From Nemertoderma westbladi (taxonomy: Eukaryota > Animalia > Xenacoelomorpha): a stretch of DNA of 64,000 nucleotides. The notes under the pieces are model-generated. The model was not told where the DNA came from. It searched no databases and saw nothing but the letters and a program-made list of their open reading frames with translations. Where the stretch lies: the NCBI GenBank assembly GCA_032718475.1, contig JAUCBJ010007832.1, positions 3,715-67,714 of the forward strand, in the 5' to 3' direction. How positions within the stretch are numbered: position 1 is the stretch's first letter; the number at the start of each line of letters is the position of its first letter. Below, in pieces: positions 1 to 64,000 of this stretch. Made by a program: the position numbers and the translations under genes.

Positions 1-1000
1 CGATCAAGCTAAGTTGTTCAAATTAAGTTGCAAATTATACCATTGTGTCAATGGTATATGTGGTTCTGTCATTTCCATAAAATATGTTGACAAAATAGCA
101 GGTTAATATTTGGGACTGTTTTTCTAGATACCGACTGACTTGAAACTGAATGTAAAATTGAACTGACATAAAACTGAAACTGAGTATAAACTTACAGTAG
201 AGAAGCATGATCGACACTAAACACCCTGTTTTTTGTTTATGTTGTTCCTTGCCATTTATGGTGTATATTGTTCTGACTCCGTATCCAAATGTAAATGGAT
301 TGTGTGGTATGTGTCATTCTGATGCAAGCTAACCAAATTCTAACTGCCATATGGCGTTCTAAATGTTCTGATATAGTTTGACAGAAAACTTCACTTTCCA
401 AAATTTGTGGTATAGAGTATGTTGTACTGATTCTTTACCCACGACATAGTGTTTGTACCAGTACATTAACTCTTGTTGGGGATTCCTTGTGAATAAATAG
501 TTGACGATACTATGTCATTAAAGAAAACCTGTCAAATGTTTTGTGTTTGTGAAACCAAATACAAAGGGAAGATATATATCCGTTTCTAAAGGAAGATTTG
601 TTTCGATTTCCTGTTTACAGCGGAAAGCAGCAGCTAGCTGCCAAATTTAAATTGCAATTATGGAAATATGTTTCATAATATATTTTCCCGTCGATTTCAT
701 AAACACAAATATTTATGTCAGAAATTGTTGCAGGGGATTATTGGGCGTTATGGATTGGTTCCTGAATACAAAGGGCAGCCACGCCTTCATGTCTGATATC
801 GCTTTAAGTGCATTATATGTCAGCAGCTATATCTAAGTTAAACATCAACAAACTGTTCGCTATGTATGTGAGTATATGCAATCAGTATTTGCAAAAAAAT
901 AAAAACACAATTAACTACACCCGAGTGCAATTTAACAGTGAAATAAACATTGTTTTTTTAAGTGGTTTTCTTGTGGTATTTTTCGATAATGAACACACAC

Positions 1001-1196
1001 CTTGCGTACATGTTCCTGTAAACCTTTGATCCCGAACGACCGAATTACGAACCATAACTTTAGTGCGCGAAACCTGCGACTCAAAGATAGTTGAAGGTTC
1101 ATATAGTCGATAGCGTAGCCCGAGTTCTGGTGTTTCAGATAAAGTGGATCAATATTTTCGTCGAAGGCTCTGTGAATAGCCTGACGGTTCGAAACC
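1001..1196 (-). CDS. HDC: HDC coding exon 7 (VSNRQ...[11 protein letters not shown]...LQEHVRK)
   Basis: Acceptor TTTCAG, donor GTGTGT. Confidence 0.9.
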
Positions 1197-4100
1197 CTGA
1201 AACAATAAAGAATATATAAATTTAATAAAATCAAAAAATGTAGAATAAAATCTTAGCACACAGATTACCAATCGTCCTTACCTATAAAATATACTCTTCA
1301 AAGTTAAAAGTCACATTGTCCTTTACTTGTATGCATTATGCAACCTCCTGGTCTAAACAGAAGTAGCGGCCATATTTGTCAGCTCAATATTTGAGTAATA
1401 AAGTATTTGATTATATATATTATTTGATTATAGTAGTACTGTTTTTTTCACAGCTCTCCTGGACTAATTTGCGAGTGCTAGTTGATGAACTACCTATCTT
1501 AGTGAATGGACGTCGTATTATCCTTACTTATAGTTTCCATAAATTTGTATATCGTATATTTTTACTGTGTCGGTCAGTGTCAGTCAGTTGTCTGTGTAGA
1601 CTATCGCTTATTGTGTTCCCACATCGTACTGTATGTCTGTTTATATTGTACTGTTCCTTTCACTCAATTTTAATGATAATAAATGCCAGTGCAACTGGTT
1701 TGCGCTCTTGTTGCCATTACTACTATTAAAAAAGTATTGTTTTTCTTTTCGATAAGATATAAGCTGATAATCGGAAAGAAGCACATTTGACAACTAAGTT
1801 CAATTGGCTGAACTTCAACAATTCAGTCCACCCGAACCCAATAAATTTTAACATAGCTCCTTCGTCCTATGCCCAATGCGCTAAACTATCACTATTTATG
1901 TGATAGAACGTAATAATAGTTAGGGAAAGCTATACATTCTTGTACTATTTTCTATAAAATTTAAATGTGAGAAAAAGTTTATTTTTCAGTTAAACTAAGT
2001 CTCTTCACAATTGTGATCTTGTTATTATTGGTAAATCACAATATGTAAATAACAAATTACATGCGATGCCACAAGGAAGACTGAGTCGTGTCCCTTTATC
2101 GTTCAATCAATTAGTAGTAAATACACTGCCTTATATTACTCTATGATCTCATTGGTGAGGACTTACCACATTGCATTATCTTACTCATGATCTCATTGGT
2201 TAGGACTTACCACATTGCATTATCTTACTCTATGATCTCATTGGTTAGGACTTACCACATTGCATTATATTACTCTATGATCTCATTGATGAGGACATAC
2301 CACATTGCATTATCTTACTCTATGATCTCATTGATGAGGACTTACCACATTGCATTATCTTACTCATGATCTCATTGGTTAGGACTGACCACATTGCATT
2401 ATATTACTCTATGATCTCATTGATGAGGACATACCACATTGCATTATCTTACTCTATGATCTCATTGATGAGGACTTACCACATTGCATTATCTTACTCT
2501 ATGATCTCATTGGTGAGGACTTACCACATTGCATTATCTTACTCTATGATCTTATTGGTGAGGACTTAACACATTGCATTATCTTACTCTATGATCTCAT
2601 TGGTTAGGACTTAACACATTGCATTATATCACTCTATGATCTCATTGGTTAGGACTTACCACATTGCATTATATTACTCTATGATCTCATTGATGAGGAC
2701 ATACCACATTGCATTATCTTACTCTATGATCTCATTGATGAGGACTTACCACATTGCATTATCTTACTCTATGATCTCATTGGTGAGGACTTACCACATT
2801 GCATTATCTTACTCTATGATCTTATTGGTGAGGACTTACCACATTGTATTATCTTACTCTATGATCTCATTGGTGAGGACTTAACACATTGCATTATATC
2901 ACTCTATGATCTCATTGGTTATGACTTACCACATTGCATTATATCACTCTATGATCTCATTGGTGAGGACTTAACACATTGCATTATCTTACTCTATGAT
3001 CTCATTGGTTAGGACTTAACACATTGCATTATATCACTCTATGATCTCATTGGTGAGGACTTACCACATTGCATTATCTTACTCTATGATCTCATTGGTT
3101 AGGACTTAACAAATTGCATTATATCACTCTATGATCTCATTGGTGAGGACTTACCACATTGCATTATCTTACTCTATGATCTCATTGGTTAGGACTTAAC
3201 AAATTGCATTATATCACTCTATGATCTCATTGGTTAGGACTTACCACATTGCAGTGCAGTCAAAGTTGACCATCATCCATTTACTTGGGTTAAATGCGAA
3301 CGTATCCACATGCTGGACCCCTTGCAGAAGGTACTGATACTCTGGACAAAGGAAAGCTGTTCCAGCATAGGCTGCATCAACATGCAACCAAATATTGTGT
3401 TGGCGACCTGGTGAATAAGATTTTACAGATACTATTCCCACCTTCGCATGATACTTATTGAAAAGTGTGTCATATGTAGGTAAAGTAGATATGAACACAA
3501 AATTTGTTATTAATAAATGAAACTTATATACTCTTATACTAACAAACATCGCCAATCTCAAGTAAATTATCGAAGGCACAGGCACCAGTTGTGCCCAGAG
3601 TGGCACAAACAAAGAATGGATAGAGACCGTTCTCTTTATCCTCTTCGATGGCTGCAAGTAAACCACTTCCTCTCATACTGAGCTTATCATCACTTTCAAT
3701 AAATGTGAGCTTCACCAGAGACATGTAAGCAGCTTTCTCAACAGATGAGTGTGCCTAAATAATAAAATAATTTTTATATCCTATTTAGTAAGGCTTAATA
3801 ATAATGTGTGTAGAGCCAATATAATAAATTGACTGTATGCGTACATCGACTATTCAGAGCGGTTATATAGGTAAAAATAGGTATATTTTATTCAAATTCC
3901 GTTTTTAATTTCATAATTCATTATAGTTTATTCTAGGCCTACAGCTTGTAACACACTTGCTAATCTTAGAACAGCAGAATATCTCTAACTGTTGAAAATA
4001 CAGTATTAAGCTTTTCACAGTGTTTTATTGCGATAATTTTTTATAGTAAATTTAATTTTATAATAATTTGTCGAATATTAAAGACCTTCGTTTGTAGTGA

Positions 4101-7100
4101 CTGAGTATCGTGCCTAAAGGGTTAGTTTGCCCTTAGTTTTGGTATTTTTATGTTAACAAAAGGATATAGAGTTGAACTTGTTGTTTGTATACTATTCCAT
4201 GAACCCCGATGTTTTTCCTTCTATCATGATAAAATCATGATAAAAGACAAATATCAGATATATATATATAAAGATAAAGATAAAATCATGATATTCCTAT
4301 TAAATGATAAAATAAAATTAGGTGTTATTAAACTTGTTCATTTTTAAATTATTCATTTTGTAAGTTGTTAAATTTAAAATATATATAAATTTAATTTCTA
4401 ATTTGTTGTGGTTAAAAAGTAACCCCAATTGATGCGAACAGGCCGTGTTCATCAGAGCCGGGAAGTAAAGTTAACCCACCTGATCCGAACAGTAGGCCAC
4501 AAGTCGGGACGCGATCTTATACTGGTCTTCTTCGTTGAGTTCCTTTTTATACCACGCGATGGCGTTCGATCTCGCGGCCAAAAAGGAAATGAACGTTGAT
4601 TCACTGAGAGTCCCCTGAAGAACTCCTGCTCCATGCGTCGCGTCACCCGGACAATGATGAAACTTTACCGGCAATGATATAGCCTTTGCTGTACAATAAT
4701 AACAGTTTGTAATTATTCATGTTTTTAATATTGTTATGATACATAATTTATGTCTCCCTTTTTATATCTCATTATGCTTCATATTTTTCCAATTATTTCG
4801 CGCTGTATCGAGTGTAAGTGTCCAAATTTAATAAGCAAGTAATATAGCAGCTAATTTGTATTAAGTTATTTTTATTCTTAAATTGTTACTTTTTGCTCGA
4901 ATATACCCCAAAATCGGGAGAAAATGTAACCAGGATTGCATTGATTTTACTTTTTTTTCCCTGCGAAAAAAATAATATATTTTTGATGTATTTATTTAAA
5001 TTTTATTACATGTGTTGAAAGAGCATCGACGTAGAAAAGGTTTGCAAGTAATTTGAGCAAAATTCATGCATTGGTCTATTAATATTGGTTTACGTAGTTA
5101 AGCGGCTCTCAAGTTACGTAATAAATATTCGAGAATACTAAATAAATTATTTGACATTGAGTGAAGCAGCATCAGGAGTTGAAGATTACAGTAATTTGAA
5201 TCGCAGTAACTATGGTAGCAAATAGCAATGTAGTAAAAAAACTACAGTTCCATTTATTTTGTAACACTATATCGCTCAATCATTTATTATAGCAATGAGC
5301 AACAAAGAAGTACCAACACCAAATTTATGAATAAAATTACATATTACATGAGGAAAAAACGTATTACTTTTTTTCAATATTCTCTCTATTAACCTCGCTC
5401 GGTAAATAAAATGCCTCGAGAAAAGTTATTCTTTTTTCCCCATGTAATAAATTATTATTACCGGTATCTAATTTATTTAATATATTCGGGAACACTCAAA
5501 CCCTCCACCCTCAAACCTCAAACCCTTTTCTTTTTACGAAAAATAACGAAGCACTTATTGATTTGGGCAGTTATAAAAAAAATTGTTTTGGGCAGTTATA
5601 AATATTGTGATTGTTTAAAATAATAATAATATTAATATGTATTTATTCCAAAATTATAACATTACTCAACGCCGTTAGTATTAACAGCGAGTTGTTATTT
5701 AGTACTTGCAACTATTGAGGACATTACAGCATTGTATTGGCCTGTACATTTAGTATTGTATTTGGTGTTATCCGTTAAGTAATGTCCCCTTAGTGGACAT
5801 TATTTAACGCCGTCATTGGTTACCACGTAAACAATAGGTGAAAATTTGCCTGACAGCCAGATAGGCCAACTTCATTACCTACCGGTAGGCGGGGTATAGC
5901 TATTAATAACCAGTTGGGCTTAGCTAGATATTATTATAACATGGCTCTACACGCCACCATAAATATAAGCTAACTTATTTATAACATAATTTATGTCATT
6001 TTTAAATTTATTTATACAGCAACTAATTTAATTATAAATTAAATATAATATAATAAATTATTAATTAAAAGTTATTTACGGGTCCTTAACCCTTTAGCTT
6101 GTGCTGTAATAACTAATTACTGTACTCGTGTGTAAAGTAGCTCTTTACAGTTGTAAAAGCTTTTGCGTAATTAGCCGGTTATTTTCCCCGTAAAGTACTC
6201 TGTAGTTGGTTTACCAGGCATAAAAGGGCCGTGTCCTTACTGTACTGGTGTTTTAGAGGACATAAAAGTAATTTCTTCTGTATGTATACTTTAGAGGACA
6301 TAATCCGCAATTTCGTGACGCAATAAGCTGGATCCTCTTGAAAACAGTGTCACTACCATGACGACGGCTAACAGCTGATATTGCCACGTCGAACATTTCT
6401 TTGTTCTTTGTTCTCTCTTTGTTCGGTCGACCAATCAGAGCGTTTTTTGACTCTGTGTTGGAGGTTGGATACAGAAACTCAGTAATTCAGTGTATATGTT
6501 TTTGCCCAGAGCCTAAGAACACCGGCTTTTGGCACCTCCGTGTTTCAGTCTTTAGCTTAACATTAGTAGGCTTAATTATAGAACGTATATCTGTTATCTA
6601 AACATATCATGCATATCTTACTTAACATTACTGCTTTTGCTGTCGGTTATTCATTATATTTGTTGATGGAAGATTATATTTGGAATACTGATCAATAGTC
6701 AGACACCCCAATCTTCTTGATATACTAAAGGTTAGAGAGACCGGTTACATATAAACGATTGCGACTTATGTTAAGTGGTGTGAAGTGAATCTAATGCTAT
6801 TTTATAGGCCCTACATGTATTGTCTGTTATTCTCTTTGTATGTGACTAAAATTAGTGAAGGTCGGCAGATTGGTGTGCAGCATTGTGCAGCATTGTGTAT
6901 GATTGTGACTGATAACAAAGCATCTCCTAAAGAATGCGCCATATACGTGAATCTATAGCCATCTCATTGCGTCTGGTTTAAGTCATAACTCTGTTTACAT
7001 ATTTAGAGCGCCACGTCCTAAAGGAACTGTTAATATTTCCCGAAAGTGAATAATATTTGTCAGAAATTATATATTGCGATCAGTCGAATAATACAGTAGG

Positions 7101-10100
7101 CTTACACCATCAATCATTAAGCTTCCAAATTCAGTCTCCCGGGTATATCCAGCGGGTGAATGATTGCGCATAGACTGGCTTCGGCTAATGTAGTGTATCA
7201 AATACTCGTCATAGGCTAAAGACTATCTATCATCTAAAAGACATCCTAATTTGGCAGGTTAAACTGTCAAAGGTCTTAAAAGCGCAAACAATAACAGATA
7301 TTGCTTCTGGATTGCGGCGTAAGCAATCAAGTCGAAAGTACCGGTCGACCGGAAACCTGTAGGCCTGACTGCCTGATCACCCGAACCGGTACTTACAGTA
7401 TAGGTACAGCAGTATTATTCGATTTTGATAATTATATACCGGTAGGCCTTAATAATTAATCAGGGACTGCAGCCCTGGTTTTTTATTGAGATTTTACTTA
7501 TTTCTGTCAAGTTTTATTTGTTTGTAGGCCAGTATTGAGCAGAAGGCGTGTAAGCCTGCTCAGATTGTACAGATAATTTGTAGGCTTGACTGTTGTCTTA
7601 CTGTGTTAAGTCTGAACGGATTGCAGTGTGTGTAGAGCATCTGTCCGATAAAGTGCTAGTTAGGAAAGTAGGGGCTTCAAGTGCTGTGAGGTAAACCCCC
7701 GTGAAAGAATAAGTCGTAGTACTGGGTTAGAACGCATACTAACTAATCATTTCGGAGTCTGCATATACTGTAGTTTATTTAGGCTTGATAGTAGTCTGCC
7801 AGCGTTTGGTCTGTACTTTGTTTGTGTAGTCTGTACGGGTAGCGTATAATTTTATTTAGATAATTTGTAGGCTGGATAGTTGTCTGACTGTTGTTGGGTT
7901 TGAGGAAATTTCAGTGTGTGTAGAGCATCTGTCCGATAAAGTGCTAGTTGGGAACGTAGGGGCTTCAAGTGCTGTGAGGTAAACCCCCTGTGAAAGAATA
8001 AGTCGTACTACTAGGTTAGAACGCATACTAACTAACCATTTCGGAGTCTGCACATACCGTAGTTTGTTTAGGCCTGATAGTAGTCTGTCAGTATTTAGTC
8101 GGCATTTGTTTGAGTAATTTGTACGCGTAGCGTAATATTTATTATTCAGAGTGTATGCGATTATTCGCAACATTCATTCCCCAAGTTTATTCCTACAGTA
8201 ATTGTGTTTGTTATACATACCGTTATAGTTAAACTAACCCCGGTACTACATCAGGGCTGCTCGGCGTAGGTAAAGACTGGAGATTTTGTGCTTTGGTCAC
8301 TCCGGCAGATACCGTGGTTCTTTTAGCTGTTCAAGTATTTTTAACTACTGATTATTTGTTGTACAAGTACTTGTACCTAATTTAGGGTTTAGTGTACAGT
8401 GCTTTCCGAAAGCAATTAGTGTGTAGGCAGTATATTTGTGTTGTAAAGTGGTTAATAGGCACGTTGGTTCTGGTAGACCGCGGTAATTAATCTCTAGGTA
8501 GGAACACTCCGTGATACATAACGTAGTACCTATAGCGATACGGTTATAGGTTGTCAGGCGGTGGTATTTTCCTATCTGGACAACGCAGTATATTTACTAC
8601 TACTTATTATTTTCAAATACCGTAGTAACCTGTCCGTTGTAATAACCAGATATTCTAACCCTTTGTTAGGCTGGTTAGTAGACTTCTTGTAAAATTACCC
8701 CAAAAATTCGTATTTGTGTATTTGTAATTAAATTTTTGTGTTTATTTAGAGATTGTAATCTCAACCCGAATTGTACGTAATTTGTAGTATTAAGTAACTT
8801 AGGTAAATTAGAATTATTTGTTTTAGTGTCTAACAAGTAGCACTCCACTGAGAGCGTACAGGTTATGTGTAGTGACTCCCCCAGAAATAATAACATTTAT
8901 TTCAAATATTGACAAAACCCATTAAACGGGTATATATATATTATAAATCAACTCAAACGATTTATAAATAGTAGGCCTGCCATACAACAATTAGGTCTCA
9001 ATCACAGTTGGACTACTGCTTAAATAACGGTAATAAAGTAAGTTAAAGTAACCAAGTAACCCTTAAAATTCAGAAATTCAATTATTCTAAAATAATTGGT
9101 ATACCGGTATTTACAATAGGCTTATTATATTTATTTCTATAAATTTTAGGCTGAAATCATACCGGTATTCTGTAATTAATTCTAGTCTGTAATTATACTT
9201 ATATATATACATTATAAGTGTAAGCTGTATACCGGTATTCACGATAGGCCTATTATATATATATAAATTTAGGCTGAAATCATACCGGTATTCTGTAATT
9301 AATTCTAGTTACTAATAATACTTATATATACTATAAGCATACCGGTATTCTAATATTATATATATATCACGCTACACTGAGTAGCAGTATCGGTAATTAA
9401 TTACTAGGCTAGCAGTTAATGCTGAATTACTAGACTTGCTTAGACTGTAATATAGCAGTAGGCATTCAACTGTACAATCAAACATGTCTGACACAAAACA
9501 AACATTGTCAGATAGCCTCTTAGAAAGTGCTAGAATGAGTGTTAGACAGGGTCTTAAAAAGATCTGGGACTCAGCTAAGAGTATAGAGCGTCTGAGACCA
9601 AAGTCCAAGTCCCCTCCTACTGTAAGCAAGGTCATCCCTACAGTAGTAATATCAGAACCTAGGCTGGTCCAACATCGTAGGTCTATCATAGGCACTCGAG
9701 CTCAGGTCAAGCGGGACCAAGAAGCAGCGGAACAGCAACAACCCACGAGCCAAGAATTTATTCCTCAGCGGCCCGACAGCTCCAGTAGTGAGGATACTGT
9801 AGAGCTGACACCCGAGCGCGGAGCAAAGATGACGGATGCGGTTTATTCGGATCCCCTTCTCATCCTTCCTGCAGCCGTACTCACTAGGATATTGATCGCG
9901 GTGGAAGAACACCAGATCGATTGGGCGAGAAGTCAGCGATCAACTAAAGATAGTTATGCGGGATACACATGGGAAGAACTGAAGTCTATTGTCGAGTCGC
10001 AATGGAACTTCCCCGGACCCGGACTCCCGTTTGATTTATCAGAAGCTGCCTGGGAAGATATACACAGGATGGGAGTAACCAAGGAAACCGTCGATCCAGC

Positions 10101-13100
10101 TGTGTGGAAGAGGTCCGCAGCCGGATACGTACAGGGATTCTTCAGCTCCATGGAGCGATTAGAAAAACAACTGTTTCAACAACCCCAAGGACCTCAAGAG
10201 CAGGGACAGCTGCTTTATCAAGTTAGAGAAAGAATTTTACGAATCAGGCTAATCTTATTGGCCTTTGAGGAGGCTTCTAAAAGAAGACAAGACACGTCGT
10301 TGCAAGTTGCCGTAAAGACTTGGTTTCAACAGGTGAGCCTCCAGGTGCAAGGAACGACTCAGTGGAAAGCCCAACTGGATGAGCGCTCAACCCATGGAGA
10401 ATCAACAGACGCTACTTTTTCCCAAGTGGAAAGTGAAGCGATGGCAGAGAAGCCGCATAAGAGGGATGCCATTGACATCTATCTGTCGGACTATCAACGT
10501 TTTGTAGGAGATGAAGAGTTGAGGAGAAGACTAGAGGGGCTTAGCCCTAATAGTGAAGGAGCCCAGCGTGTGTTGGACGCAATCGATGTGGATAGGTTAG
10601 CTGCGAACCAAGCTAAATTCAATGAAAGCATCCGCATCGCTAAGGTTCAAGAAGAACAAGTAAAGAAAAAACGTATAGAAGATAGAAAGACAGCAGCAGC
10701 GGCAGGGGCAGCGGCAGAAGCGGAAAGAAAAATAGCAGTGGCAGAAGCAGAACGGAGGGCATCTGAAGAGACAACCCAACTAGAGTTGGAAAATCTTCAA
10801 GAGAAGCAAGACAACTTCAGTAAACAGTTAACAGCTAGTAATATGCAGATGATGAATCGATCTACTCCCAAAAGACAGGGATATACATCATCTGAGGAAG
10901 GCGATACCACCGATACTGAAGGCAAAGGAAATAGATCTCGTCTAAGCAGACGTAAAAGAACATCCCACCGTCAGAAATTGCCTGATTTGCCTCCAGCTGT
11001 TAGAAGGCAACTAAATAACACCAACTTAGGTAGTACAGAACCCACAGACCAAATAATTACAATAGAAAGACTCCCTACTATAGTAGATGAGCCTGAAATA
11101 ATTAGGCCTGTTCTTGAAATCACCCCTTCGGTGATAGAGACACCTGTGCTCCCTGAACCTACCTCTAAATTCCCTCTGCACAGCACCAAGCTACCTGTGC
11201 CCAGCAGAACAGCCCATGAGACAGTTCATGTCCTGGACTCCGAGCGAAATATTCATGATTTGTCGCCCGTTGTCCCTCGTCCGCCCGCTACAACGTTGGC
11301 GACTCCCGCTTCGGCGGTCGAATGGGTGGATGAGAGACGACGGGGGATGGATCTCCTGCTCGGGCAAATGCAGGAGACCGTTCAGCAATTCAAGGGCACA
11401 GTGAGGGAAAGTAGGTTAGAGTTGCAAGAAGTGCAGCAAAGTATCGCATTAGAACGCGATAAATTAGTAAATACACAAAAGGGTATACCACCACCCTCGG
11501 TAACGATGTGTCAACCTGTTAGGTCTGAAGTATCTCATGCGCAAGGTGTGGAGCCTACACGCATCTATACTGCTAGCGAAGTAGAAACTCCTATAGTGAA
11601 CCCTATTAAGGGTGATTATAGACCTGTTGATAATGATATTCCCTATAGACCTGATCATAATCCGAGAAATTTATATACCGATAACTCGATATTAAATAAC
11701 ACGATGGCCCAAGAAAGTTTTACGCGTCAAATGGCTAGAACCGAAGCCCGGCAAGCGGTAAAGGTGGGAGAGATAGTCAAGTTCAATGGAGATGAGATGA
11801 AATGGTTACCTTTTAATGAATATTATAAAGATAACATACAGAACTCTGTACTATCTAATGGAGAGAAACTTAGATTCCTCATCGAGTGCTTGGAAGGATC
11901 TCCCAAGTTAATGGCGTTAAAGTTTATTGGACATCCAGACGGATTAAGACAAGTTTGGGATACACTAAACATCAGGTATGGTAATAGGAATAACATAGCT
12001 AGGTATTTGTATGCAAAATTAATGGTGCCCCGAAAGTTTCTTAGCAGTGGGATTATAGAGTTTTCCGATGAGATTCAGGAGATCTGTAGACAATTAGATT
12101 GGCTAGGTAAGTCTCATGAATACCAGAATTCTATGGTTGTAGGAGCCTTAGCATCTACTTTGCCCAAGGGTGGAGTAGGTACACGCTGGGACAAGAAAGT
12201 GTTATATATGATGGAACAACAACGACGAGACCCTACCATGGCTGATCTCATGTCATTCTTAGATGGGGAAGTGAAATTACAGCTCCTAAGGCAGTCCAGA
12301 GAGAAGACACCGGAAAACAAGGTAAGTGAGAAACCAGTTTCTAGGAGAAGGGTAATACCAGTTTGTTATACAGACGACGGCGAAAGCCAGGCTTCTCAAG
12401 AGGAAGACAGCGGAAAAGACACTGAAAGATCTTACTATGACAATAAAATCCTAAAGGACGTAAGTAAATTCAAGTCTCGAACCAATGACAGGAGAGAACA
12501 GGTAAGAAAAACTCCTCCTACGTCTCCTAAGAGAATTCATGTAAGAAATCCCGAGGAAAGAACGAACGTGCACCACACAGCACATGTTAAAGTAAGTAAC
12601 GTCAAGCCCAAATGTGTGCTGTGCGACGGGCCCCACCGTTTAAATGCGTGTGATGAATTCCTGAGGAAATCACTAAAGGATAGACGTGAAGTCATGTGGG
12701 ATAAGCGGTTGTGTTATAATTGCCTCAGACGAGGACACCAACGGCGAACCTGTTACTCCGACGCAAGGTGTGCAAAGTGCGGTGCGAAACATCATATCTT
12801 GTTGCACACTGAATTCGAGCGAAATAGTCCGAGTCAGGTGAGTGATTCCGAACTACATGTCCAATTCAGTGATGTGAACGACACTGATCAATCTGAGATG
12901 GAAGGATTCTATACGGACGAGTTCTCCGACGAAAACGAATCCTGTTACATGATAAATACCGCAGTGTATCGAGCACTCACTTATGAAAAAGATACAGAAA
13001 GTGACCTCACTCTAACTACTTCTGATCGACAACCATCTTGGAAAGCGCCAACTTCCAATGTAGGGATTAGAGAATTTCCTGTGGTACGGATAAGGGTCCA

Positions 13101-16100
13101 CGGACCAAAAAGGAGTTATGTAGTGAACGCCCTCCTTGACTCCGGTAGTACAGGAACATTCATCGACAAAGAGCTAGCCGAAGACATATTTGCTGGACAA
13201 CCCAAGTTCCGAACTAAGCTAAACATGTCAGGAATTATGCAGGTTTGGAAATCTACAGTAACAGCGGATTATTATGTAGGTGTGTTGTCCACCCCCCAGG
13301 ACGAACTAGGAGAACATAGCATAAGGTCAGTGAAAATGGTGGCAATAAAGAACTTCGCTACCACCCAAGTGGAACCTTATAACTGGGATGAGGACGATTT
13401 CACCCAGCAGTTTGAAATACCTAGATTCAACACCGATTACCCTGGAGTCCAAATACTCATCGGTCAAAATGCGCATGAAGCGCTCGAGACATTGGAGAAA
13501 CGGCCTGCTCAACCGCAACCTCTACAAGTTTATGCGGGAAGAACTTGAGTAGGTTGGTACTTTACTGGCCCTTCTCGTAGAACTCTTATGGAAAGATTAC
13601 CAAAAGAACAGGTATATCAATTAAGTGAACGGGAAGTGGAGAGCAGTGAAGTTGATGACCCAACTGAGGGAACACCATACTCCTCAGGTAATGACGATAT
13701 CAACTCCAATGTAGATCAATGGAGACATTGCCCCGAGACGATCAATCTAGCCGACATCGCTTCCAGAGGAGCAACTCCTCAAGAACTTACAGATACTCCA
13801 GACCGGTTAGGTGGACCCGACTTCCTAAGTAAAGAAGATGAATGGCCTCCTCATCTTACCCCGGTGAAGATTAGACAGGCCAAGGGAGCGGAGAAAGTAA
13901 CACAACCACTCAATCGCCCAGCTGGTCGTTTATGTTTACCGGAAAGAGACCGAAAACTGTCCGGAAACTATGGAAGGCAAGATACTCTTCCCACGACCAC
14001 CTCCCTAATCCAACAAATATCTAGGGACTCCATAACGAACAACATACGGAGTGGGTGTGTGACTATATTATTTTATATTTATTTTTATTATTTTATATTA
14101 TGTATGTATTATTATGTAATTTTATTATAATCGTTTTATTTAATTTTATTTAGTAGAATGTTATTTTAGCGATTATTTAGTAGGTTGGTGCAATATATAT
14201 TCGTGTTTATTATTTAATTACTTACATATTATATATTTAGTGCGACGGCGAGAAATAATTCTTTTTCTCTTTCCTTACTGCCCGTATTACATTACGAATA
14301 CGTAACTACAGTAAGATGAAATGTCCGTACTTATTAAAGTACAATAAAGCCACTACTATATTCAAGTATTATTGGTAGGCAGAGTATTAGGAATGCAAAG
14401 TTCAGATCCTCGTGTCTCGGCTAAACCAAGCTCTGGGTAGACCTTGGAAACGACTTGCCTCTTCACACTGACATTGCTTCGTGCGATATTGCTCTCATAC
14501 CGTATATTAAATAATACATATAGTAGCGTGATGTCCCTTTTAACAGTAGCGTAAAACGCAAAAATAAATCTGTTAAACCCTTTGACCATCTGCAATTCTA
14601 GTCGATTAAGATATCGCGGCACCCACCGATATACTTGAAAGACAAAATTCTAGAATCAGTGGTTAACATCCCCAGACGAGTTCTGGAATAAACTGGTGCC
14701 CATCCTAAATATTAATTATTAATATTTACAAAATCTGTCAAATATCAGATCCTTTAAAATTCTAGTCGATTAAGATATCGTAGCACTTACCGATACTCTT
14801 AAAAGGACAAAATTCCTAGAATCAAGGATCCAAGTCCCCAGACACGTTCTGGAATAAAATTGTGTCTATTTAACATTAAATAATAAAATTTACGGGAATA
14901 AATTTAAATTCATATATTTCAATGAATTTAATAAATTGTCATTTTGTACAATTTATAACATTCCCAAAATTCCATTAATTAATAGATCATGGGAGCGGAG
15001 ATTCACTCTATTAAGTGTATCAGTGTGCGAGAACCTCCAATATATAGTCAATAGCCGATAAAATTCATAAAATCATATATAGAGAGGATATTGACAATTA
15101 AAGAATTACTATTAAATAGCATCCCAGATCTGTATGCATGAGAATTACCCTAATTCTACCGCTAGCTTTCCATAATGTCACCATGGCAACAACCACGCTA
15201 GAATTAGAAGTGAGTTAAAAGAACAATAAAGGGCTTGCGCATTGAATAGCATACGGAATAAATAGCACACCGCTAGTATCCAAGGATACATAATAACAAC
15301 GTGACATTCTGGAAGGCACTTGACTAACGGACAAATGACCCGAATGTGTGATAGAATGTGTACCATTTGTGACAGTTACGTGGGATTTGTGCGTTTGTAG
15401 GTGAATGTTACTACTAAGGTGTGTTTACAGTAGCGAGTCGCAATTGTGAAAGTAGCCCTAACTCTCCAGTAAGAACCTGAAGTATATCTAAGCCTTTGGG
15501 ACAGACGGTGGAGTGACTTGTGCTGGTTGTTGTAGTCGTTGTGCAGCTACGACGTTGGCGATAGGCACATCGACGAAAGTACACCAGCGCTGAGGATCTC
15601 GCACTGTCCGGGGGCAGAGAGGGGTAGGCAGCGACGCCCGCTAGCCTAAATATAAACTCATTATAATATTGATAAACTCATATAGCAGATATGACTAAGT
15701 TGATAGAAGATGATCTTGGTATCAGGGAGCGATATACTCTACCTTTACAAGCGTTTGTTGATAGCTTGATACGCGGCGACGCTGGTCCAACTACTACGGA
15801 GGACGATGGTCGTTATATCTAACCGCCAATGTCCCGGAAGCAACTTGCGCGTGGGTTGGACTGTAGAAAATTCACCGCTCGCTATACGCATTGTAATGGT
15901 ACGTATATGGACTTCTTAACTGCTGGTCATCCTATCGACCTACACAATACGAACGATATAGACACCAAAAGGGAAACGGTTTTATTTAAATATCATACCC
16001 AGCGGAAGCGGAACGATAAACTGAGACTCGAACACGAAAATTCTATTCTAAACCGACTCGAAAGTGCAGATGTTGAAGAGCCGGATAAACGCAGCGACTT

Positions 16101-19100
16101 CACCAAATACCTGGAACTCTTGAGAGAAACCTATCTCGATATTACCAGTCAACAGAATCTAGAAACTCGATATCCTCAAGGTATACATCATGACCGCATG
16201 GTAGAACTCAAACGGCTCTATTCCACTATGATGTATCTTACCGCCGATCGACCGCTACCTGTTGTACCGGATAGCTTCGAACAGATGGGGGAATATTGTA
16301 AGCTGGAGAAAGATCACTCGCGTTTCCCCTACAAGACGTGCGTTTTTGGTATTATTGAGATGAATGTCCAAGACCCAACCAACAAACGGAAAGACATAAA
16401 CATCCGCGGAGACGTTGCTTTAAACACGGTTTTACTCGCTATATTTACGGGAGTTTCGAGCGAAACTTGTTCGATGTATCACCTGCGCTCGTTCGACTCA
16501 GACGATCCTTAAATAAACCAATGATCAGAGTTTCGGAATGCTCGATTGGAACTCCTCATTCCCTGGTGGGACTTCAGACTCTTGATCCTATTGGTGTGAC
16601 GGATCCTCCCGAGCTGTGCTCGCTGCTCGAAGATCTGGTGTTGCCTGAGCAGTTAGTCGGTGGCACCCCGGTTGTGGGCTTCCTGGATATTAGCCCATTC
16701 TGCCTGGCCGGATTGGGACGCGGACATTTGATGTCGCCGTTTAGCCCTTGCCATCGTCCCGGCTTAACACGATATAACCTGTCACCAAAGTGGCGGAGAA
16801 CGTTGTACCAAACGAGTTAAACGCTATTCTACAAAGATCAGAAAGGAAACCTGCGTTTGTTCAGATAAACGTAAGTTGTAACAGCAAGAACTTAGACAAG
16901 GGTTGTCTAAGTTCGATATCTTCTTAGAGATTCTGGATTTCACAATCGAACTGAGATAAAGACAATTCGTTTATCGCATGGATAAACGAATTGTCTTTAT
17001 CTCAGTTCGATTGTGAAATCCAGAATCTCTAAGAAGATATCGAACTTAGACAACCCCATTCTCTGCGAGAGTTTTTGGATGAACGTATCCAGCTACGAGC
17101 GGAGGAAAATCAGCTCGAGGAGAAGCATATCGAAACGGCGGATACCCCGACCATAATCCTACACCTTCTGATGCAATCATATTGCACCCTTCATCCAGGA
17201 TTGATAGCCCTCCTAGTAAAGTGGCTCGCTCCAAAGAGAAAAGGACTCTTGCTAGCCTCAAAAAACTGCGTAAACGCCGTCTGCGTAAGAAAGACTAACT
17301 GTTTAGAGTATCTTTATATTTTAGAAACTGTGATTTGTTATATTTTATAGACTTAAATCCCATTTTCTGGGAGCGGTGTAAAAGCTTTTGCGTAATTAGC
17401 CGGTTATTTTCCCCGTAAAGTACTCTGTAGTTGGTTTACCAGGCATAAAAGGGCCGTGTCCTTACTGTACTGGTGTTTTAGAGGACATAAAAGTCATTTC
17501 TTCTGTATGTGTACTTTAGAGGACATAATCCGCAATTTCGTGACGCAATAAGCTGGATCCTCTTGAAAACAGTGTCGCTACCATGACGACGGCTAACAGC
17601 TGATATTGCCACGTCGAACATTTCTTTGTTCTTTGTTCTCTCTTTGTTCGGTCGACCAATCAGAGCGTTTTTTGACTCTGTGTTGGAGGTTGGATACAGA
17701 AACTCAGTAATTCAGTGTATATGTTTTTGCCCAGAGCCTAAGAACACCGGCTTTTGGCACCTCCGTGTTTCAGTCTTTAGCTTAACATTAGTAGGCTTAA
17801 TTATAGAACGTATATCTGTTATCTAAACATATCATGCATATCTTACTTAACATTACTGCTTTTGCTGTCGGTTATTCATTATATTTGTTGATGGAAGATT
17901 ATATTTGGAATACTGATCAATAGTCAGACACCCCAATCTTCTTGATATACTAAAGGTTAGAGAGACCGGTTACATATAAACGATTGCGACTTATGTTAAG
18001 TGGTGTGAAGTGAATCTAATGCTATTTTATAGGCCCTACATGTATTGTCTGTTATTCTCTTTGTATGTGACTAAAATTAGTGAAGGTCGGCAGATTGGTG
18101 TGCAGCATTGTGCAGCATTGTGTATGATTGTGACTGATAACAAAGCATCTCCTAAAGAATGCGCCATATACGTGAATCTATAGCCATCTCATTGCGTCTG
18201 GTTTAAGTCATAACTCTGTTTACATATTTAGAGCGCCACGTCCTAAAGGAACTGTTAATATTTCCCGAAAGTGAATAATATTTGTCAGAGATTATATATT
18301 GCGATCAGTCGAATAATACAGTAGGCTTACACCATCAATCATTAAGCTTCCGAATTCAGTCTCCCGGGTATATCCAGCGGGTGAATGATTGCGCATAGAC
18401 TGGCTTCGGCTAATGTAGTGTATCAAATACTCGTCATAGGCTAAAGACTATCTATCATCTAAAAGACATCCTAATTTGGCAGGTTAAACTGTCAAAGGTC
18501 TTAAAAGCGCAAACAACAGTGTTCTTGATCCTCGTGGCTTTATTTTCACTGACTCACTAACGTTCGTTCGTGTAACAAAGCCAATCGGATCATCACACTG
18601 TAAAGAGCTACTTTACACACAAGTATGTAATTAGTTATTACAGCACAAGCTAAAGGGTTAAGGACCCGTAAATAACTTTGAGTTGAGATGCTGTCAATAT
18701 ATCAAGGTGCTGTAAGTTAAGATGCTGTCGGAGGTTTGGTGGTTTGGCGAATTATTGGAAATACTGTAGTGGTTCCCTATTCCCCACGCGCGTCCCTCGT
18801 GTAATAGTATTTGATGCGTAACATATTGTTGCGTACATACTGCTAGCTTGCTGAATTAGGGAAGTACATGTTATCATAATAAATATGGCCATTTTTTTTT
18901 GTGTAGTATCTGCAACCATATTAGTAAATGTCATAACGAATATGTAATTATTTGGGCTTCAAATAGTCATTCATTCAGATGATTAATTTGGCGTTGTTAT
19001 GGTAATACTATTTATTATAGTTTCGCTATTAATAATTAATAAATTAAGTTTTCTTGCCAGGGAATTCTTCGTTTTGGTTTGTTTTAATTCTGTGGGTACA

Positions 19101-19333
19101 GCTCAATTATAATGTTAACATACACGTTCGTGGGGCGTCGCGCAGCACGCGAATGGCAAAAAAATCAATGTGATCTGGAGTGAAAAGTTCGAGAGGTATT
19201 TGCCCGTAACTTTAAAATATATTGGAACTTTTTCTCTAGTATGCCCATACAAAATTCGGTTGAAAATTGTTAAAATCTTAAAAAGGTATTTACGAATGAA
19301 TTTTTCATTACAGACGGACAGACGGACAGACGG

Positions 19334-19368
<35 letters not shown>

Positions 19369-22300
19369 GACATGAAATTTTGGCCTATTTACTAATTATA
19401 ATTGTGCGCTAAGGCTCGCCTTTACTGCGTGGCTCGCCCCACAGTGGAACGTACAGCAAATTAATTGCACAGATAGGTGACGTTCATTACTATCTATATT
19501 TTATTTATCTTGAAGTTTTCGAAGTTCCCACCCGATTTGTATAAATAAGTCAACTGTATATTGCTAACAGGCGACATCTTCCGGGCCTAGCCCGTAGCTC
19601 CACTTTACTGGAGAACCGCGTACGCAGTCAGGCAGTGTGAGGCCCTCAAATCAGGATAAATAATAGGCCTATGCGGGAGCGAAACCAACCCATTACTGCA
19701 TTACTATTACCACCACGCTGTAAGGCCGCACCAAAGTACTGCGCAGCTTCTCGCTATTATTTGGAGGAATTTGTCTTAGTATTGTTAAGATTGCCATAGT
19801 TTTAGTAAGAATAATGTAAACCAAGAATGAAACACTTAAATTTTTTGATTAATTTCTACCACCTTGTTGTAATTTGTAGAGCCCCACCTCCATCAACGTG
19901 TTAGTATTACGTAGTAAAATATTAAGTTTGTAACAAACTAAAAGGTATTTTATTTCTTTGATTTCAATAATAAATTGATAATAATTTAGTGTTAATTAAT
20001 TGTTTTTATCAATAACATGTGTATGTGGACATTTATGAATTGGAATATGACAATATCGAGAGTTTCAATATTCTATGGGAATCAGATTCCTGTGGATAAT
20101 AATTATGTTAGCAGAACTTGACGTCTAAACCTTGTGGCATACTCTTGAAATCCGATAGTCCTTGAGGAATTCCTGCTCTCCGATTATCAAATACTGGCTA
20201 AAATCGTATAGAATTACATAAATTCCCCCATATACATTAAAAAGTCAGAGCGAATACTATTAATTTTATATGCTTTGAAATAATTTTATCATCAAATCCA
20301 TTGCGACATTGTGTTTCTTTCAATGCTATTTATTATTCAGTTTATCTAATCCTAATGCAATACGTTGACAGTTTTCCAGTTTGCTGTTGATTTGCAACAA
20401 AAGGAGTTAATGTGGAGGATCGTTCGATAAATACAAATATTTAGAAGCGTAGCGCTCAATATAAAAAAATACAAACCTAGCCAGTCCATGACGATGGTTT
20501 CAAGCTCAGTGGCGGCGGGACACGCAGCCCAGGTGAAGCCAATACAGTTGATGGTGCTGCCCAACATTTCCCCGAGCAATGAGGGGAATGATGTGAGTGC
20601 AGGGAAGTAGGCGTGCATTCGTGGAGATTGCCAATGTGTTACCTAGTCAGATAGAAACAAACCTAATCATTAATCAATCCCGTTGGACCTTAGAGACTAT
20701 AGCGGGAATATGGCAGTACTTTCATGAAGCATCGTGATAAACTCAAAAGAACATTTTATTAGCTAAAAGCGACATAATAAAACAGTAATAATTTATTAAG
20801 CAATAGAACTTAGGATGATCCAACTTCTATAGCAAATGGAACGGGAAAAATTAATTCGCCACCAGCGGGGATCGAGCCCGCGTCTCCCGATAAACGTTCA
20901 GGTATGCTAATGGAGGCTTAATGAGTGGCTTCGTATTAACAGGTCGCATTATTATAAGGGTGTAGGCCTATTATATTGCCAAATTTGTAGATAGAGTGTC
21001 TTGTTAATTTACCAGATGTTTCATGAATGTCTGACCCCCCACTTTTCCTCCCACAAGACATGATCTTGTTATACAGTAACAGTTGCCAGTACAACTTGTG
21101 CCTGCTTTTTAGGAGTATCACACGATTTTGGAACTAGATTGTTATCGAGGGTGCACATGTACTGTACAATGCCTCATTTGTTAAAAGAAGCTTGCAGTAG
21201 TGCAAGCTTGGCGTGAAACACATCTTGGAGATTTGGGGAACTAATATAAATATATAAAATTTATTGATCAATTATAATTTCAATGATTATATAACTATAA
21301 CAGAAAACTGGAGTCCGGACAATTGCGACGCGGACAATTGCGACCCGGACAATTGCGACCCGGTCAATTGCGACCCGGATAATTGCGACCCGGTCAATTG
21401 CGACCCATCAATTTTTTCCAAAATCATGGGTCGCAATTGACCGGGTCGCAATTGTCCGGATCCAGATAAAATGATGTAATGTATATCATTGATAAATATC
21501 ATTGTATATCATTGACAATTGGGACCCGGACAATTGCGACCCATAATTTTTATTTAAAACATGGGTCGCAATTTACCGGGTCCCAATTGTCAATGATATA
21601 CAATGATATTTATCAATGATATACATTACATCATTTTATCTGGATCCGGACAATTGCGACCCGGACAAATGCGACCCGGTCAATTGCGACCCATCAATTT
21701 TTTCCAAAATCATGCGTCGCAATTGACCGGTTCGCAGTTGTCCGGGTCGCAATTTTCCAGGTCGCAATTGTCCTAACATCCAGAAAACTACCGGTACTGG
21801 GGCTACTACAAATGGGTAGTACGATCTTGGACAGTAAAGGAGAGCCTTCCAGTCTACCTGAGTCTCTATTGTTGTCGAAATCGTTTCTTCCAGGTCAAGT
21901 ATCCCTTTCAAATTGGTCTATATAAGTCATAGCCGGTCAGAATGCCTGCCTTGTGTTGATTGCCACAAAAGTAGGTCTGGTCTGACCTCATATTTACTCT
22001 TCCAGCAGCGTTTGTCATGATTTTCCCCAGCTGATATTTAGTGCTATTTAGTGCTTAGTAGACTTGTTTAGCAACGACCAATTCGTTGTTCAAGTGATTT
22101 TGTCAGTGTCCGGGTCTCACCCCCGTAGTAAAGTACACTTTCCACTATGGCTCGAAAGAACTTAGTCTTCAGGTGCCTGGAGAGATCTGATTTCCAGATG
22201 GTATCCATTTTTGATAGAGCTCCCCATGCCTTTACTTTCCTAACTTCTATGTCTTTTTTGCTACTCTCTATCCCTGACCCAAGGTACTGGAAGTCGTCAA

Positions 22301-23222
22301 TATTTTTAGTTGTTAAACGTTTTAATATTAATTAGTGAAGTGAGTTAAGTAAAAAAAACCTTACCGGTAGGTTTGAACAGCATTTGGTTCCACAATTTAA
22401 ATACTAATAAAGACTTAGACAGTTGCATACAATTAGTGATTAGCTGACGGCTGTTCACTGAAAGAGGGAAAGGGCAGTGCAATAAAGAGTGTAAAATAAC
22501 TAGCCACCAGGAAGCACCACTACAAATATGCGATAGCCAGCAGCTAGTCTTAGGTTAGTTTAATCTGCTCTATATTTCTCCCCAAAGGTAAGAAATATAT
22601 AGATAGACCTACTACATAACATCTAATCTTTGTTTAACATTTAACGGGGCGATATAAAACTCTTGCACAACCATTATTTAACTAATAAACCTCTCTCGGT
22701 ATAATAGGACCTAGACGTGTATTTGATTATAGGTTATATTGTATTGTCGAACACTATCCTCAATGTACTTGTGATAGTTTTTAAAATCTATAGAGCTATC
22801 TAAATAGAGCTAGCTAGGCATAAAGTTATTCTATATATTTTATATATTATATAAGTATATCAATGACTGACATTTACCGTTTACTTGAGTTATATAACTT
22901 ACTCCCGGCATAATAACCCGTTCTATATCAGAGAATATATTTGGCCAACTGTCACCCTCGTATGGTGCTTTATCCGGGAGCAGTTTCGACATGTATCCAG
23001 GTTTAACGTCAGGGTAAACATGACGCTTATCTATGGTGTCCATGTAATTCGCTATATAATCGACCATTTCTTTACCTGAAAATATATATATATATAATAG
23101 TCTCAGAAACCTGTCTTGCAGATGTCTGTCTGTCATGATAATACGAAACTAACGATACATTTTACCACGACGTAAGCCAGTATATTATTCTTACCTCTCT
23201 TCCTAAATTCTTTCGAATCCAT
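1001..23222 (-). CDS. HDC: Histidine decarboxylase (PLP-dependent group II decarboxylase), multi-exon, 3'-partial; seven coding exons in the window
   Basis: Exons 23195-23222, 22903-23075, 20477-20642, 4480-4688, 3544-3754, 3245-3407 and 1001-1196 join with GT..AG introns and compatible phases (1,0,1,0,1,2). Motifs: [45 protein letters not shown]-lysine motif NPSKW (Ser as in HDC; DDC has NPHKW), [18 protein letters not shown]. The C-terminal exons were not found in the window. Confidence 0.9.
2131..3253. repeat. 45-bp minisatellite (about 25 copies) that includes the HDC exon 6 donor site
   Basis: Unit ACTCTATGATCTCATTGGTGAGGACTTACCACATTGCATTATCTT; the last unit overlaps the exon 6/intron boundary. 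Confidence 0.95.
3245..3407 (-). CDS. HDC: HDC coding exon 6 ([10 protein letters not shown]...[16 protein letters not shown])
   Basis: Acceptor CAG, donor GTAAGT; contains the PLP-binding lysine. Confidence 0.92.
3544..3754 (-). CDS. HDC: HDC coding exon 5 (AHSSVEKA...[21 protein letters not shown])
   Basis: Acceptor TTAG, donor GTTAGT. Confidence 0.9.
4480..4688 (-). CDS. HDC: HDC coding exon 4 (AKAISLP...[13 protein letters not shown]...LVAYCSDQ)
   Basis: Acceptor ACAG, donor GTGGGT; phase fits exon 3 across a 15.8-kb intron. Confidence 0.9.
4880..5455. repeat. Dispersed non-coding repeat (probable non-autonomous DNA transposon); inverted relative at about 56035-56720
   Basis: Shared blocks such as CTCGGTAAATAAAATGCCTCGAG, CCCCATGTAATAAAT and GCATCGACGTAGAAAAGGTTTGCAAGTAATTTG appear as reverse complements near 56040-56580; boundaries approximate. 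Confidence 0.65.
5640..6151. repeat. Left part of a dispersed repeat/fold-back interrupted by LTR element 1; it continues at 18521-18680
   Basis: 6068-6151 is an inverted copy of about 18595-18679; 5640-6010 and 18520-18630 match 28500-29115 on the opposite strand. Confidence 0.7.
6152..7290 (+). repeat. 5' LTR of element 1
   Basis: Direct repeat of 17377-18515; I counted about 5 substitutions by eye; conserved CCAATCAGAG near 6432. Confidence 0.95.
7291..7301 (+). promoter_or_regulatory. Non-tRNA primer-binding site ATAACAGATAT, complementary to LTR 6587-6597
   Basis: Directly abuts the LTR end; no TGG; exact reverse complement of ATATCTGTTAT in its own LTR. Confidence 0.75.
9484..13548 (+). 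CDS. BEL/Pao Gag-protease polyprotein (copy 1), ending at a premature TGA; the frame continues into the RNase H and integrase remnant at 13549-14040
   Basis: [11 protein letters not shown]...[11 protein letters not shown] (DUF1759-like Gag); three Cys/His knuckles ([40 protein letters not shown]); aspartic protease LLDSGS...QILIG; TGA at 13546 where copy 2 has AGA. Confidence 0.88.
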   Translation: MSDTKQTLSDSLLESARMSVRQGLKKIWDSAKSIERLRPKSKSPPTVSKVIPTVVISEPRLVQHRRSIIGTRAQVKRDQEAAEQQQPTSQEFIPQRPDSSSSEDTVELTPERGAKMTDAVYSDPLLILPAAVLTRILIAVEEHQIDWARSQRSTKDSYAGYTWEELKSIVESQWNFPGPGLPFDLSEAAWEDIHRMGVTKETVDPAVWKRSAAGYVQGFFSSMERLEKQLFQQPQGPQEQGQLLYQVRERILRIRLILLAFEEASKRRQDTSLQVAVKTWFQQVSLQVQGTTQWKAQLDERSTHGESTDATFSQVESEAMAEKPHKRDAIDIYLSDYQRFVGDEELRRRLEGLSPNSEGAQRVLDAIDVDRLAANQAKFNESIRIAKVQEEQVKKKRIEDRKTAAAAGAAAEAERKIAVAEAERRASEETTQLELENLQEKQDNFSKQLTASNMQMMNRSTPKRQGYTSSEEGDTTDTEGKGNRSRLSRRKRTSHRQKLPDLPPAVRRQLNNTNLGSTEPTDQIITIERLPTIVDEPEIIRPVLEITPSVIETPVLPEPTSKFPLHSTKLPVPSRTAHETVHVLDSERNIHDLSPVVPRPPATTLATPASAVEWVDERRRGMDLLLGQMQETVQQFKGTVRESRLELQEVQQSIALERDKLVNTQKGIPPPSVTMCQPVRSEVSHAQGVEPTRIYTASEVETPIVNPIKGDYRPVDNDIPYRPDHNPRNLYTDNSILNNTMAQESFTRQMARTEARQAVKVGEIVKFNGDEMKWLPFNEYYKDNIQNSVLSNGEKLRFLIECLEGSPKLMALKFIGHPDGLRQVWDTLNIRYGNRNNIARYLYAKLMVPRKFLSSGIIEFSDEIQEICRQLDWLGKSHEYQNSMVVGALASTLPKGGVGTRWDKKVLYMMEQQRRDPTMADLMSFLDGEVKLQLLRQSREKTPENKVSEKPVSRRRVIPVCYTDDGESQASQEEDSGKDTERSYYDNKILKDVSKFKSRTNDRREQVRKTPPTSPKRIHVRNPEERTNVHHTAHVKVSNVKPKCVLCDGPHRLNACDEFLRKSLKDRREVMWDKRLCYNCLRRGHQRRTCYSDARCAKCGAKHHILLHTEFERNSPSQVSDSELHVQFSDVNDTDQSEMEGFYTDEFSDENESCYMINTAVYRALTYEKDTESDLTLTTSDRQPSWKAPTSNVGIREFPVVRIRVHGPKRSYVVNALLDSGSTGTFIDKELAEDIFAGQPKFRTKLNMSGIMQVWKSTVTADYYVGVLSTPQDELGEHSIRSVKMVAIKNFATTQVEPYNWDEDDFTQQFEIPRFNTDYPGVQILIGQNAHEALETLEKRPAQPQPLQVYAGRT
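15691..17298 (+). pseudogene. Accessory 3' ORF of element 1, disrupted
   Basis: Homologous N-terminus ([29 protein letters not shown]) and C-terminus ([11 protein letters not shown]...[12 protein letters not shown]) to the copy-2 ORF; TAA at 15820; foreign and inverted sequence around 16510-17060. Confidence 0.7.
16900..17056. repeat. Perfect 76-bp inverted repeat with a 5-nt loop (GCATG)
   Basis: 16900-16975 is the reverse complement of 16981-17056. Confidence 0.9.
17377..18515 (+). repeat. 3' LTR of element 1
   Basis: Direct repeat of 6152-7290, preceded by CTGGGAGCGG and followed by TSD ACAGT. Confidence 0.95.
19122..19443. mobile_element. Short non-autonomous element, DINE-1/Helentron-associated-like; relative at about 60874-61381
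   Basis: Starts TTCGTGGGGCG...GCGCAGCACG, ends GCTAAGGCT...CGTGGCTCGCCCCACA (GTGGGGCG/CGCCCCAC inverted motif), internal (GACR)n microsatellite; the classification is inferred. Confidence 0.5.
20477..20642 (-). CDS. HDC: HDC coding exon 3 (VTHWQSP...[11 protein letters not shown])
   Basis: Acceptor CTAG, donor GTTTGT; conserved [14 protein letters not shown]. Confidence 0.9.
21310..21772. repeat. Fold-back element built from 15-bp CGGACAATTGCGACC repeats, with a nested palindrome of about 115-bp arms
   Basis: Tandem 15-mers in both orientations; arms at about 21428-21543 and 21561-21680 around an AT-rich loop. Confidence 0.8.
21790..22300 (-). mobile_element. RTE-like LINE 3' fragment (RT C-terminal region)
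   Basis: Minus-strand peptides [32 protein letters not shown]-like; near-identical block with 31010-31110. Confidence 0.7.
22903..23075 (-). CDS. HDC: HDC coding exon 2 ([10 protein letters not shown]...IERVIMPG)
   Basis: Acceptor TTCAG, donor GTAAGT; lies within ORF 22840..23136. Confidence 0.9.
23195..23222 (-). CDS. HDC: HDC coding exon 1 ([10 protein letters not shown])
   Basis: ATG at 23222-23220; donor GTAAG at 23194-23190; typical N-terminus of the DDC/HDC family. Confidence 0.85.
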
Positions 23223-25299
23223 TTCGACTAGTTGCCAACTAACTTTCTAGGGATGCTTTGATGTATCTTTGAGACCCAGATACCATTTACCACCTATCAT
23301 TACCAGGATCCAAAATATTAAGTCAACACCAAAATCTGATCGGCGCATTTATAAAATAAATTATACGACCACCAAATAATATATTTTTATATTCCTCCAC
23401 AGCAACACCAACATGCACCATGTACCAGAAAACACTATGTTTATTGCAGAATCGTACCAGACTCCCTTTATTGTAAATGGGTCGTACCATCACACACCCT
23501 AAATCATCTATAATTCTTAGTCACCTTTGGCTTATCGAAAGGTGTCTTAAAATAATACTTACATATTAATTATGTCGAAACATACAAAATATTAAGTTCT
23601 AACATAGTTATTATTATTAAATAAGTTATTCGTTCTTATCATAATAGTTAATCAATTATTAATTGTGGATATGGGAAGGTATTGAACCATACAACAAACA
23701 CAAAATTTATTCATGTCAACCAAATCATCATGAAAATTCATATGTCCAACGATATGTCCATATGATCCACGACCTACGGATGCAGGAACTCGAGTTCATC
23801 GATTGCCAGATAGCCAGTTCCAACAGCTGGAATCATCACAATAAGGTCGCCAACATAACTGTTTGTTCTTGGGGGGGGGGGGGGGGGGTATTCAAAAAGC
23901 AACAAAACACACAATTTTAGCGCCAAAAAAGATGAAAATATGGCGAAATAAAAATAAAAATGGCGAAAAATTTTCAAAATAACGAGTTTTGATATTGGTT
24001 TCAAAATTTTGCCTGTACCAATTGATTCTTCAAACAATCAGATAAACTTTTTTTTTCTTTTAAAATTTTTTATGATGTTATAGCGTTTTCATTTGAAAAT
24101 TGTTGTTTTGAGAAAAATGGATTTAAATTTTATGAACATATTTCCAAAACTGTCTTGTCAGTCAAAATAGGAAATAGCACACCAACGAGATAAAATTTCC
24201 GCTAGGGAGGTTTTAAGGTCGCTGATTTCATTTCCGAAGTCAGCTTCATAATTGGACAGCGTCCTGTCTGTCTGAATTGCTGCCTGAACAGACCATGTAG
24301 ATGCCGTCAAAAAAGAAAACTGACATCGCAAATGAAATCACCAACCATGAAAACGCCGATAACAATGTAGTAGCTAGTTGGTATGCTTTCCTAGCACTTT
24401 GACAAGCAGATCACTGGACGGACACAAAAACCGACAGACAGACATACACATATAGTAGGAGGTGATTAGCAGTTTTTAGATTAGTAGTTTTCAGATTAGT
24501 AGTTAGTTAGGTGATATGCCTTCTTTATATTTTGACAGACAGGTTGTCAGACAGTACCATTTTAGATTTACACCATCTTAGTTTCTAATCCATTATTCTG
24601 GCGGATTAAATACATAGATAGTTTAGCCTCCCTATTTTAGAGTGGGGAGTCGGAATTGAGTTTGAGTGGATTGCGAGTTTTAATATTTAGTCACAAGTGT
24701 TTAGATATATGTCCTATGCGGTTGCACCAGTCGCAATACAGTTTATGTTATTCTTGTAACACATTAGGATTATTGGACGGAAGTTGCATATTTACTCATC
24801 CGTTATATGACATTATTCTATTGAAAAAAAAAGGACCAAAATTATAGAACATTTTTCTTACTTTTCCAACAAGTACATAGTACTCGTTGTCTATGGACAA
24901 AATGAATTAAACCCAAGCTGAGAATAACATGAACGACACAGGAGAAGAAAGAAGATACGAATGCATAGGAAGAAGAAGAGGCTTAAAAATTAATTTAATA
25001 ATTAACTAATTAATTTCCAAATTTAAAAAAAGACATCAAATTTAATTATATTATTGGATTTAAATTATAGTTGAAAATATATTAATGTTTAAGAATACGT
25101 AATAGATATGTAATATGATAGAATAGATATGTCCTATATACCATTACTCCGTAAAGGGTTAAAATGATTAAAAATATTGACTTTATTTATATGGCATTGC
25201 CACGGGCTATAGGATAGAATTATAGGGTGGGTGGGCGGAGTTCCCGGACAAAGTACCATATGATACATTGGTCGCTACTAGTACTAGTATCGGCATGCT

Positions 25300-28200
25300 G
25301 CATTGCAGCTGCATTTTTAAGAATGCTGTGCCGGCTTGTAGAAAAAATTGCGCCGCCACAACGCCCTAGCACCCATCACATATGCTAGATCATCCGCATC
25401 TTCAAGGCAGTGTCCTTTAAGATGCGTCTCAAGAAAGTCATGGGCTGTCCACCATGCTTATTCACTCCATGAGGCTGCCAAAGTACAAGATTATGCACTG
25501 GCTGGTCCTCACGGCGAAAGCAATGTCCTACAAAGCCGAGGCGATTTTGTTCTAGTTGCAAGCTGGGGGAACCAATGAGACACCTCCAATGTTATATAGT
25601 GTCTGGTTGGAGATGTGTGCATTGTACTTGACACAATGAACCCGGCGTAGCATTCTTGTGAATGTGCCATCCAGAGATTTGGTGTCCTCAGCAGTTAGAG
25701 CCCAGCATGGACTCCCGTAGAGGAGTACTGGAACTACTGCTGCTCTAAATAATCGGACCTTAAGTTTCCGATTAATTCTCGGTGACTTCCAAATCCTGGA
25801 GAGCCTATTCAAGGCTGCCCATGCCTTTCCCTTACGTATTCGAAGGTCCTCACCTGACTTCCGGATCCATGATCCCAGGTAACAGTAGTCGTCCACATGT
25901 TCAAGCATACCATCCTTTGAGATTATGCTCATCCGATCAGAGACTTGCTGAGGACTTTCAAAGTCAACTGTCAAAATTGTGGTCTTTCTGGAGTTAATAA
26001 AAAGACCAACACTAGAAGCAGCATGTTCTAGTGAGCTGAGGAGCCGTTGGGCTCACTCTAATGATTCTGAGAGTACTCCTAAGTCATCAGCAAAGTCTAG
26101 ATCAGTTAGGATAGGTACTTGGCAGGATTTCCTCGACTTCTGGAGTCAGTAGGTGGAGTTATCATCACCCCATCATCATTAAGATGATCTAAGGACATGC
26201 GTAGAACTTAGTCAACCACAATTATGAACAATAATGGTGCAAGTGTGTCTCCCTGGAGGACGCACCATAACACTTCAAATGGTTCTGTGTCACCATCAAC
26301 AGTAGACACAAATGTTGTCGAACCATCGTATACTGATCTGATTGCTGCAATAATTTCATCAGGAATCCCATATAATTGAAGTATGCTGAACATACGTGAT
26401 CGAGAGACTGAATCAAAGGCCTTGAAGAAGTCAACAAAGATAACAGCCAGATGCCTGTCTTTCTTTTTTGATAACTCTTCAATTATCCTTCTAAGTGCCA
26501 AAATGGGCTCCATGGTCCCACGACCTTTACGGAACCCATTCTGATTTCCACGGAGCAGTCTCTCAATGGGATTCCTGATGCGATTTAATAGAATTGTATT
26601 GTATCAGCCGCTGTAGTCTGTTTGAGTCGGGACTCTTTCTGCGCCTTGTAGAGGTCATTTCGGCACTTCAGAATTTTGTTGTCAGTCCAGGGGGCCCTTT
26701 TCCTGTTTCGAGGGTATACAGGAACTGTTTCTACAGCTGCTAACTTAACTGCTTCTGTGAAGGCAGTATAGCCCTCACAGTGATCTGCCGCCTCAGAGGC
26801 AAGAACCTCATACCTGTTGCTCAGCTGTAGTGTGAAGCTGGATCTCACACTTGGCTGTTGCAACAGAGAGGACCAGTCATGCCGCGGCAAGGTAGATTTC
26901 GTTGCTCTGCTAGCACGCAGACTAAGTCTTACCTTGGCCACAATAAGGCAGTGATCACTGGAGAAGGGTCGAAGTGTAAATGCATTACAGTCTTGTATAA
27001 AGCTCCTGTATTTCCTTCGAAACAGAATATGGTCTATCTGGGACTTGTGACCACTGGGTCCACTATGAGTCCATAGCTTTCCAGTTCGCTTCTTGAACTG
27101 GGTTCCAGCCGAAAACAATCCATTTCCAGAGATAAAATCCTGAAAATGGACGGAATTTCGGTTAACTCTATTGCTATAGACCCAGGGCGATGTAGGTGAT
27201 TGATGCAGACTTGCATTATAGTCTCAAAGGAATGTTAAGAATGCATGCAGATCCACTCCATCAGAAGCTGCTTGTAGATTGTGGTAGAAATTTTCCCCCT
27301 CCTCTACAGGGACAACACTAGTTGAAGAGTAGCACACAATCAGAACCACCTTAGGAAACTTCTTAGCCAGTCTTCCAGAACATGAGAAGTGGCAACGGAT
27401 GATGCGGTTAGAGATTTGGTCTATTTTGTCCAATGCTGCATGTGTAGTTGGATTCATCAATAGACCAATTCCACCACTGCTGACGCGAGGGCGAGTCGCC
27501 AACCGCCCCCCGTGTCCTTAATCAGAACCTCACCAGTCTGTCCAGTCTGCATTCCGTGCTCTTGAACACCCACTGCGCTAAGAGAAAGCTTATCTGCCAA
27601 GGCAGTCAGCTCACCTTGTCGCATTGGGGAACCGAGTGTTAGGGTGTTTACTGAGGCTAGTCTAGTAACTTGCCTCAGATTCACCAATGGCTTTGATGGT
27701 CGGGGTGGAACATGAGAGTAGCCTCCAACTCCAGAATCCCTCTCCCCCTCACAATCTGGCCTCCCTAGAGACCCAGGGTTTGGGCCTGAAAGGTCTTCAG
27801 GAAAGGGACTCAAAGAATTGTTGGCTGCTCTCTCTCCAGTAGGGGGTGAGACAGGCAGCCGGTCAGGAGATAACTGACGCCTGTGAGGCCGATTGTGTCC
27901 GGTAATTCCACTGGCCTCTAGTGGCCGGACCTCCGCATTACTAATGTAATCCATAGTGGGAGTTGGGGGTGCTTTTTTGCCGAGTCTGCTCTCGGGGCAA
28001 ATACCACACCCTGGTTTGCCATTCCACAGGGTGGGTGTCGCAGTGGAGTCAGATATGAGGCCCATCACCCATATCTACTCTGGCGCGCATGACCCACCAT
28101 TGGCTGTGCAGCTCATCTGCCGGGTCATGCCCTGTGCCCCTGCTGCCAGGTGCAGGTCGCAGTGAAGTGCACTCAGAGTGGACATGAGAACACTCTACTC

Positions 28201-28430
28201 CTGACCAGCCATTGGTAGATCACCATCTGCCTGGCCAGACCATATACCCCTGCAGCCAAGTATATGGGTCCTTAATCCAGGACCAAGGGCGTCCTTATCC
28301 CAGAACGAAGGGGGTCCTAGTTACAGGACCAAATTCGTCCTAGTAAGAAGGTCTATGCAGCTACAGGTGGCACCTCCTTTATGCTGCATGGAGGTGGCAA
28401 GTTTTCTTGATCAATGACCTAGAATACCTG
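25300..28430 (-). mobile_element. Decayed RTE-clade non-LTR retrotransposon (APE endonuclease + RT)
   Basis: APE motifs (SVNTLTL, GVQEH, QIDHIL, SDH); RT motifs (QNGFR, FVDFFKAFDSV, VLQGDTLAPLLF, LDFADDL, YLGSWI); stops, frameshifts and an internal deletion; ends approximate. Confidence 0.85.
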
Positions 28431-28499
28431 ACCTGACCTGAATTACATTGGTCGCGGCAGATGGCTCAGGCGAAAATCAAGTACTTTTGAGTAATAACT

Positions 28500-29115
28500 A
28501 TTTACATACTTGTGTGCAAAGTAGCACTTTACATTGTGTTGATCCGAGTGCTTTGTTACACGAACGAACGTAGTGAGTGAGCGAAAATAAAGTAACGAAG
28601 TTCAGAACACTGTAAAGTACTTTTAACAAGTATAGGCCTACATACAGTATGTATGTACTTTTATTCCAAAATTGTAACATTACGAAATGATTGTATATAT
28701 ATTTTAAGTGATAGAAACTGCACAAATTAAGTTAGTTGCTGTAAAAATAAATGTAAAAATGACATAAATTATGTTATAAAAAAAGTTAGCTTATATTTAT
28801 GGTGGCGTTTGGAGCCAAGTAATAGTTTATAGCGACTGGTTATTAATAGCTACCGGTAGGTAATGAAGTTGGCCTATCTGGCTGTCAGGCAATTAATAAT
28901 AAATACCAACTATTGTTTATGTGGTAACCATGGCGATCCCAAGTTTCAGGTTCACTTTCATTGAACGGATGCACTGTAAAGTCGCTCTGTTGGGACATTA
29001 CAACATAATAATATATCACTAATGCACAGGCTATAATGTCCTCTAAAGTTGTAAAGTGCTAAAATAACAACTCGCTCTTAATACAAATGGCATTGAGTAA
29101 TATTAAAATTTTGGA
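28500..29115. repeat. Uninterrupted, inverted relative of the repeat that hosts LTR element 1
   Basis: Reverse-complement similarity to 5640-6010 and 18520-18630, e.g. TAATGAAGTTGGCCTATCTGGCTGTCAGGCAA. Confidence 0.7.
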
Positions 29116-30121
29116 AAAAATAATTATTATAATCAAATTACCACGCAGCATAATCTAGACAAAGATAATGTTTCTATTATTTCGATGACCTTGGAGGTTG
29201 GTAGACAGGTAAATAATTAAACTATTTCGCAGGCGCAGCAAGTGTATGATAAAATTCAGAATGCAGTTAGTTATCCAAATATATTCCACACAAAGTAGGC
29301 CTAATAGAGCGTGAACTTATAGGAATATCGGAGCAATCATCAGTATCATCCAATCAAATCGTGGGAATTTCTTTGCAATGAATTTGTAAACCATTTTATT
29401 GGCTCCTATAAACCGTGATTTACGATATGAAAAATAACTTCAGTAAACCTCAGATGTTTGTTTCTCAATAAGAACACAAAATATACAACACTAAGCCGTT
29501 TGTTTACTCCGGAATAATTGGAAATCATTTGCTACACACTCTGTGGATAACAATATAGTTAGTGTTTGATATTCACTACATTACTATATGGACTGGCATA
29601 ATCTTTTAGGCTCGTTTAGACAAGGAATGCCTGTTCACCACAATTAATAGGTGATTGATCACCCACATTAAACCCTTCCACTCTAATTGATAAATTGATG
29701 GGATAAAAAATTGAAACTAGTCCAACTTCTGTAGGTAGCACCACCAGTATTTTTTAACATACTTATTATAGAATCGTCAGCCTATACATACAGTAAACCA
29801 GTAGGCCCTAGTCTATTTGATCAGTCCTCACTCACAATGTTTCGTTTTAAAATACTGAAATTCTTCAATAATTTCCCCTAAACTGCATACATAACAATAA
29901 TATATTAAAATTAAATAAATAGGTAAAATAGATAAAATGAGGGCCAGTTGAATGACTGAAGTGCAAAACACGGAATAGAAGTAGCTCCCGCCTTCAAGTA
30001 GCAGCTATCGAAAAATGTGCTTACGCGTCGCATCCGGTTTCGGTTTCCGACTGTTTGCTTTCTTGAATTTAATTAAAAGTTTTAAAAAATACATTTGAAT
30101 GGATGCATCATTGGTTAGTTA

Positions 30122-30378
30122 TGCCAAGGAATGCCTATTCACCACCATGGGTGATCTTCCACAGTAAAACTCTTCCACTGTAAAATCTGACACTTCGGTT
30201 CTTTCTTCCAAGTTGCCTTGGTTCCCATTTATCGACAAGTGAAGGATGAAAGCATGGGTTGGGCTAGGCTGCAGCATTTAAAGCACTGTGCCCAAACAGT
30301 TGCTGACCCGTCTATGGATTGAACCAGGGCTTTCTATTTAGAAACCCAGGAACGTCACCACTAGACCAAGCTGCTGCT
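30122..30378 (-). mobile_element. tRNA-derived SINE, copy A
   Basis: Minus-strand A-box TGGTCTAGTGG and B-box GGTTCAATCC; similar to 30556-30803. Confidence 0.7.
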
Positions 30379-30555
30379 GATATTGAATTCAATATGTAAT
30401 TTTTTGAAACTTGCACAGAATGTTGGTAACAATTTCGCGGTTTCGCCGACATTTTTAATATAGTGGTATATCCGGAAAAAGTTCCAGTTTCACATAGCAA
30501 CGGAAAAACTCGTAATTATAGAATTCATTATATTTTGAATGGAATGGGAGAATCT

Positions 30556-30803
30556 TTTAGGCTCGATTAAGCCAAGGAATGCCTGTTCACCACCATGGGT
30601 GATCTTCCACAGTAAACCCTTCCACTCTGTTTCCCAAGTTGCCTTGGTTCCCATTTATCGACCACTGAAGGATGAAAGCCGGGGTTGGGCTAGGCTGCAG
30701 CATTTAAAGCACTGTGCCCAAACAGTGCTGCCCCATCTAGGGATCGAACCCGGGCTCCCTAATCGGAAGCACAGTAATGTCACCACTAGACCAAGCTGCT
30801 CAA
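30556..30803 (-). mobile_element. tRNA-derived SINE, copy B
   Basis: A-box TGGTCTAGTGG, B-box GGTTCGATCC, central TTTCATCCTTCAGTGGTCGATAAATG; a partial tail is also at about 29600-29680. Confidence 0.75.
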
Positions 30804-31009
30804 CCAAGCTGATTATATTTTAATAAAGCTCTAATACAAAAACTACAAATGCTATCAACATGGGCGTTACTCCAACTCATTATGTGATAATTTTGCTATC
30901 CTCCTAGGTCACTGGGAAGTTTTCGGATCACCATGGGAACAGGATAAACAACCGAGTCATTTATCGAGTTTTAAATAATCACAGGAAAGTAAGACTTTGT
31001 GAATAATAA

Positions 31010-33050
31010 ACTTAGTCTTCAGGAGCCTGGAGAGATCTGATTTCCAGATGGTATCCATTTTTGATAGAGCTACCCAAGCCTTTGCTTTCCTAACGTCCTA
31101 ATGTCCTTTTTGCTTCTCTCTATCCATGATCCAAAGTCATCGACCTTCCTTAGTTGATTATTATCAATGGTTGTCAAGTTTCCATCAACATTAAAGGTCA
31201 TGAATTCAGTCTTGGTAGCATTTATATGCAATCCAACCTCCTTAGAAGCCCTGCCACTTTATTTAGTAGAAGCTGTGCATCTGCTAGCGTATTAGTGAGC
31301 AGGGCGATGTCATCCGCAAAGTCGGTGTCTGTGACTGTAGTTCCCAGATCCCAGATCTTCACCCGTTGTGGCTGTTCTCATTGGGTAATCCAGCACGATT
31401 ACAAATAGTAATGGTGCTAATGTGTCAACTTGCAGTACACCAGCCAGGATTGAGTACCTGCGCTTCTATGTCACAATATAACAATCCAATGCCAGCAAAA
31501 ATTACTTCAGGTATTCCATAAGCTCTTAGGATTTCAAGCATTTTACCTCTATGGATGGAGTCGAATGCCTTTTTGAAGTCCACAAAACTCATGACTGCGG
31601 CGAGATTCTTTGACTTAATTCCTTCAATTAGTCTCCGGAGTGCAAGTATCTGAGCTATTGTTGATCTACTTGGTTGAAATCCGTTTTGACTCTTATGCAG
31701 TAGTTTCTCTATGTGAGGCCTAATCCTATATAGAATCATTTGATTGTATATTTTGGCAGCTACCACAAGCAGACAGATCCCACGATAGTTTGTTGGTATG
31801 CCGAGGTCTCCTTTCTTGGGGAGAGGCTTTAGTTGACCTTTAGTCCAAATTGGTGGTGGCTTTTCCCCGTTTAAAATCCGGTTGCAAACATTCAATAATG
31901 GTCTGTTTAGCACTCCTGTTTTCCATACCTCCGCTGGGATTTCATCTAATCCACTCGCTATATTATTGGACATGCTTTTAATGCTTCTCTGGAGTTCGGC
32001 AAGTGTGATTCCCCTGTTTCTATAGGTAGTGTCTTGTCATATATTTTCCTTGTAGGGCTGACCTAGATGTTTGGTGGCTGCCCCAGCAAGTTGCTGAAGT
32101 GATTTTTCCACTTCCCCACACGTTCTTCGGGACTATCGGCTTTGAGGCGCCCCTTTGCACAACTTTTCCGACCAGATACCTCATTTACAGTTTGCCAGGT
32201 AAGTCTTGATTGTTGCTGTATGTGAGCAGTTGTAATTGCTTCAGTTTTATCCTGTATGTACTTTTCCTGGCTGATGTTGTAGGCCAATTTAAGATCGTCC
32301 TTAGCTTTCTCAACCTTGTTAATGTTTTCGGTTGTTGGTTGTTCGGTTTTAACTTTGTAGGCTATATTAAGATCTTCTATCTTACAAGTAACCTCAGAGT
32401 TTTGCCATGGCACATACTGTTTTCGTTTGGGTTTCTGGGGGATATGCCTCTTAGCTGATTCCTTGTGGGCTGTTATTATAATATTCTGGTATATTGAATC
32501 AGTGGACTGGTCTTCATCCATTGACTGAAGTGCTTCAAAGCGGTTTTGAACTTCTACTGTGTAAGCATCCTTTACTGCATTGTCAGTTCTGAGTTTCTCC
32601 CAGTCATAGTTGATTTGCTTGCTTTGCCTGGGTTTGCTGGCTCTCAAACTGAGTCTGTTCTCTGCAGTCACAATTCTGTGGTCCGAACCAATTAGGTTGA
32701 ACGAGCTGTATGCCTCGCAGTTGATCATGCTGTTTCTCCACTTTTTGTTTATGAGGATGTAATCCAGTTGAGCTTTGGTTCCATTAGGGTATTGAAAGGT
32801 CCATAGCTTCCCCTTCCCTTACTCTTTTCGAATGTGGTGTTTGTTGGTATCAATTCACATTCTTCCATTAGGTCTAAAAGTAAGTACCCATTTCTGTTAG
32901 AATTGGTGTTATAGGTGTAACCCTTGATGTCTTCTGGGCCAATTTGCACATTCAGGTCACCAGCATTGACTTTAACATTGTGTTTCGGAATGTCCTTTAT
33001 AAGTCCAGTTAGATCTTCATAAAACTTGACTGCTTGTTCCGGCTCTGAGG
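31010..33050 (-). mobile_element. Truncated, decayed RTE-like LINE (APE C-half + RT)
   Basis: GDLNVQIG, QLDYI, GSDHRIV, NYRGICLL, QNGF, FVDFKKAFDSI, DFADDIAL. Confidence 0.85.
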
Positions 33051-34097
33051 TATACTTTATAATTATATAGTTTATATAGTTTAGTATACTACAGTATACT
33101 AAATATGTTATGTCAGTGTTTCACTGTCATTCCCGTAATTTATAGTCTTTTTCTAGTCTTTTCAAGGAAACTTATGAAAAATAAGGCTGGGGTTCTGGGG
33201 TTGATTAGGTACAGTTAGCCTAGGCTGAGTGTGAGTCGGTCATTGTGGAAAGGTACCAAGTGCGAACGGGTGGTAATCCTACCTGGAACTTTAGGCATTC
33301 AATGGGACCTCGTTGAATGAAAAATGGTTACCTTAGAAGTTATAAATTACCTTAAAAGTTGTAAAAATACATTTTCATGCTCGTAAATAATGAAAGGGTG
33401 TTTTTTTCATTTAGAAAGCCGTTTAAGTTCTATATTCATTATACCTTTCGAAGAGTCCGTTATTGGTTACGATAACAATTATGACAATAACATTACCAAT
33501 AATCTGCCTGCAGAATACATTGTTACTAAAGTAGAAAAGTTAATTGAGAGTTTTGATCATAATTTGAATCAAAATTTTCCCTCCAGTTCCTTTAACAAGA
33601 AAAATATAAGCATTTTAATTGTATTTAAACAACAAAAACTTTAAACGCATTTATCTCAAAATAACAATTTTTTTCGTTGGCCCTTTTTACTACGGTGACC
33701 ATCACCACTGATGTAGAGTACTCCATCCCAATAAATGGCTTAAGTTTACCAAAGCTGTATTAAATATGGTCGCGGTCGTAGGCCGGCCTAATTAGTTACA
33801 TACTGTATTTCAATGATATTTAAGATTGCATGATCTACTGTACGTAAAAATAAAGTAGAAAACAGGCAATACAGCAGTAATGCATGGCTTACTTTTCACT
33901 TTCGCAATTTATCAACCATTGGGCAAAATATTTTGAAATTATATTGGTTTCCTAAACAACATTTAGATTTTATAAATTTTTTCTGACAGTTAGAAACTTT
34001 TCACAGTGAACAATTTGAAAAAAAAAAACCCTGTGTACATATAATTCACCAAAATTTAATGAACAGGAAAGGTGTAATCGTGTTACATTAAGGAATT

Positions 34098-35201
34098 GAT
34101 TGTCAGCCAGTCGGACGGTGCCATATGTCTGGTGGTTGGTCGGGGATCCTAATTGTCAGCCAGTCGGGCCGTGCAATATGTCTGGTGGTTGGTCGGGGAT
34201 CCTAATTGTCAGCCAGTCGGGCGGTGAAATATGTCTGGTGGTTGGTCGGGGATCCTAATTGTCAGCCAGTCGGGCGGTGCAATATGTCTGGTGGTTGGTC
34301 GGGGATCCTAATTGTCAGCCAGTCGGGCCGTGCAATATGTCTGGTGGTTGGTCGGGGATCCTAATTGTCAGCCAGTCGGGCCGTGCAATATGTCTGGTGG
34401 TTGGTAGGGGATCCTAATTGTCAGCCAGTCGGGCGGTGCAATATGTCTGGTGGTTGGTCGGGGATCCTAATTGTCAGCCAGTCGGGCCTTGCAATATGTC
34501 TGGTGGTTGGTCCGGGGATCCTAATTGTCAGCCAGTCGGGCCGTGCAATATATCTGGTGGTTGGTAGGGGATCCTAATTGTCAGCCAGTCGGGCGGTGAA
34601 ATATGTCTGGTGGTTGGTCGGGGATCCTAATTGTCAGCCAGTCGGGCCGTGCAATATGTCTGTTGGTTGGTCGGGGATCCTAATTGTCAGCCAGTCGGGC
34701 CGTGCAATATGTCTGGTGGTTGGTCGGGGATCCTAATTGTCAGCCAGTCGGGCGGTGAAATATGTCTGGTGGTTGGTCGGGGATCCTAATTGTCAGCCAG
34801 TCGGGCCTTGCAATATGTCTGGTGGTTGGTCGGGGATCCTAATTGTCAGCCAGTCGGGCGGTGAAATATGTCTGGTGGTTGGTCGGGGATCCTAATTGTC
34901 AGCCAGTCGGGCGGTGCAATATGTCTGGTGGTTGGTCGGGGATCCTAATTGTCAGCCAGTCGGGCCGTGCAATATGTCTGGTGGTTGGTCGGGGATCCTA
35001 ATTGTCAGCCAGTCGGGCGGTGAAATATGTCTGGTGGTTGGTCGGGGATCCTAATTGTCAGCCAGTCGGGCGGTGCAATATGTCTGGTGGTTGGTCGGGG
35101 ATCCTAATTGTCAGCCAGTCGGGCCGTGCAATATGTCTGGTGGTTGGTCCGGGGATCCTAATTGTCAGCCAGTCGGGCCGTGCAATATGTCTGGTGGTTG
35201 G
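34098..35201. repeat. 53-bp GC-rich minisatellite (about 21 copies)
   Basis: Unit GGGGATCCTAATTGTCAGCCAGTCGGGCCGTGCAATATGTCTGGTGGTTGGTC; no unique spacers. Confidence 0.95.
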
Positions 35202-35757
35202 ACAAAACAGCATTCTGAGTCTGTACTGTGCTTCTCTGTTGGTAGATATATCTAAGTGTTTGAGTTTGATAAAGGCCTGTTGGCTGAAATATTACTCAGT
35301 AAACCACCATTTTTCTGTCACCTTAATTGGTCTCTGAATCTAAACCTAGTATATTATGCTTAACGCGGTGACAAGGGCACGTTCTCACTTACTAAACAAT
35401 TAAAGGGTTTAGTTTGTGTGATATGGTAAACTTAAATCTAATCACCCATCCAATGCCTCACACAACAGGAAGTATGGGTAGAATGTACTTATTGAATGAA
35501 CCACACCCTATTTCAAAAACAATTTATGTGACAGAGGTACTAAATATAATGACAAGTTTATCGATTGTGGTGCTAATGAGGCCCTTATCTGTCGGTCGTC
35601 AACAAGGGAAATAATTCATTTGAAAATAATCAAAAAACGCTTCCGCCTCCGCCTCCGCCTCCAGCAACTTTGTAAAATATTTTTTTGAAGCACTGGAATC
35701 GAATATTTACTCATTTACACCATGTCCCAGAATATAGTGTCGTAATCCAATGATACG

Positions 35758-35758
<1 letters not shown>

Positions 35759-35793
<35 letters not shown>

Positions 35794-35817
35794 ACCCACC
35801 CCCCCCCCCCCCTCCCC
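35759..35817. repeat. Poly-C tract
   Basis: Direct reading of the sequence. Confidence 0.9.
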
Positions 35818-36310
35818 AAACTTTTCTACAAATCTTAATGAGATTTTATGAAATTCGAAACAGAGATAGTTTCACCTCCCGACCACTGACTGGGTGAGCC
35901 GGAATTTAAATTTTTGTTTTCAATCTTTAGTTACAAGCGTTTAAAAAAAGTGTCTCCGGCGATAGTGCACCAGTCCCACTTTGTTATTCAACTCTTATAG
36001 TGATTTGTTGGTACTGATAGAAAGCTGGCTTTGGAAGGATTCCAAATAAGTCAACAAATTTGAATTTAGTTGAGAAATAGCTAATTTAAGATAATGAGCG
36101 TTCAAAAATTGCACGGTTTTGATAAGCGCGGCTATTTTACTCTATTATTATTATATTTTACTCTACGAAATTGTCCGAAAGATCTCTAGAAAATTTCCTT
36201 ACATTTCCTGACTCACATCCCTAATCTTCATACATTATATACACAACATTATTTTGAATAGTAAATGCTTTGATATTATTTAATTGCATATTATTTAAAA
36301 AATACTCAGT

Positions 36311-37265
36311 TTATTTATCATTTAACAAAGTAATCTGATGAAGAATGTTTCGAGCCAGGTTGTTGTCAACAAACATTACCTCGGCATTCTCGCCAATTGA
36401 GATAACTGGAGGATCCTCTAGTATAGGCCTACATCCGTTATCTTCATCTCCAACTCCTGAAGTCTCAACAGCTGAAGCATCCAACGTAAACATTTGAGGA
36501 TCTGGAACCACAAGATTCAATCGTCTCATCTCTTCTTTGGCCTTTAACGTCTTAAGGCAAATTAAATACCGGTTTTCTTTTATCATTAACAACTGCTGTT
36601 GAACCAATTGAAGATCTAGAGCGGTCTCCGTTGATTTGACCCCGGCGGAACAAATGCGTTTGGCCGCAATAGATTCGGATGTGTGATCTATGATCGATCT
36701 ACCAGGATCGGTTCCTGTACTAACTGGAGCTGGAGGTATCGGAATATTTTCTTTTTCGCGAATATCATTACCAGTAGTGTTAGATCCACCACACTCCGCC
36801 CCAGATCCTATACCAAAAATTACATCGCCACTTGAACCGTGAATTATTTCGAACATCTTCATGACATAAACGGGGGGTTGCGGAACCGGTGGTCCACCTC
36901 CGGTTCGATGGTATTTTAGTGCATTAGCGTAAGTGCGAACAACTTGTTTTGTGTTTTCTATCTTTTTTATTAGTTCGTCTTTCGATCGAGGAGCCTCCAC
37001 CCCCGAAGCGTTAAAACGATTTAGCATGGCCTGCCATGCACGCACGCTCCTTCGTTTCCGGAGTTATGTTTTTCGTTTTATTAAAAGAACCACTAACGAG
37101 GCCATGGTACTTCTCGTACACTGTCACGAGCTGACAGGCGTCATTCACTGTCCAATTTTTCGACCTTTTTCGGCTCTTCTGCTTTGACTCAGCAATATTA
37201 GGCCTAATAGTACAACCGGTGTCCGTATCGTTAAAATAAATATTTCTGTCTGCATCCATCTCCAT
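36311..37265 (-). pseudogene. PIF/Harbinger Myb/SANT-like DNA-binding protein gene, frameshifted
   Basis: RKRSKNWTVNDACQLV...K(E)RAWQAM..RFNA..PRSKDELIKKIEN...RTGGGPP; ORFs 37011..37280 and 36311..37045 are joined if a 4-bp duplication (GCAC, about 37040) is removed. Confidence 0.75.
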
Positions 37266-37586
37266 TTCAACAGGCAGCAAGAATATACAAGTTCAACGTG
37301 ATAGTGCTGAACTGGGTAGAGGATATACCGTAATACTTTTCCTGTAGGCCTACTGCTGTAGAATCTTGATTGAACTGTTAGCTACCGGTAACTACTGAAC
37401 TAAACTTTCAGTTTTGGATAAATTCCACCTTAAATTATTAAAGTGGCCACTTAGTTAAGTGCTCATTATCTTTTTATGAGAAATAACACTTAACTTAAAC
37501 TAAGTGGTCATTTAACAAAATGGGCATTTAAAATTATTAAGTGGCCATTTTAGGATAAGTGGGCACTTAGTTTGAGAAACCGGGCC
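36311..37586 (-). mobile_element. One-ended Harbinger transposon remnant
   Basis: Harbinger-like terminus GGCCCGGTTTCTCAAA (minus strand, 37586-37571) with subterminal TTAAGTGG repeats upstream of the Myb/SANT gene; no transposase or second TIR seen. Confidence 0.6.
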
Positions 37587-38860
37587 TATATCACTTTTCT
37601 TTAGGAATACAGTTGTTGCATAACATAGCGCAATAGGAGTGATACATTGTAGTGATATTAATATGAATCCGTCAAGACAAGTTTATTGAACCCAATTTCA
37701 TTGATGTAAATAAAATAAGTTATACAGTATTTATCTTCAAGACGGCGTGAAATACTCCGTGAAATCGAGTAAACTCATTGATGGGCTGTGTTAAAAGATG
37801 TCACCCTGAGGATGGTCTACTGTTAAAAGCACCCCAGGGTGGTCTTTCCTTTTGATATGTTTGTATTTTCAAATGAAACAAATTTAATCAAGTTATAACA
37901 CATCAAGCTAATCGTTCTAATTTATAAGCCAAACAGAAATAACCAAAACAATAAATCTAACTTAGCTTCCTAAGCTACTTAATATGAGTGCGGGTGACGT
38001 AGCACTCGGCGTTCACTTTCCACAGAGAAATACAAGCTGTTTGCCGGGCGGAACAATGTCGAAATTGAGAATATTTTAATATGCAAAAGGTGGGGTATTA
38101 ATTTCCCTAATGTCGAAACTTTAACCTTGCGCTGATTTAACCCAGCGATATCACTACTGCGCTACCCTAACTACCGGTACTGCTGTAAACCTGCTGACCC
38201 GCTACTTTCAAATAACCGCCTAGCGTCGAATATCCTAAATAGAATAAATATAAATATTGCCAATAATAAGAAATAATCAAGAGTCAGTTCAAGCAGTAGT
38301 CATATTCAAAAGTCATAAATCAAGCAACAGTAACCGCGATATCCAGGGCTGGATTTTCGACCAACCAGTGAGCGGAACTTAATTTGGCGATTATTAAAGA
38401 ACATAATCGCCTCAACTTAATTTGGCGATTATTAAAAGCACAATTTAGGCGTTATTTTAGCACAATTTAGGCGTTATTTTAGCACAAACATTGATTTATA
38501 GAGAAATGTAAATTAAATTAGCACAAATATTAATAGATGTTACGAAACGTCAAATTAATTTTTTGTTTTATAGAAGTTTGTCACCGCAAATTAATATACT
38601 AAGGTTTTATTATAAAAATTACATAAGTAGGACTACATACTGTATAAATCGGTTGAATATAATTGAACTTGTGTATTTTATTTTCCCTATCTAATTACGG
38701 TTGTACACCAATACAACTTATCTAATTATTATACTGTATGATGGGTTGTTTTAGTACACAACGCCATATATCGTAACAGGCTGTGGTTGCGATTAATCAT
38801 ATATTATTAATTTTATTTTAATTAAAAAAAATTATATATATATAAATTTTAATTTTATTT

Positions 38861-40240
38861 ATTGTTGCTTGTTGTTGCTCATTGTTGCTCGTTGTTGCTC
38901 ATTGTTGCTCATTGTTGCTCATTTTTGCTCGTTGTTGCTCAAGGTTGTTGTTCGTTGTTGCTCATTGTTGCTCGTTGTTGATCGTTGTTGCTCATTGCTG
39001 TACGTTGATGATCGTTGTTGCTCATTGTTGCTCATTGTTGCTCATTGTTGCTCGTTGTTGCTCATTGTTGCTTGTTGTTGTTCATTGTTGCTCGTTGTTG
39101 TTCATTGTTGCTCGTTCTTGCTCATCGTTGCACGTTGTTGATCGTTGTTGCTCATTGTTGCTCGTTGTTGCTCATTGTTGCTCGTTGTTGCTCATTGTTG
39201 CTAGTTGTTGCAAATTGTTGTTCATTGTTGCTCGTTGTGTCTCATTGTTTGTCGTTGTTGCTCATTTTGCTAATTGTTGATCGTTGTTGCTTATTGTGGC
39301 TCATTGTTGTTCGTTGTGTCTCATTGTTTGTTGTTGTTGCTCATTTTGATAATTATTGATCGTTATTGCTCATTGTCGCCATTGTTGGTCGTTGTTGCTC
39401 ATTGTTGCTTCTTGTTGCTCGTTGTTGTTCATTGTTGCTCGTTGTTGCTCATTGATGCACGTTGTTGATCGTTGTTGCTCATTGTTGCTCGTTGTTGCTC
39501 ATTGTTGCTTGTTGTTGCTCATTGTTGCTCGTTGTTGCTCATTGTTGCTTGTTGTTGCTCGTTGTTGCTCGTTGTTGTTCATTGTTGCTCGTTCTGGCTC
39601 ATTGTTGCTCATTGTTGCTCATTGTTGCTCGTTGTTGCTCAAGGTTGTTGTTCGTTGTTGCTCGTTGTTGATCGTTGTTGCTCATTGTTGCTCATTGTTG
39701 CTTGTTGTTGCTCATTGTTGCTCGTTGTAGCGCATTGTTGCTCGTTGTTGCACATTGTTGTTCATTGTTGCTCATTGTTGCTCGTTGTTGCTCGTTGTTG
39801 ATCGTTGTTGCTCATTGTTGCACGTTGTTGCACGTTGTTGATCGTTGTTGCTCATTGTTGCTCGTTGTTGCTCATTGTTGCTTGTTGTTGCTCATTGTTG
39901 CTCGTTGTTGCTCACTGTTGCTTGTTGTTGCTCGTTGTTGCTCGTTGTTGTTCATTGTTGCTCGTTCTTGCTCATTGTTGCTCATTGTTGCTAATTTTTG
40001 CTCGTTGTTGCTCAAGGTTGTTGTTCGTTGTTGCTCATTGTTGCTCGTTGTTGATCGTTGTTGATCGTTGTTGCTCATTGCTGTACGTTCTTAATCGTTG
40101 TTGCTCATTGTTGCTCATTTTTGCTCGTTGTTGCTCGTTGTTGCTCGTTGTTGTTCATTGTTTCTCGTTCTTGCTCATTGTTGCTCATTGCTGCTCATTT
40201 TTGCTCGTTGTTGCTCAAAGTTGTTGTTCATTGTTGCTCG
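38861..40240. repeat. 10-bp (RTTGTTGCTC)n satellite, left part, split by LTR element 2
   Basis: Direct reading; continues at 52345-53213. Confidence 0.95.
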
Positions 40241-41499
40241 TGTAAAAGCTTCTGTGGGATATAACTGGCCCTTTTGCTTCGCAATCCAGTTTCCCCCCAG
40301 GCGCTGGAATACTCTAAAAAAGGTTCTCTAATTGTATATATATTCCCCTCGCCCGCAAGGTACCGTTACAGGTGTTTTAACGGACATAAAAGTCATTCTG
40401 CTATATACGTGTTTTAGCGGACATGGTAAGGCAAAAACCTGCAATGCACCAAATACCTTTCACAGCTTAGCCGTGATGATTCATATTACGACATCTAACA
40501 GCTGGTTGCTGACATGGAAACAGCCATTGGACGCAGGGTTCTTTGTTGGCTTGAGCCAATCAGAGCGATTTTTCCTGTCGACGTGTAGCTTTTCGGCCGA
40601 TCATAAGGAGAGTGTTCAGTCTTACTGTTTTTTCTTGTTACTTTATTGTTGTTGCTATCTAGGCCAGTAACAACGGCTCTAGAGTCAATTCATTTCATAC
40701 TTTAGAAGAAACATTAGTAGGCTCAAGATTATAGAGCGTATAACTGTTATCGGTTCATAACAACTCACATATCGGTCCATATCAGTACATTGTCATATCA
40801 TATCTTAACCTACCGTCTTAATAGTTTGCTGTTGTTTGGTTGAATATTATTTGGAGAACATTTATAAAGAACCCAAATTTCCCAATTTTCTTGATACACT
40901 ACAGGTTAGAGAGACGGGTTATATATAGCGATTGCGACTTATATTATTGTGGTTTGTAGTGAATTTAATGCTATTTGATAAGCACTACATGAATCCGTTG
41001 CTGTTCTCTTTATATATGATAAAATTCATTGACGGTCGGCAAATTAGTGAGCAGTATTGTGTGTTACCGGTAGTGTGCATGATTGTGACTGATAACTAAG
41101 CATTTCCTAAAGAATGCGCCTCATACGTGAATCATAAGCCTTACCGACTTACCGTTGTGATTAGTATAAGTCATATCTCGGTTTACTTAGATAGAGCGCC
41201 ACGTCCTAAAGGAACTGTTAATATTTCCCGAAAGTAAATAATATTAGTCAGAAATTAATTATTAACGATCAATCGAATAATACAGTACAGTAAGCTTACA
41301 CTGCAATAATAATCTAAGCCCTCAGAATCCAGTCTCCCGGGAATATCCAGTGGGTGAATGGACGCGCACTAGGCTGGCTTCTGCTAATGTTGTGTTTATT
41401 GGTATTAAATATTTGTCATCTTCTAAAGTATATTTATAAACCAAAAGACATATAAATTTTGGCAGGTTAAACTGCTAAAGGTCTTCAAAAGCGCGTACA
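40241..41499 (+). repeat. 5' LTR of element 2
   Basis: Direct repeat of 51086-52344; I saw only about 2 substitutions by eye. Confidence 0.95.
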
Positions 41500-41510
41500 A
41501 TAACAGTTAT
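41500..41510 (+). promoter_or_regulatory. Non-tRNA primer-binding site ATAACAGTTAT, complementary to LTR 40740-40750
   Basis: Abuts the LTR end; exact reverse complement of ATAACTGTTAT in its own LTR. Confidence 0.75.
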
Positions 41511-43762
41511 TGACTTTATTGCAGTAAGCAATAAAGTTGAAAGTACCGGTCAACCGGTAAACCTGAACCGGTACTTCTGTAGGTCAGTAGGCCCAACTGC
41601 CAGAACCGGTACTGCTGTAGGTCCGTAGGTCCAACTGCCAGAACCGGTACTTCTGTAGGTCCGTAGGCCCAACTGTCCTAACCGGTACTTCCAGTATAAG
41701 TACATTAGTATTATTCGATTTTGATTATTGTATACCGGTAGGTCTTAGTATTTAATCAGGGACGGCCGCCCTGGTTTTTATTGAGATTTTACTTATTTCT
41801 GTCGGTTTTATTTACATGTAAGTTAATATTGAGCTGAAGACGTGTAAGTCTGCTCAGATTGTTCAGATAATTGTAGGCCGGACTGTTGTCAGATTGTTGT
41901 TGGGTTTGGAGAGATTACGGCGTGTGTGGAGTTTGTCCGATAGAGTGCCAGTTAGTAAGTTGGGGCAGCCATTGCTGTAAGGTCAATCCCCTCTTAAAGA
42001 ATAAGTCGTACTACCGTGTTAGAACGCATACTAACTAACAATTTTGGAATCTGCACATACTGTAGTTTATTTAGGCTTGACAGTATTCTGCCAGCGCTTT
42101 GGCCTGTGTTTGTTTGTGTGGTCTGTTCAGGTACCGTAATAGTTATTACTCAGATATTTTGTAGGCTGGATTGTTGTCTAGCTATTATTAGGTCTGAAGA
42201 GATTGCTGCTTGTGTAGAGTTTGTCTGATAAAGTGCCAGTTAGTAAGTTGGGGCAGTCATAACTGTAAGGTCAATCCCCTCTTAAAGAATAAGTCGTACT
42301 ACCGTGTTAGAATGCATACTAACTAACCGTTTTGGAATCTGCACATACAGTAGTTTATTTAGGCTTGGTGGTAGTCTGCCAGCGTTTGGTTTGTATTTTG
42401 TTTGAGTATTCTGTACGGGTAGCGTAATATTTATTATTCAGAGTTTATGCGATTATTCGCAACATTCATGTCCCCAAGTTTATTCCTACAGTAATTGTGC
42501 TTGTTACACATACCGTTATAGTTAAATTAACCCCGGTACTACACGGGCTGCTTGGCGTAGGACAAGACTGGTGATTTTGTGCACCGGTCACTCCAGCAGA
42601 TGCCGTGGTTCTTTTAACTGTTCAAGTATATTTAACTACTGATTATTTGTTGTACCAGTATTGTACCTAATTTAGGGTTTAGTGTACAGTGCTTTCCGAA
42701 GTAATTAGTGTGTAGGCAGTATATTTGTGTTGTAAAGTGGTTAATAGGCACGCTGGATCTGGTAGTCCGCGGTAATTAACTTCTAGGTAGGAACACTCCG
42801 TGATACATAACGTAGTACCTATAGCGATACGGTTATAGGTCGTCAGGCGGTGGTATTTTCCTATCTGGACAACGCAGTGTATTTACTACTACTTATTATT
42901 TTCAAATACCGTAGTACCCTGTCCGTTGTAATAACCAGAATTCTAACCCTTTGTTAGACTGGTTTGTAGACTTCCTGTAAAATTACCCTAAAAATTCGTA
43001 CGTAATATTTTGTTGTGTTTAATTAGAGATTTAATCTCACCCGTATCGTAAGTAATTTGTAGTATTAAGTAACTTAGGTAAATTAGAATTATCTGTTTTA
43101 GTGTCCCATAAATAGCACTTCACTGAGAGCGCACAGCTTCTGTGTAGTGACCCCCCAGAAATAATAACATTTATTTCAAATATTGACAAAACCCTTTTAA
43201 ACGGGTATATATATATTATAAATCAACTCAAACGATTTATAAATAGTAGGCCTGCCATACAACAACTAGGTCTCAAAATCAGTTGGACTACTGCTTAAAT
43301 AACGGTAACAAAGTAAGTTAAAGTAACCAAGTAACCCTAAAATATTCAGAAATTCAATTATTCTAAAAATAATTGACATACCGGTATTTACCATAGGCTT
43401 ATTATATTTATTTCTATAAATTTGAGCTGAAATCATACTGGTATTCTGTAATTAATTCTAGTTCATAATTATACTTATATATACTATAAGTGTAAGCTGC
43501 ATACCGGTATTCACGATAGGCCTATTATATATTTATATATATTTGTGCTAAAATTATATACCGGTACTCTGTGACAAATCTAGTCTGTAATAATACTTAT
43601 ATATATACTATAAGCATACCGGTATTCTAATATATTATATATATATCACGCTACACTGAGTAGCAGTATCGGTAATTAATTGTTAGGCTAACAGTGATAC
43701 TGAATTACTAGACTTACTTTAACTGTATTTATAGCCGTAGGCATTCAACTGTGTAAACAAAC

Positions 43763-46700
43763 ATGTCAGACGCAACCCAATCACTGTCAGATAGTCTCTT
43801 AGAAAGTGTTAGAATGAGTATTAGACTTAGACAGCGTATTAAAAGGATCTGTGACCAAGATAAAAGTATAGAACATCCCAGATCCAAGTCTAAGTCACCT
43901 ACTATTGTAAAAAAGGCCATCCCTACAGTAGTAGTGTCAGACCCTAGGCTAGTAGAACAACGTAGGTCTATCATCAGCACTCGGGCCCAAGTCAAGCGGG
44001 ATCAAGAAGCAGCTGTCAAACCGCAGCAACATCCTAGCCAAGAACCTAGTTCTCAGCGGCCCGATAGCTCCGGTGGTTCGGATACTGCTGAGCGGACACC
44101 CGAACGCGGAGCGAAGATGGCGGATACGGTTTATGATGAGCGGCCAACCTATGAAGAATCAACCGACGCCACTTCTTCTCAAGTGGAAAGCGAAGTGGAA
44201 AGCGAAGTGGAAAGCGAATTAACAGCAGCAGAGAAGCCGCAAACTAGAGATGCCATTGACATCTATCTGTCAGACTATCAGCGATTCCTAGGAGACGAAG
44301 AGTTGAGGAGACGACTGTCTGGACTTCGCCCTAATAGTGAAGGAACCAAGCTTGTGTTGGACGCAATCGATGCGGAAATGTTAGCTGCAGAACAAGCTAA
44401 ATTTGATGAAAAACTCCGCCTCGTTAGAGTCCAAGAAGAACAAATAAAGAAAAAACAGATAGAGGACCGAAAGGCAGCAGCAGTAAAGGCGGCAGAAGCA
44501 GAAGCAGCAAAGGCGGCGGCAGAAGTAGAAGCAGAAAGAAAGGCAGCGGAAGTAGAAGCAAAAGGAAAGGCAGCGGTAGCAGAAGCAGAAAGAAAGGCGG
44601 CAGCGGCAATGGCAAAGGCAGTGGCAGAAGCAGAACGGAGAGCGTCTGAGGAGACTACCCAACTGGAGTTGGAAAATCTGCAAGAGACGCAAGACTACAT
44701 AAATAAAAAGCTAACTGCTAGTCGAATGCAGATGATGAGACGATCTACTCCAAAACGCCAGGGATACACGTCATCGGAGGAAAGCGAAACCACCGATCCT
44801 GAAGGCGGAAGAAATAGATCTCGTCTAAGCAGGCGTAGAAAAACATCTCACCGTCATAAACTGCCTGATTTGCCCCCAGCTGTCAGAAGACAACTAGCTA
44901 GCACAGACTTAGGTAGTACAGGACCCACAGACCAAATTATTCAGGTCACAAGACTCCCTACAATAGTTGATGAGCCTGAAATAATTAGGCCTGTCGTTCC
45001 CAAAGCCACTCCTGTGCTAGAGACCCCTGTACTTCCAGAGCTTAACTCTAAATTCCCTCTACACAGTACTACACTGTCTGTACCCGGTAGAACAGTCCAT
45101 GAGAATATCCCTGTCCTGGAAGCTGAGAGAGAAATCAAAGATTTGTCTCCCGTCGTCCCGCGTCAGCCCGCTACAATGTTGGCGACTCCCGCTTCGGCGG
45201 TTGAGTGGGTAGAGGAGGGACGACGGGGGATGAATCTCCTGCTCGGACAGATGCAGGAGACTGTCCACCAATTTAAGGGAACAGTAAGGGAAGGTAGGGC
45301 CGAATTGCAAGAAGTGCAGCAAAGTATCGCGCTAGAACGCGACAAATTAGTCAACATACCAAAGGGTATACCCATACCCCCTGTAACATTGTGTCAACCT
45401 GTTAGGTCTGAAGTATTACATGCGCAAGGTGTGGAGCCTACACGCATCTATACTGCTAGTGAAGTAGAAACCCCTATAGCAAACCCTATTAAGGGTGATT
45501 ATAGACCTGTTGTTAATGATGTTCCCTATAGACCTGATAATGATCCGAGAAATTTATATACCGATAATTCGATATTAAATAACACGATGGCCCAAGAAAG
45601 CTTTACGCGTCAGATGGCTAGAACAGAAGCCCGCCAAGCGGTCAAAGTGGGAGAGATCGTTAAATTCAATGGAGATGAGATGAAATGGCTACCTTTCAAT
45701 GAATATTACAAAGATAGCATACAAAACTCTGTACTATCTAACGGAGAGAAACTTAGGTTCCTCATCAAGTGCTTGGAAGGACCTCCCAGGTTAATGGCGT
45801 TAAAGTTTATTGGACATCCAGATGGATTAAGACAAGTTTGGGATACATTAAACATCAGGTATGGTAACAAAGATAACATAGCTAAGTATTTGTATGCAAA
45901 ATTAGTAGCCCCCCGACACTTCCTTAGTAGCGGGATTATAGAGTTTTCCGATGAAATTCAGGAAATCTGTAGACAATTGGACTGGTTAGGTAAGTCTCAT
46001 GAATATCAGAGTTCCATGGTTATTGGAGCAGTAGTCTCTACTTTACCCAAGGGTGGAGTATGTACACGTTGGGACAAGAAAGTGTTGTACATGAATGAAC
46101 AACAACGACGAAGCCCTACCATGACTGATCTCATGTCCTTCTTAGATGGTGAAGTAAAACTACAACTCATCAAGCAGTCCAGAGAGAAAACATCGGAAAA
46201 TAAGGTAAGTGAGAAACCTGCTTCTAGGAGAAGAGTAACACCGGTGTGTTACACTGACGACGGCGAAAGCCAAGCTTCTCAAGAAGAAGACAGCGGGAAA
46301 GACACAGCAAAATCTTACTATGACAACAAGACCTATAAAGACGTAAGTAAATACAAGTCTCGAATCAGTGACAGGAGAGAACAGGTAACAACAACTCCTC
46401 CTACGTCTCCTAAGAGAATGCACGGAAAAAAGCCCGAAGAAAGAACGAGAGTGCATAACGTTACCCAAGGTAAGGTGAGTGATATCAAACCAAAATGTGC
46501 GCTGTGCGACAGGCCCCACCGTTTGAGTGCGTGTGCTGAATTTCTAAAGAAATCCCCTGTAGACAGACGTACAGTCCTGTGGAATAAGCGGTTATGCTAT
46601 AATTGCCTCAGATCAGGACACCAACGGCGAACCTGTTACTCCGACGTAAAGTGTGCAAAGTGTGGCGCGAAACATCACATCTTGTTACACAGTGAGTTCG

Positions 46701-47929
46701 AACGAGACAACCCGAGTCAGGTAAGTGAGCCCGAACTACATGTCCAATTCAGTGATGTAAATGACACTGATCAAGAGTCTGAGATGGAAGGATTCTATAC
46801 TGACGAATTCTCCGACGCCAACGAATCCTGTTATCTAATCAATACCGCAGTGTATCGAGCACTTACTTACGAAAAGGACACCGACAATGAGTTCCCCCCA
46901 ACTACCTTTGACAGACAACCATCTTGGAAAGCTCCAACTTCCAACGTAGGAATCAGAAAATTTCCTGTAGTGCAGGTAAGAGTTCACGGTCCTAACAAAA
47001 GTTACATAGTGAACGCCCTCCTTGACTCCGGCAGCACAGGAACATTCATCGATCAAGAACTAGCCGAAGATATCTTTGCTGGACAACCCAAATTCCGGAC
47101 TAAATTGAATATGTCAGGAATTATGCAGGTTTGGAAATCTACCCTAACGGCAGATTACTATGTAGGTGTGTTGTCCACCCCCCAGGATAAATTAGGAGCA
47201 CAAGGTATAAGGTCGGTAAAAATGGTGGCTATAAAGAACTTCGCTACTACCCAAGCAGACCTTTATAATTGGGACGAGGATGAGAGCATCCAACATCTTA
47301 AGATACCTCGATTCCAGACAGATTATCCTGGAGTGCAAATACTCATCGGCCAAAACGCGCATGAGGCGCTCGAGACATTGGAGAAACGGCCTGCTCAACC
47401 GCAGCCACTGCAAACCTATGCGGTAAGAACTAGAGTAGGTTGGTACTTCACTGGCCCTTCCCGTAGAACTCTCAAAGAGAGATTACCTCAACAACAGGTA
47501 TACCAAGTAAAGGAATGGGAAGTGGAGAGCAGTGATGTGGACGATCCAACTGAGGGAACACCATACTCCTCAGATAATGACGATATTAACTCCAATGTAG
47601 ATCAATGGAGACATTGCCTTGGGACGATTAATCCAGCCGACATCGCTTCCAGAGGAGCAACTCCTCAAGAACTGATAGATACTCCAGGCTGGTTAGGTGG
47701 ATCCGACTTCTTAAGTAAAGAAGAAGAAGAATGGCCTCCTCATCTTACCCCGGCGGAGATTAGACAGGCCAAGGGAGCGGAGAAAATAATACAACAACTC
47801 AATCCCCCAGCTGGTCGTTTATGTTTACTGGAAAGAGACCGAAAACTGTCCGGAAACTATGGAAGGCAAGATACTCTTCCTACGACCACTTCCCTAATCC
47901 GACAAATATCTAGGGACTCCATAACGTAA
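43763..47929 (+). CDS. BEL/Pao Gag-protease polyprotein (copy 2), intact ORF of 1388 aa with vestigial RNase H and integrase tails
   Basis: DUF1759-like Gag, three zinc knuckles, LLDSGS protease, then QWRHCLGTINPADIASRG..W.GGSDFL (end of Pao RNase H) and PAGRLCLLE (integrase C-terminal tail-like). Confidence 0.9.
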   Translation: MSDATQSLSDSLLESVRMSIRLRQRIKRICDQDKSIEHPRSKSKSPTIVKKAIPTVVVSDPRLVEQRRSIISTRAQVKRDQEAAVKPQQHPSQEPSSQRPDSSGGSDTAERTPERGAKMADTVYDERPTYEESTDATSSQVESEVESEVESELTAAEKPQTRDAIDIYLSDYQRFLGDEELRRRLSGLRPNSEGTKLVLDAIDAEMLAAEQAKFDEKLRLVRVQEEQIKKKQIEDRKAAAVKAAEAEAAKAAAEVEAERKAAEVEAKGKAAVAEAERKAAAAMAKAVAEAERRASEETTQLELENLQETQDYINKKLTASRMQMMRRSTPKRQGYTSSEESETTDPEGGRNRSRLSRRRKTSHRHKLPDLPPAVRRQLASTDLGSTGPTDQIIQVTRLPTIVDEPEIIRPVVPKATPVLETPVLPELNSKFPLHSTTLSVPGRTVHENIPVLEAEREIKDLSPVVPRQPATMLATPASAVEWVEEGRRGMNLLLGQMQETVHQFKGTVREGRAELQEVQQSIALERDKLVNIPKGIPIPPVTLCQPVRSEVLHAQGVEPTRIYTASEVETPIANPIKGDYRPVVNDVPYRPDNDPRNLYTDNSILNNTMAQESFTRQMARTEARQAVKVGEIVKFNGDEMKWLPFNEYYKDSIQNSVLSNGEKLRFLIKCLEGPPRLMALKFIGHPDGLRQVWDTLNIRYGNKDNIAKYLYAKLVAPRHFLSSGIIEFSDEIQEICRQLDWLGKSHEYQSSMVIGAVVSTLPKGGVCTRWDKKVLYMNEQQRRSPTMTDLMSFLDGEVKLQLIKQSREKTSENKVSEKPASRRRVTPVCYTDDGESQASQEEDSGKDTAKSYYDNKTYKDVSKYKSRISDRREQVTTTPPTSPKRMHGKKPEERTRVHNVTQGKVSDIKPKCALCDRPHRLSACAEFLKKSPVDRRTVLWNKRLCYNCLRSGHQRRTCYSDVKCAKCGAKHHILLHSEFERDNPSQVSEPELHVQFSDVNDTDQESEMEGFYTDEFSDANESCYLINTAVYRALTYEKDTDNEFPPTTFDRQPSWKAPTSNVGIRKFPVVQVRVHGPNKSYIVNALLDSGSTGTFIDQELAEDIFAGQPKFRTKLNMSGIMQVWKSTLTADYYVGVLSTPQDKLGAQGIRSVKMVAIKNFATTQADLYNWDEDESIQHLKIPRFQTDYPGVQILIGQNAHEALETLEKRPAQPQPLQTYAVRTRVGWYFTGPSRRTLKERLPQQQVYQVKEWEVESSDVDDPTEGTPYSSDNDDINSNVDQWRHCLGTINPADIASRGATPQELIDTPGWLGGSDFLSKEEEEWPPHLTPAEIRQAKGAEKIIQQLNPPAGRLCLLERDRKLSGNYGRQDTLPTTTSLIRQISRDSIT

Positions 47930-49558
47930 TAACATATGGAGTGGGCGTGTGACTATATCATTTTATATTTGTTTTTATTTTATATTTATGTATGTATTAT
48001 TATGTAATTTTATTATAATCGTTTTCTTTAATTTTATTTAGTAGAATGTTATTTTAGGGATTATTTAGTAGATTAGTGCAATATATTAGTGTTTATTACG
48101 TACGTAATTACTTATAATATATTTAGTGCGACGGCGAGAAATAATTATTTTTTCTCTTTCCTTACTGTCCGTATCATATTGTAAATACGTGACTACAGTA
48201 AGATGAGATGTCCGTACTTAGTAAAGTACAATAAAGCCACTACTATATTCAAGTATTATTGGTAGGCAGAGTATTAGGAATGCAAAGTTCAGATCCTCGT
48301 GTCTCGGCTAAACCAAGCTCTGGGTAGACCTTGGAAACGACTTGCCTCTTCACACTGACATTGCTTCGTGCGATATTGCTCTTCTACCTTATATTAAATA
48401 ATACATATAGTAGCGTGATGTCCCTCTAACAGTAGCGTAAAACGCAAATAAATCTGTTAAACCTTTTGACCATCTGTAATTCTAGTCGATTAAGATATCG
48501 CGGCACCCACCGATATACTTGAAAGACAAATTCTAGAATCAGTGGTTACCGTCCCCAGACAAGTTCTGGAATAAATCGGTGCCCATCTTAAATATTAATT
48601 TAATATTTATTAAAATCTGTAAAATTCAGATCCGATAACAATTCTAGTCAATTAAGATATCGCAGCACTTACCGATACTCTTTTAAAGGACAAATTTCAT
48701 AGAATTAAGGATCCTATGCCCCCAGACCTGCTCTGGAATCAAATTGTGTCAATTTTAACATCAAATAATAAAATTCACGGGAATAAATTTAAATTCATAT
48801 TTTAAATGAATTTCATAAATTGTCATTTTGTACAATTTATAACATTCCCAAAATTCCATTAATTAATAGATCATGGGAGCGGAGATTCATCCTATTGAGT
48901 GTATTAGAGTGCGAGAATCTCCAACATATAGTCAATAGCCGATAAAATTAATAAAATCATGCATAAAGAGGATATTGACAATTAAAGAATTATTATTAAA
49001 TAGCATCCCAGATCTGTATGCATGAGAATTACCCTAATTCTACCGCTAGCATTCCATAATGTCACCATAGCAACACCCACGCTAGAATTAGAAGCAAGTT
49101 AAAAGAACAATAGAAAGCTTGTCCCATTGCATAGCATAGAGAATATAGCACACTGTTAGTATCCAAGGATACACAGTAATAACGTGACATTCTGGAAGGC
49201 ACTGACTAACGGACAAATGGCCTGTATGTGTACAATTGGTGACAGTTGTGTGGAATTTGTGCGTTTGTAGGTGAATGTTACTGCTAAGGTGTGTTTACAG
49301 TAGCTAGTCGCAATTGTGAAAGTAACCCAACTCTCCTATAGAAAGAACCTAAAGTGGATTCAAGCCTTTGGGACGGACAGTGGAGTGACTTGTGCCGGTT
49401 ATCGTTGTCGTACTGTTGCTACATGTTGGCGTAAACACCGCGACAACGGTACATCGGCGCTGAGGATCCCACTGTCCGGGGGCAAAGAGAGGTAGGCAGC
49501 GACGTCCGCTCGCCTAAACATAAACTCATTTCGATATTAACAAACTCAGATAGCAGAT

Positions 49559-51007
49559 ATGACGGAGTTGATAGAAGATGATCTTGGTATCAAGGAGCGA
49601 TATACTCTACCTTTGCAAGCATTTGTGGATAGCTTAATACGCGGTGAAACCGATCCAACCATTACGGAGGACAATGGTCGTTATATCGAACCGCCGACGT
49701 CCCAAGAGCAACTTACGCGTGAATTGGACTATCGAAAATTCACCGCTCGCTATACGCATCGTGATAATACGTATATGGACTTCCTAACTACCGGCCATCC
49801 TATCGATTTACATGATACGGACGATGTAGACACCGAAAGGAAAATGGTTCTATTTAAATATCATACCCAGCGGAGTCGTAACGATAAACCGAAAATAGAT
49901 CACGAAAATTCTATTCGTAACAGACTGGGAAGACGAACCAATATGCCTAGAATCTGAGGAGATTCAGCCTATTGCGCCCGGAACAGCGACAACGATTACA
50001 TCCTAGAATGGTATCAAGGTCCACAGTGTCTCACTGCGTACGATTATCGCCATGCCAACTATGTTTCTCGGCAACGTTGTCGGTTATGCGCATCGAGAGA
50101 CCATGTTACGCCCATGGACACAAACGTCCGCTGTTCCTATTTCCACGAACAACCGGCGATGAAAATTTATTGCGCGTATTGCAGATTAAATAATTTGCAC
50201 GTTTTTGCGGTTTGCCCTCAATTTATGACTCAACGTCACCATTGTCAACTAAAGGGACATGCCAGTTTCGATTGCCCTTTTAATCACGATTTGGAAAGCG
50301 TAGATGAAATGATCACACTACGTTACATCAGAGCTTGGGAAGCGAACGCTGATTTACATTGTGATTCGCGCCATCGCTATTATCCCGGACATGCTTACGA
50401 AGGAGTTTATGCGTTCCATCCTTATCTATTCGCTTCGGTTGAACAGAAATCACGCATATCAAGTTACGAGCTACTGAAGCGCGTTGGAGAATGTATTTCA
50501 ACCAAATTCGTACGCAAATTTCTCAGGAGTGTTAATCCTAGCGACCTTCATTCCTATAACTTAATCAATTATATCCGTCAGGATCCGGACTATGGAGACT
50601 TGTTTGTTAACTCACACCCCGAGTTACAGGAAGTATATCGACGGCCTTACGAATACCGAGCCCGCGAACGCGAGTTGGAAAGGACCATTAAACCCCGGAG
50701 GTTTCTAACTGCCTATGGTCCACCCACGGCCCTCGTTCAGACCACTCGTAAAGGACCCGTAAGAGCGGCTGTCTTGAAACGAGCTCTCAAGGCCGTTAGA
50801 CCCCTCTCCCCGGACGTTGATGTCAATCAACCCGGTACTTCGACTGGCGGATACACCGACCAAAATCCTACACCCTCTGATGCAATCATATTGCACCCTT
50901 CACCCCGGAGTTATAGCCCTCCTTGTAAAGTGGCTCGCCCCAAAGAGAAAAGGACTCTGGCTAGCTTTAAGAAACTGCGTAAACGCCGTCCGCGCAAGAA
51001 AGACTAA
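49559..51007 (+). CDS. Accessory 3' ORF (about 482 codons, one internal TGA at 49955-49957); Cys/His zinc-finger-like middle and basic NLS-like C-terminus
   Basis: ORFs 49559..49957 and 50114..51007 are in the same frame and the gap is open; motifs CRLC-x4-H-x9-C, CAYC-x5-H-x4-C, C-x4-H-x4-C; ends KKLRKRRPRKKD. Confidence 0.65.
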
Positions 51008-51085
51008 CTGTTTAGAGTATTTACGTATATTAGAAACTGTGATTTTGTATATTTTATAGACTCAAATCCCATTTTCTGGGAGCGG

Positions 51086-52344
51086 TGTAAAAGCTTCTGT
51101 GGGATATAACTGGCCCTTTTGCTTCGCAATCCAGTTTCCCCCCAGGCGCTGGAATACTCTAAAAAAGGTTCTCTAATTGTATATATATTCCCCTCGCCCG
51201 CAAGGTACCGTTACAGGTGTTTTAACGGACATAAAAGTCATTCTGCTATATACGTGTTTTAGCGGACATGGTAAGGCAAAAACCTGCAATGCACCAAATA
51301 CCTTTCACAGCTTAGCCGTGATGATTCATATTACGACATCTAACAGCTGGTTGCTGACATGGAAACAGCCATTGGACGCAGGGTTCTTTGTTGGCTTGAG
51401 CCAATCAGAGCGATTTTTCCTGTCGACGTGTAGCTTTTCGGCCGATCATAAGGAGAGTGTTCAGTCTTACTGTTTTTTCTTGTTACTTTATTGTTGTTGC
51501 TATCTAGGCCAGTAACAACGGCTCTAGAGTCAATTCATTTCATACTTTAGAAGAAACATTAGTAGGCTCAAGATTATAGAGCGTATAACTGTTATCGGTT
51601 CATAACAACTCACATATCGGTCCATATCAGTACATTGTCATATCATATCTTAACCTACCGTCTTAATAGTTTGCTGTTGTTTGGTTGAATATTATTTGGA
51701 GAACATTTATAAAGAACCCAAATTTCCCAATTTTCTTGATACACTACAGGTTAGAGAGACGGGTTATATATAGCGATTGCGACTTATATTATTGTGGTTT
51801 GTAGTGAATTTAATGCTATTTGATAAGCACTACATGAATCCGTTGCTGTTCTCTTTATATATGATAAAATTCATTGACGGTCGGCAAATTAGTGAGCAGT
51901 ATTGTGTGTTACCGGTAGTGTGCATGATTGTGACTGATAACTAAGCATTTCCTAAAGAATGCGCCTCATACGTGAATCATAAGCCTTACCGACTTACCGT
52001 TGTGATTAGTATAAGTCATATCTCGGTTTACTTAGATAGAGCGCCACGTCCTAAAGGAACTGTTAATATTTCCCGAAAGTAAATAATATTAGTCAGAAAT
52101 TAATTATTAACGATCAATCGAATAATACAGTACAGTAAGCTTACACTGCAATAATAATCTAAGCCCTCAGAATCCAGTCTCCCGGGAACATCCAGCGGGT
52201 GAATGGACGCGCACTAGGCTGGCTTCTGCTAATGTTGTGTTTATTGGTATTAAATATTTGTCATCTTCTAAAGTATATTTATAAACCAAAAGACATATAA
52301 ATTTTGGCAGGTTAAACTGCTAAAGGTCTTCAAAAGCGCGTACA
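51086..52344 (+). repeat. 3' LTR of element 2
   Basis: Direct repeat of 40241-41499. Confidence 0.95.
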
Positions 52345-53213
52345 GCTCGTTCTTGCTCATTGTTGCTCATTGTTGCTCATTTTTGCTCGTTGTTGCTCAA
52401 GGTTGTTGTTCGTTGTTGCTCATTGTTGCTCGTTGATGATCGTTGTTGATCGTTGTTGATCGTTGTTGCTCATTGTTGTACGTTGTTGATCGTTGTTGCT
52501 CATTGTTGCTCTTTGTTGCTCGTTGTTGCTCATTGTTGCTTGTTGTTGCTCATTGTTGCTCGTTGTTGATCGTTGTTGCTCATTATTGGTCGTTGTTGCT
52601 CATTGTTGCTTGCTGTTGCTCATTGTTGCTCGTTGTTTCTCATTGTTGCTCGTTGTTGCACATTGTTGTTGTTCGTTGTTGCTCATTGTTACTAATTGTT
52701 GATCGTTGTTGCTTATTGTTGCTCATTGTTGCTCGTTGTGTCTCATTGTTTGTCGTTGTTGCTTATTGTTGCTCATTTTTGCTCGTTGTTGCTCATTGTT
52801 GTTGATCGTTTCTGCTCATTGTTGCTCGTTGTTGTTCATTGTTGCTCGTTCTTGCTCATTGTTGCTCATTTATGCTCGTTGTTGCTCAAGGTTGTTGTTC
52901 GTTGTTGCTCATTGTTGCTCGTTGTTGATCGTTGTTGATCGTTGTTGCTCATTGTTGTACGTTGTTGATCGTTGTTGCTCATTGTTGCTCATTGTTGCTC
53001 GCTGTTGCTCATTGTTGCTTGTTGTTGCGCGTTGTTGTTCAGTGTTGCTCGTTGTTGCTCATTGTTGCACGTTGTTGATCGTTGTAGCTCATTGTTGCTC
53101 ATTGTTGCTCGTTGTTGCTCATTGTTGCTTGTTGTTGCTCATTTTTGCTCGTTGTTGCTCATTGTTGTTCATTGTTGCTCATTTTTGCTCGTTGTTGCTC
53201 ATTGTTATCGTTG
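52345..53213. repeat. 10-bp (RTTGTTGCTC)n satellite, right part
   Basis: Same unit as 38861-40240. Confidence 0.95.
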
Positions 53214-53603
53214 TTAAAAATTGCATTAGCCTGTCTGCCTGTTAGCTGTTTAAAAATTCCGGCTCGCTTCTCTCGCCTTTCTTTTTTTCTGTTACATGGT
53301 TACTGCTGTACAGAGCACAGAGGTACAGCTGTACCTACTGTTGTTACCAACCAATCCCGGAAAAAATAACATAATCGCAATGATAACCTATCTAAAAATA
53401 GTGTTATTTTAGTCCTAGGAAAAAATAACACATTTATTTTTCAACACTCCGGTATCTGCATGTTGAAATTATATTTATGCTTGTTTTCCGTGTTGTGAAC
53501 ACAGTAGTTAGCTTACGGTACCGGTACCTTTACTAACATGAGTGAAAGTGAAAGTTGTAAGAATAAGACTAGCGTAGGCCTATGGTATGTTTTCAGTTCA
53601 GAG

Positions 53604-55452
53604 CAAGGACTACTATACTACAGGACTGGCATACTGCCTGATCCGACTTCGCTAGCGAAGTCCATTCATTTCATACTGCAGTACTGCTGTAAGCTGTACT
53701 GCTACCGTAGAATGATTTATTACTGTATTACAGTATTATACCAGTATACTTACCTACAAACAGACAGCTAGACAGTTCTGCAGTTTACTGAACGTTCGCG
53801 CAGTGAAACTTCCACCTGCTGTCCTGTCGGTGCCGAATGAGATCAGTGGATCGCCGCGCTACCACGACGCAGTGCAGGCAGATGACAGATGACGGCTCCC
53901 CGTTTAAGTTATGGAAGCACTGCCGTCATTTGTATTCAACATTCTGACATTGGCCAGAGTGTCCCGCGCAGCCGCGGGAATTCCGCACAAGAAAGTCCCT
54001 GGCGGTTCCTTGCGACCAACAATACCTCCATTCTACTTCCCTTATCGTGTGTTCCACCGCGACCCCCCACTCCACGATAACTCCCTCCCATTGCGGAACG
54101 CCAACTTCAGTTGCTCAATGAGCGAGATTTAATTGGGGGCTTTTTGCAGCTGACTGAACCCGTTGTTTCTAAGTGGCTAAAGGGAATCGCAGGATACGGT
54201 CGCGATACTGACATTTTTGTGAAGCGATCGGAGTTCCAAGTAGCCTATTGCTTTTCTTATTCCATAACGACGAATATGCAGGTTTCACTTTTGTCAAAGA
54301 AGCAACTTACGTTGCAGGATTCCTGCCCTGGTAAAGGATTCCTGCCCTGGTGGATTACAACTTGCTCCTCATGCCTCATCACCTCTTATGATGGACCATG
54401 GTGTCGGCTGCGTGGGTGGATGCTTTACCTAACAGCCTAATGGAACTATACGGTGCTACAAACAACTAACTCAAGTAGTGCACATGATTGCGGTCTATTA
54501 CGGTATCTCCCCACTGCCACCAATAGCTGCTTGCCGTATCCTAGCAAACACCCTTCTTACTGTCTTAATGGAGTACAAAAGCGATCTATGGAAGAAACGG
54601 ATAGGCAGAAACGGCGCGACTCGCATTCTGGCGATACAGCCGCACAAACTAAATTAGTAAATTAAATTCCCCCGAATAACGGGAAGTGGACAAAATAAAT
54701 AAATATTATTGTATACCAGGCCGAAATATGATATCGTTTCGTATCACGTCAAACTGTGAACTGAGATATTTCTCTACAGGGGGTCACACGTTGAGTCCGC
54801 GCCCGGAGAGACTCATAAAAACTGAGATATATATATAAAGGAGTCTACAGGGGAGTCATTCGTTTAATTTTCCGGTTTATGTTTAATATTCGGGATTGAT
54901 ACTTAATCAATTTATTAATTAATAAATTCAATATCTTTTTTTTATTCATAATAATAATCAATAATTTGATTGAAGATTTTTTAATTAATGAAGAGCCCGT
55001 ATCGGGGTCATTGATGTGTTTTCACTCTGGGGTGGGGAATATTGGGTCGGCTATCGTAATAAATAATAAAGTAATAACATAGAGTACCTACTAACTAGTA
55101 ATATAAAGTATCCGATATCATCTGTGTCACAACATTCCCCTACCAATAGGGGTACTGCTCACATCGTTTTTTATGTCGCACAATGTACTAACTCAACACG
55201 GTCGTTCTAGACTATAATGAATAGTTAGTACACAACACTCGTCGTCCCCTTTGTTACAAGCCTCGCTGCGCTCGTCCTTTATTTCTTGACACCAAAATAT
55301 ATTATGTTACTAATAATTACGATTGTGTACTAAATTTCATACAAATCCATTGATAACAATGTCTATAACAGTATGAAGCAATACCAAACCAATGGACTCG
55401 AAATGAAAGTCGGATGAAGGGGTGTGCCAGTCCTGTAGTATAGTAGTCCTTG
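53604..55452. mobile_element. Non-autonomous TIR DNA transposon with an 8-bp TSD (P-element-like termini)
   Basis: 28-bp TIR CAAGGACTACTATACTACAGGACTGGCA at 53604-53631 and inverted at 55425-55452; TSD GTTCAGAG at 53596-53603 and 55453-55460; no intact transposase. Confidence 0.85.
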
Positions 55453-56034
55453 GTTCAGAGTGTAGGTAGACTGACCGAATGCATCGTACAGTACAGGTAG
55501 CGGTACCACAGCTTCCTTTAAGATCTCAATCACATCACTGCCTTACAACTACAGAACCTACCTGACCGGTAGGCCTACAGAACAGAGCATATTGGGGAAT
55601 AATTTATTGTACTGTACCCAGTACCGGTACTAGCAAACTAAACGGGAAATGCAGCACTGGTAGGCCTACACTACAAGTTCAGATTGCACACTCAACTCAG
55701 CCTACTCAGAGATCTTTTACTTTCGGTATTTGACAATTATGGACAGCAGCATCTTGATCATGGCAGAGGAATGCCATTCTCAACAGTTTCTACGATTCTA
55801 CCCTAAAGACGGACGTACCAGACAGACAGACTTGTACCTACCAGTTGTAAATAACGTAGGTTTACATACTGCACATGCACAATGCTGTAGAACTACGGTA
55901 CCGGTACAACGATAATAAAATTTAAGAAATTCCACCAAAAATATAATTATTTACTTTTTCGCCAGGAAAAAAAGTTAAATGTTTTCTCCAGCTTTTGGTC
56001 TAAATTCGGGCGAAAAAGTAACAATTTAAGAATA

Positions 56035-56720
56035 AATAATTATTTATTACATGGGGAAAAAAATTAGAACTTTTTTTCATTATTCTCGAGGCATTTTATT
56101 TACCGAGCTTCAGCGAGGTTAATAAAGGGTTGATAGAATATTGAGAAACGAAAAATGTTCTACTTTTTTCTCATATACTGTAATACGTAAGTTTATTCTT
56201 AAGTTAAATTGGTACATCGTATACAGTATGGTAAGCCTACAGTACATTGGATAACGTACAGCGATATAGAGTTACAAAATAAATTGAACTATACTACAGT
56301 ATTTAATATATTGCGTCCATAGTTACTGTGATTCAAATTCTTGTACTCTGGGTTTAACTCATGATTCTGATTACTCAAAGTTAAATAATTCAATGTTCTC
56401 GAATATTTATTACATAACTAGAGAGCCGATTAACAACATAAACCAATATTGGATATTGAGTTCCGTTTTGGAGTACGCCTTGTAAATACTAAAGTTACAA
56501 TAACTTTTGAGTGCATGCATAGATTTAGCACAAATTACTTGCAAACCTTTTCTACGTCGATGCTCTTGCAACACAATTAGTGAAATTTAAAAAATGTCAC
56601 CAAAAATATTTTATTTTCCTATTTTCGCCGGGAAAAAAGTAAAATTAATGCAATCGTATGGTTACTATTTTCCTATGGAAAAAGTACCTCCTTTTCCCGA
56701 TTTTTGGGTATACAGTATTC
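56035..56720. repeat. Inverted relative of the 4880-5455 dispersed repeat
   Basis: Shared blocks as listed for 4880-5455. Confidence 0.65.
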
Positions 56721-57250
56721 GATCGAAAGAGTACGTGTACGCTAACAATTTAAGAGTAATATTACATACAGTAAGTTGTGAAATCGGTATTACTGTTGGC
56801 ATTAATATGTAAAATTTTTCAGCAATCTAACGTGTAATGTATACCTACTGTACTTTATGTTACCCTGTTAGGTTACCCCTCCTTATAAGAAAATACAATA
56901 TGTCAGTATGTGTGTGATTATTTTTTGTGAATGATTTTTACCCTTTCGCGAGTCGCACATGCACTGGTTTCGGAAACTTGGGTTTCATTGAATTTTGAAG
57001 TACAAAAAATCAAGTGCTGGCGGAATTTATTGCATCGAAGCGAAGTGTTTGGGTTAGGCCTACTTTACATACATTTTCTGCCATTTTTTATACAAAGGTA
57101 AATGCTGAGTGATAAAATAAAAATATGAAGGCCCGCTCATGTTATTTATTTATTTTATGCCTTGCCCGCTCGTGTTATTTATTAATTTGTAATTAGTGTC
57201 TCCCCCCCAAAATTTCCAAGCCCCATTTTTATATTTCTACCCCCAAACAA

Positions 57251-57340
57251 TATTACCCTGATATTTTGTTATTTTTCCGGTTATTTTAACCCTCGGAACA
57301 GGAAAAATAACCGGAAAAATAACAAAATATCAGGGTAATA
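57251..57340. repeat. 37-bp perfect inverted repeat with a 16-nt loop (MITE-like)
   Basis: 57251-57287 is the reverse complement of 57304-57340. Confidence 0.85.
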
Positions 57341-58162
57341 AATATAGACATTGGCAGACTGGTTACACTCCTTCAAATGGAAATTCCATTGGCTGATTGG
57401 CGCGGCGCTCTTCAAAAATAAATTGTTTCAATGCAGCAATGTGCGGCGCACTTAAAAATTTCGTCGCCGCGGGGTTTGCTTCTAAATTGCATTGACGAGC
57501 GGCGCGCATAAAAATTGGGCGGCGCGCTATCCGGCGCACTTTTTGGATGGATTCCATACAGGGCGTGGGTGGACCCAGTTTCGGCTTATGTCGATTCACC
57601 TTGCGGTTGAAACCGCCAGGTTGTCCCGTATCCACTGTAAACTGCCAAAAGTGATTTTTTTTTTTTTTTTTGTTATATTCCCCAGTAAGTAAGTTGGCAA
57701 AATATTATGTATATTAATTTACTTTCAGTTTCCAGTTTTTATTGTTGTTGCTTTCAACGTTTCAAGCTAGGTATATTTTCCCGTATTGTATATTCGTTTA
57801 TGTTTATCGTCCTGATGATGTTCGAGTTATAGTTTTGATATAGTTTATTTATTCCTGTTTTTGTATGTTTCGTGCTTTATTGGTATATTTGTGTTTGGTA
57901 TTATCTTTCTTTTGGACTCCGGTCAATAAAATATATATCTATCTAGACCACTGGCAGACTGGCAATGCTCCTTGGTAGGCCTGTCGCTACCGGTACGCCA
58001 GGTTTCTGAACTGAATCAGTGAATATTACATTAAACAGTTCAGCAGTTACAGGCCAGGTCTAAAATAATAAATTAAAATATAATTATTTTCTTACCAGTA
58101 TTCCGTACCAATCTGCCAGTACCAGAGTACTGCAGTACCGGTACATCCTGAATTACAGAATT

Positions 58163-60049
58163 ATGGCGTTATCTCAGAACACATCATCTCAATCAAGATT
58201 CTCTTGTGGTCGCGATTTTTCCGCAGTACCGAATCTACCGGTGACACTGGAGGAATGTTCAACAGACGGGTTCGATTTCGCAGTGGCTCCAATCTTCCAT
58301 CCCCGACACAAACGGGAGTTCCTTTCAGGACCAGCCCGCTACCGTCCGGGACCCTCTACCCGACCGGACCTCACTCTCAGCTCCACCGACTGGTCTTCCC
58401 TCATTGTGGGTCGCATTTCGCACTGGATCGACACGGATTCCCGAACGGACCACGTCCGCGCAAACTCAATCCTCGCGCTCAAACAAGAACTCCTCTACTG
58501 CATGCATCTCTCCCTCCCAGCCATCCTCATCCCCATCAAAGGGTTTAGTTGCGCTAACCTCGCGCGCACCCTGTTGGAGCATCTCATGGGCGCTGCCCAC
58601 TACCACGTCTGGATGGAAGTACCCATGCTATCCCGGGAGGCCTCGGTCTCGGGGGAGACCCCGCTCCCAAGACGAATGGACTCCTGGCACTGGTGGAACC
58701 AATTCCGGAAAATGTGCCACTACAACAAGAGGTTGGGACTGGCCCTGGTCCTCTCCTCCGATTTGCCTTCGCCGGATGCCGTTAGTAGATGGGTCGGCGA
58801 AGTTATTAAAGTCATCATCATTCCCACCTCCATCTTCCTCACCAACAGTAAAGGCTACCCCGTGCTCCCCAAGGCCCACCAAGTAATCCTTCAACGGATG
58901 TTTAAACTCGATATCCAGGTGGTTATCCGCGGTAGTTGTCGCCACTGTCTCCCAGGTAAGGGAATGCGCGCCTACTGGCAGTATCTCGAGTATCTATGGC
59001 AACACCGACCACTCCTCAACACCGTGGAGACTTTCGCGCGCGGATACGAGGACTACCTGCAGTGTCCGCTGCAACCCTTGATGGACAACCTCGAGTCGCA
59101 GACGTACGAGGTGTTCGAGAAGGACCCCGTTAAATACACGGAGTACCAAACCGCGGTTAAACTCGCGCTGTTAGCGCGCGTCCCGGACGACAAGGTAGAG
59201 ACCCCGCAGGTCGCTATGGTGCTGGGCGCTGGGAGGGGTCCTTTAGTCCGGGCCGTACTCGAGGCGGCTAAAGAGTGTTCTAGAACGGTGAAAGTGTACG
59301 CGGTCGAGAAGAACCCCAACGCCGTGGTCACGTTGTTGGCCCTCAAGGAGGAGTTGTGGGGCGATTCGGTTACGGTGGTGGCCAGCGATATGCGAGACTT
59401 CGAGCCGACGGAGAAGGCGGACATCCTGGTGTCCGAACTTCTGGGTTCATTCGGGGACAACGAGTTGTCTCCCGAGTGTCTGGACGGAGCCAACCGCTAT
59501 CTGCGACCCGACGGCATCTCGATTCCCACTTCCTACACCTCCTACATCGCTCCCATCTCCTCCCACAAGATCTACACCGAACTCAAATCGACGGCTAAAG
59601 ACCCCTGCAAACCGTTCGAGGCTCCTTTCGAGACGCCCTACGTAGTCCGTCTCCACAACCACTACACGCTGGCGCCGCCCCAACCGCTGTTCACCTTCCG
59701 TCACCCGAACCGCGACTCCCCTCACGATAACTCCCGTTACTCCCAGTTAACCTTCGCTATCCGCTCCCCCGGTACCGTCCACGGGTTCGCGGGTTACTTC
59801 GACTCCGCTCTCTACAACGACGTCTCCATCAGCATCCACCCGGACACCCACTCCTCCGGGATGTTCTCCTGGTTCCCCATCATCTTCCCGCTGAAGGAGG
59901 CCGTGTTTGTGGAGGCCGGCGACCGGGTCACCATCCACTTCTGGCGGTGCGTCACCGCCAAGAAGGTCTGGTATGAGTGGTGCATCAGCGAGCCCCAACC
60001 CTCCGACATCCATAATCCCACGGGTAGATCATTCTGGATCGGTCTGTAG
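58163..60049 (+). CDS. PRMT5: Protein arginine N-methyltransferase 5, full-length, CDS without introns
   Basis: TIM-barrel N-terminus; PLQPLMDNLESQTYEVFEKDPVKY; VLGAGRGPL; VEKN; double-E loop SELLGSFGDNELSPECLDG; GMFSWFP; terminal IHNPTGRS; AATAAA at 60123-60128. Confidence 0.97.
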   Translation: MALSQNTSSQSRFSCGRDFSAVPNLPVTLEECSTDGFDFAVAPIFHPRHKREFLSGPARYRPGPSTRPDLTLSSTDWSSLIVGRISHWIDTDSRTDHVRANSILALKQELLYCMHLSLPAILIPIKGFSCANLARTLLEHLMGAAHYHVWMEVPMLSREASVSGETPLPRRMDSWHWWNQFRKMCHYNKRLGLALVLSSDLPSPDAVSRWVGEVIKVIIIPTSIFLTNSKGYPVLPKAHQVILQRMFKLDIQVVIRGSCRHCLPGKGMRAYWQYLEYLWQHRPLLNTVETFARGYEDYLQCPLQPLMDNLESQTYEVFEKDPVKYTEYQTAVKLALLARVPDDKVETPQVAMVLGAGRGPLVRAVLEAAKECSRTVKVYAVEKNPNAVVTLLALKEELWGDSVTVVASDMRDFEPTEKADILVSELLGSFGDNELSPECLDGANRYLRPDGISIPTSYTSYIAPISSHKIYTELKSTAKDPCKPFEAPFETPYVVRLHNHYTLAPPQPLFTFRHPNRDSPHDNSRYSQLTFAIRSPGTVHGFAGYFDSALYNDVSISIHPDTHSSGMFSWFPIIFPLKEAVFVEAGDRVTIHFWRCVTAKKVWYEWCISEPQPSDIHNPTGRSFWIGL

Positions 60050-60873
60050 TTCTAACTAGTATTAGTGATATGGTGTAACTGTAGTCTATGGTCTCATTAA
60101 CATTACAGGATTGTTTGCAATCAATAAAGTTAGCAGTTTATGGAGACATCAGTAGCGCAGTAAGTAGTTGATTGTGCATCCGCCATGACGATGCCAGAAT
60201 AACTACATTGAATTCATTAAGTTTTTCTTTGCTTTTAACCTTAAAAATACCTCAATTATAATCTACAGATCGTTTCAACAAACTACTTTTGATTTCTGAG
60301 TGGAATGTGGAATCTGTGTTTCTTTAAAAACTTCCAGAATATATCGAAGAAGGATGATTGATTATCTCCATGTAAAACTATCAACTCATCAATCCATTTA
60401 CCGTTAGTGAATTACGGTGGTTATTTTATGAATTATCATATTATTTTAATCAGATTCGACTATTGATCACCTTTACCTTTCTTTACATTGTATAAAATGA
60501 TCACAAAATGAATTTGTTCATTACATTACTTAAACTCCTAGGTATTAATAGTCGCACTGCCATGGTAATATAAAGACATATTGTTTTGTTTATGTTAAGT
60601 ACACCCATCTGTGCTCTGCGTACATTACATACAGTATGTAATTATAGCGTTGTCCATCGAAATTTACAAAATTTTTTGATCGATTTTATGAAATTTTCGA
60701 TCGATTATCGATGATTTTCGATCATTACCAATGTAAAATATTAAAAGATTTCAATAATTTATTGGTTACTAATAGAAAAATTTTCTTTGTAAAAAGAAGA
60801 TTAAGTTTAATATTTAATAAAATTTATGTGTGTAAAATGGGACTTTGCAATTTGCTGTTGAGTACGGTTTGGT

Positions 60874-61381
60874 ACAAGTTCGTGGGGCCTTCGCGCAGCA
60901 CGAGCTCAAATAACCCCTGAAGATGTATTCCGAATACTTGTTTATATTCACAATACGCCACCACGGGACTGACAGATGATCTGTCTTAGTCTGTTTAAGC
61001 AAAATTCTTTATAAAGCGTTAATGTTCATAGGTAATTTCTACCAAATTTCAGATGGATGTGCTGGTTAGTTCTATACTTTATAGTTACTTATTTATTTAC
61101 ATGTGTATCAAGTTTGGATTAATTTCATTAATTTTGACCGACTTATTTCAGTTTTTATCAAATGTGTGAAACTCCAGACAGACTGCCGTGCGGTTTTTTT
61201 TTTTACCAAACTTCAGATTTTGTCTAACCTTTTATCGGAATACATAGGTAAGTTAGTTACAGGTACCAAGTTTGGTTTAATTTTATGATGGAATGACAGA
61301 CTTATTAGCGAACAAAAATTGGACAACTCGTTAATGGAACCCCTATGCTAAGGCTTCGCTCACTTCGTGGCTCGCCCCACA
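60874..61381. mobile_element. Second copy of the 19122-19443 short element family
   Basis: Same termini (TTCGTGGGGC..GCGCAGCACG and GCTAAGGCT..CGTGGCTCGCCCCACA) with a divergent interior. Confidence 0.5.
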
Positions 61382-64000
61382 TTAAGATTAATAATGAATG
61401 GATTGAGAGAGTACAAATGCAGATATGAGTATTAGAATATTCTTAGTACCTTAAGTTTTATTCCAAAATTTTTACATTACACCCATTTACAGAAAAATTA
61501 ATATTAATGAAAAACAGTATTTTAATAATTTTTCTTAAAAATGTTTGATATTCTATATAGTGAAAAATTAATCGAAAATTATTTCAAATGAAAAAAAAAT
61601 TTCGATCGATTATTATCGACATTATTTTCGATCGATTATCGATTTGCGATCAATTTTGGACAACCCTAATTGTAATTTATATAGTATATGTATTCATTGC
61701 CATGCATTAACGGTGGTGCTTGCATTAAACAATATAATACATTAATGCCATCAACATTCACAGTTTTTCTAAAAACCGAAGCTACTTTGTAGTACTGTCA
61801 TTTGCTGTACAGGAATGGGGGTCAGAGTAGAACGCGGATCCGGATTCTACATTTAACATTGTCCCTACGGATGTCGATTTTTTTTACATTTTTATAACTC
61901 CCAAAAATAAAACTATAACTAAATATACCGGATCTATAAACTATTGACTTTAGTTTATTGTTTTGGTTAAAATGACGTGCCACTGTAACCTGCTCCTTTC
62001 CCTTAATTGATAATTTTGGGATCCGGATCCGCGTTTTACACCTACCCCAGGAATGGGAAGTTCCTGTTAACCGCCCCGTTTACCTCGCCCCATGTTTACT
62101 GTTATCTCCCATTGTCTTTTTGATTCCTCCCCACAACACACCCCCCCCCCTTTCCTCAGTACTGGGGTAGGCTGTCCAGTCCACGCATTGGGTAAGTGGT
62201 GGGTTCAGTCTGGTTTTTAGGTTAGGGTTTGTCGGGAGGTTGGGTGCAATCTTCGACCTGGTCCAACCTAACCTTCGCCCGATTGGAGGAAAGGAGCAGG
62301 TTACAGAGACGGCTTTTTATAACCAAAACAATAAATTATGTTGTTTACACACATTTTGAGGGCGAAGTTTGCTGCGTATCTACTGGAATCTAAAATAATG
62401 GGATGTGGGGTGGGGGGGGGGGGGGGCGGGGGGGGGGGGGTTAAATGGAGCATCACTATAATAGTAGTTTGTATACTAACACCCAATTCCAGCTGTTTCA
62501 AATTCAAATATATCCGCCGCCCCACAGTAAAGCGAAATCTAGTTGTTATGAAATTCTCGTATAATAATGATTTTCATATAAACATCTAATACATGGATTA
62601 TTAGCGAGTATGGGGTTACTGAGTGACGGAAGGGTTAAGACATTGCATTTGGAGAAGTAGTAAAAGTTTTTTTAGTAATTTTAGGTAGGTATGGTTGCCA
62701 TCAAGGCTGATCTTAATGTCCAAAAGGCATCAATGGTAATTTTCCAAAAATTTGACGAATTAACACACGTTGGATAATGACTTTCCAAGCAAAACCAATA
62801 CGAATTCATATCTAGTTCGGATTTGTTCCAGAACATTTATCACCATTATTTCAATGGGGAAGAGGGAACGACCAGAAGTTATGATGCGCTTTTATCTTGG
62901 ACATGTAGTTATGGTTATGTATTAAATTAATTAAATTCAATAACGCTTCATTTTTAATTCTACTCGACTACTTTCTATACCTTCACTTTTTTATTATAAG
63001 TTTAACTACATTATAATGTGTTTTTTAACATCAATTCAAAAATTCGTCAGCCAGCTGGGTGGGCATCAGTTTGATTATTTGATGACAATCATGTTACAAT
63101 ATATCAAATAACTAAAAATGTGTGCAACAAAAAAGTGTGTAGGCTACTACAGTACTGTGATACAAGGTTCATTGAGATGGCAGACAAATTTGGTTTAATA
63201 GCCTATACCAATTACTGATGTTTATACAATTGTGGTCTGGTTATACATGTTGGTTGACATCTAAACTGCATGCACATTTGGAATTTATAAATACAGTAGG
63301 CTAGTTATAGTTCTTGGCCCTACAGTAGCCAGTAGGAATAAACTTTCATTTTGTTTAAAATTGTTGAACAAAAATTAGTTTCTACTGTACCAACAATAAA
63401 TTCCATCATTAGCAAACATGTACTTTAACAATTCCTTACAATAACATTATTAAGTATAGTCACTATAAATAATTTGTAGACTAATTGATATTGACAAGTA
63501 ACCAATTCACTCTAAATGACAAAAATTCATTAATATTTGTACTTCAATCTGATACTTTTTTGTATTCACTTTCGACTATTACAAAAATGATAATCACCAT
63601 GTTAGTTTAGTGTAGATAACTTTTATAATAATTAATGATAGCCCAGAGGCCAACAGTTGAATTTAACTATTATCAATGAATTATTGTTCGTTTATAAGGG
63701 GAAAATTAGTATGTACTCCAATCCCAATCATTTTAACGCATCAAAATTATTGCACTAATAAATTATCTGCACTGCACCCAGAGTGAATTATAACTTGTGA
63801 ATTTGATTAAACCCATAATATAACAATAAATAACAAGTATGAATGAATATCAGTTGTTATAATATCCCGTTTGATATCCCGGTTGGTATATCGCTCTCCC
63901 ATACTCATCCGTACTGGGACCATGTTGATCCGATTGGTACACACTCCGATTAGCTATGTCCCCTAGTTGCTGAGCAGCATGTTCCATGTCTTCCTTTGCT

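Follow-up and report, generated by a model that had tools for sequence, protein, structure and literature searches.

A candidate self-derived primer in two non-autonomous BEL/Pao retrotransposons of Nemertoderma westbladi

Two related elements in the window

The window, a stretch of 64,000 nucleotides of Nemertoderma westbladi contig JAUCBJ010007832.1, carries two LTR retrotransposons of one lineage, both on the forward strand. Element 1, a non-autonomous BEL/Pao element, spans 6152-18515 with the target duplication ACAGT; its 5' LTR (6152-7290) has TG...CA ends, and its 3' LTR (17377-18515) is preceded by a polypurine tract at 17369-17376. The frame at 9451-13548 encodes Gag, with DUF1759 and zinc knuckles, and protease, and a short pol remnant at 13702-13857 represents the region of the NPAD motif (profile positions 1298-1350 only). 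Element 2 spans 40241-52344 with the target duplication GCTCG, LTRs at 40241-41499 and 51086-52344 and a polypurine tract at 51078-51085; its Gag-protease frame (43757-47929) runs into a short pol remnant at 47588-47746. The LTR ends of both elements were fixed by the second LTR and the 5-bp target duplications. Both are recent insertions, with LTR pairs that differ at 5 of 1139 positions in element 1 and 2 of 1259 in element 2. The insertion target of element 2 is a 10-bp satellite. A frame further downstream in element 2 (49958-51007) had no Pfam match. The neighbouring PRMT5 in the window is 52-61% identical to homologues in many animal phyla.

Both elements are deletion derivatives. A profile search found neither reverse transcriptase (RT) nor integrase in either of them, pol being reduced to a 53-position remnant, and placement by RT phylogeny is therefore impossible. 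The TG...CA LTR ends, short target duplications and polypurine tracts are of the BEL/Pao type, DUF1759 scores above its cut-off in the Gag frames of both elements, and profile matches have E values of 1e-61 and 9e-45. The best full-length relatives carry Peptidase_A17 and DUF5641. The Ty3/gypsy chromovirus polyprotein that would mark membership in the Tf1/sushi group was not found; Gag and its relatives are BEL/Pao. Protein libraries yielded no close relative (the best are about 24-40% identical), metagenome contigs held no match to the exact LTR pattern, and no relative turned up among viral contigs.

On a Gag-protease tree built with FastTree, the window pair appears to stand apart from 15 loci from outside the window, on a long branch with a local support of 0.81. 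Because the pair falls outside the grouping of these loci, they speak for the superfamily rather than for the window clade. The family is large and diverse: 11184 (X1) and 2850 (X3) sequencing contigs match positions 6100-7700.

An own-LTR complement at the primer-binding site

The 18-nt primer-binding site (PBS) matching a tRNA 3' end that is expected of BEL/Pao elements was not found; as a sequence-only reading of this DNA had claimed, the first 8 nt after both 5' LTRs lack TGG. The PBS of element 1 (7291-7301) and an 11-mer in its own LTR (6587-6597) are exact reverse complements of each other, as are the PBS of element 2 (41500-41510) and 40740-40750. This complementarity had also been pointed out, with coordinates that are all correct, and it was re-derived here. 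The match begins at the first base 3' of the LTR (offset 0), which bears out the proposal that the 3' end of the 11-mer lies where minus-strand synthesis would start, and it occurs once in each LTR. Among dinucleotide shuffles of the LTR, 7 of 5000 (element 1) and 10 of 5000 (element 2) equalled the 11-nt match; among the remaining internal 11-mers, those with an exact LTR complement number 1 in 10064 (element 1) and 7 in 9564 (element 2). Under a looser rule, which allowed offsets of 0-4 and contiguous or spliced matches, 6/500 and 2/500 shuffles did as well. The in-silico criterion for self-primers given in the available text of PMC6317226 is an LTR complement of at least 10 bp that starts 0-5 bp past the 5' LTR; both elements have 11 nt at offset 0.

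The 11-bp duplexes of elements 1 and 2 differ at one pair, which changes from U-A to A-U. The covariation reported from the sequence alone is thus present as a paired change within the 11-mer, but it is a single event seen in two copies, to which the base-level comparison of the window family extends. A conserved island ends with the 11-mer: positions 6560-6598 are identical between the copies at 36 of 39 sites, and the next 108 nt at 55. None of the 40 variants listed, from a total of 379 for 6100-7700, falls within the 11-mer or the PBS, and none of the 11 joints listed from four sequencing runs is a strand-switch joint of the kind that would mark a copied primer.

Complements in other BEL/Pao loci

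The main count of our survey comprises 15 of 100 outside BEL/Pao loci, from 10 families, in which the 5' LTR end is fixed; the 85 loci with unfixed ends were excluded, among them L020, whose repeat lacks LTR-like bounds. The offset range and the splice rule were chosen after first results had been inspected. TGG is absent from the 8 nt after the LTR in all 15 loci, and in all 17 elements when the window pair is included. A complement of 10-15 nt to the element's own LTR is present in 14 of the 15 loci and 9 of the 10 families; with the window elements, 16 of 17 elements and 10 of 11 families have at least 10 nt. No such complement was found in 258 cross-family control pairs, and in each of the 14 positive loci at most 3 of 500 shuffles reached the score. 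The exception, L088, has a complement of just 8 nt, which 42 of 500 shuffles equalled. Together with the agreement with the published criterion, this comparison supports the interpretation, first drawn from the window sequence, that the lineage primes itself.

The letters of the PBS differ wholly between families, yet they follow each family's own LTR. This tracking bears on the possibility that the helix has a structural or regulatory role instead, in packaging, dimerisation or PBS protection, while some host RNA is the real primer. The 5' region does carry several conserved long-range helices, and the PBS of element 2 is near-palindromic, as such a role might have it. A helix of that kind fits poorly, however, with a PBS that varies between copies and families in step with the LTR and with pairing that sets in exactly where the LTR stops; the PBS of element 1 is not palindromic, and an Rfam search of 6100-9500 returned nothing of note (one weak snoRNA match, E 0.14). 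We give this explanation little credence, and the primer of both window elements is very probably self-derived. A palindromic PBS as the mechanism itself was ruled out on the sequence of element 1.

In 12 of the 14 positive outside loci the complement spans a canonical intron, with GTAAGT, GTGAGT, GTAAGG, GTACGT or GTAAGC as donor, and in the other two it is contiguous. For 11 loci, guessing the LTR ends with offsets of 0-1 proved unreliable; in three of them a close homologue or second copy later fixed the end. With offsets of 0-4, five of the remaining eight (L003, L014, L015, L046 and L062) yielded spliced matches of 11 nt in which the donor is GTAAGT, L014 and L015 with identical output, and L040, L053 and L082 gave no convincing match; these eight end-guessed loci are post hoc and stand outside the main count.

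Given that 12 of the 15 outside loci have spliced primers, splicing has to be considered for the window elements as well. A permissive search turned up the same junction in both copies, from a GT within the 11-mer (6593/40746) to an acceptor-like site (6730/40904), and the intervening 138/159 nt are poorly conserved, as an intron would be. The acceptor-like block at 6707-6730, an AG followed by GTTAG, is identical between copies at 21 of 24 positions, and no canonical donor for it is conserved between them. The match across the junction, 10 nt at offset 1, falls short of the unspliced one, its donor would be GTTATC, unlike those of the outside loci, and the primer would end in TA rather than AC or AT. 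Such a spliced primer is very improbable here. A U12-type donor at the 11-mer was ruled out by eye, since it is not kept in element 2.

AC or AT closes the paired segment of both window copies and of 11 among the 14 positive outside loci; in the other three the segment runs one base beyond AC. In 13 of the 15 outside loci AATAAA or ATTAAA occurs only downstream of the primer end, at a distance of 0-93 nt, so that a cut would be needed to produce the end. The sequence-only reading had allowed two routes to a self-derived primer, cleavage of the 5' RNA and use of the RNA's 3' end, and this arrangement favours the first. Under the second, R would measure about 51-54 nt, the 11-mer of the 3' LTR would be where the transcript stops, and circularisation would let that terminus pair with the PBS. 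Both window LTRs lack AATAAA, both have ATTATA, presumably a variant poly(A) hexamer, 17 nt before the end of the 11-mer, and conservation between the copies stops one base past it. Nevertheless, priming could not proceed until a poly(A) tail had been taken off, and U5 would comprise some 700 nt of LTR. Together with the downstream poly(A) signals, these points make priming by the 3' end quite improbable.

RNA folds and the priming route

The extension of the 11-bp duplex beyond a 3x3 loop, proposed earlier, is in register in both copies (6579-6583 with 7305-7309; 40731-40736 with 41514-41519) and shows a compensatory change from A-U (6583/7305) to G-C (40736/41514) and two wobble swaps. Its energy is no better than that of chance pairings: the helix alone contributes -2.9 and -3.4 kcal/mol in elements 1 and 2, values that 9 and 5, respectively, out of 14 cross-family pairings match or beat. 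Local hairpins immediately 3' of the PBS (7300-7306:7321-7327 and 41513-41522:41528-41537) share bases with it.

A stronger covarying helix, absent from the earlier reading, is predicted between 6547-6559 and the 3' part of the LTR (7212-7224) in element 1, and between 40697-40709 and 41419-41431 in element 2. This helix, P0, has 13 bp in both copies, with five pairs changed on both sides; the duplexes have energies of -17.9 and -16.2 kcal/mol, as against -4.4 and -5.6 when strands are swapped between copies. Its mean pair probability is 0.97 in element 1 (fold from 6547) and 0.73 in element 2, and helices resembling it, of 8-9 bp, are present in only some of the outside BEL/Pao loci. In both copies its first base is an A after TTC. 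In element 1 this A, at 6547, lies within TCAGTC (6545-6550), which we take to be an initiator-like motif, so that motif and helix point to a predicted RNA start at 6547/40697, 40-43 nt upstream of the 11-mer, and P0 would tie that start to the 3' part of the LTR. A further helix, P1, pairs 6560-6566 with 7185-7191 (7 bp), with identical letters in both copies.

P0 and the PBS helix cross, and they would have to form a pseudoknot or form one after the other. In nested folding the primer helix has a probability of 0.0, and imposing it carries an energy penalty of 5.8 and 7.5 kcal/mol. Between two molecules the crossing helices would form easily, a 5' piece paired through both having about -35 kcal/mol. 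This ease would also suit a separate short LTR transcript of about 51-54 nt, made by promoter-proximal termination from any LTR or solo LTR, which would use both helices to anneal in trans and would need no cut by RNase H. A length of about 51-54 nt falls within the range of Pol II RNAs that are paused or terminated prematurely, and the family could supply many sources (the X1 and X3 contigs above). In the outside loci, though, most primers depend on splicing and share a fixed AC or AT at their end, which an enzymatic cut would suit better than loose termination, and we regard the separate transcript as unlikely.

The preferred reading is self-priming in the manner of Tf1, by a piece of about 51-54 nt cut from the 5' end of the element's own RNA, which the sequence and the analogy make the probable route. 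Transcription would start at the initiator-like A (6547/40697). Positions +1 to +13 would pair with the 3' part of the LTR, and +41 to +51 (+44 to +54 in element 2) with the PBS, both pairings being predicted from covarying complementarity. By analogy with Tf1, RNase H would cut after 6597/40750, leaving a primer of 51-54 nt with its 3'-OH at the LTR end; since the window copies lack RT, the enzyme would come in trans from an autonomous partner. RT would then copy through the LTR until it reaches the cut, from where it would jump to the 3' LTR copy, restoring the primer segment in DNA, and plus-strand synthesis would copy the last 11 nt of the primer into a new PBS. Copying of this kind would explain why the 11 pairs are strictly Watson-Crick whereas the flanking helices tolerate G-U.

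More tentatively, self-priming might be the normal mode of initiation for a large part of BEL/Pao, with the primer mostly made by splicing out an LTR intron. The window lineage would do without splicing and use a capped leader of 51-54 nt, held by two covarying helices much as a home-made tRNA would be and cut at the shared AC/AT. The self-priming reading predicts exact RNA ends, a start at 6547/40697 and a cut after 6597/40750. If it is true, tRNA-independent priming reaches a third LTR superfamily, self-primed elements would escape control by tRNA fragments, and the failure of PBS-based annotation to find a site in such BEL/Pao elements is explained. A self-derived BEL/Pao primer would also bear on the proposal, made in the available text of PMC3601003, that hairpin priming preceded tRNA priming.

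Comparison with known systems

The ICTV profile of the Belpaoviridae describes BEL/Pao replication as poorly understood and the whole family as tRNA-primed, a host tRNA priming replication at an 18-nt PBS for tRNA-Arg or tRNA-Gly (PMC8742986); the sequence-only reading had described the superfamily accordingly. Achilles, another BEL/Pao element, uses tRNA-Tyr according to the available text of PMC4580426. The window elements share the TG...CA LTRs, polypurine tract, DUF1759 Gag and protease of this family, but neither tRNA-type PBS holds in them. A search of the literature found no report of self-priming from own LTR RNA for BEL/Pao. One member of the superfamily, Cer7 of C. elegans, is reportedly proposed to supply its own primer, a self-encoded tRNA-like RNA, and in providing its own primer it would resemble the window elements.

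The closest parallel is the Tf1/sushi group, in which Tf1 and Tf2 of S. pombe, Tj1 of S. japonicus and relatives including the plant element Tcn1 have the same arrangement, a PBS complementary to 11 nt of their own 5' LTR RNA and no tRNA site, as far as the available text of PMC7175516, PMC4600332 and PMC6317226 describes them. In Tf1 the RNA's first 11 bases are paired to the PBS, and cleavage by RNase H falls between bases 11 and 12 (PMC7175516, available text), in agreement with the sequence-only reading. That group consists of Ty3/gypsy chromoviruses, whereas the window elements belong to the BEL/Pao superfamily; and while the Tf1 primer is the very beginning of the RNA, the window 11-mer would lie 40-43 nt inside it, with the 5' end anchored by a second covarying helix. 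The TAR lineage of plant Ty1/copia elements (Houba, Osr-1) is predicted by the same criterion to prime itself outside the chromoviruses; it differs in being copia and in plants, and neither a two-helix anchor nor a spliced primer is mentioned for it in the available text (PMC6317226).

Pairing of the primer binding site with the LTR

In BEL/Pao elements 1 (6152-18515) and 2 (40241-52344), the primer binding site (PBS), the 11 nt after the 5' LTR (7291-7301 and 41500-41510), is the exact reverse complement of one LTR 11-mer (6587-6597 and 40740-40750). The sequence-only reading had every coordinate of this pairing right, and its claim of covariation holds within the 11-mer, where one pair is altered on both strands between the elements. 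The PBS match occurred in 7/5000 and 10/5000 LTR shuffles for elements 1 and 2, respectively, and 1/10064 and 7/9564 other internal 11-mers have an exact LTR complement. The LTR 11-mer is the closing end of a conserved island (6560-6598, identity 36/39; the next block, 55/108). The pairing is a real feature, and its best explanation, from comparative sequence, is that this BEL/Pao lineage primes itself independently of tRNA. That the primer is in some way self-derived is very probable in both elements.

The duplex had also been proposed to extend past a 3x3 internal loop. This extension is in register and carries one further double change. Taken by itself, it is no stronger than chance pairings: cross-family pairings equalled or bettered it in 9 of 14 cases (element 1) and 5 of 14 (element 2), and it overlaps a local hairpin. 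Across ten families, with one member each, the advantage of extensions over cross pairings was only modest (mean -5.3 vs -3.8 kcal/mol, p 0.018).

Complements in outside BEL/Pao loci

Alignment-based scans yielded 100 BEL/Pao loci outside the window (79 + 21). Of these, 15 allowed the 5' LTR end to be located, and the remaining 85 were excluded; the end was fixed by a second LTR copy in 12, by close homologues in L023 and L077, and in L095, where it is probably one base short, by a second copy together with the homologue L005. TGG was absent from the first 8 nt after the LTR in all 15. A search at offsets 0-4, with junctions allowed and a donor/acceptor rule fixed after a first look at the loci, found own-LTR complements of 10-15 nt in 14 of the 15 (9 of 10 families), each equalled in at most 3/500 shuffles; the complement in L088 is only 8 nt. 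Scores against the own LTR were at least 10 in 16 of 17 elements (the 15 loci and the window pair), as compared with 0 of 258 cross-family pairs.

Twelve of the 14 complements exist solely once a canonical GT..AG intron (67-451 nt) within the 5' LTR is spliced out (L005, L095, L021, L023, L029, L024, L055, L076, L077, L080, L081 and L091). Between L080 and L081, exon end and PBS are altered in concert. The other two, L025 and L084, are contiguous; the position of L025 as sister to the spliced L091 (support 0.97) suggests that an intron was lost. A spliced primer might also be made in the window pair via a non-canonical donor, a route that we consider highly improbable. The paired segment ends in AC or AT in 11 of the 14 loci and a single base beyond AC in the other 3; it ends in AT in both window elements. 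In 13 of the 15 loci, a poly(A) signal follows the primer end at a distance of 0-93 nt downstream. Priming of elements 1 and 2 by the 3' end of the element RNA itself is improbable.

In a tree built from 85 Gag-protease rows, elements 1 and 2 form a long branch apart from the 15 loci (support 0.81). The loci therefore illustrate the capacity of the superfamily, not that of this clade's sisters. Twenty-one loci, L080-L100, lie on contigs filed as bacterial MAGs, which are probably host DNA within the bins.

The two elements and their surroundings

Both elements have TG...CA ends, a 5-bp target duplication and an identical polypurine tract. Their LTRs differ from each other at 5/1139 (element 1) and 2/1259 positions (element 2); between elements, internal regions are ~87% identical and the shared LTR part 79%. 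DUF1759 scores above the Pfam cut-off in the long frame of each. Against a profile of 20 full-length relatives both match Gag-protease and then a pol piece of 53 positions only, with no match to reverse transcriptase or integrase; Peptidase_A17 and DUF5641 are present in the best full-length relatives. We infer that these LTR retrotransposons are young, non-autonomous BEL/Pao derivatives, whose copying would, since both enzymes are absent, need those of a partner. The family is large and diverse (11184, 2850, 170 and 120 matching contig records in four sequencing runs).

Element 1 is flanked by inverted repeats of 84 bp and 96% identity (6068-6151 and 18597-18679), which probably represent a small DNA transposon that served as insertion target; a satellite with more than 200 units of 10 bp (38862-40241 and 52345-53206) is split by element 2. 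The leaders carry a 38-bp tandem array that includes the palindrome ACCGGT, as well as a duplicated unit of 288 bp (41565-41691, 41863-42442, 7579-8096). A Cys/His-rich 349-aa frame (49958-51007) just upstream of the 3' LTR of element 2, with fragments at 15823-16820 in element 1, has no Pfam match and is a possible accessory gene. An apparently intronless PRMT5 gene (58064-60049) is 52-61% identical to the listed animal homologues.

Helix P0, the probable route of priming and known systems

A 13-bp helix, P0, which is absent from the sequence-only reading and a new addition to the 11-mer pairing, joins 6547-6559 with 7212-7224 in element 1 and 40697-40709 with 41419-41431 in element 2. Five of its 13 pairs differ on both sides between elements, and swapping strands abolishes most pairing; a 7-bp helix, P1, follows directly. 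P0 starts in both elements at an A following TTC, an initiator-like context, and this A (6547/40697) is the predicted RNA start. The predicted primer would therefore be 51 nt (element 1) or 54 nt (element 2). Upstream of this start, a CCAATCAGAGCG box (6428-6441 and about 40555-40568) is common to both U3 regions, which have otherwise diverged.

When RNA is folded from the A, the mean pair probability of P0 is 0.97 (element 1) and 0.73 (element 2); because P0 crosses the PBS helix, the latter has a probability of 0.0 in nested folding, and imposing it carries a penalty of 5.8 and 7.5 kcal/mol, respectively. The 11-mer pairing could instead be a structural helix, with some host RNA as primer, which we judge improbable. 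Further conserved long-range helices, between the leader and the 3' part of the LTR, also cross the PBS helix (7084-7094:7412-7422 and 7098-7107:7548-7557 in element 1; 41271-41283:41708-41720 and 41295-41301:41842-41848 in element 2).

By analogy with Tf1, self-priming of the Tf1 type is the most likely route for both elements. Folding of the 5' RNA would bring the LTR 11-mer to the PBS, RNase H from a partner element would cut 3' of it, and the released piece would prime synthesis at the LTR end; the role of primer might otherwise fall to a short transcript made separately and working in trans, which is unlikely. Under Tf1-like priming, strong-stop DNA would extend just to the cut, and the 3' LTR would serve as template for copying the primer segment again, so that outside families could use a spliced primer yet retain the LTR intron. 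Since the primer would be copied into the plus strand, the 11 pairs would stay strictly Watson-Crick, and the single paired change would represent one event, not two. The predicted RNA ends are exact and open to direct test.

Cer7 reportedly has a self-encoded primer. Our full-text searches returned no paper on BEL/Pao self-priming; a remark in subscription journals, Repbase notes or supplements, which lay outside their scope, could lower the novelty. The main text of PMC3118150, PMC554778 and PMC6238403 mentions neither PBS nor tRNA, and the sections consulted of PMC4580426, PMC13524379 and PMC3286476 make no mention of self-priming BEL/Pao; BEL/Pao LTRs are outside the modelling in the consulted part of PMC3601003. 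The portions consulted of PMC7175516, PMC4600332 and PMC6317226 describe self-priming in Tf1/Tf2/Tj1 and the Tf1/sushi group; for plant Tcn1 and TAR it is a prediction. The window pair would use a variant of a known mechanism, with the anchor helix P0 added, in a superfamily described as tRNA-primed. The proposed likeness to Tf1 lies in an RNase H-cut self-primer. Per ICTV, BEL/Pao priming is by host tRNA-Arg or tRNA-Gly (PMC8742986); in our preferred reading it would be tRNA-independent here.

Follow-up and report, generated by a model that had tools for sequence, protein, structure and literature searches.

The analysed window, i.e. the whole stretch of 64,000 nt of DNA, contains two LTR elements, both complete and on the + strand: A (6152-18515) and B (40241-52344). 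A 5-bp target duplication flanks A as it does B, a purine tract precedes the 3′ LTR in both, and the LTR lengths (1139 and 1259 bp) are those given in the initial annotation.

6152..7290, + strand: 5′ LTR of A, 1139 bp, TG..CA, five differences from the 3′ LTR
9451-14130: long frame of A corresponding to that of B
17377-18515, + strand: 3′ LTR of A
40236-40240 and 52345-52349: 5-bp target duplication of B
40241..41499, + strand: 5′ LTR of B, 1259 bp, TG..CA, two differences from the 3′ LTR
43757..47929, + strand: BEL/Pao Gag (DUF1759), zinc knuckles and protease in a 1390-codon open frame of B
51078..51085, + strand: purine-rich PPT of B, adjoining the 3′ LTR
51086..52344, + strand: 3′ LTR of B

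The LTR pairs within each element are 99.6-99.8% identical, which together with the target duplications implies that the priming of A and B worked recently. All five differences between the LTRs of A have an adenine in the 5′ copy, four of them being A/G.

Coding capacity, class and abundance of A and B

Both long frames carry the DUF1759 domain (PF03564; E 3e-12 and 4e-12), accompanied by zinc knuckles and a weak protease match, and of their 73 homologues 68 contain the Pao domain PF05380 and the other five PF03564. When eight full polyproteins were aligned by tblastn, Gag and protease matched, ca. 520 residues were skipped, a short piece was matched again and nothing beyond it; correspondingly, the frame of B jumps 3′ of the protease to a short piece matching ca. 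520 residues further along the full polyproteins. RT and integrase were not found in A or B by this search, and the gap together with the lack of any match after the short piece indicates that both are gone. The junction of the RT deletion is identical in A and B, and the Gag-protease part has evolved under purifying selection (925 codons compared between A and B, dN/dS 0.19, pS 0.35). From these sequence comparisons the A/B lineage appears to be a long-lived, non-autonomous one that would supply its own capsid and whose RT deletion is common to both subfamilies.

A and B are young non-autonomous BEL/Pao LTR retrotransposons. They share with the BEL/Pao group (Belpaoviridae/Semotivirus) the related Gag-protease with DUF1759, zinc knuckles and an aspartic protease, the TG..CA LTRs, the 5-bp target-site duplication, the PPT and the metazoan host. 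Unlike typical members, they are devoid of RT and integrase, which rules out an autonomous status, and possess an extra Cys/His-rich 3′ frame. Membership in the Tf1/sushi group (Ty3/gypsy chromoviruses) is excluded because the proteins are those of BEL/Pao; the similarity is at most one of working. The extra 3′ frame or frames of B (49541-51007) contain zinc-knuckle-like motifs and a basic C-terminus and are fragmented in A. The 349-aa frame had no Pfam match at the cut-off, and its best score against the Atlas was 0.85 (zf-CCHC clusters, all below 0.9), which is a lead only.

The family is present in high copy number in sequencing runs of one organism, as judged from the contigs of four runs: 13,366 matching contigs were counted in X1, which is possibly the window's own sample, and 3,222 in X3. 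Further LTR copies of the family were not found within the 64-kb window. Scans with exact LTR motifs gave no match in metagenome contigs and none in viral contigs, and none of the 84 pattern matches of the BEL/Pao profile in viral contigs was confirmed.

B sits in a 10-bp satellite (about 38700-40240 and from 52345), and other tandem arrays have units of 45 bp (2052-3385) and 53 bp (33993-35300). An intronless PRMT5 frame of 661 codons (58064-60049), whose stop is followed by an AATAAA at a distance of 74 nt, has 52-61% identity with animal proteins (about 55% with PRMT5 of many animal phyla), every named match among the best 120 being animal. The window also holds an RT fragment (31425-32036, − strand), unmatched by the BEL/Pao queries and belonging to another retroelement, and a weak Myb/SANT-like frame (36311-37063, − strand).

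The 11-mer/PBS duplex and neighbouring structures

The sequence following the 5′ LTR offers no tRNA-type PBS, as the 17 nt adjoining the LTR end are free of TGG in both A and B (TGG is absent from the first 25 nt after the LTR of B and in A is found only at +18), and tRNA genes were not detected within the 64-kb window. Instead, beginning with the first base after the 5′ LTR, 11 nt of both elements are complementary to a segment of their own LTR, exclusively in Watson-Crick pairs and with no G-U.

6587..6597, + strand: 11-mer of A
7291..7301, + strand: PBS of A
40710..40751, + strand: conserved 42-nt block containing the 11-mer, aligned to A 6559-6598
40740..40750, + strand: 11-mer of B, candidate self-primer, perfect complement of the PBS of B
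41500..41510, + strand: PBS of B, directly 3′ of the terminal CA of the LTR

The 11-mer and the PBS are separated by 704 nt in A and 760 nt in B, which agrees with the ca. 700 and 760 nt annotated initially; the LTR of Tf1 is shorter than this loop. A complement of at least 11 nt at PBS offsets 0-5 arose in 18 (A) and 24 (B) of 5000 dinucleotide-shuffled LTRs, i.e. in about 0.4% per element. These chance figures must not be multiplied since the two 11-mers are homologous: the 42-nt block around them aligns with 37 identities, three mismatches and two gaps (88% identical, E 2e-8), the sequence around it being otherwise diverged between A and B. As the internal regions are also 86-87% identical, the description of one element as an independent replicate of the other had to be abandoned.

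The duplex nevertheless appears to be maintained rather than fortuitous, as originally suggested. One position differs between A and B on each strand of the 11 bp, and the two are partners, so that the pairing is perfect in both elements and kept with different bases, as had been noticed before. Given one difference per side, such a partner match is expected by chance with P of about 1/33, covariation being testable on the two sequences A and B only and therefore resting, for the primer duplex, on a single change. Survival of all 11 pairs has a probability of about 2e-4 at pS 0.35 and of 0.03 at 15% divergence. The duplex is AU-rich with an energy of −10 to −11 kcal/mol. Among the 40 of 233 variant rows listed none falls into the 11-mer or the PBS, which carries no weight either way.

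A wider comparison of helices covered ca. 850 nt, with the conserved block at one end and the leader at the other. The structured elements of this region are listed below.

41362..41367, + strand: U5 stem, 5′ strand, 6 bp with two compensatory changes (A 7164-7169)
41491..41496, + strand: U5 stem, 3′ strand (A 7282-7287), its end 3 nt short of the PBS
41458..41479, + strand: U5 hairpin of 8 bp, kept in A and B via two one-sided changes
41512..41538, + strand: leader hairpin just 3′ of the PBS, 11 bp in B

Of the 89 ungapped helices of at least 6 bp common to A and B only two are both stable and changed on two sides, namely the 11-bp primer duplex and the 6-bp U5 stem. No helix equal to either of them was obtained in 60 local column shuffles, weaker ones averaging 0.28 per shuffle, and slid controls gave 25-50% pairing compared to 100%; a pair-shuffle control (134/500) is powerless with two rows. 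The best partner site of the U5 stem is homologous in A and B, its energy alone being ordinary (58 and 98 of 300 shuffles), and RNAalifold recovers this stem as well as the 8-bp U5 hairpin. The leader hairpin is represented in A by its 6-bp upper part only (7310-7328). For the bases after the PBS, no homologous LTR partner common to A and B was found. The folding z-score is −3.2 for B and +0.4 for A.

Several observations concern the sequence enclosing the PBS. A pairing of U5 with the leader (41271-41283/41708-41720) is strong in B (2/500 shuffles), while the best site in A lies elsewhere. In a slightly wider frame (41245-41283/41708-41727) a possible long-range pairing with 13 perfect pairs in B and 11 in A at the homologous place would enclose the PBS and form a pseudoknot with the primer duplex. 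The LTR block most conserved between A and B is 41177-41240, which is also the deepest bin across the sequencing runs. Within the 2.2-kb leader, B has expanded short tandem repeats and, in common with A, a ca. 290-bp duplication (41541-41700, 41859-42442).

The initial annotation had further proposed that pairing extends 5′ of the 11-mer with a conserved register of the internal loop.

40731..40736, + strand: 5′ strand of the proposed second helix, partner 41514-41519, at chance level and outcompeted in B

Beyond a 3×3 loop a helix of 5-6 bp can indeed be drawn in both elements, but its extra energy is equalled in 845 (B) and 613 (A) of 3000 shuffles of the 15 nt 5′ of the 11-mer, i.e. in 20-28% of cases. 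In B its pairing probability is 0.00 because the hairpin 41512-41538 takes the same bases, the fold with the local hairpin being favoured by 8 kcal/mol (−23.6 versus −15.6 kcal/mol). In A the extension does fold (P 0.75-0.98) beside the shorter hairpin, albeit with two single bulges in place of the 3×3 loop. The leader bases concerned align poorly between A and B, so that the “kept register” may compare non-homologous positions; neither the register nor the extended pairing is borne out, and the second helix was rejected as evidence.

Related BEL/Pao loci and alternative primers

A PBS without a tRNA site but with complementarity to the own LTR makes self-priming likely. On balance, we favour the view that A and B prime reverse transcription in the manner of Tf1 from their own LTR RNA, whose start would coincide with the 11-mer or lie just before it. 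The BEL/Pao group is generally described as tRNA-primed, and the layout of related loci bears on this assignment. A profile built from 12 homologues identified 79 BEL/Pao loci in metagenome contigs, nine of which, with the LTR end fixed by both repeats, constitute the comparison set; the other 70 were left out due to flanks that are too short, a missing repeat pair or a cut-off 3′ copy, and an exploratory scan of nine of them was uninformative. A self-complementary PBS is present in five of the nine loci. In four autonomous BEL/Pao elements (L009, L028, L073, L074) the PBS complements of 11-15 nt exist only across canonical GT-AG LTR introns of 76-186 nt with strong donors (shuffle control: 0, 0, 0 and 2 of 200), and L073 has a TATA box ca. 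30 nt before the primer. The fifth locus (L036) has a contiguous 11-nt complement (1/300 shuffles). L039 has a tRNA-type (TGG) site, and three of the nine relatives have neither a self-complement nor a TGG site. The LTR bounds of L010 and L049 are doubtful.

The relatives with splice-joined primers raise the question of whether the primer of A and B is also built by splicing.

40746..40904, + strand: possible GT-AG intron or intron relic (A 6593-6730)

Removal of this intron would create a 10-nt primer complementary to positions 2-11 of the PBS; the 11-nt match of the unspliced RNA would then either only resemble this design or have replaced it later. The splice-joint test that served for the relatives detects the 10-nt joint in both A and B, across the most variable LTR segment: the interior of the candidate intron has 67 identities over 108 and 129 nt and its last 24 nt are conserved (21/24 identical). 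Moreover, contigs of other copies also end at 40751. However, the donors are weak (3-4/9 relative to the consensus, compared to 6-8/9 in the relatives), the supposed acceptor scores higher as a donor (7/9) and reads AAG in A, and the unspliced match is longer (11 versus 10 nt). The required hexamer is found twice per LTR, which makes the joint alone weak evidence. We therefore regard a splice-built primer in A and B as unlikely. The strong donor-like site at 40902-40910 (A 6728-6736; 7/9) is itself conserved and could splice to an acceptor in the leader or the 3′ frame.

A second alternative concerns the position at which the RNA starts.

40556..40565, + strand: CCAATCAGAG box, promoter-like, conserved in A (6431)
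40616..40620, + strand: TCAGT, initiator-like, candidate upstream start, aligned with A 6487, ca. 60 nt after the CCAAT box

The CCAAT (CCAATCAGAG) box, which we take to be of the NF-Y type, and the TCAGT are conserved 100-185 nt upstream of the 11-mer, and conservation reaches 30 nt 5′ of the 11-mer itself; a TATA box is not found 30 nt before the 11-mer in A or B. Judged by these motifs, the RNA may start near 40618, 100-120 nt upstream of the 11-mer. The earlier suggestion that the primer is not simply the first 11 nt of the mRNA thus keeps the support of the upstream CCAAT box, the TCAGT and the conserved 30 nt, while the helix on which it had been founded fails. In nested folds the duplex forms with a probability of 0.74-0.92 if the RNA starts at the 11-mer. 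It tolerates upstream starts at a distance of up to ca. 15 nt in A and 25-30 nt in B, whereas from 45 nt its probability is 0; it is also lost in folds reaching 300 nt into the leader. In all these nested folds the competing helices would be pseudoknots.

A long primer of ca. 110-130 nt would accordingly start near the TCAGT at 40616, or be trimmed by cis- or trans-splicing near 40705, and pair beyond the 11-mer. Besides the conserved promoter-like motifs, it can draw on acceptor-like sites just 5′ of the conserved block (40705 in B, 6555 in A), on pairing of the block's 5′ part with U5 at homologous sites (14/1000 shuffles in B, 143/1000 in A) and on the extension folding in A. Nevertheless, the extension is at chance level and displaced in B, the duplex is lost in folds starting at the TCAGT, and plus-strand copying of such a primer would presumably leave an unpaired 3′ flap or a PBS match longer than 11 nt; on these grounds a long primer is rather improbable.

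The duplex might, thirdly, be a structure serving packaging or translation, or a chance match that was inherited, with priming performed by an internal host-tRNA fragment or another RNA. Half-tRNA priming is known in Copia lineages, according to PMC6317226. In addition, the PBS of B is a near-palindrome, the duplex contains one compensatory change only, and further 11-13 nt complements between LTR and leader are present at 7412 and 41708. Against this stand the location of the match exactly at the LTR boundary, its length identical to that in Tf1, the lack of G-U pairs and the same layout in five of the nine relatives, and we likewise consider it to have little probability.

Finally, the 3′ LTR copy might serve as primer if the RNA were cleaved and polyadenylated directly after the 11-mer, so that the 3′ end of the RNA would pair with the PBS: in both LTRs ATTATA, a rare poly(A) signal variant, begins 22 nt ahead of the 11-mer's end, and AATAAA occurs in neither, but no U/GU-rich stretch directly follows the 11-mer, the host gene in the window has an AATAAA 74 nt beyond its stop and the RNA would need to lose its poly(A) tail, making this very unlikely. 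The absence of AATAAA leaves R and U5 without delimitation.

Proposed mechanism and relation to known systems

For priming from the own LTR RNA we propose the following scenario. The RNA would start at the 11-mer or within the ca. 30 conserved nt before it, and its 5′ end would fold back across the R/U5 region of ca. 750 nt to the PBS, with the U5 stem and the hairpins holding it in place. An autonomous helper element might then provide the RT/RNase H that cuts after 40750, and the new 3′-OH would be extended into the LTR end. Since A and B lack an RT and yet inserted recently, a helper presumably has to cut and copy, and the combination of a non-autonomous status with a high copy number suggests that primer cleavage works in trans. 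During plus-strand synthesis the primer would be copied back into the PBS, which would keep primer and PBS matched and predicts a perfect Watson-Crick match that does not exceed 11 nt and stops at the edge of the LTR, as seen. The compensatory change in the duplex may hence reflect templating rather than selection alone.

Self-priming of this kind is known from Tf1. There, the PBS pairs with bases 1-11 of the RNA, which RNase H cleaves between bases 11 and 12 (PMC7175516), the PBS starts with ATAAC and about half of the cDNA retains a single-stranded PBS copy (PMC11042837), and a “pretzel” of three duplexes is required, in whose outer ones bases adjacent to the PBS pair with a part of the LTR lying downstream of the primer (bioRxiv 10.1101/2022.12.06.519325). 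As in Tf1/Tf2 of Schizosaccharomyces pombe, Tj1 and Tf1/sushi, A and B have no tRNA site but an 11-nt PBS that follows the terminal CA and matches the own LTR; their PBS likewise starts with ATAAC, as does that of Tf1 (PMC11042837). The U5 stem before the PBS resembles one PBS-adjacent arm of the pretzel. Of the pretzel's duplexes, the central one and the one before the PBS covary in A and B, whereas the duplex after the PBS was not found and a local hairpin takes its place. Unlike Tf1, A and B are BEL/Pao elements of an animal host with 700-760 nt between primer and PBS and no RT of their own.

Predicted self-primers in plants, i.e. Tcn1 (Ty3/gypsy) and TAR/Houba/Osr-1 (Ty1/copia), were identified by a complement of at least 10 nt starting 0-5 nt after the LTR (PMC6317226). 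A and B show the same feature in different hosts and a different superfamily. The plant predictions imply that self-priming had more than one origin, which makes its occurrence here less surprising. A report on self-priming in BEL/Pao was not found in the literature within reach of the search, which extended neither to the original BEL/Pao descriptions nor to the Levin papers, and a keyword look-up in PMC554778, PMC3118150 and PMC2774666 returned nothing on priming.

More tentatively, and with somewhat less confidence than in the self-priming of A and B as such, we envisage tRNA-free self-priming as a main initiation route in part of BEL/Pao, with splice-built and ready-made primers as interconvertible forms. 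A and B would then represent an RT-less parasite with a ready-made primer, an intron relic, a loop of ca. 750 nt and a cut made in trans. The mechanism itself is not new; what A and B contribute is a further family together with a U5 stem that covaries. For Tf1, self-primed reverse transcription has been demonstrated, and it is predicted in some gypsy and copia lineages. If true in BEL/Pao, it would extend to a third LTR superfamily, be relevant to whether priming by tRNA is the ancestral state or was repeatedly lost, and explain why PBS finders based on tRNAs miss such elements.

Follow-up and report, generated by a model that had tools for sequence, protein, structure and literature searches.

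The Gag-only strategy of LTR retrotransposons is not new, because it is known in plants (TR-GAG) and in zebrafish (Bik-1 and Bik-2). According to the available text of the plant report, the TR-GAG elements are non-autonomous LTR families of <4 kb that are derived from Copia or Gypsy, have one Gag ORF, are defined by their lack of a protease, have been amplified as families, and are presumed to be mobilized in trans; an autonomous counterpart of TR-GAG1 was not found (PMC4350172). The zebrafish BHIKHARI families Bik-1 and Bik-2 have Gag without pol, were recently active, and have a partner that was inferred but not seen. The accessible part of that report describes them as endogenous retroviruses, not BEL elements, with gag only so far as seen, and with a demonstrated host role (PMC12067270).

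Autonomous BEL/Pao elements (Belpaoviridae) are 4.2 to 10 kb long and have a DUF1759 capsid, three zinc knuckles, a protease, and LTRs of the TG...CA type; the ICTV profile gives their primer as tRNA-Arg or tRNA-Gly, with an 18-nt site (PMC8742986). Tf1, Tf2, Tj1, and the Tf1/sushi elements, all of them Gypsy chromoviruses that encode RT/RNase H themselves, have instead an 11-nt LTR sequence complementary to the site right after the 5' LTR; in Tf1, once RNase H has cleaved, the first 11 bases serve as the primer (PMC7175516). Under the criterion used for self-priming, part of the LTR must be complementary to 10 nt or more that begin 0 to 5 bp after the 5' LTR (PMC6317226). In the available portions of this literature, self-priming is tied to Tf1/sushi, Tcn1, and TAR (PMC7175516, PMC4600332, PMC6317226).

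Here we describe two elements, E1 and E2, in a stretch of 64,000 nt from Nemertoderma westbladi (contig JAUCBJ010007832.1, positions 3,715 to 67,714 of the forward strand; hereafter, the window). They share the capsid, knuckles, protease, and LTR ends of autonomous BEL/Pao elements and keep short remnants of the RNase H tail and the integrase end, but they are 12 kb long and have neither RT and integrase nor a tRNA-Arg/Gly site. As in TR-GAG, Gag is present without RT, RNase H, or integrase (short remnants only) and there are at least two copies (two in the window and many read variants); unlike TR-GAG, they are 12.1 and 12.4 kb long, not at most 4 kb, are derived from BEL, and have a protease, which is under selection, and a second ORF. 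An earlier note on this DNA, made from the letters alone, had drawn the analogy to plant Gag-only elements, which holds for the way of working but not for size or protease. Like Bik-1 and Bik-2 they are animal LTR families with Gag but no pol, and their partner is likewise putative. With Tf1, Tf2, and Tj1 they share the 11-nt complementarity, but their protein is that of BEL and the cutting enzyme would be needed in trans.

Two elements and their insertion

Self-comparison of the window revealed two related BEL/Pao LTR elements, both on the plus strand. Their main parts are as follows.

40241-52344, plus strand: element E2, 12,104 bp, non-autonomous BEL/Pao with an LTR pair and a target duplication (TSD)
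40241-41499, plus strand: E2 5' LTR, 1259 bp, TG...CA
41511-43762, plus strand: E2 leader, long, with 38-bp and 288-bp tandem repeats
43763-47929, plus strand: E2 ORF1, 1388 aa in one open frame, with Gag, three zinc knuckles, protease, and pol remnants
49559-51007, plus strand: E2 ORF2 (accessory), with one in-frame stop (49955-49957) and a Cys/His-rich middle not in E1
51086-52344, plus strand: E2 3' LTR, 2 differences/1259 from the 5' LTR (99.8% identity)
6152-18515, plus strand: element E1, 12,364 bp, second subfamily, with an LTR pair and a TSD
6152-7290 and 17377-18515, plus strand: E1 LTRs, 1139 bp, 5 differences/1139 (99.6% identity)
9484-14130, plus strand: E1 ORF1, with an in-frame stop (13546-13548) and a 531-bp in-frame segment not in E2
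15691-17298, plus strand: E1 ORF2 region, with a stop (15820-15822) and a 76-bp perfect inverted repeat (16900-17056)

The two are laid out alike: a 2.2-kb leader, the long ORF1, ~1.6 kb of noncoding sequence, ORF2 in broken form, and a purine tract of 8 nt. The LTR lengths and this tract agree with what defines BEL/Pao (LTRs of 0.2 to 1.2 kb and a purine tract of ~10 nt). Identity between E1 and E2 is patchy, being 57% in the U3-like part of the LTR, 81% in the early leader, 93% in the late leader (42441-43762 in E2), and 98% at 48261-48440. The LTRs of E1 and E2 are 57 to 82% alike, while those inside one copy are nearly identical.

Each element is flanked by its own 5-bp TSD, ACAGT for E1 and GCTCG for E2 (40236-40240 and 52345-52349). 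The TSD of E2 sits inside a satellite with a 10-bp unit (~220 units, 38862-40241 and 52345-53206), and the phase of the satellite makes the duplication visible. E1 splits another repeat (5633-6151 and 18516-18679), of which matching pieces lie at 28491-29129 on the minus strand. Because the TSDs and the 99.6 to 99.8% LTR identity have no other source, the elements were inserted by reverse transcription and integration, and both insertions are recent. The earlier note had claimed near-identical LTRs and an intact TSD for each copy, and both are present; it had also called the lineage still mobile, of which the recent insertion stands, but LTR near-identity does not show present-day mobility.

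ORF2 has a start and an end that are common to E1 and E2 and a middle that is non-homologous (49927-50845 in E2 versus 16059-17136 in E1). The middle is the Cys/His-rich part of E2, and in E1 it ends with the perfect 76-bp hairpin; one loose end in read run X3 matches the E1 form. The ratio dN/dS in the shared N-terminal part is 0.34 (0.20 to 0.58). There was no homologue of ORF2 among 878 candidates and no Pfam match above the cutoff, and its predicted fold was unusable (pLDDT of 35).

Elsewhere in the window, an intronless ORF at 58064-60049 matches human PRMT5 (E of 4e-228) and has a GC content of 56% in a 35% GC region; it may be a retrocopy or else a gene without introns. On the minus strand outside E1 and E2, the stretches 25552-28074 and 31425-32818 contain broken frames for a LINE-like endonuclease and RT. 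An ORF at 36311-37063 (minus strand) has a Myb/SANT-like match just below the cutoff, of a kind that occurs in Harbinger transposons. Tandem arrays of 45 bp and 53 bp and a cluster of 15-bp repeats that forms long inverted repeats occupy 2123-3253, 34099-35201, and 21315-21773.

Loss of pol and selection on Gag-protease

The following parts of ORF1 were recognized.

45665-46051, plus strand: E2 capsid-type domain DUF1759, Pfam E of 2.9e-12
46496-46692, plus strand: E2 zinc knuckles, three, BEL type, intact in E1 and E2
46958-47482, plus strand: E2 aspartic protease, DSG intact, profile match E of 2e-20
47588-47755, plus strand: E2 remnant of the RNase H C-terminal tail, ~55 aa, profile positions 726-781, E of 3e-15
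47795-47833, plus strand: E2 remnant of the extreme integrase C terminus, ~13 aa, motif rank 1/61,036, degenerate
13702-13944, plus strand: E1 remnants of the RNase H tail and the integrase end, with junctions as in E2

DUF1759 was found in both copies (Pfam E of 3e-12 and 4e-12), and each has both the capsid and the nucleocapsid knuckles of a BEL/Pao Gag; the Pfam matches to the protease and the knuckles in ORF1 were below threshold. The D, G, and S of the protease are invariant in all eight aligned sequences, and the catalytic DSG is intact in E1 and E2. The in-frame stop of E1 falls late in the protease, ahead of the RNase H remnant; consequently, the E1 copy may not yield an active protease. 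The probability that decay after insertion would give such a single stop is ~0.35 to 0.4. The segment of E1 Gag that is absent from E2 (531 bp, in frame, within 9846-10444) has a weak Pfam match below the cutoff.

The relatives found by protein searches are BEL polyproteins with ~20 to 40% identity over the matched stretches. Three protein searches gave, respectively, 10 matches at 21 to 47% identity with partial cover of the query, one weak short match, and an E no better than 6e-35 among 11,465; none yielded a close relative of ORF1. E1 and E2 lie on a long branch in a tree of 90 sequences, in which their placement is weak (support of 0.52) and they are at most 29% identical to any of the 88 relatives; the tree left out 73 of 161 relatives that had no capsid or protease match. 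All recognizable protein is of the BEL type, and the elements lack the Gypsy chromovirus polyprotein that marks membership in Tf1/sushi.

A profile built from 55 full-length relatives was searched against all six frames of the whole window. In each element it matched only the protease (46964-47536 in E2 and 13078-13593 in E1; profile positions 4-186) and the RNase H tail (47588-47755 and 13702-13866; positions 726-781); the RT motif (position ~440) and the integrase core (~1000-1120) had no match in any frame. Thus, these are derivatives of BEL/Pao, not autonomous members. A YxDD-like motif at 10842 was considered as RT, but it is out of frame and was taken as chance. The protease end and the RNase H tail are 49 aa apart here. 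Both matches were present in 72 of the 161 relatives examined, 64 of which have 526 to 594 aa between them and 8 of which have fewer. Beyond the RNase H tail, full-length relatives continue for ~520 aa and E1 and E2 for ~60 aa. Compared to the relatives, E1 and E2 lack ~510 aa in the RT/RNase H region and ~460 aa of integrase. For the integrase end, the last motif of the relatives was scored as a matrix, chosen after the remnant had been seen; the E2 and E1 remnants ranked 1 and 2 of 61,036 positions, with scores (13.8 and 10.8) that are at or below the lowest of true relatives (13.8 to 39), i.e., they are degenerate. What is left lies in the order PR, RH tail, and IN end, with the RT and the integrase core of the BEL order (PR-RT-RH-IN) absent, and both deletion junctions are identical in E1 and E2. 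A lone record, barnacle gene model P0024, has a similar fusion of the protease to the RNase H tail, with the start of integrase kept.

The earlier note is partly borne out by these data. It had read both copies as running from the protease directly to the RNase H tail and then to an integrase-end remnant, and profile, spacing, and motif ranks agree in both; the common junctions and the absence of an RT or DDE core likewise hold, no BEL pol beyond the remnants having been found in six frames of the window. Its statement that this run is in one frame is correct for E2, whose ORF1 is open throughout, but not for E1, which has the stop.

We compared the Gag-protease of E1 and E2 over 1193 codons. 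With dN of 0.105 and dS of 0.47, dN/dS was 0.22 (bootstrap, 0.18 to 0.27), an estimate from two copies but far below 1; it was 0.12 in the capsid (aa 621-810) and 0.12 in the protease, and after the protease it was 0.60 (0.30 to 1.36), which is indistinguishable from neutral. Each of the eight indels within ORF1 preserves the reading frame, with a ninth located at its stop codon, whereas only 1 of 52 indels in the leader and the 3' noncoding regions has a length divisible by three. Small indels in the read pool numbered 144, and all 12 of those that were listed lie outside ORF1. Gag-protease is therefore under purifying selection. The earlier note had named a dN/dS near 1, or coding for RT or integrase elsewhere within the elements, as grounds to reject its reading, and neither was found. 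If Gag-protease had been neutral at a divergence of 0.066, ~9 to 12 stops would be expected, but only one was seen (P ≤ 0.001); thus, selection in the deleted state is likely, barring fresh swaps of Gag-protease on both lineages. Some of the selection may be older than the deletion or may reflect recombination with autonomous donors.

The value 0.066 is the divergence of E1 and E2 in the junction block (47546-47929). Synonymous differences fall from 289/827 sites in Gag-protease to 6/81 in this block (Fisher P = 4e-8), for which recombination or cis constraint could be responsible. LTR divergence is 0.0044 in E1 and 0.0016 in E2, with wide intervals, and by this comparison the junctions are, as a safe bound, at least 15 to 40 times older than both insertions. 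The deletion may be younger than the split of the E1 and E2 Gags. The earlier note had argued that the deletion is old and the insertions recent because the subfamilies differ by many substitutions. The deletion does precede the insertions, but the dating from whole-copy difference went too far: divergence in the junction block is 7-fold lower than at the synonymous sites of Gag-protease, and the many substitutions are in Gag-protease, not at the junctions.

Predicted self-priming and the purine tracts

The sequence right after both 5' LTRs does not begin with TGG. Instead, the 11 nt that follow each 5' LTR are the exact complement of one single 11-mer within the LTR: in E1, the primer-binding site (PBS) ATAACAGATAT pairs with ATATCTGTTAT at LTR position 436, and in E2, the PBS ATAACAGTTAT pairs with ATAACTGTTAT at LTR position 500.

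40740-40750, plus strand: E2 predicted self-primer, 11 nt, complement of 41500-41510, at the predicted 5' end of the transcript
41500-41510, plus strand: E2 PBS, adjoining the LTR, not of the tRNA type, with a predicted hairpin next to it
6587-6597, plus strand: E1 predicted self-primer, 11 nt, exact complement of 7291-7301
7291-7301, plus strand: E1 PBS, one base unlike that of E2 and matched in the primer
51078-51085, plus strand: E2 polypurine tract, 8 nt, ahead of the 3' LTR
47773-47780, plus strand: E2 purine-tract motif, internal copy 1, 8 nt
48875-48882, plus strand: E2 purine-tract motif, internal copy 2, 8 nt

The pairing is exactly 11 nt long, begins at offset 0, as the Tf1-type criterion allows (PMC6317226), and involves the same place in the LTR in both copies. 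Where the PBSs of E1 and E2 differ, at one base, the partner base has changed too, i.e., the change is compensatory. Shuffled LTRs contained the 11-mer in 2/3000 cases for E1 and 3/3000 for E2, and only 2/10,076 and 8/9,576 internal 11-mers had such a partner in the LTR. The predicted fold of the leader also pairs the 11-mer with the PBS, with pairing probabilities of 0.66 to 0.99 in E1 and lower ones, 0.34 to 0.94, in E2, whose primer site is nearly palindromic. LTR identity between E1 and E2 is 57% upstream of the 11-mer and 77% downstream, from which we infer that the 11-mer marks the U3/R boundary. A primer built by splicing was considered but is unneeded, since the 11-mer is contiguous. 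From these sequence features we predict that, in E1 and E2, the first 11 nt of the element's own RNA serve as the primer for reverse transcription. Searches for tRNA genes and for Rfam matches found none. Our literature searches, in the texts available to them, found no published report of self-priming in BEL.

Each element has three copies of the purine-tract 8-mer, in matching places, and the window has eight versus 0.54 expected, which suggests that the internal copies may be extra plus-strand primers. The earlier note's reading of the elements had overlooked the self-primer, the repetition of the purine-tract motif, and ORF2.

After the stop of ORF1, the stretch 47937-48440 has a purine run, TG, an AT-rich part, AATAAA, and a TGG-led motif, which we take to resemble an initiator-tRNA primer site. 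The stretch may be the relic of an LTR end or a cis signal; a search of the elements for a second copy of 47937-48275 found none (scores were below those of shuffles).

Family size, candidate helper, and rival explanations

Three DNA read runs of one organism, which contain 63 to 77% of sampled words, had 112,125, 67,919, and 28,068 contigs that aligned to E2. In run X1 the summed depth on E2 was 0.12 to 1.35 million per bin, compared to a depth of 28 for a 1,613-nt contig of the same run; these depths, which short overlapping contigs inflate, are not a copy number but hint that the family has thousands of copies. Depth stays high over the deletion junctions, and none of the 24 loose ends listed (of 4,172) is there, which is weak evidence that the deleted form dominates the family and bears, indirectly, on the third refuting condition of the earlier note, that most copies be full-length. 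Low-depth contigs, which carry long flanks unlike E2, match E2 (at ~80 to 83%) only at 45578-45754 (capsid; three runs), 46891-47038 (protease; one run), and 47597-47745 (RNase H tail; two runs, one sample). They fit a rare, more distant BEL family that is a candidate helper. We saw no helper carrying RT or integrase. Metagenome contigs gave no match to an LTR pattern and 45 to a Gag-protease pattern, of which none was confirmed.

We consider it probable that E1 and E2 are non-autonomous BEL/Pao elements that lost pol by two shared in-frame deletions, whose Gag-protease is selected, which likely package their RNA in their own capsid with RT and integrase borrowed from a rarer autonomous BEL relative, and which are predicted to be self-primed. 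The borrowing in trans, which the earlier note had inferred as well, remains an inference. On this model, the 11-mer in the LTR would be where transcription begins, and the Gag-protease would be made and would co-assemble with the Gag-Pol of the helper. At the 5' end of the RNA, the 11 nt would anneal to the primer site, and RNase H of the helper would cleave them off, as happens in Tf1. Plus-strand synthesis would begin at the 3' purine tract, perhaps also at its two internal copies; and helper RT would copy, and helper integrase insert, the DNA. Selection likely keeps Gag for packaging the RNA from which it was translated, and keeps the protease since particles with little helper polyprotein would still have to mature.

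The drop in synonymous divergence at the junction block, the patchy identity along the element, and the swapped middle of ORF2 could also be accounted for by a recombinant mosaic, in which a young, cis-acting, deleted 3' cassette was swapped onto the Gag-protease of different autonomous lineages, making a passenger without need of its own Gag, and the selection seen in Gag-protease would have acted in those donors. This would require fresh swaps in both lineages, for otherwise ~10 stops would have accumulated. In addition, the listed read-pool indels avoid ORF1, and the unlike relatives seen, which are rare, come to 80% in conserved motifs and nowhere else, making them poor donors. Cis-acting constraint may also explain the low divergence, two purine-tract copies being in or near the junction block, and we think the mosaic improbable. 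A contrasting proposal is a split two-part system, with the Gag-protease element as the main supplier of capsid and a Pol-bearing partner that depends on it. Single-ORF elements need Gag in excess over Pol; capsid and protease are both strongly selected; and read depth is very high for the deleted form and low for unlike relatives. The supply of Gag in trans is also raised in the available text of the TR-GAG paper (PMC4350172). Yet no partner sequence was seen, cis-preference alone accounts for selection on Gag, and the low-depth relatives, matching in capsid and protease, seem to own a Gag, so that such co-dependence is decidedly doubtful. A bolder form, to which we give a small but real chance, joins this division of labor to the priming: the abundant 12-kb element would be the dedicated capsid-protease half of a self-priming BEL/Pao, and the rare Pol-bearing partner would cut and extend its 11-nt primer in trans. 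If true, this would be a split self-priming system without need of a host tRNA, and a retroviral polyprotein divided over two genomes.

Because published self-priming is, in the texts available, tied to Tf1/sushi, Tcn1, and TAR, and the ICTV gives BEL tRNA priming (PMC8742986), the elements might instead be chimeras, with a self-priming LTR shell from a Tf1/sushi-type Gypsy element that took up the Gag-protease of a BEL element, and with a Gypsy element as helper. The features of 47937-48275 (purine run, TG, AATAAA, and TGG motif), which are like those of a relic LTR end, would agree with a capture, but the stretch has no second copy in the elements, and no Gypsy-type pol motif was found in E1 or E2. 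Pol is normally packaged through, and fused to, its own Gag; because it travels in this way, a BEL helper with the same priming is likelier than a Gypsy helper, and the chimera is very unlikely. Finally, the conservation of ORF1 might be that of dead, locally duplicated, or host-domesticated Gag genes that do not move. The differing flanks with a separate TSD for each copy and the LTR pattern, nearly identical within a copy and dissimilar between copies, refute this, and one read run has >100,000 variant contigs; we give immobility almost no credence.

In the literature searched, including the available text of PMC12440569 (Repbase-type entries and most subscription journals lay outside this scope), we found no Gag-protease or non-autonomous BEL family, and the available texts of BEL surveys, including PMC3118150, do not mention a non-autonomous Gag-only BEL family. 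Non-autonomous BEL/Pao elements of the kind that we favor would extend the strategy of the Gag-keeping parasite to BEL/Pao, with the protease selected as well. They are a natural experiment on why Gag is kept by elements that are not autonomous: to package their own RNA or to share the work with a helper. The compensatory change in primer and PBS is good sequence evidence for self-priming, still a prediction, in a superfamily described as tRNA primed, and it predicts traits of the helper. The largest BEL family in a survey of 62 genomes has 397 copies, according to the part of the report available (PMC3118150). If the hint from read depth holds, the family described here would be a major part of the host genome that RT-based surveys would miss.
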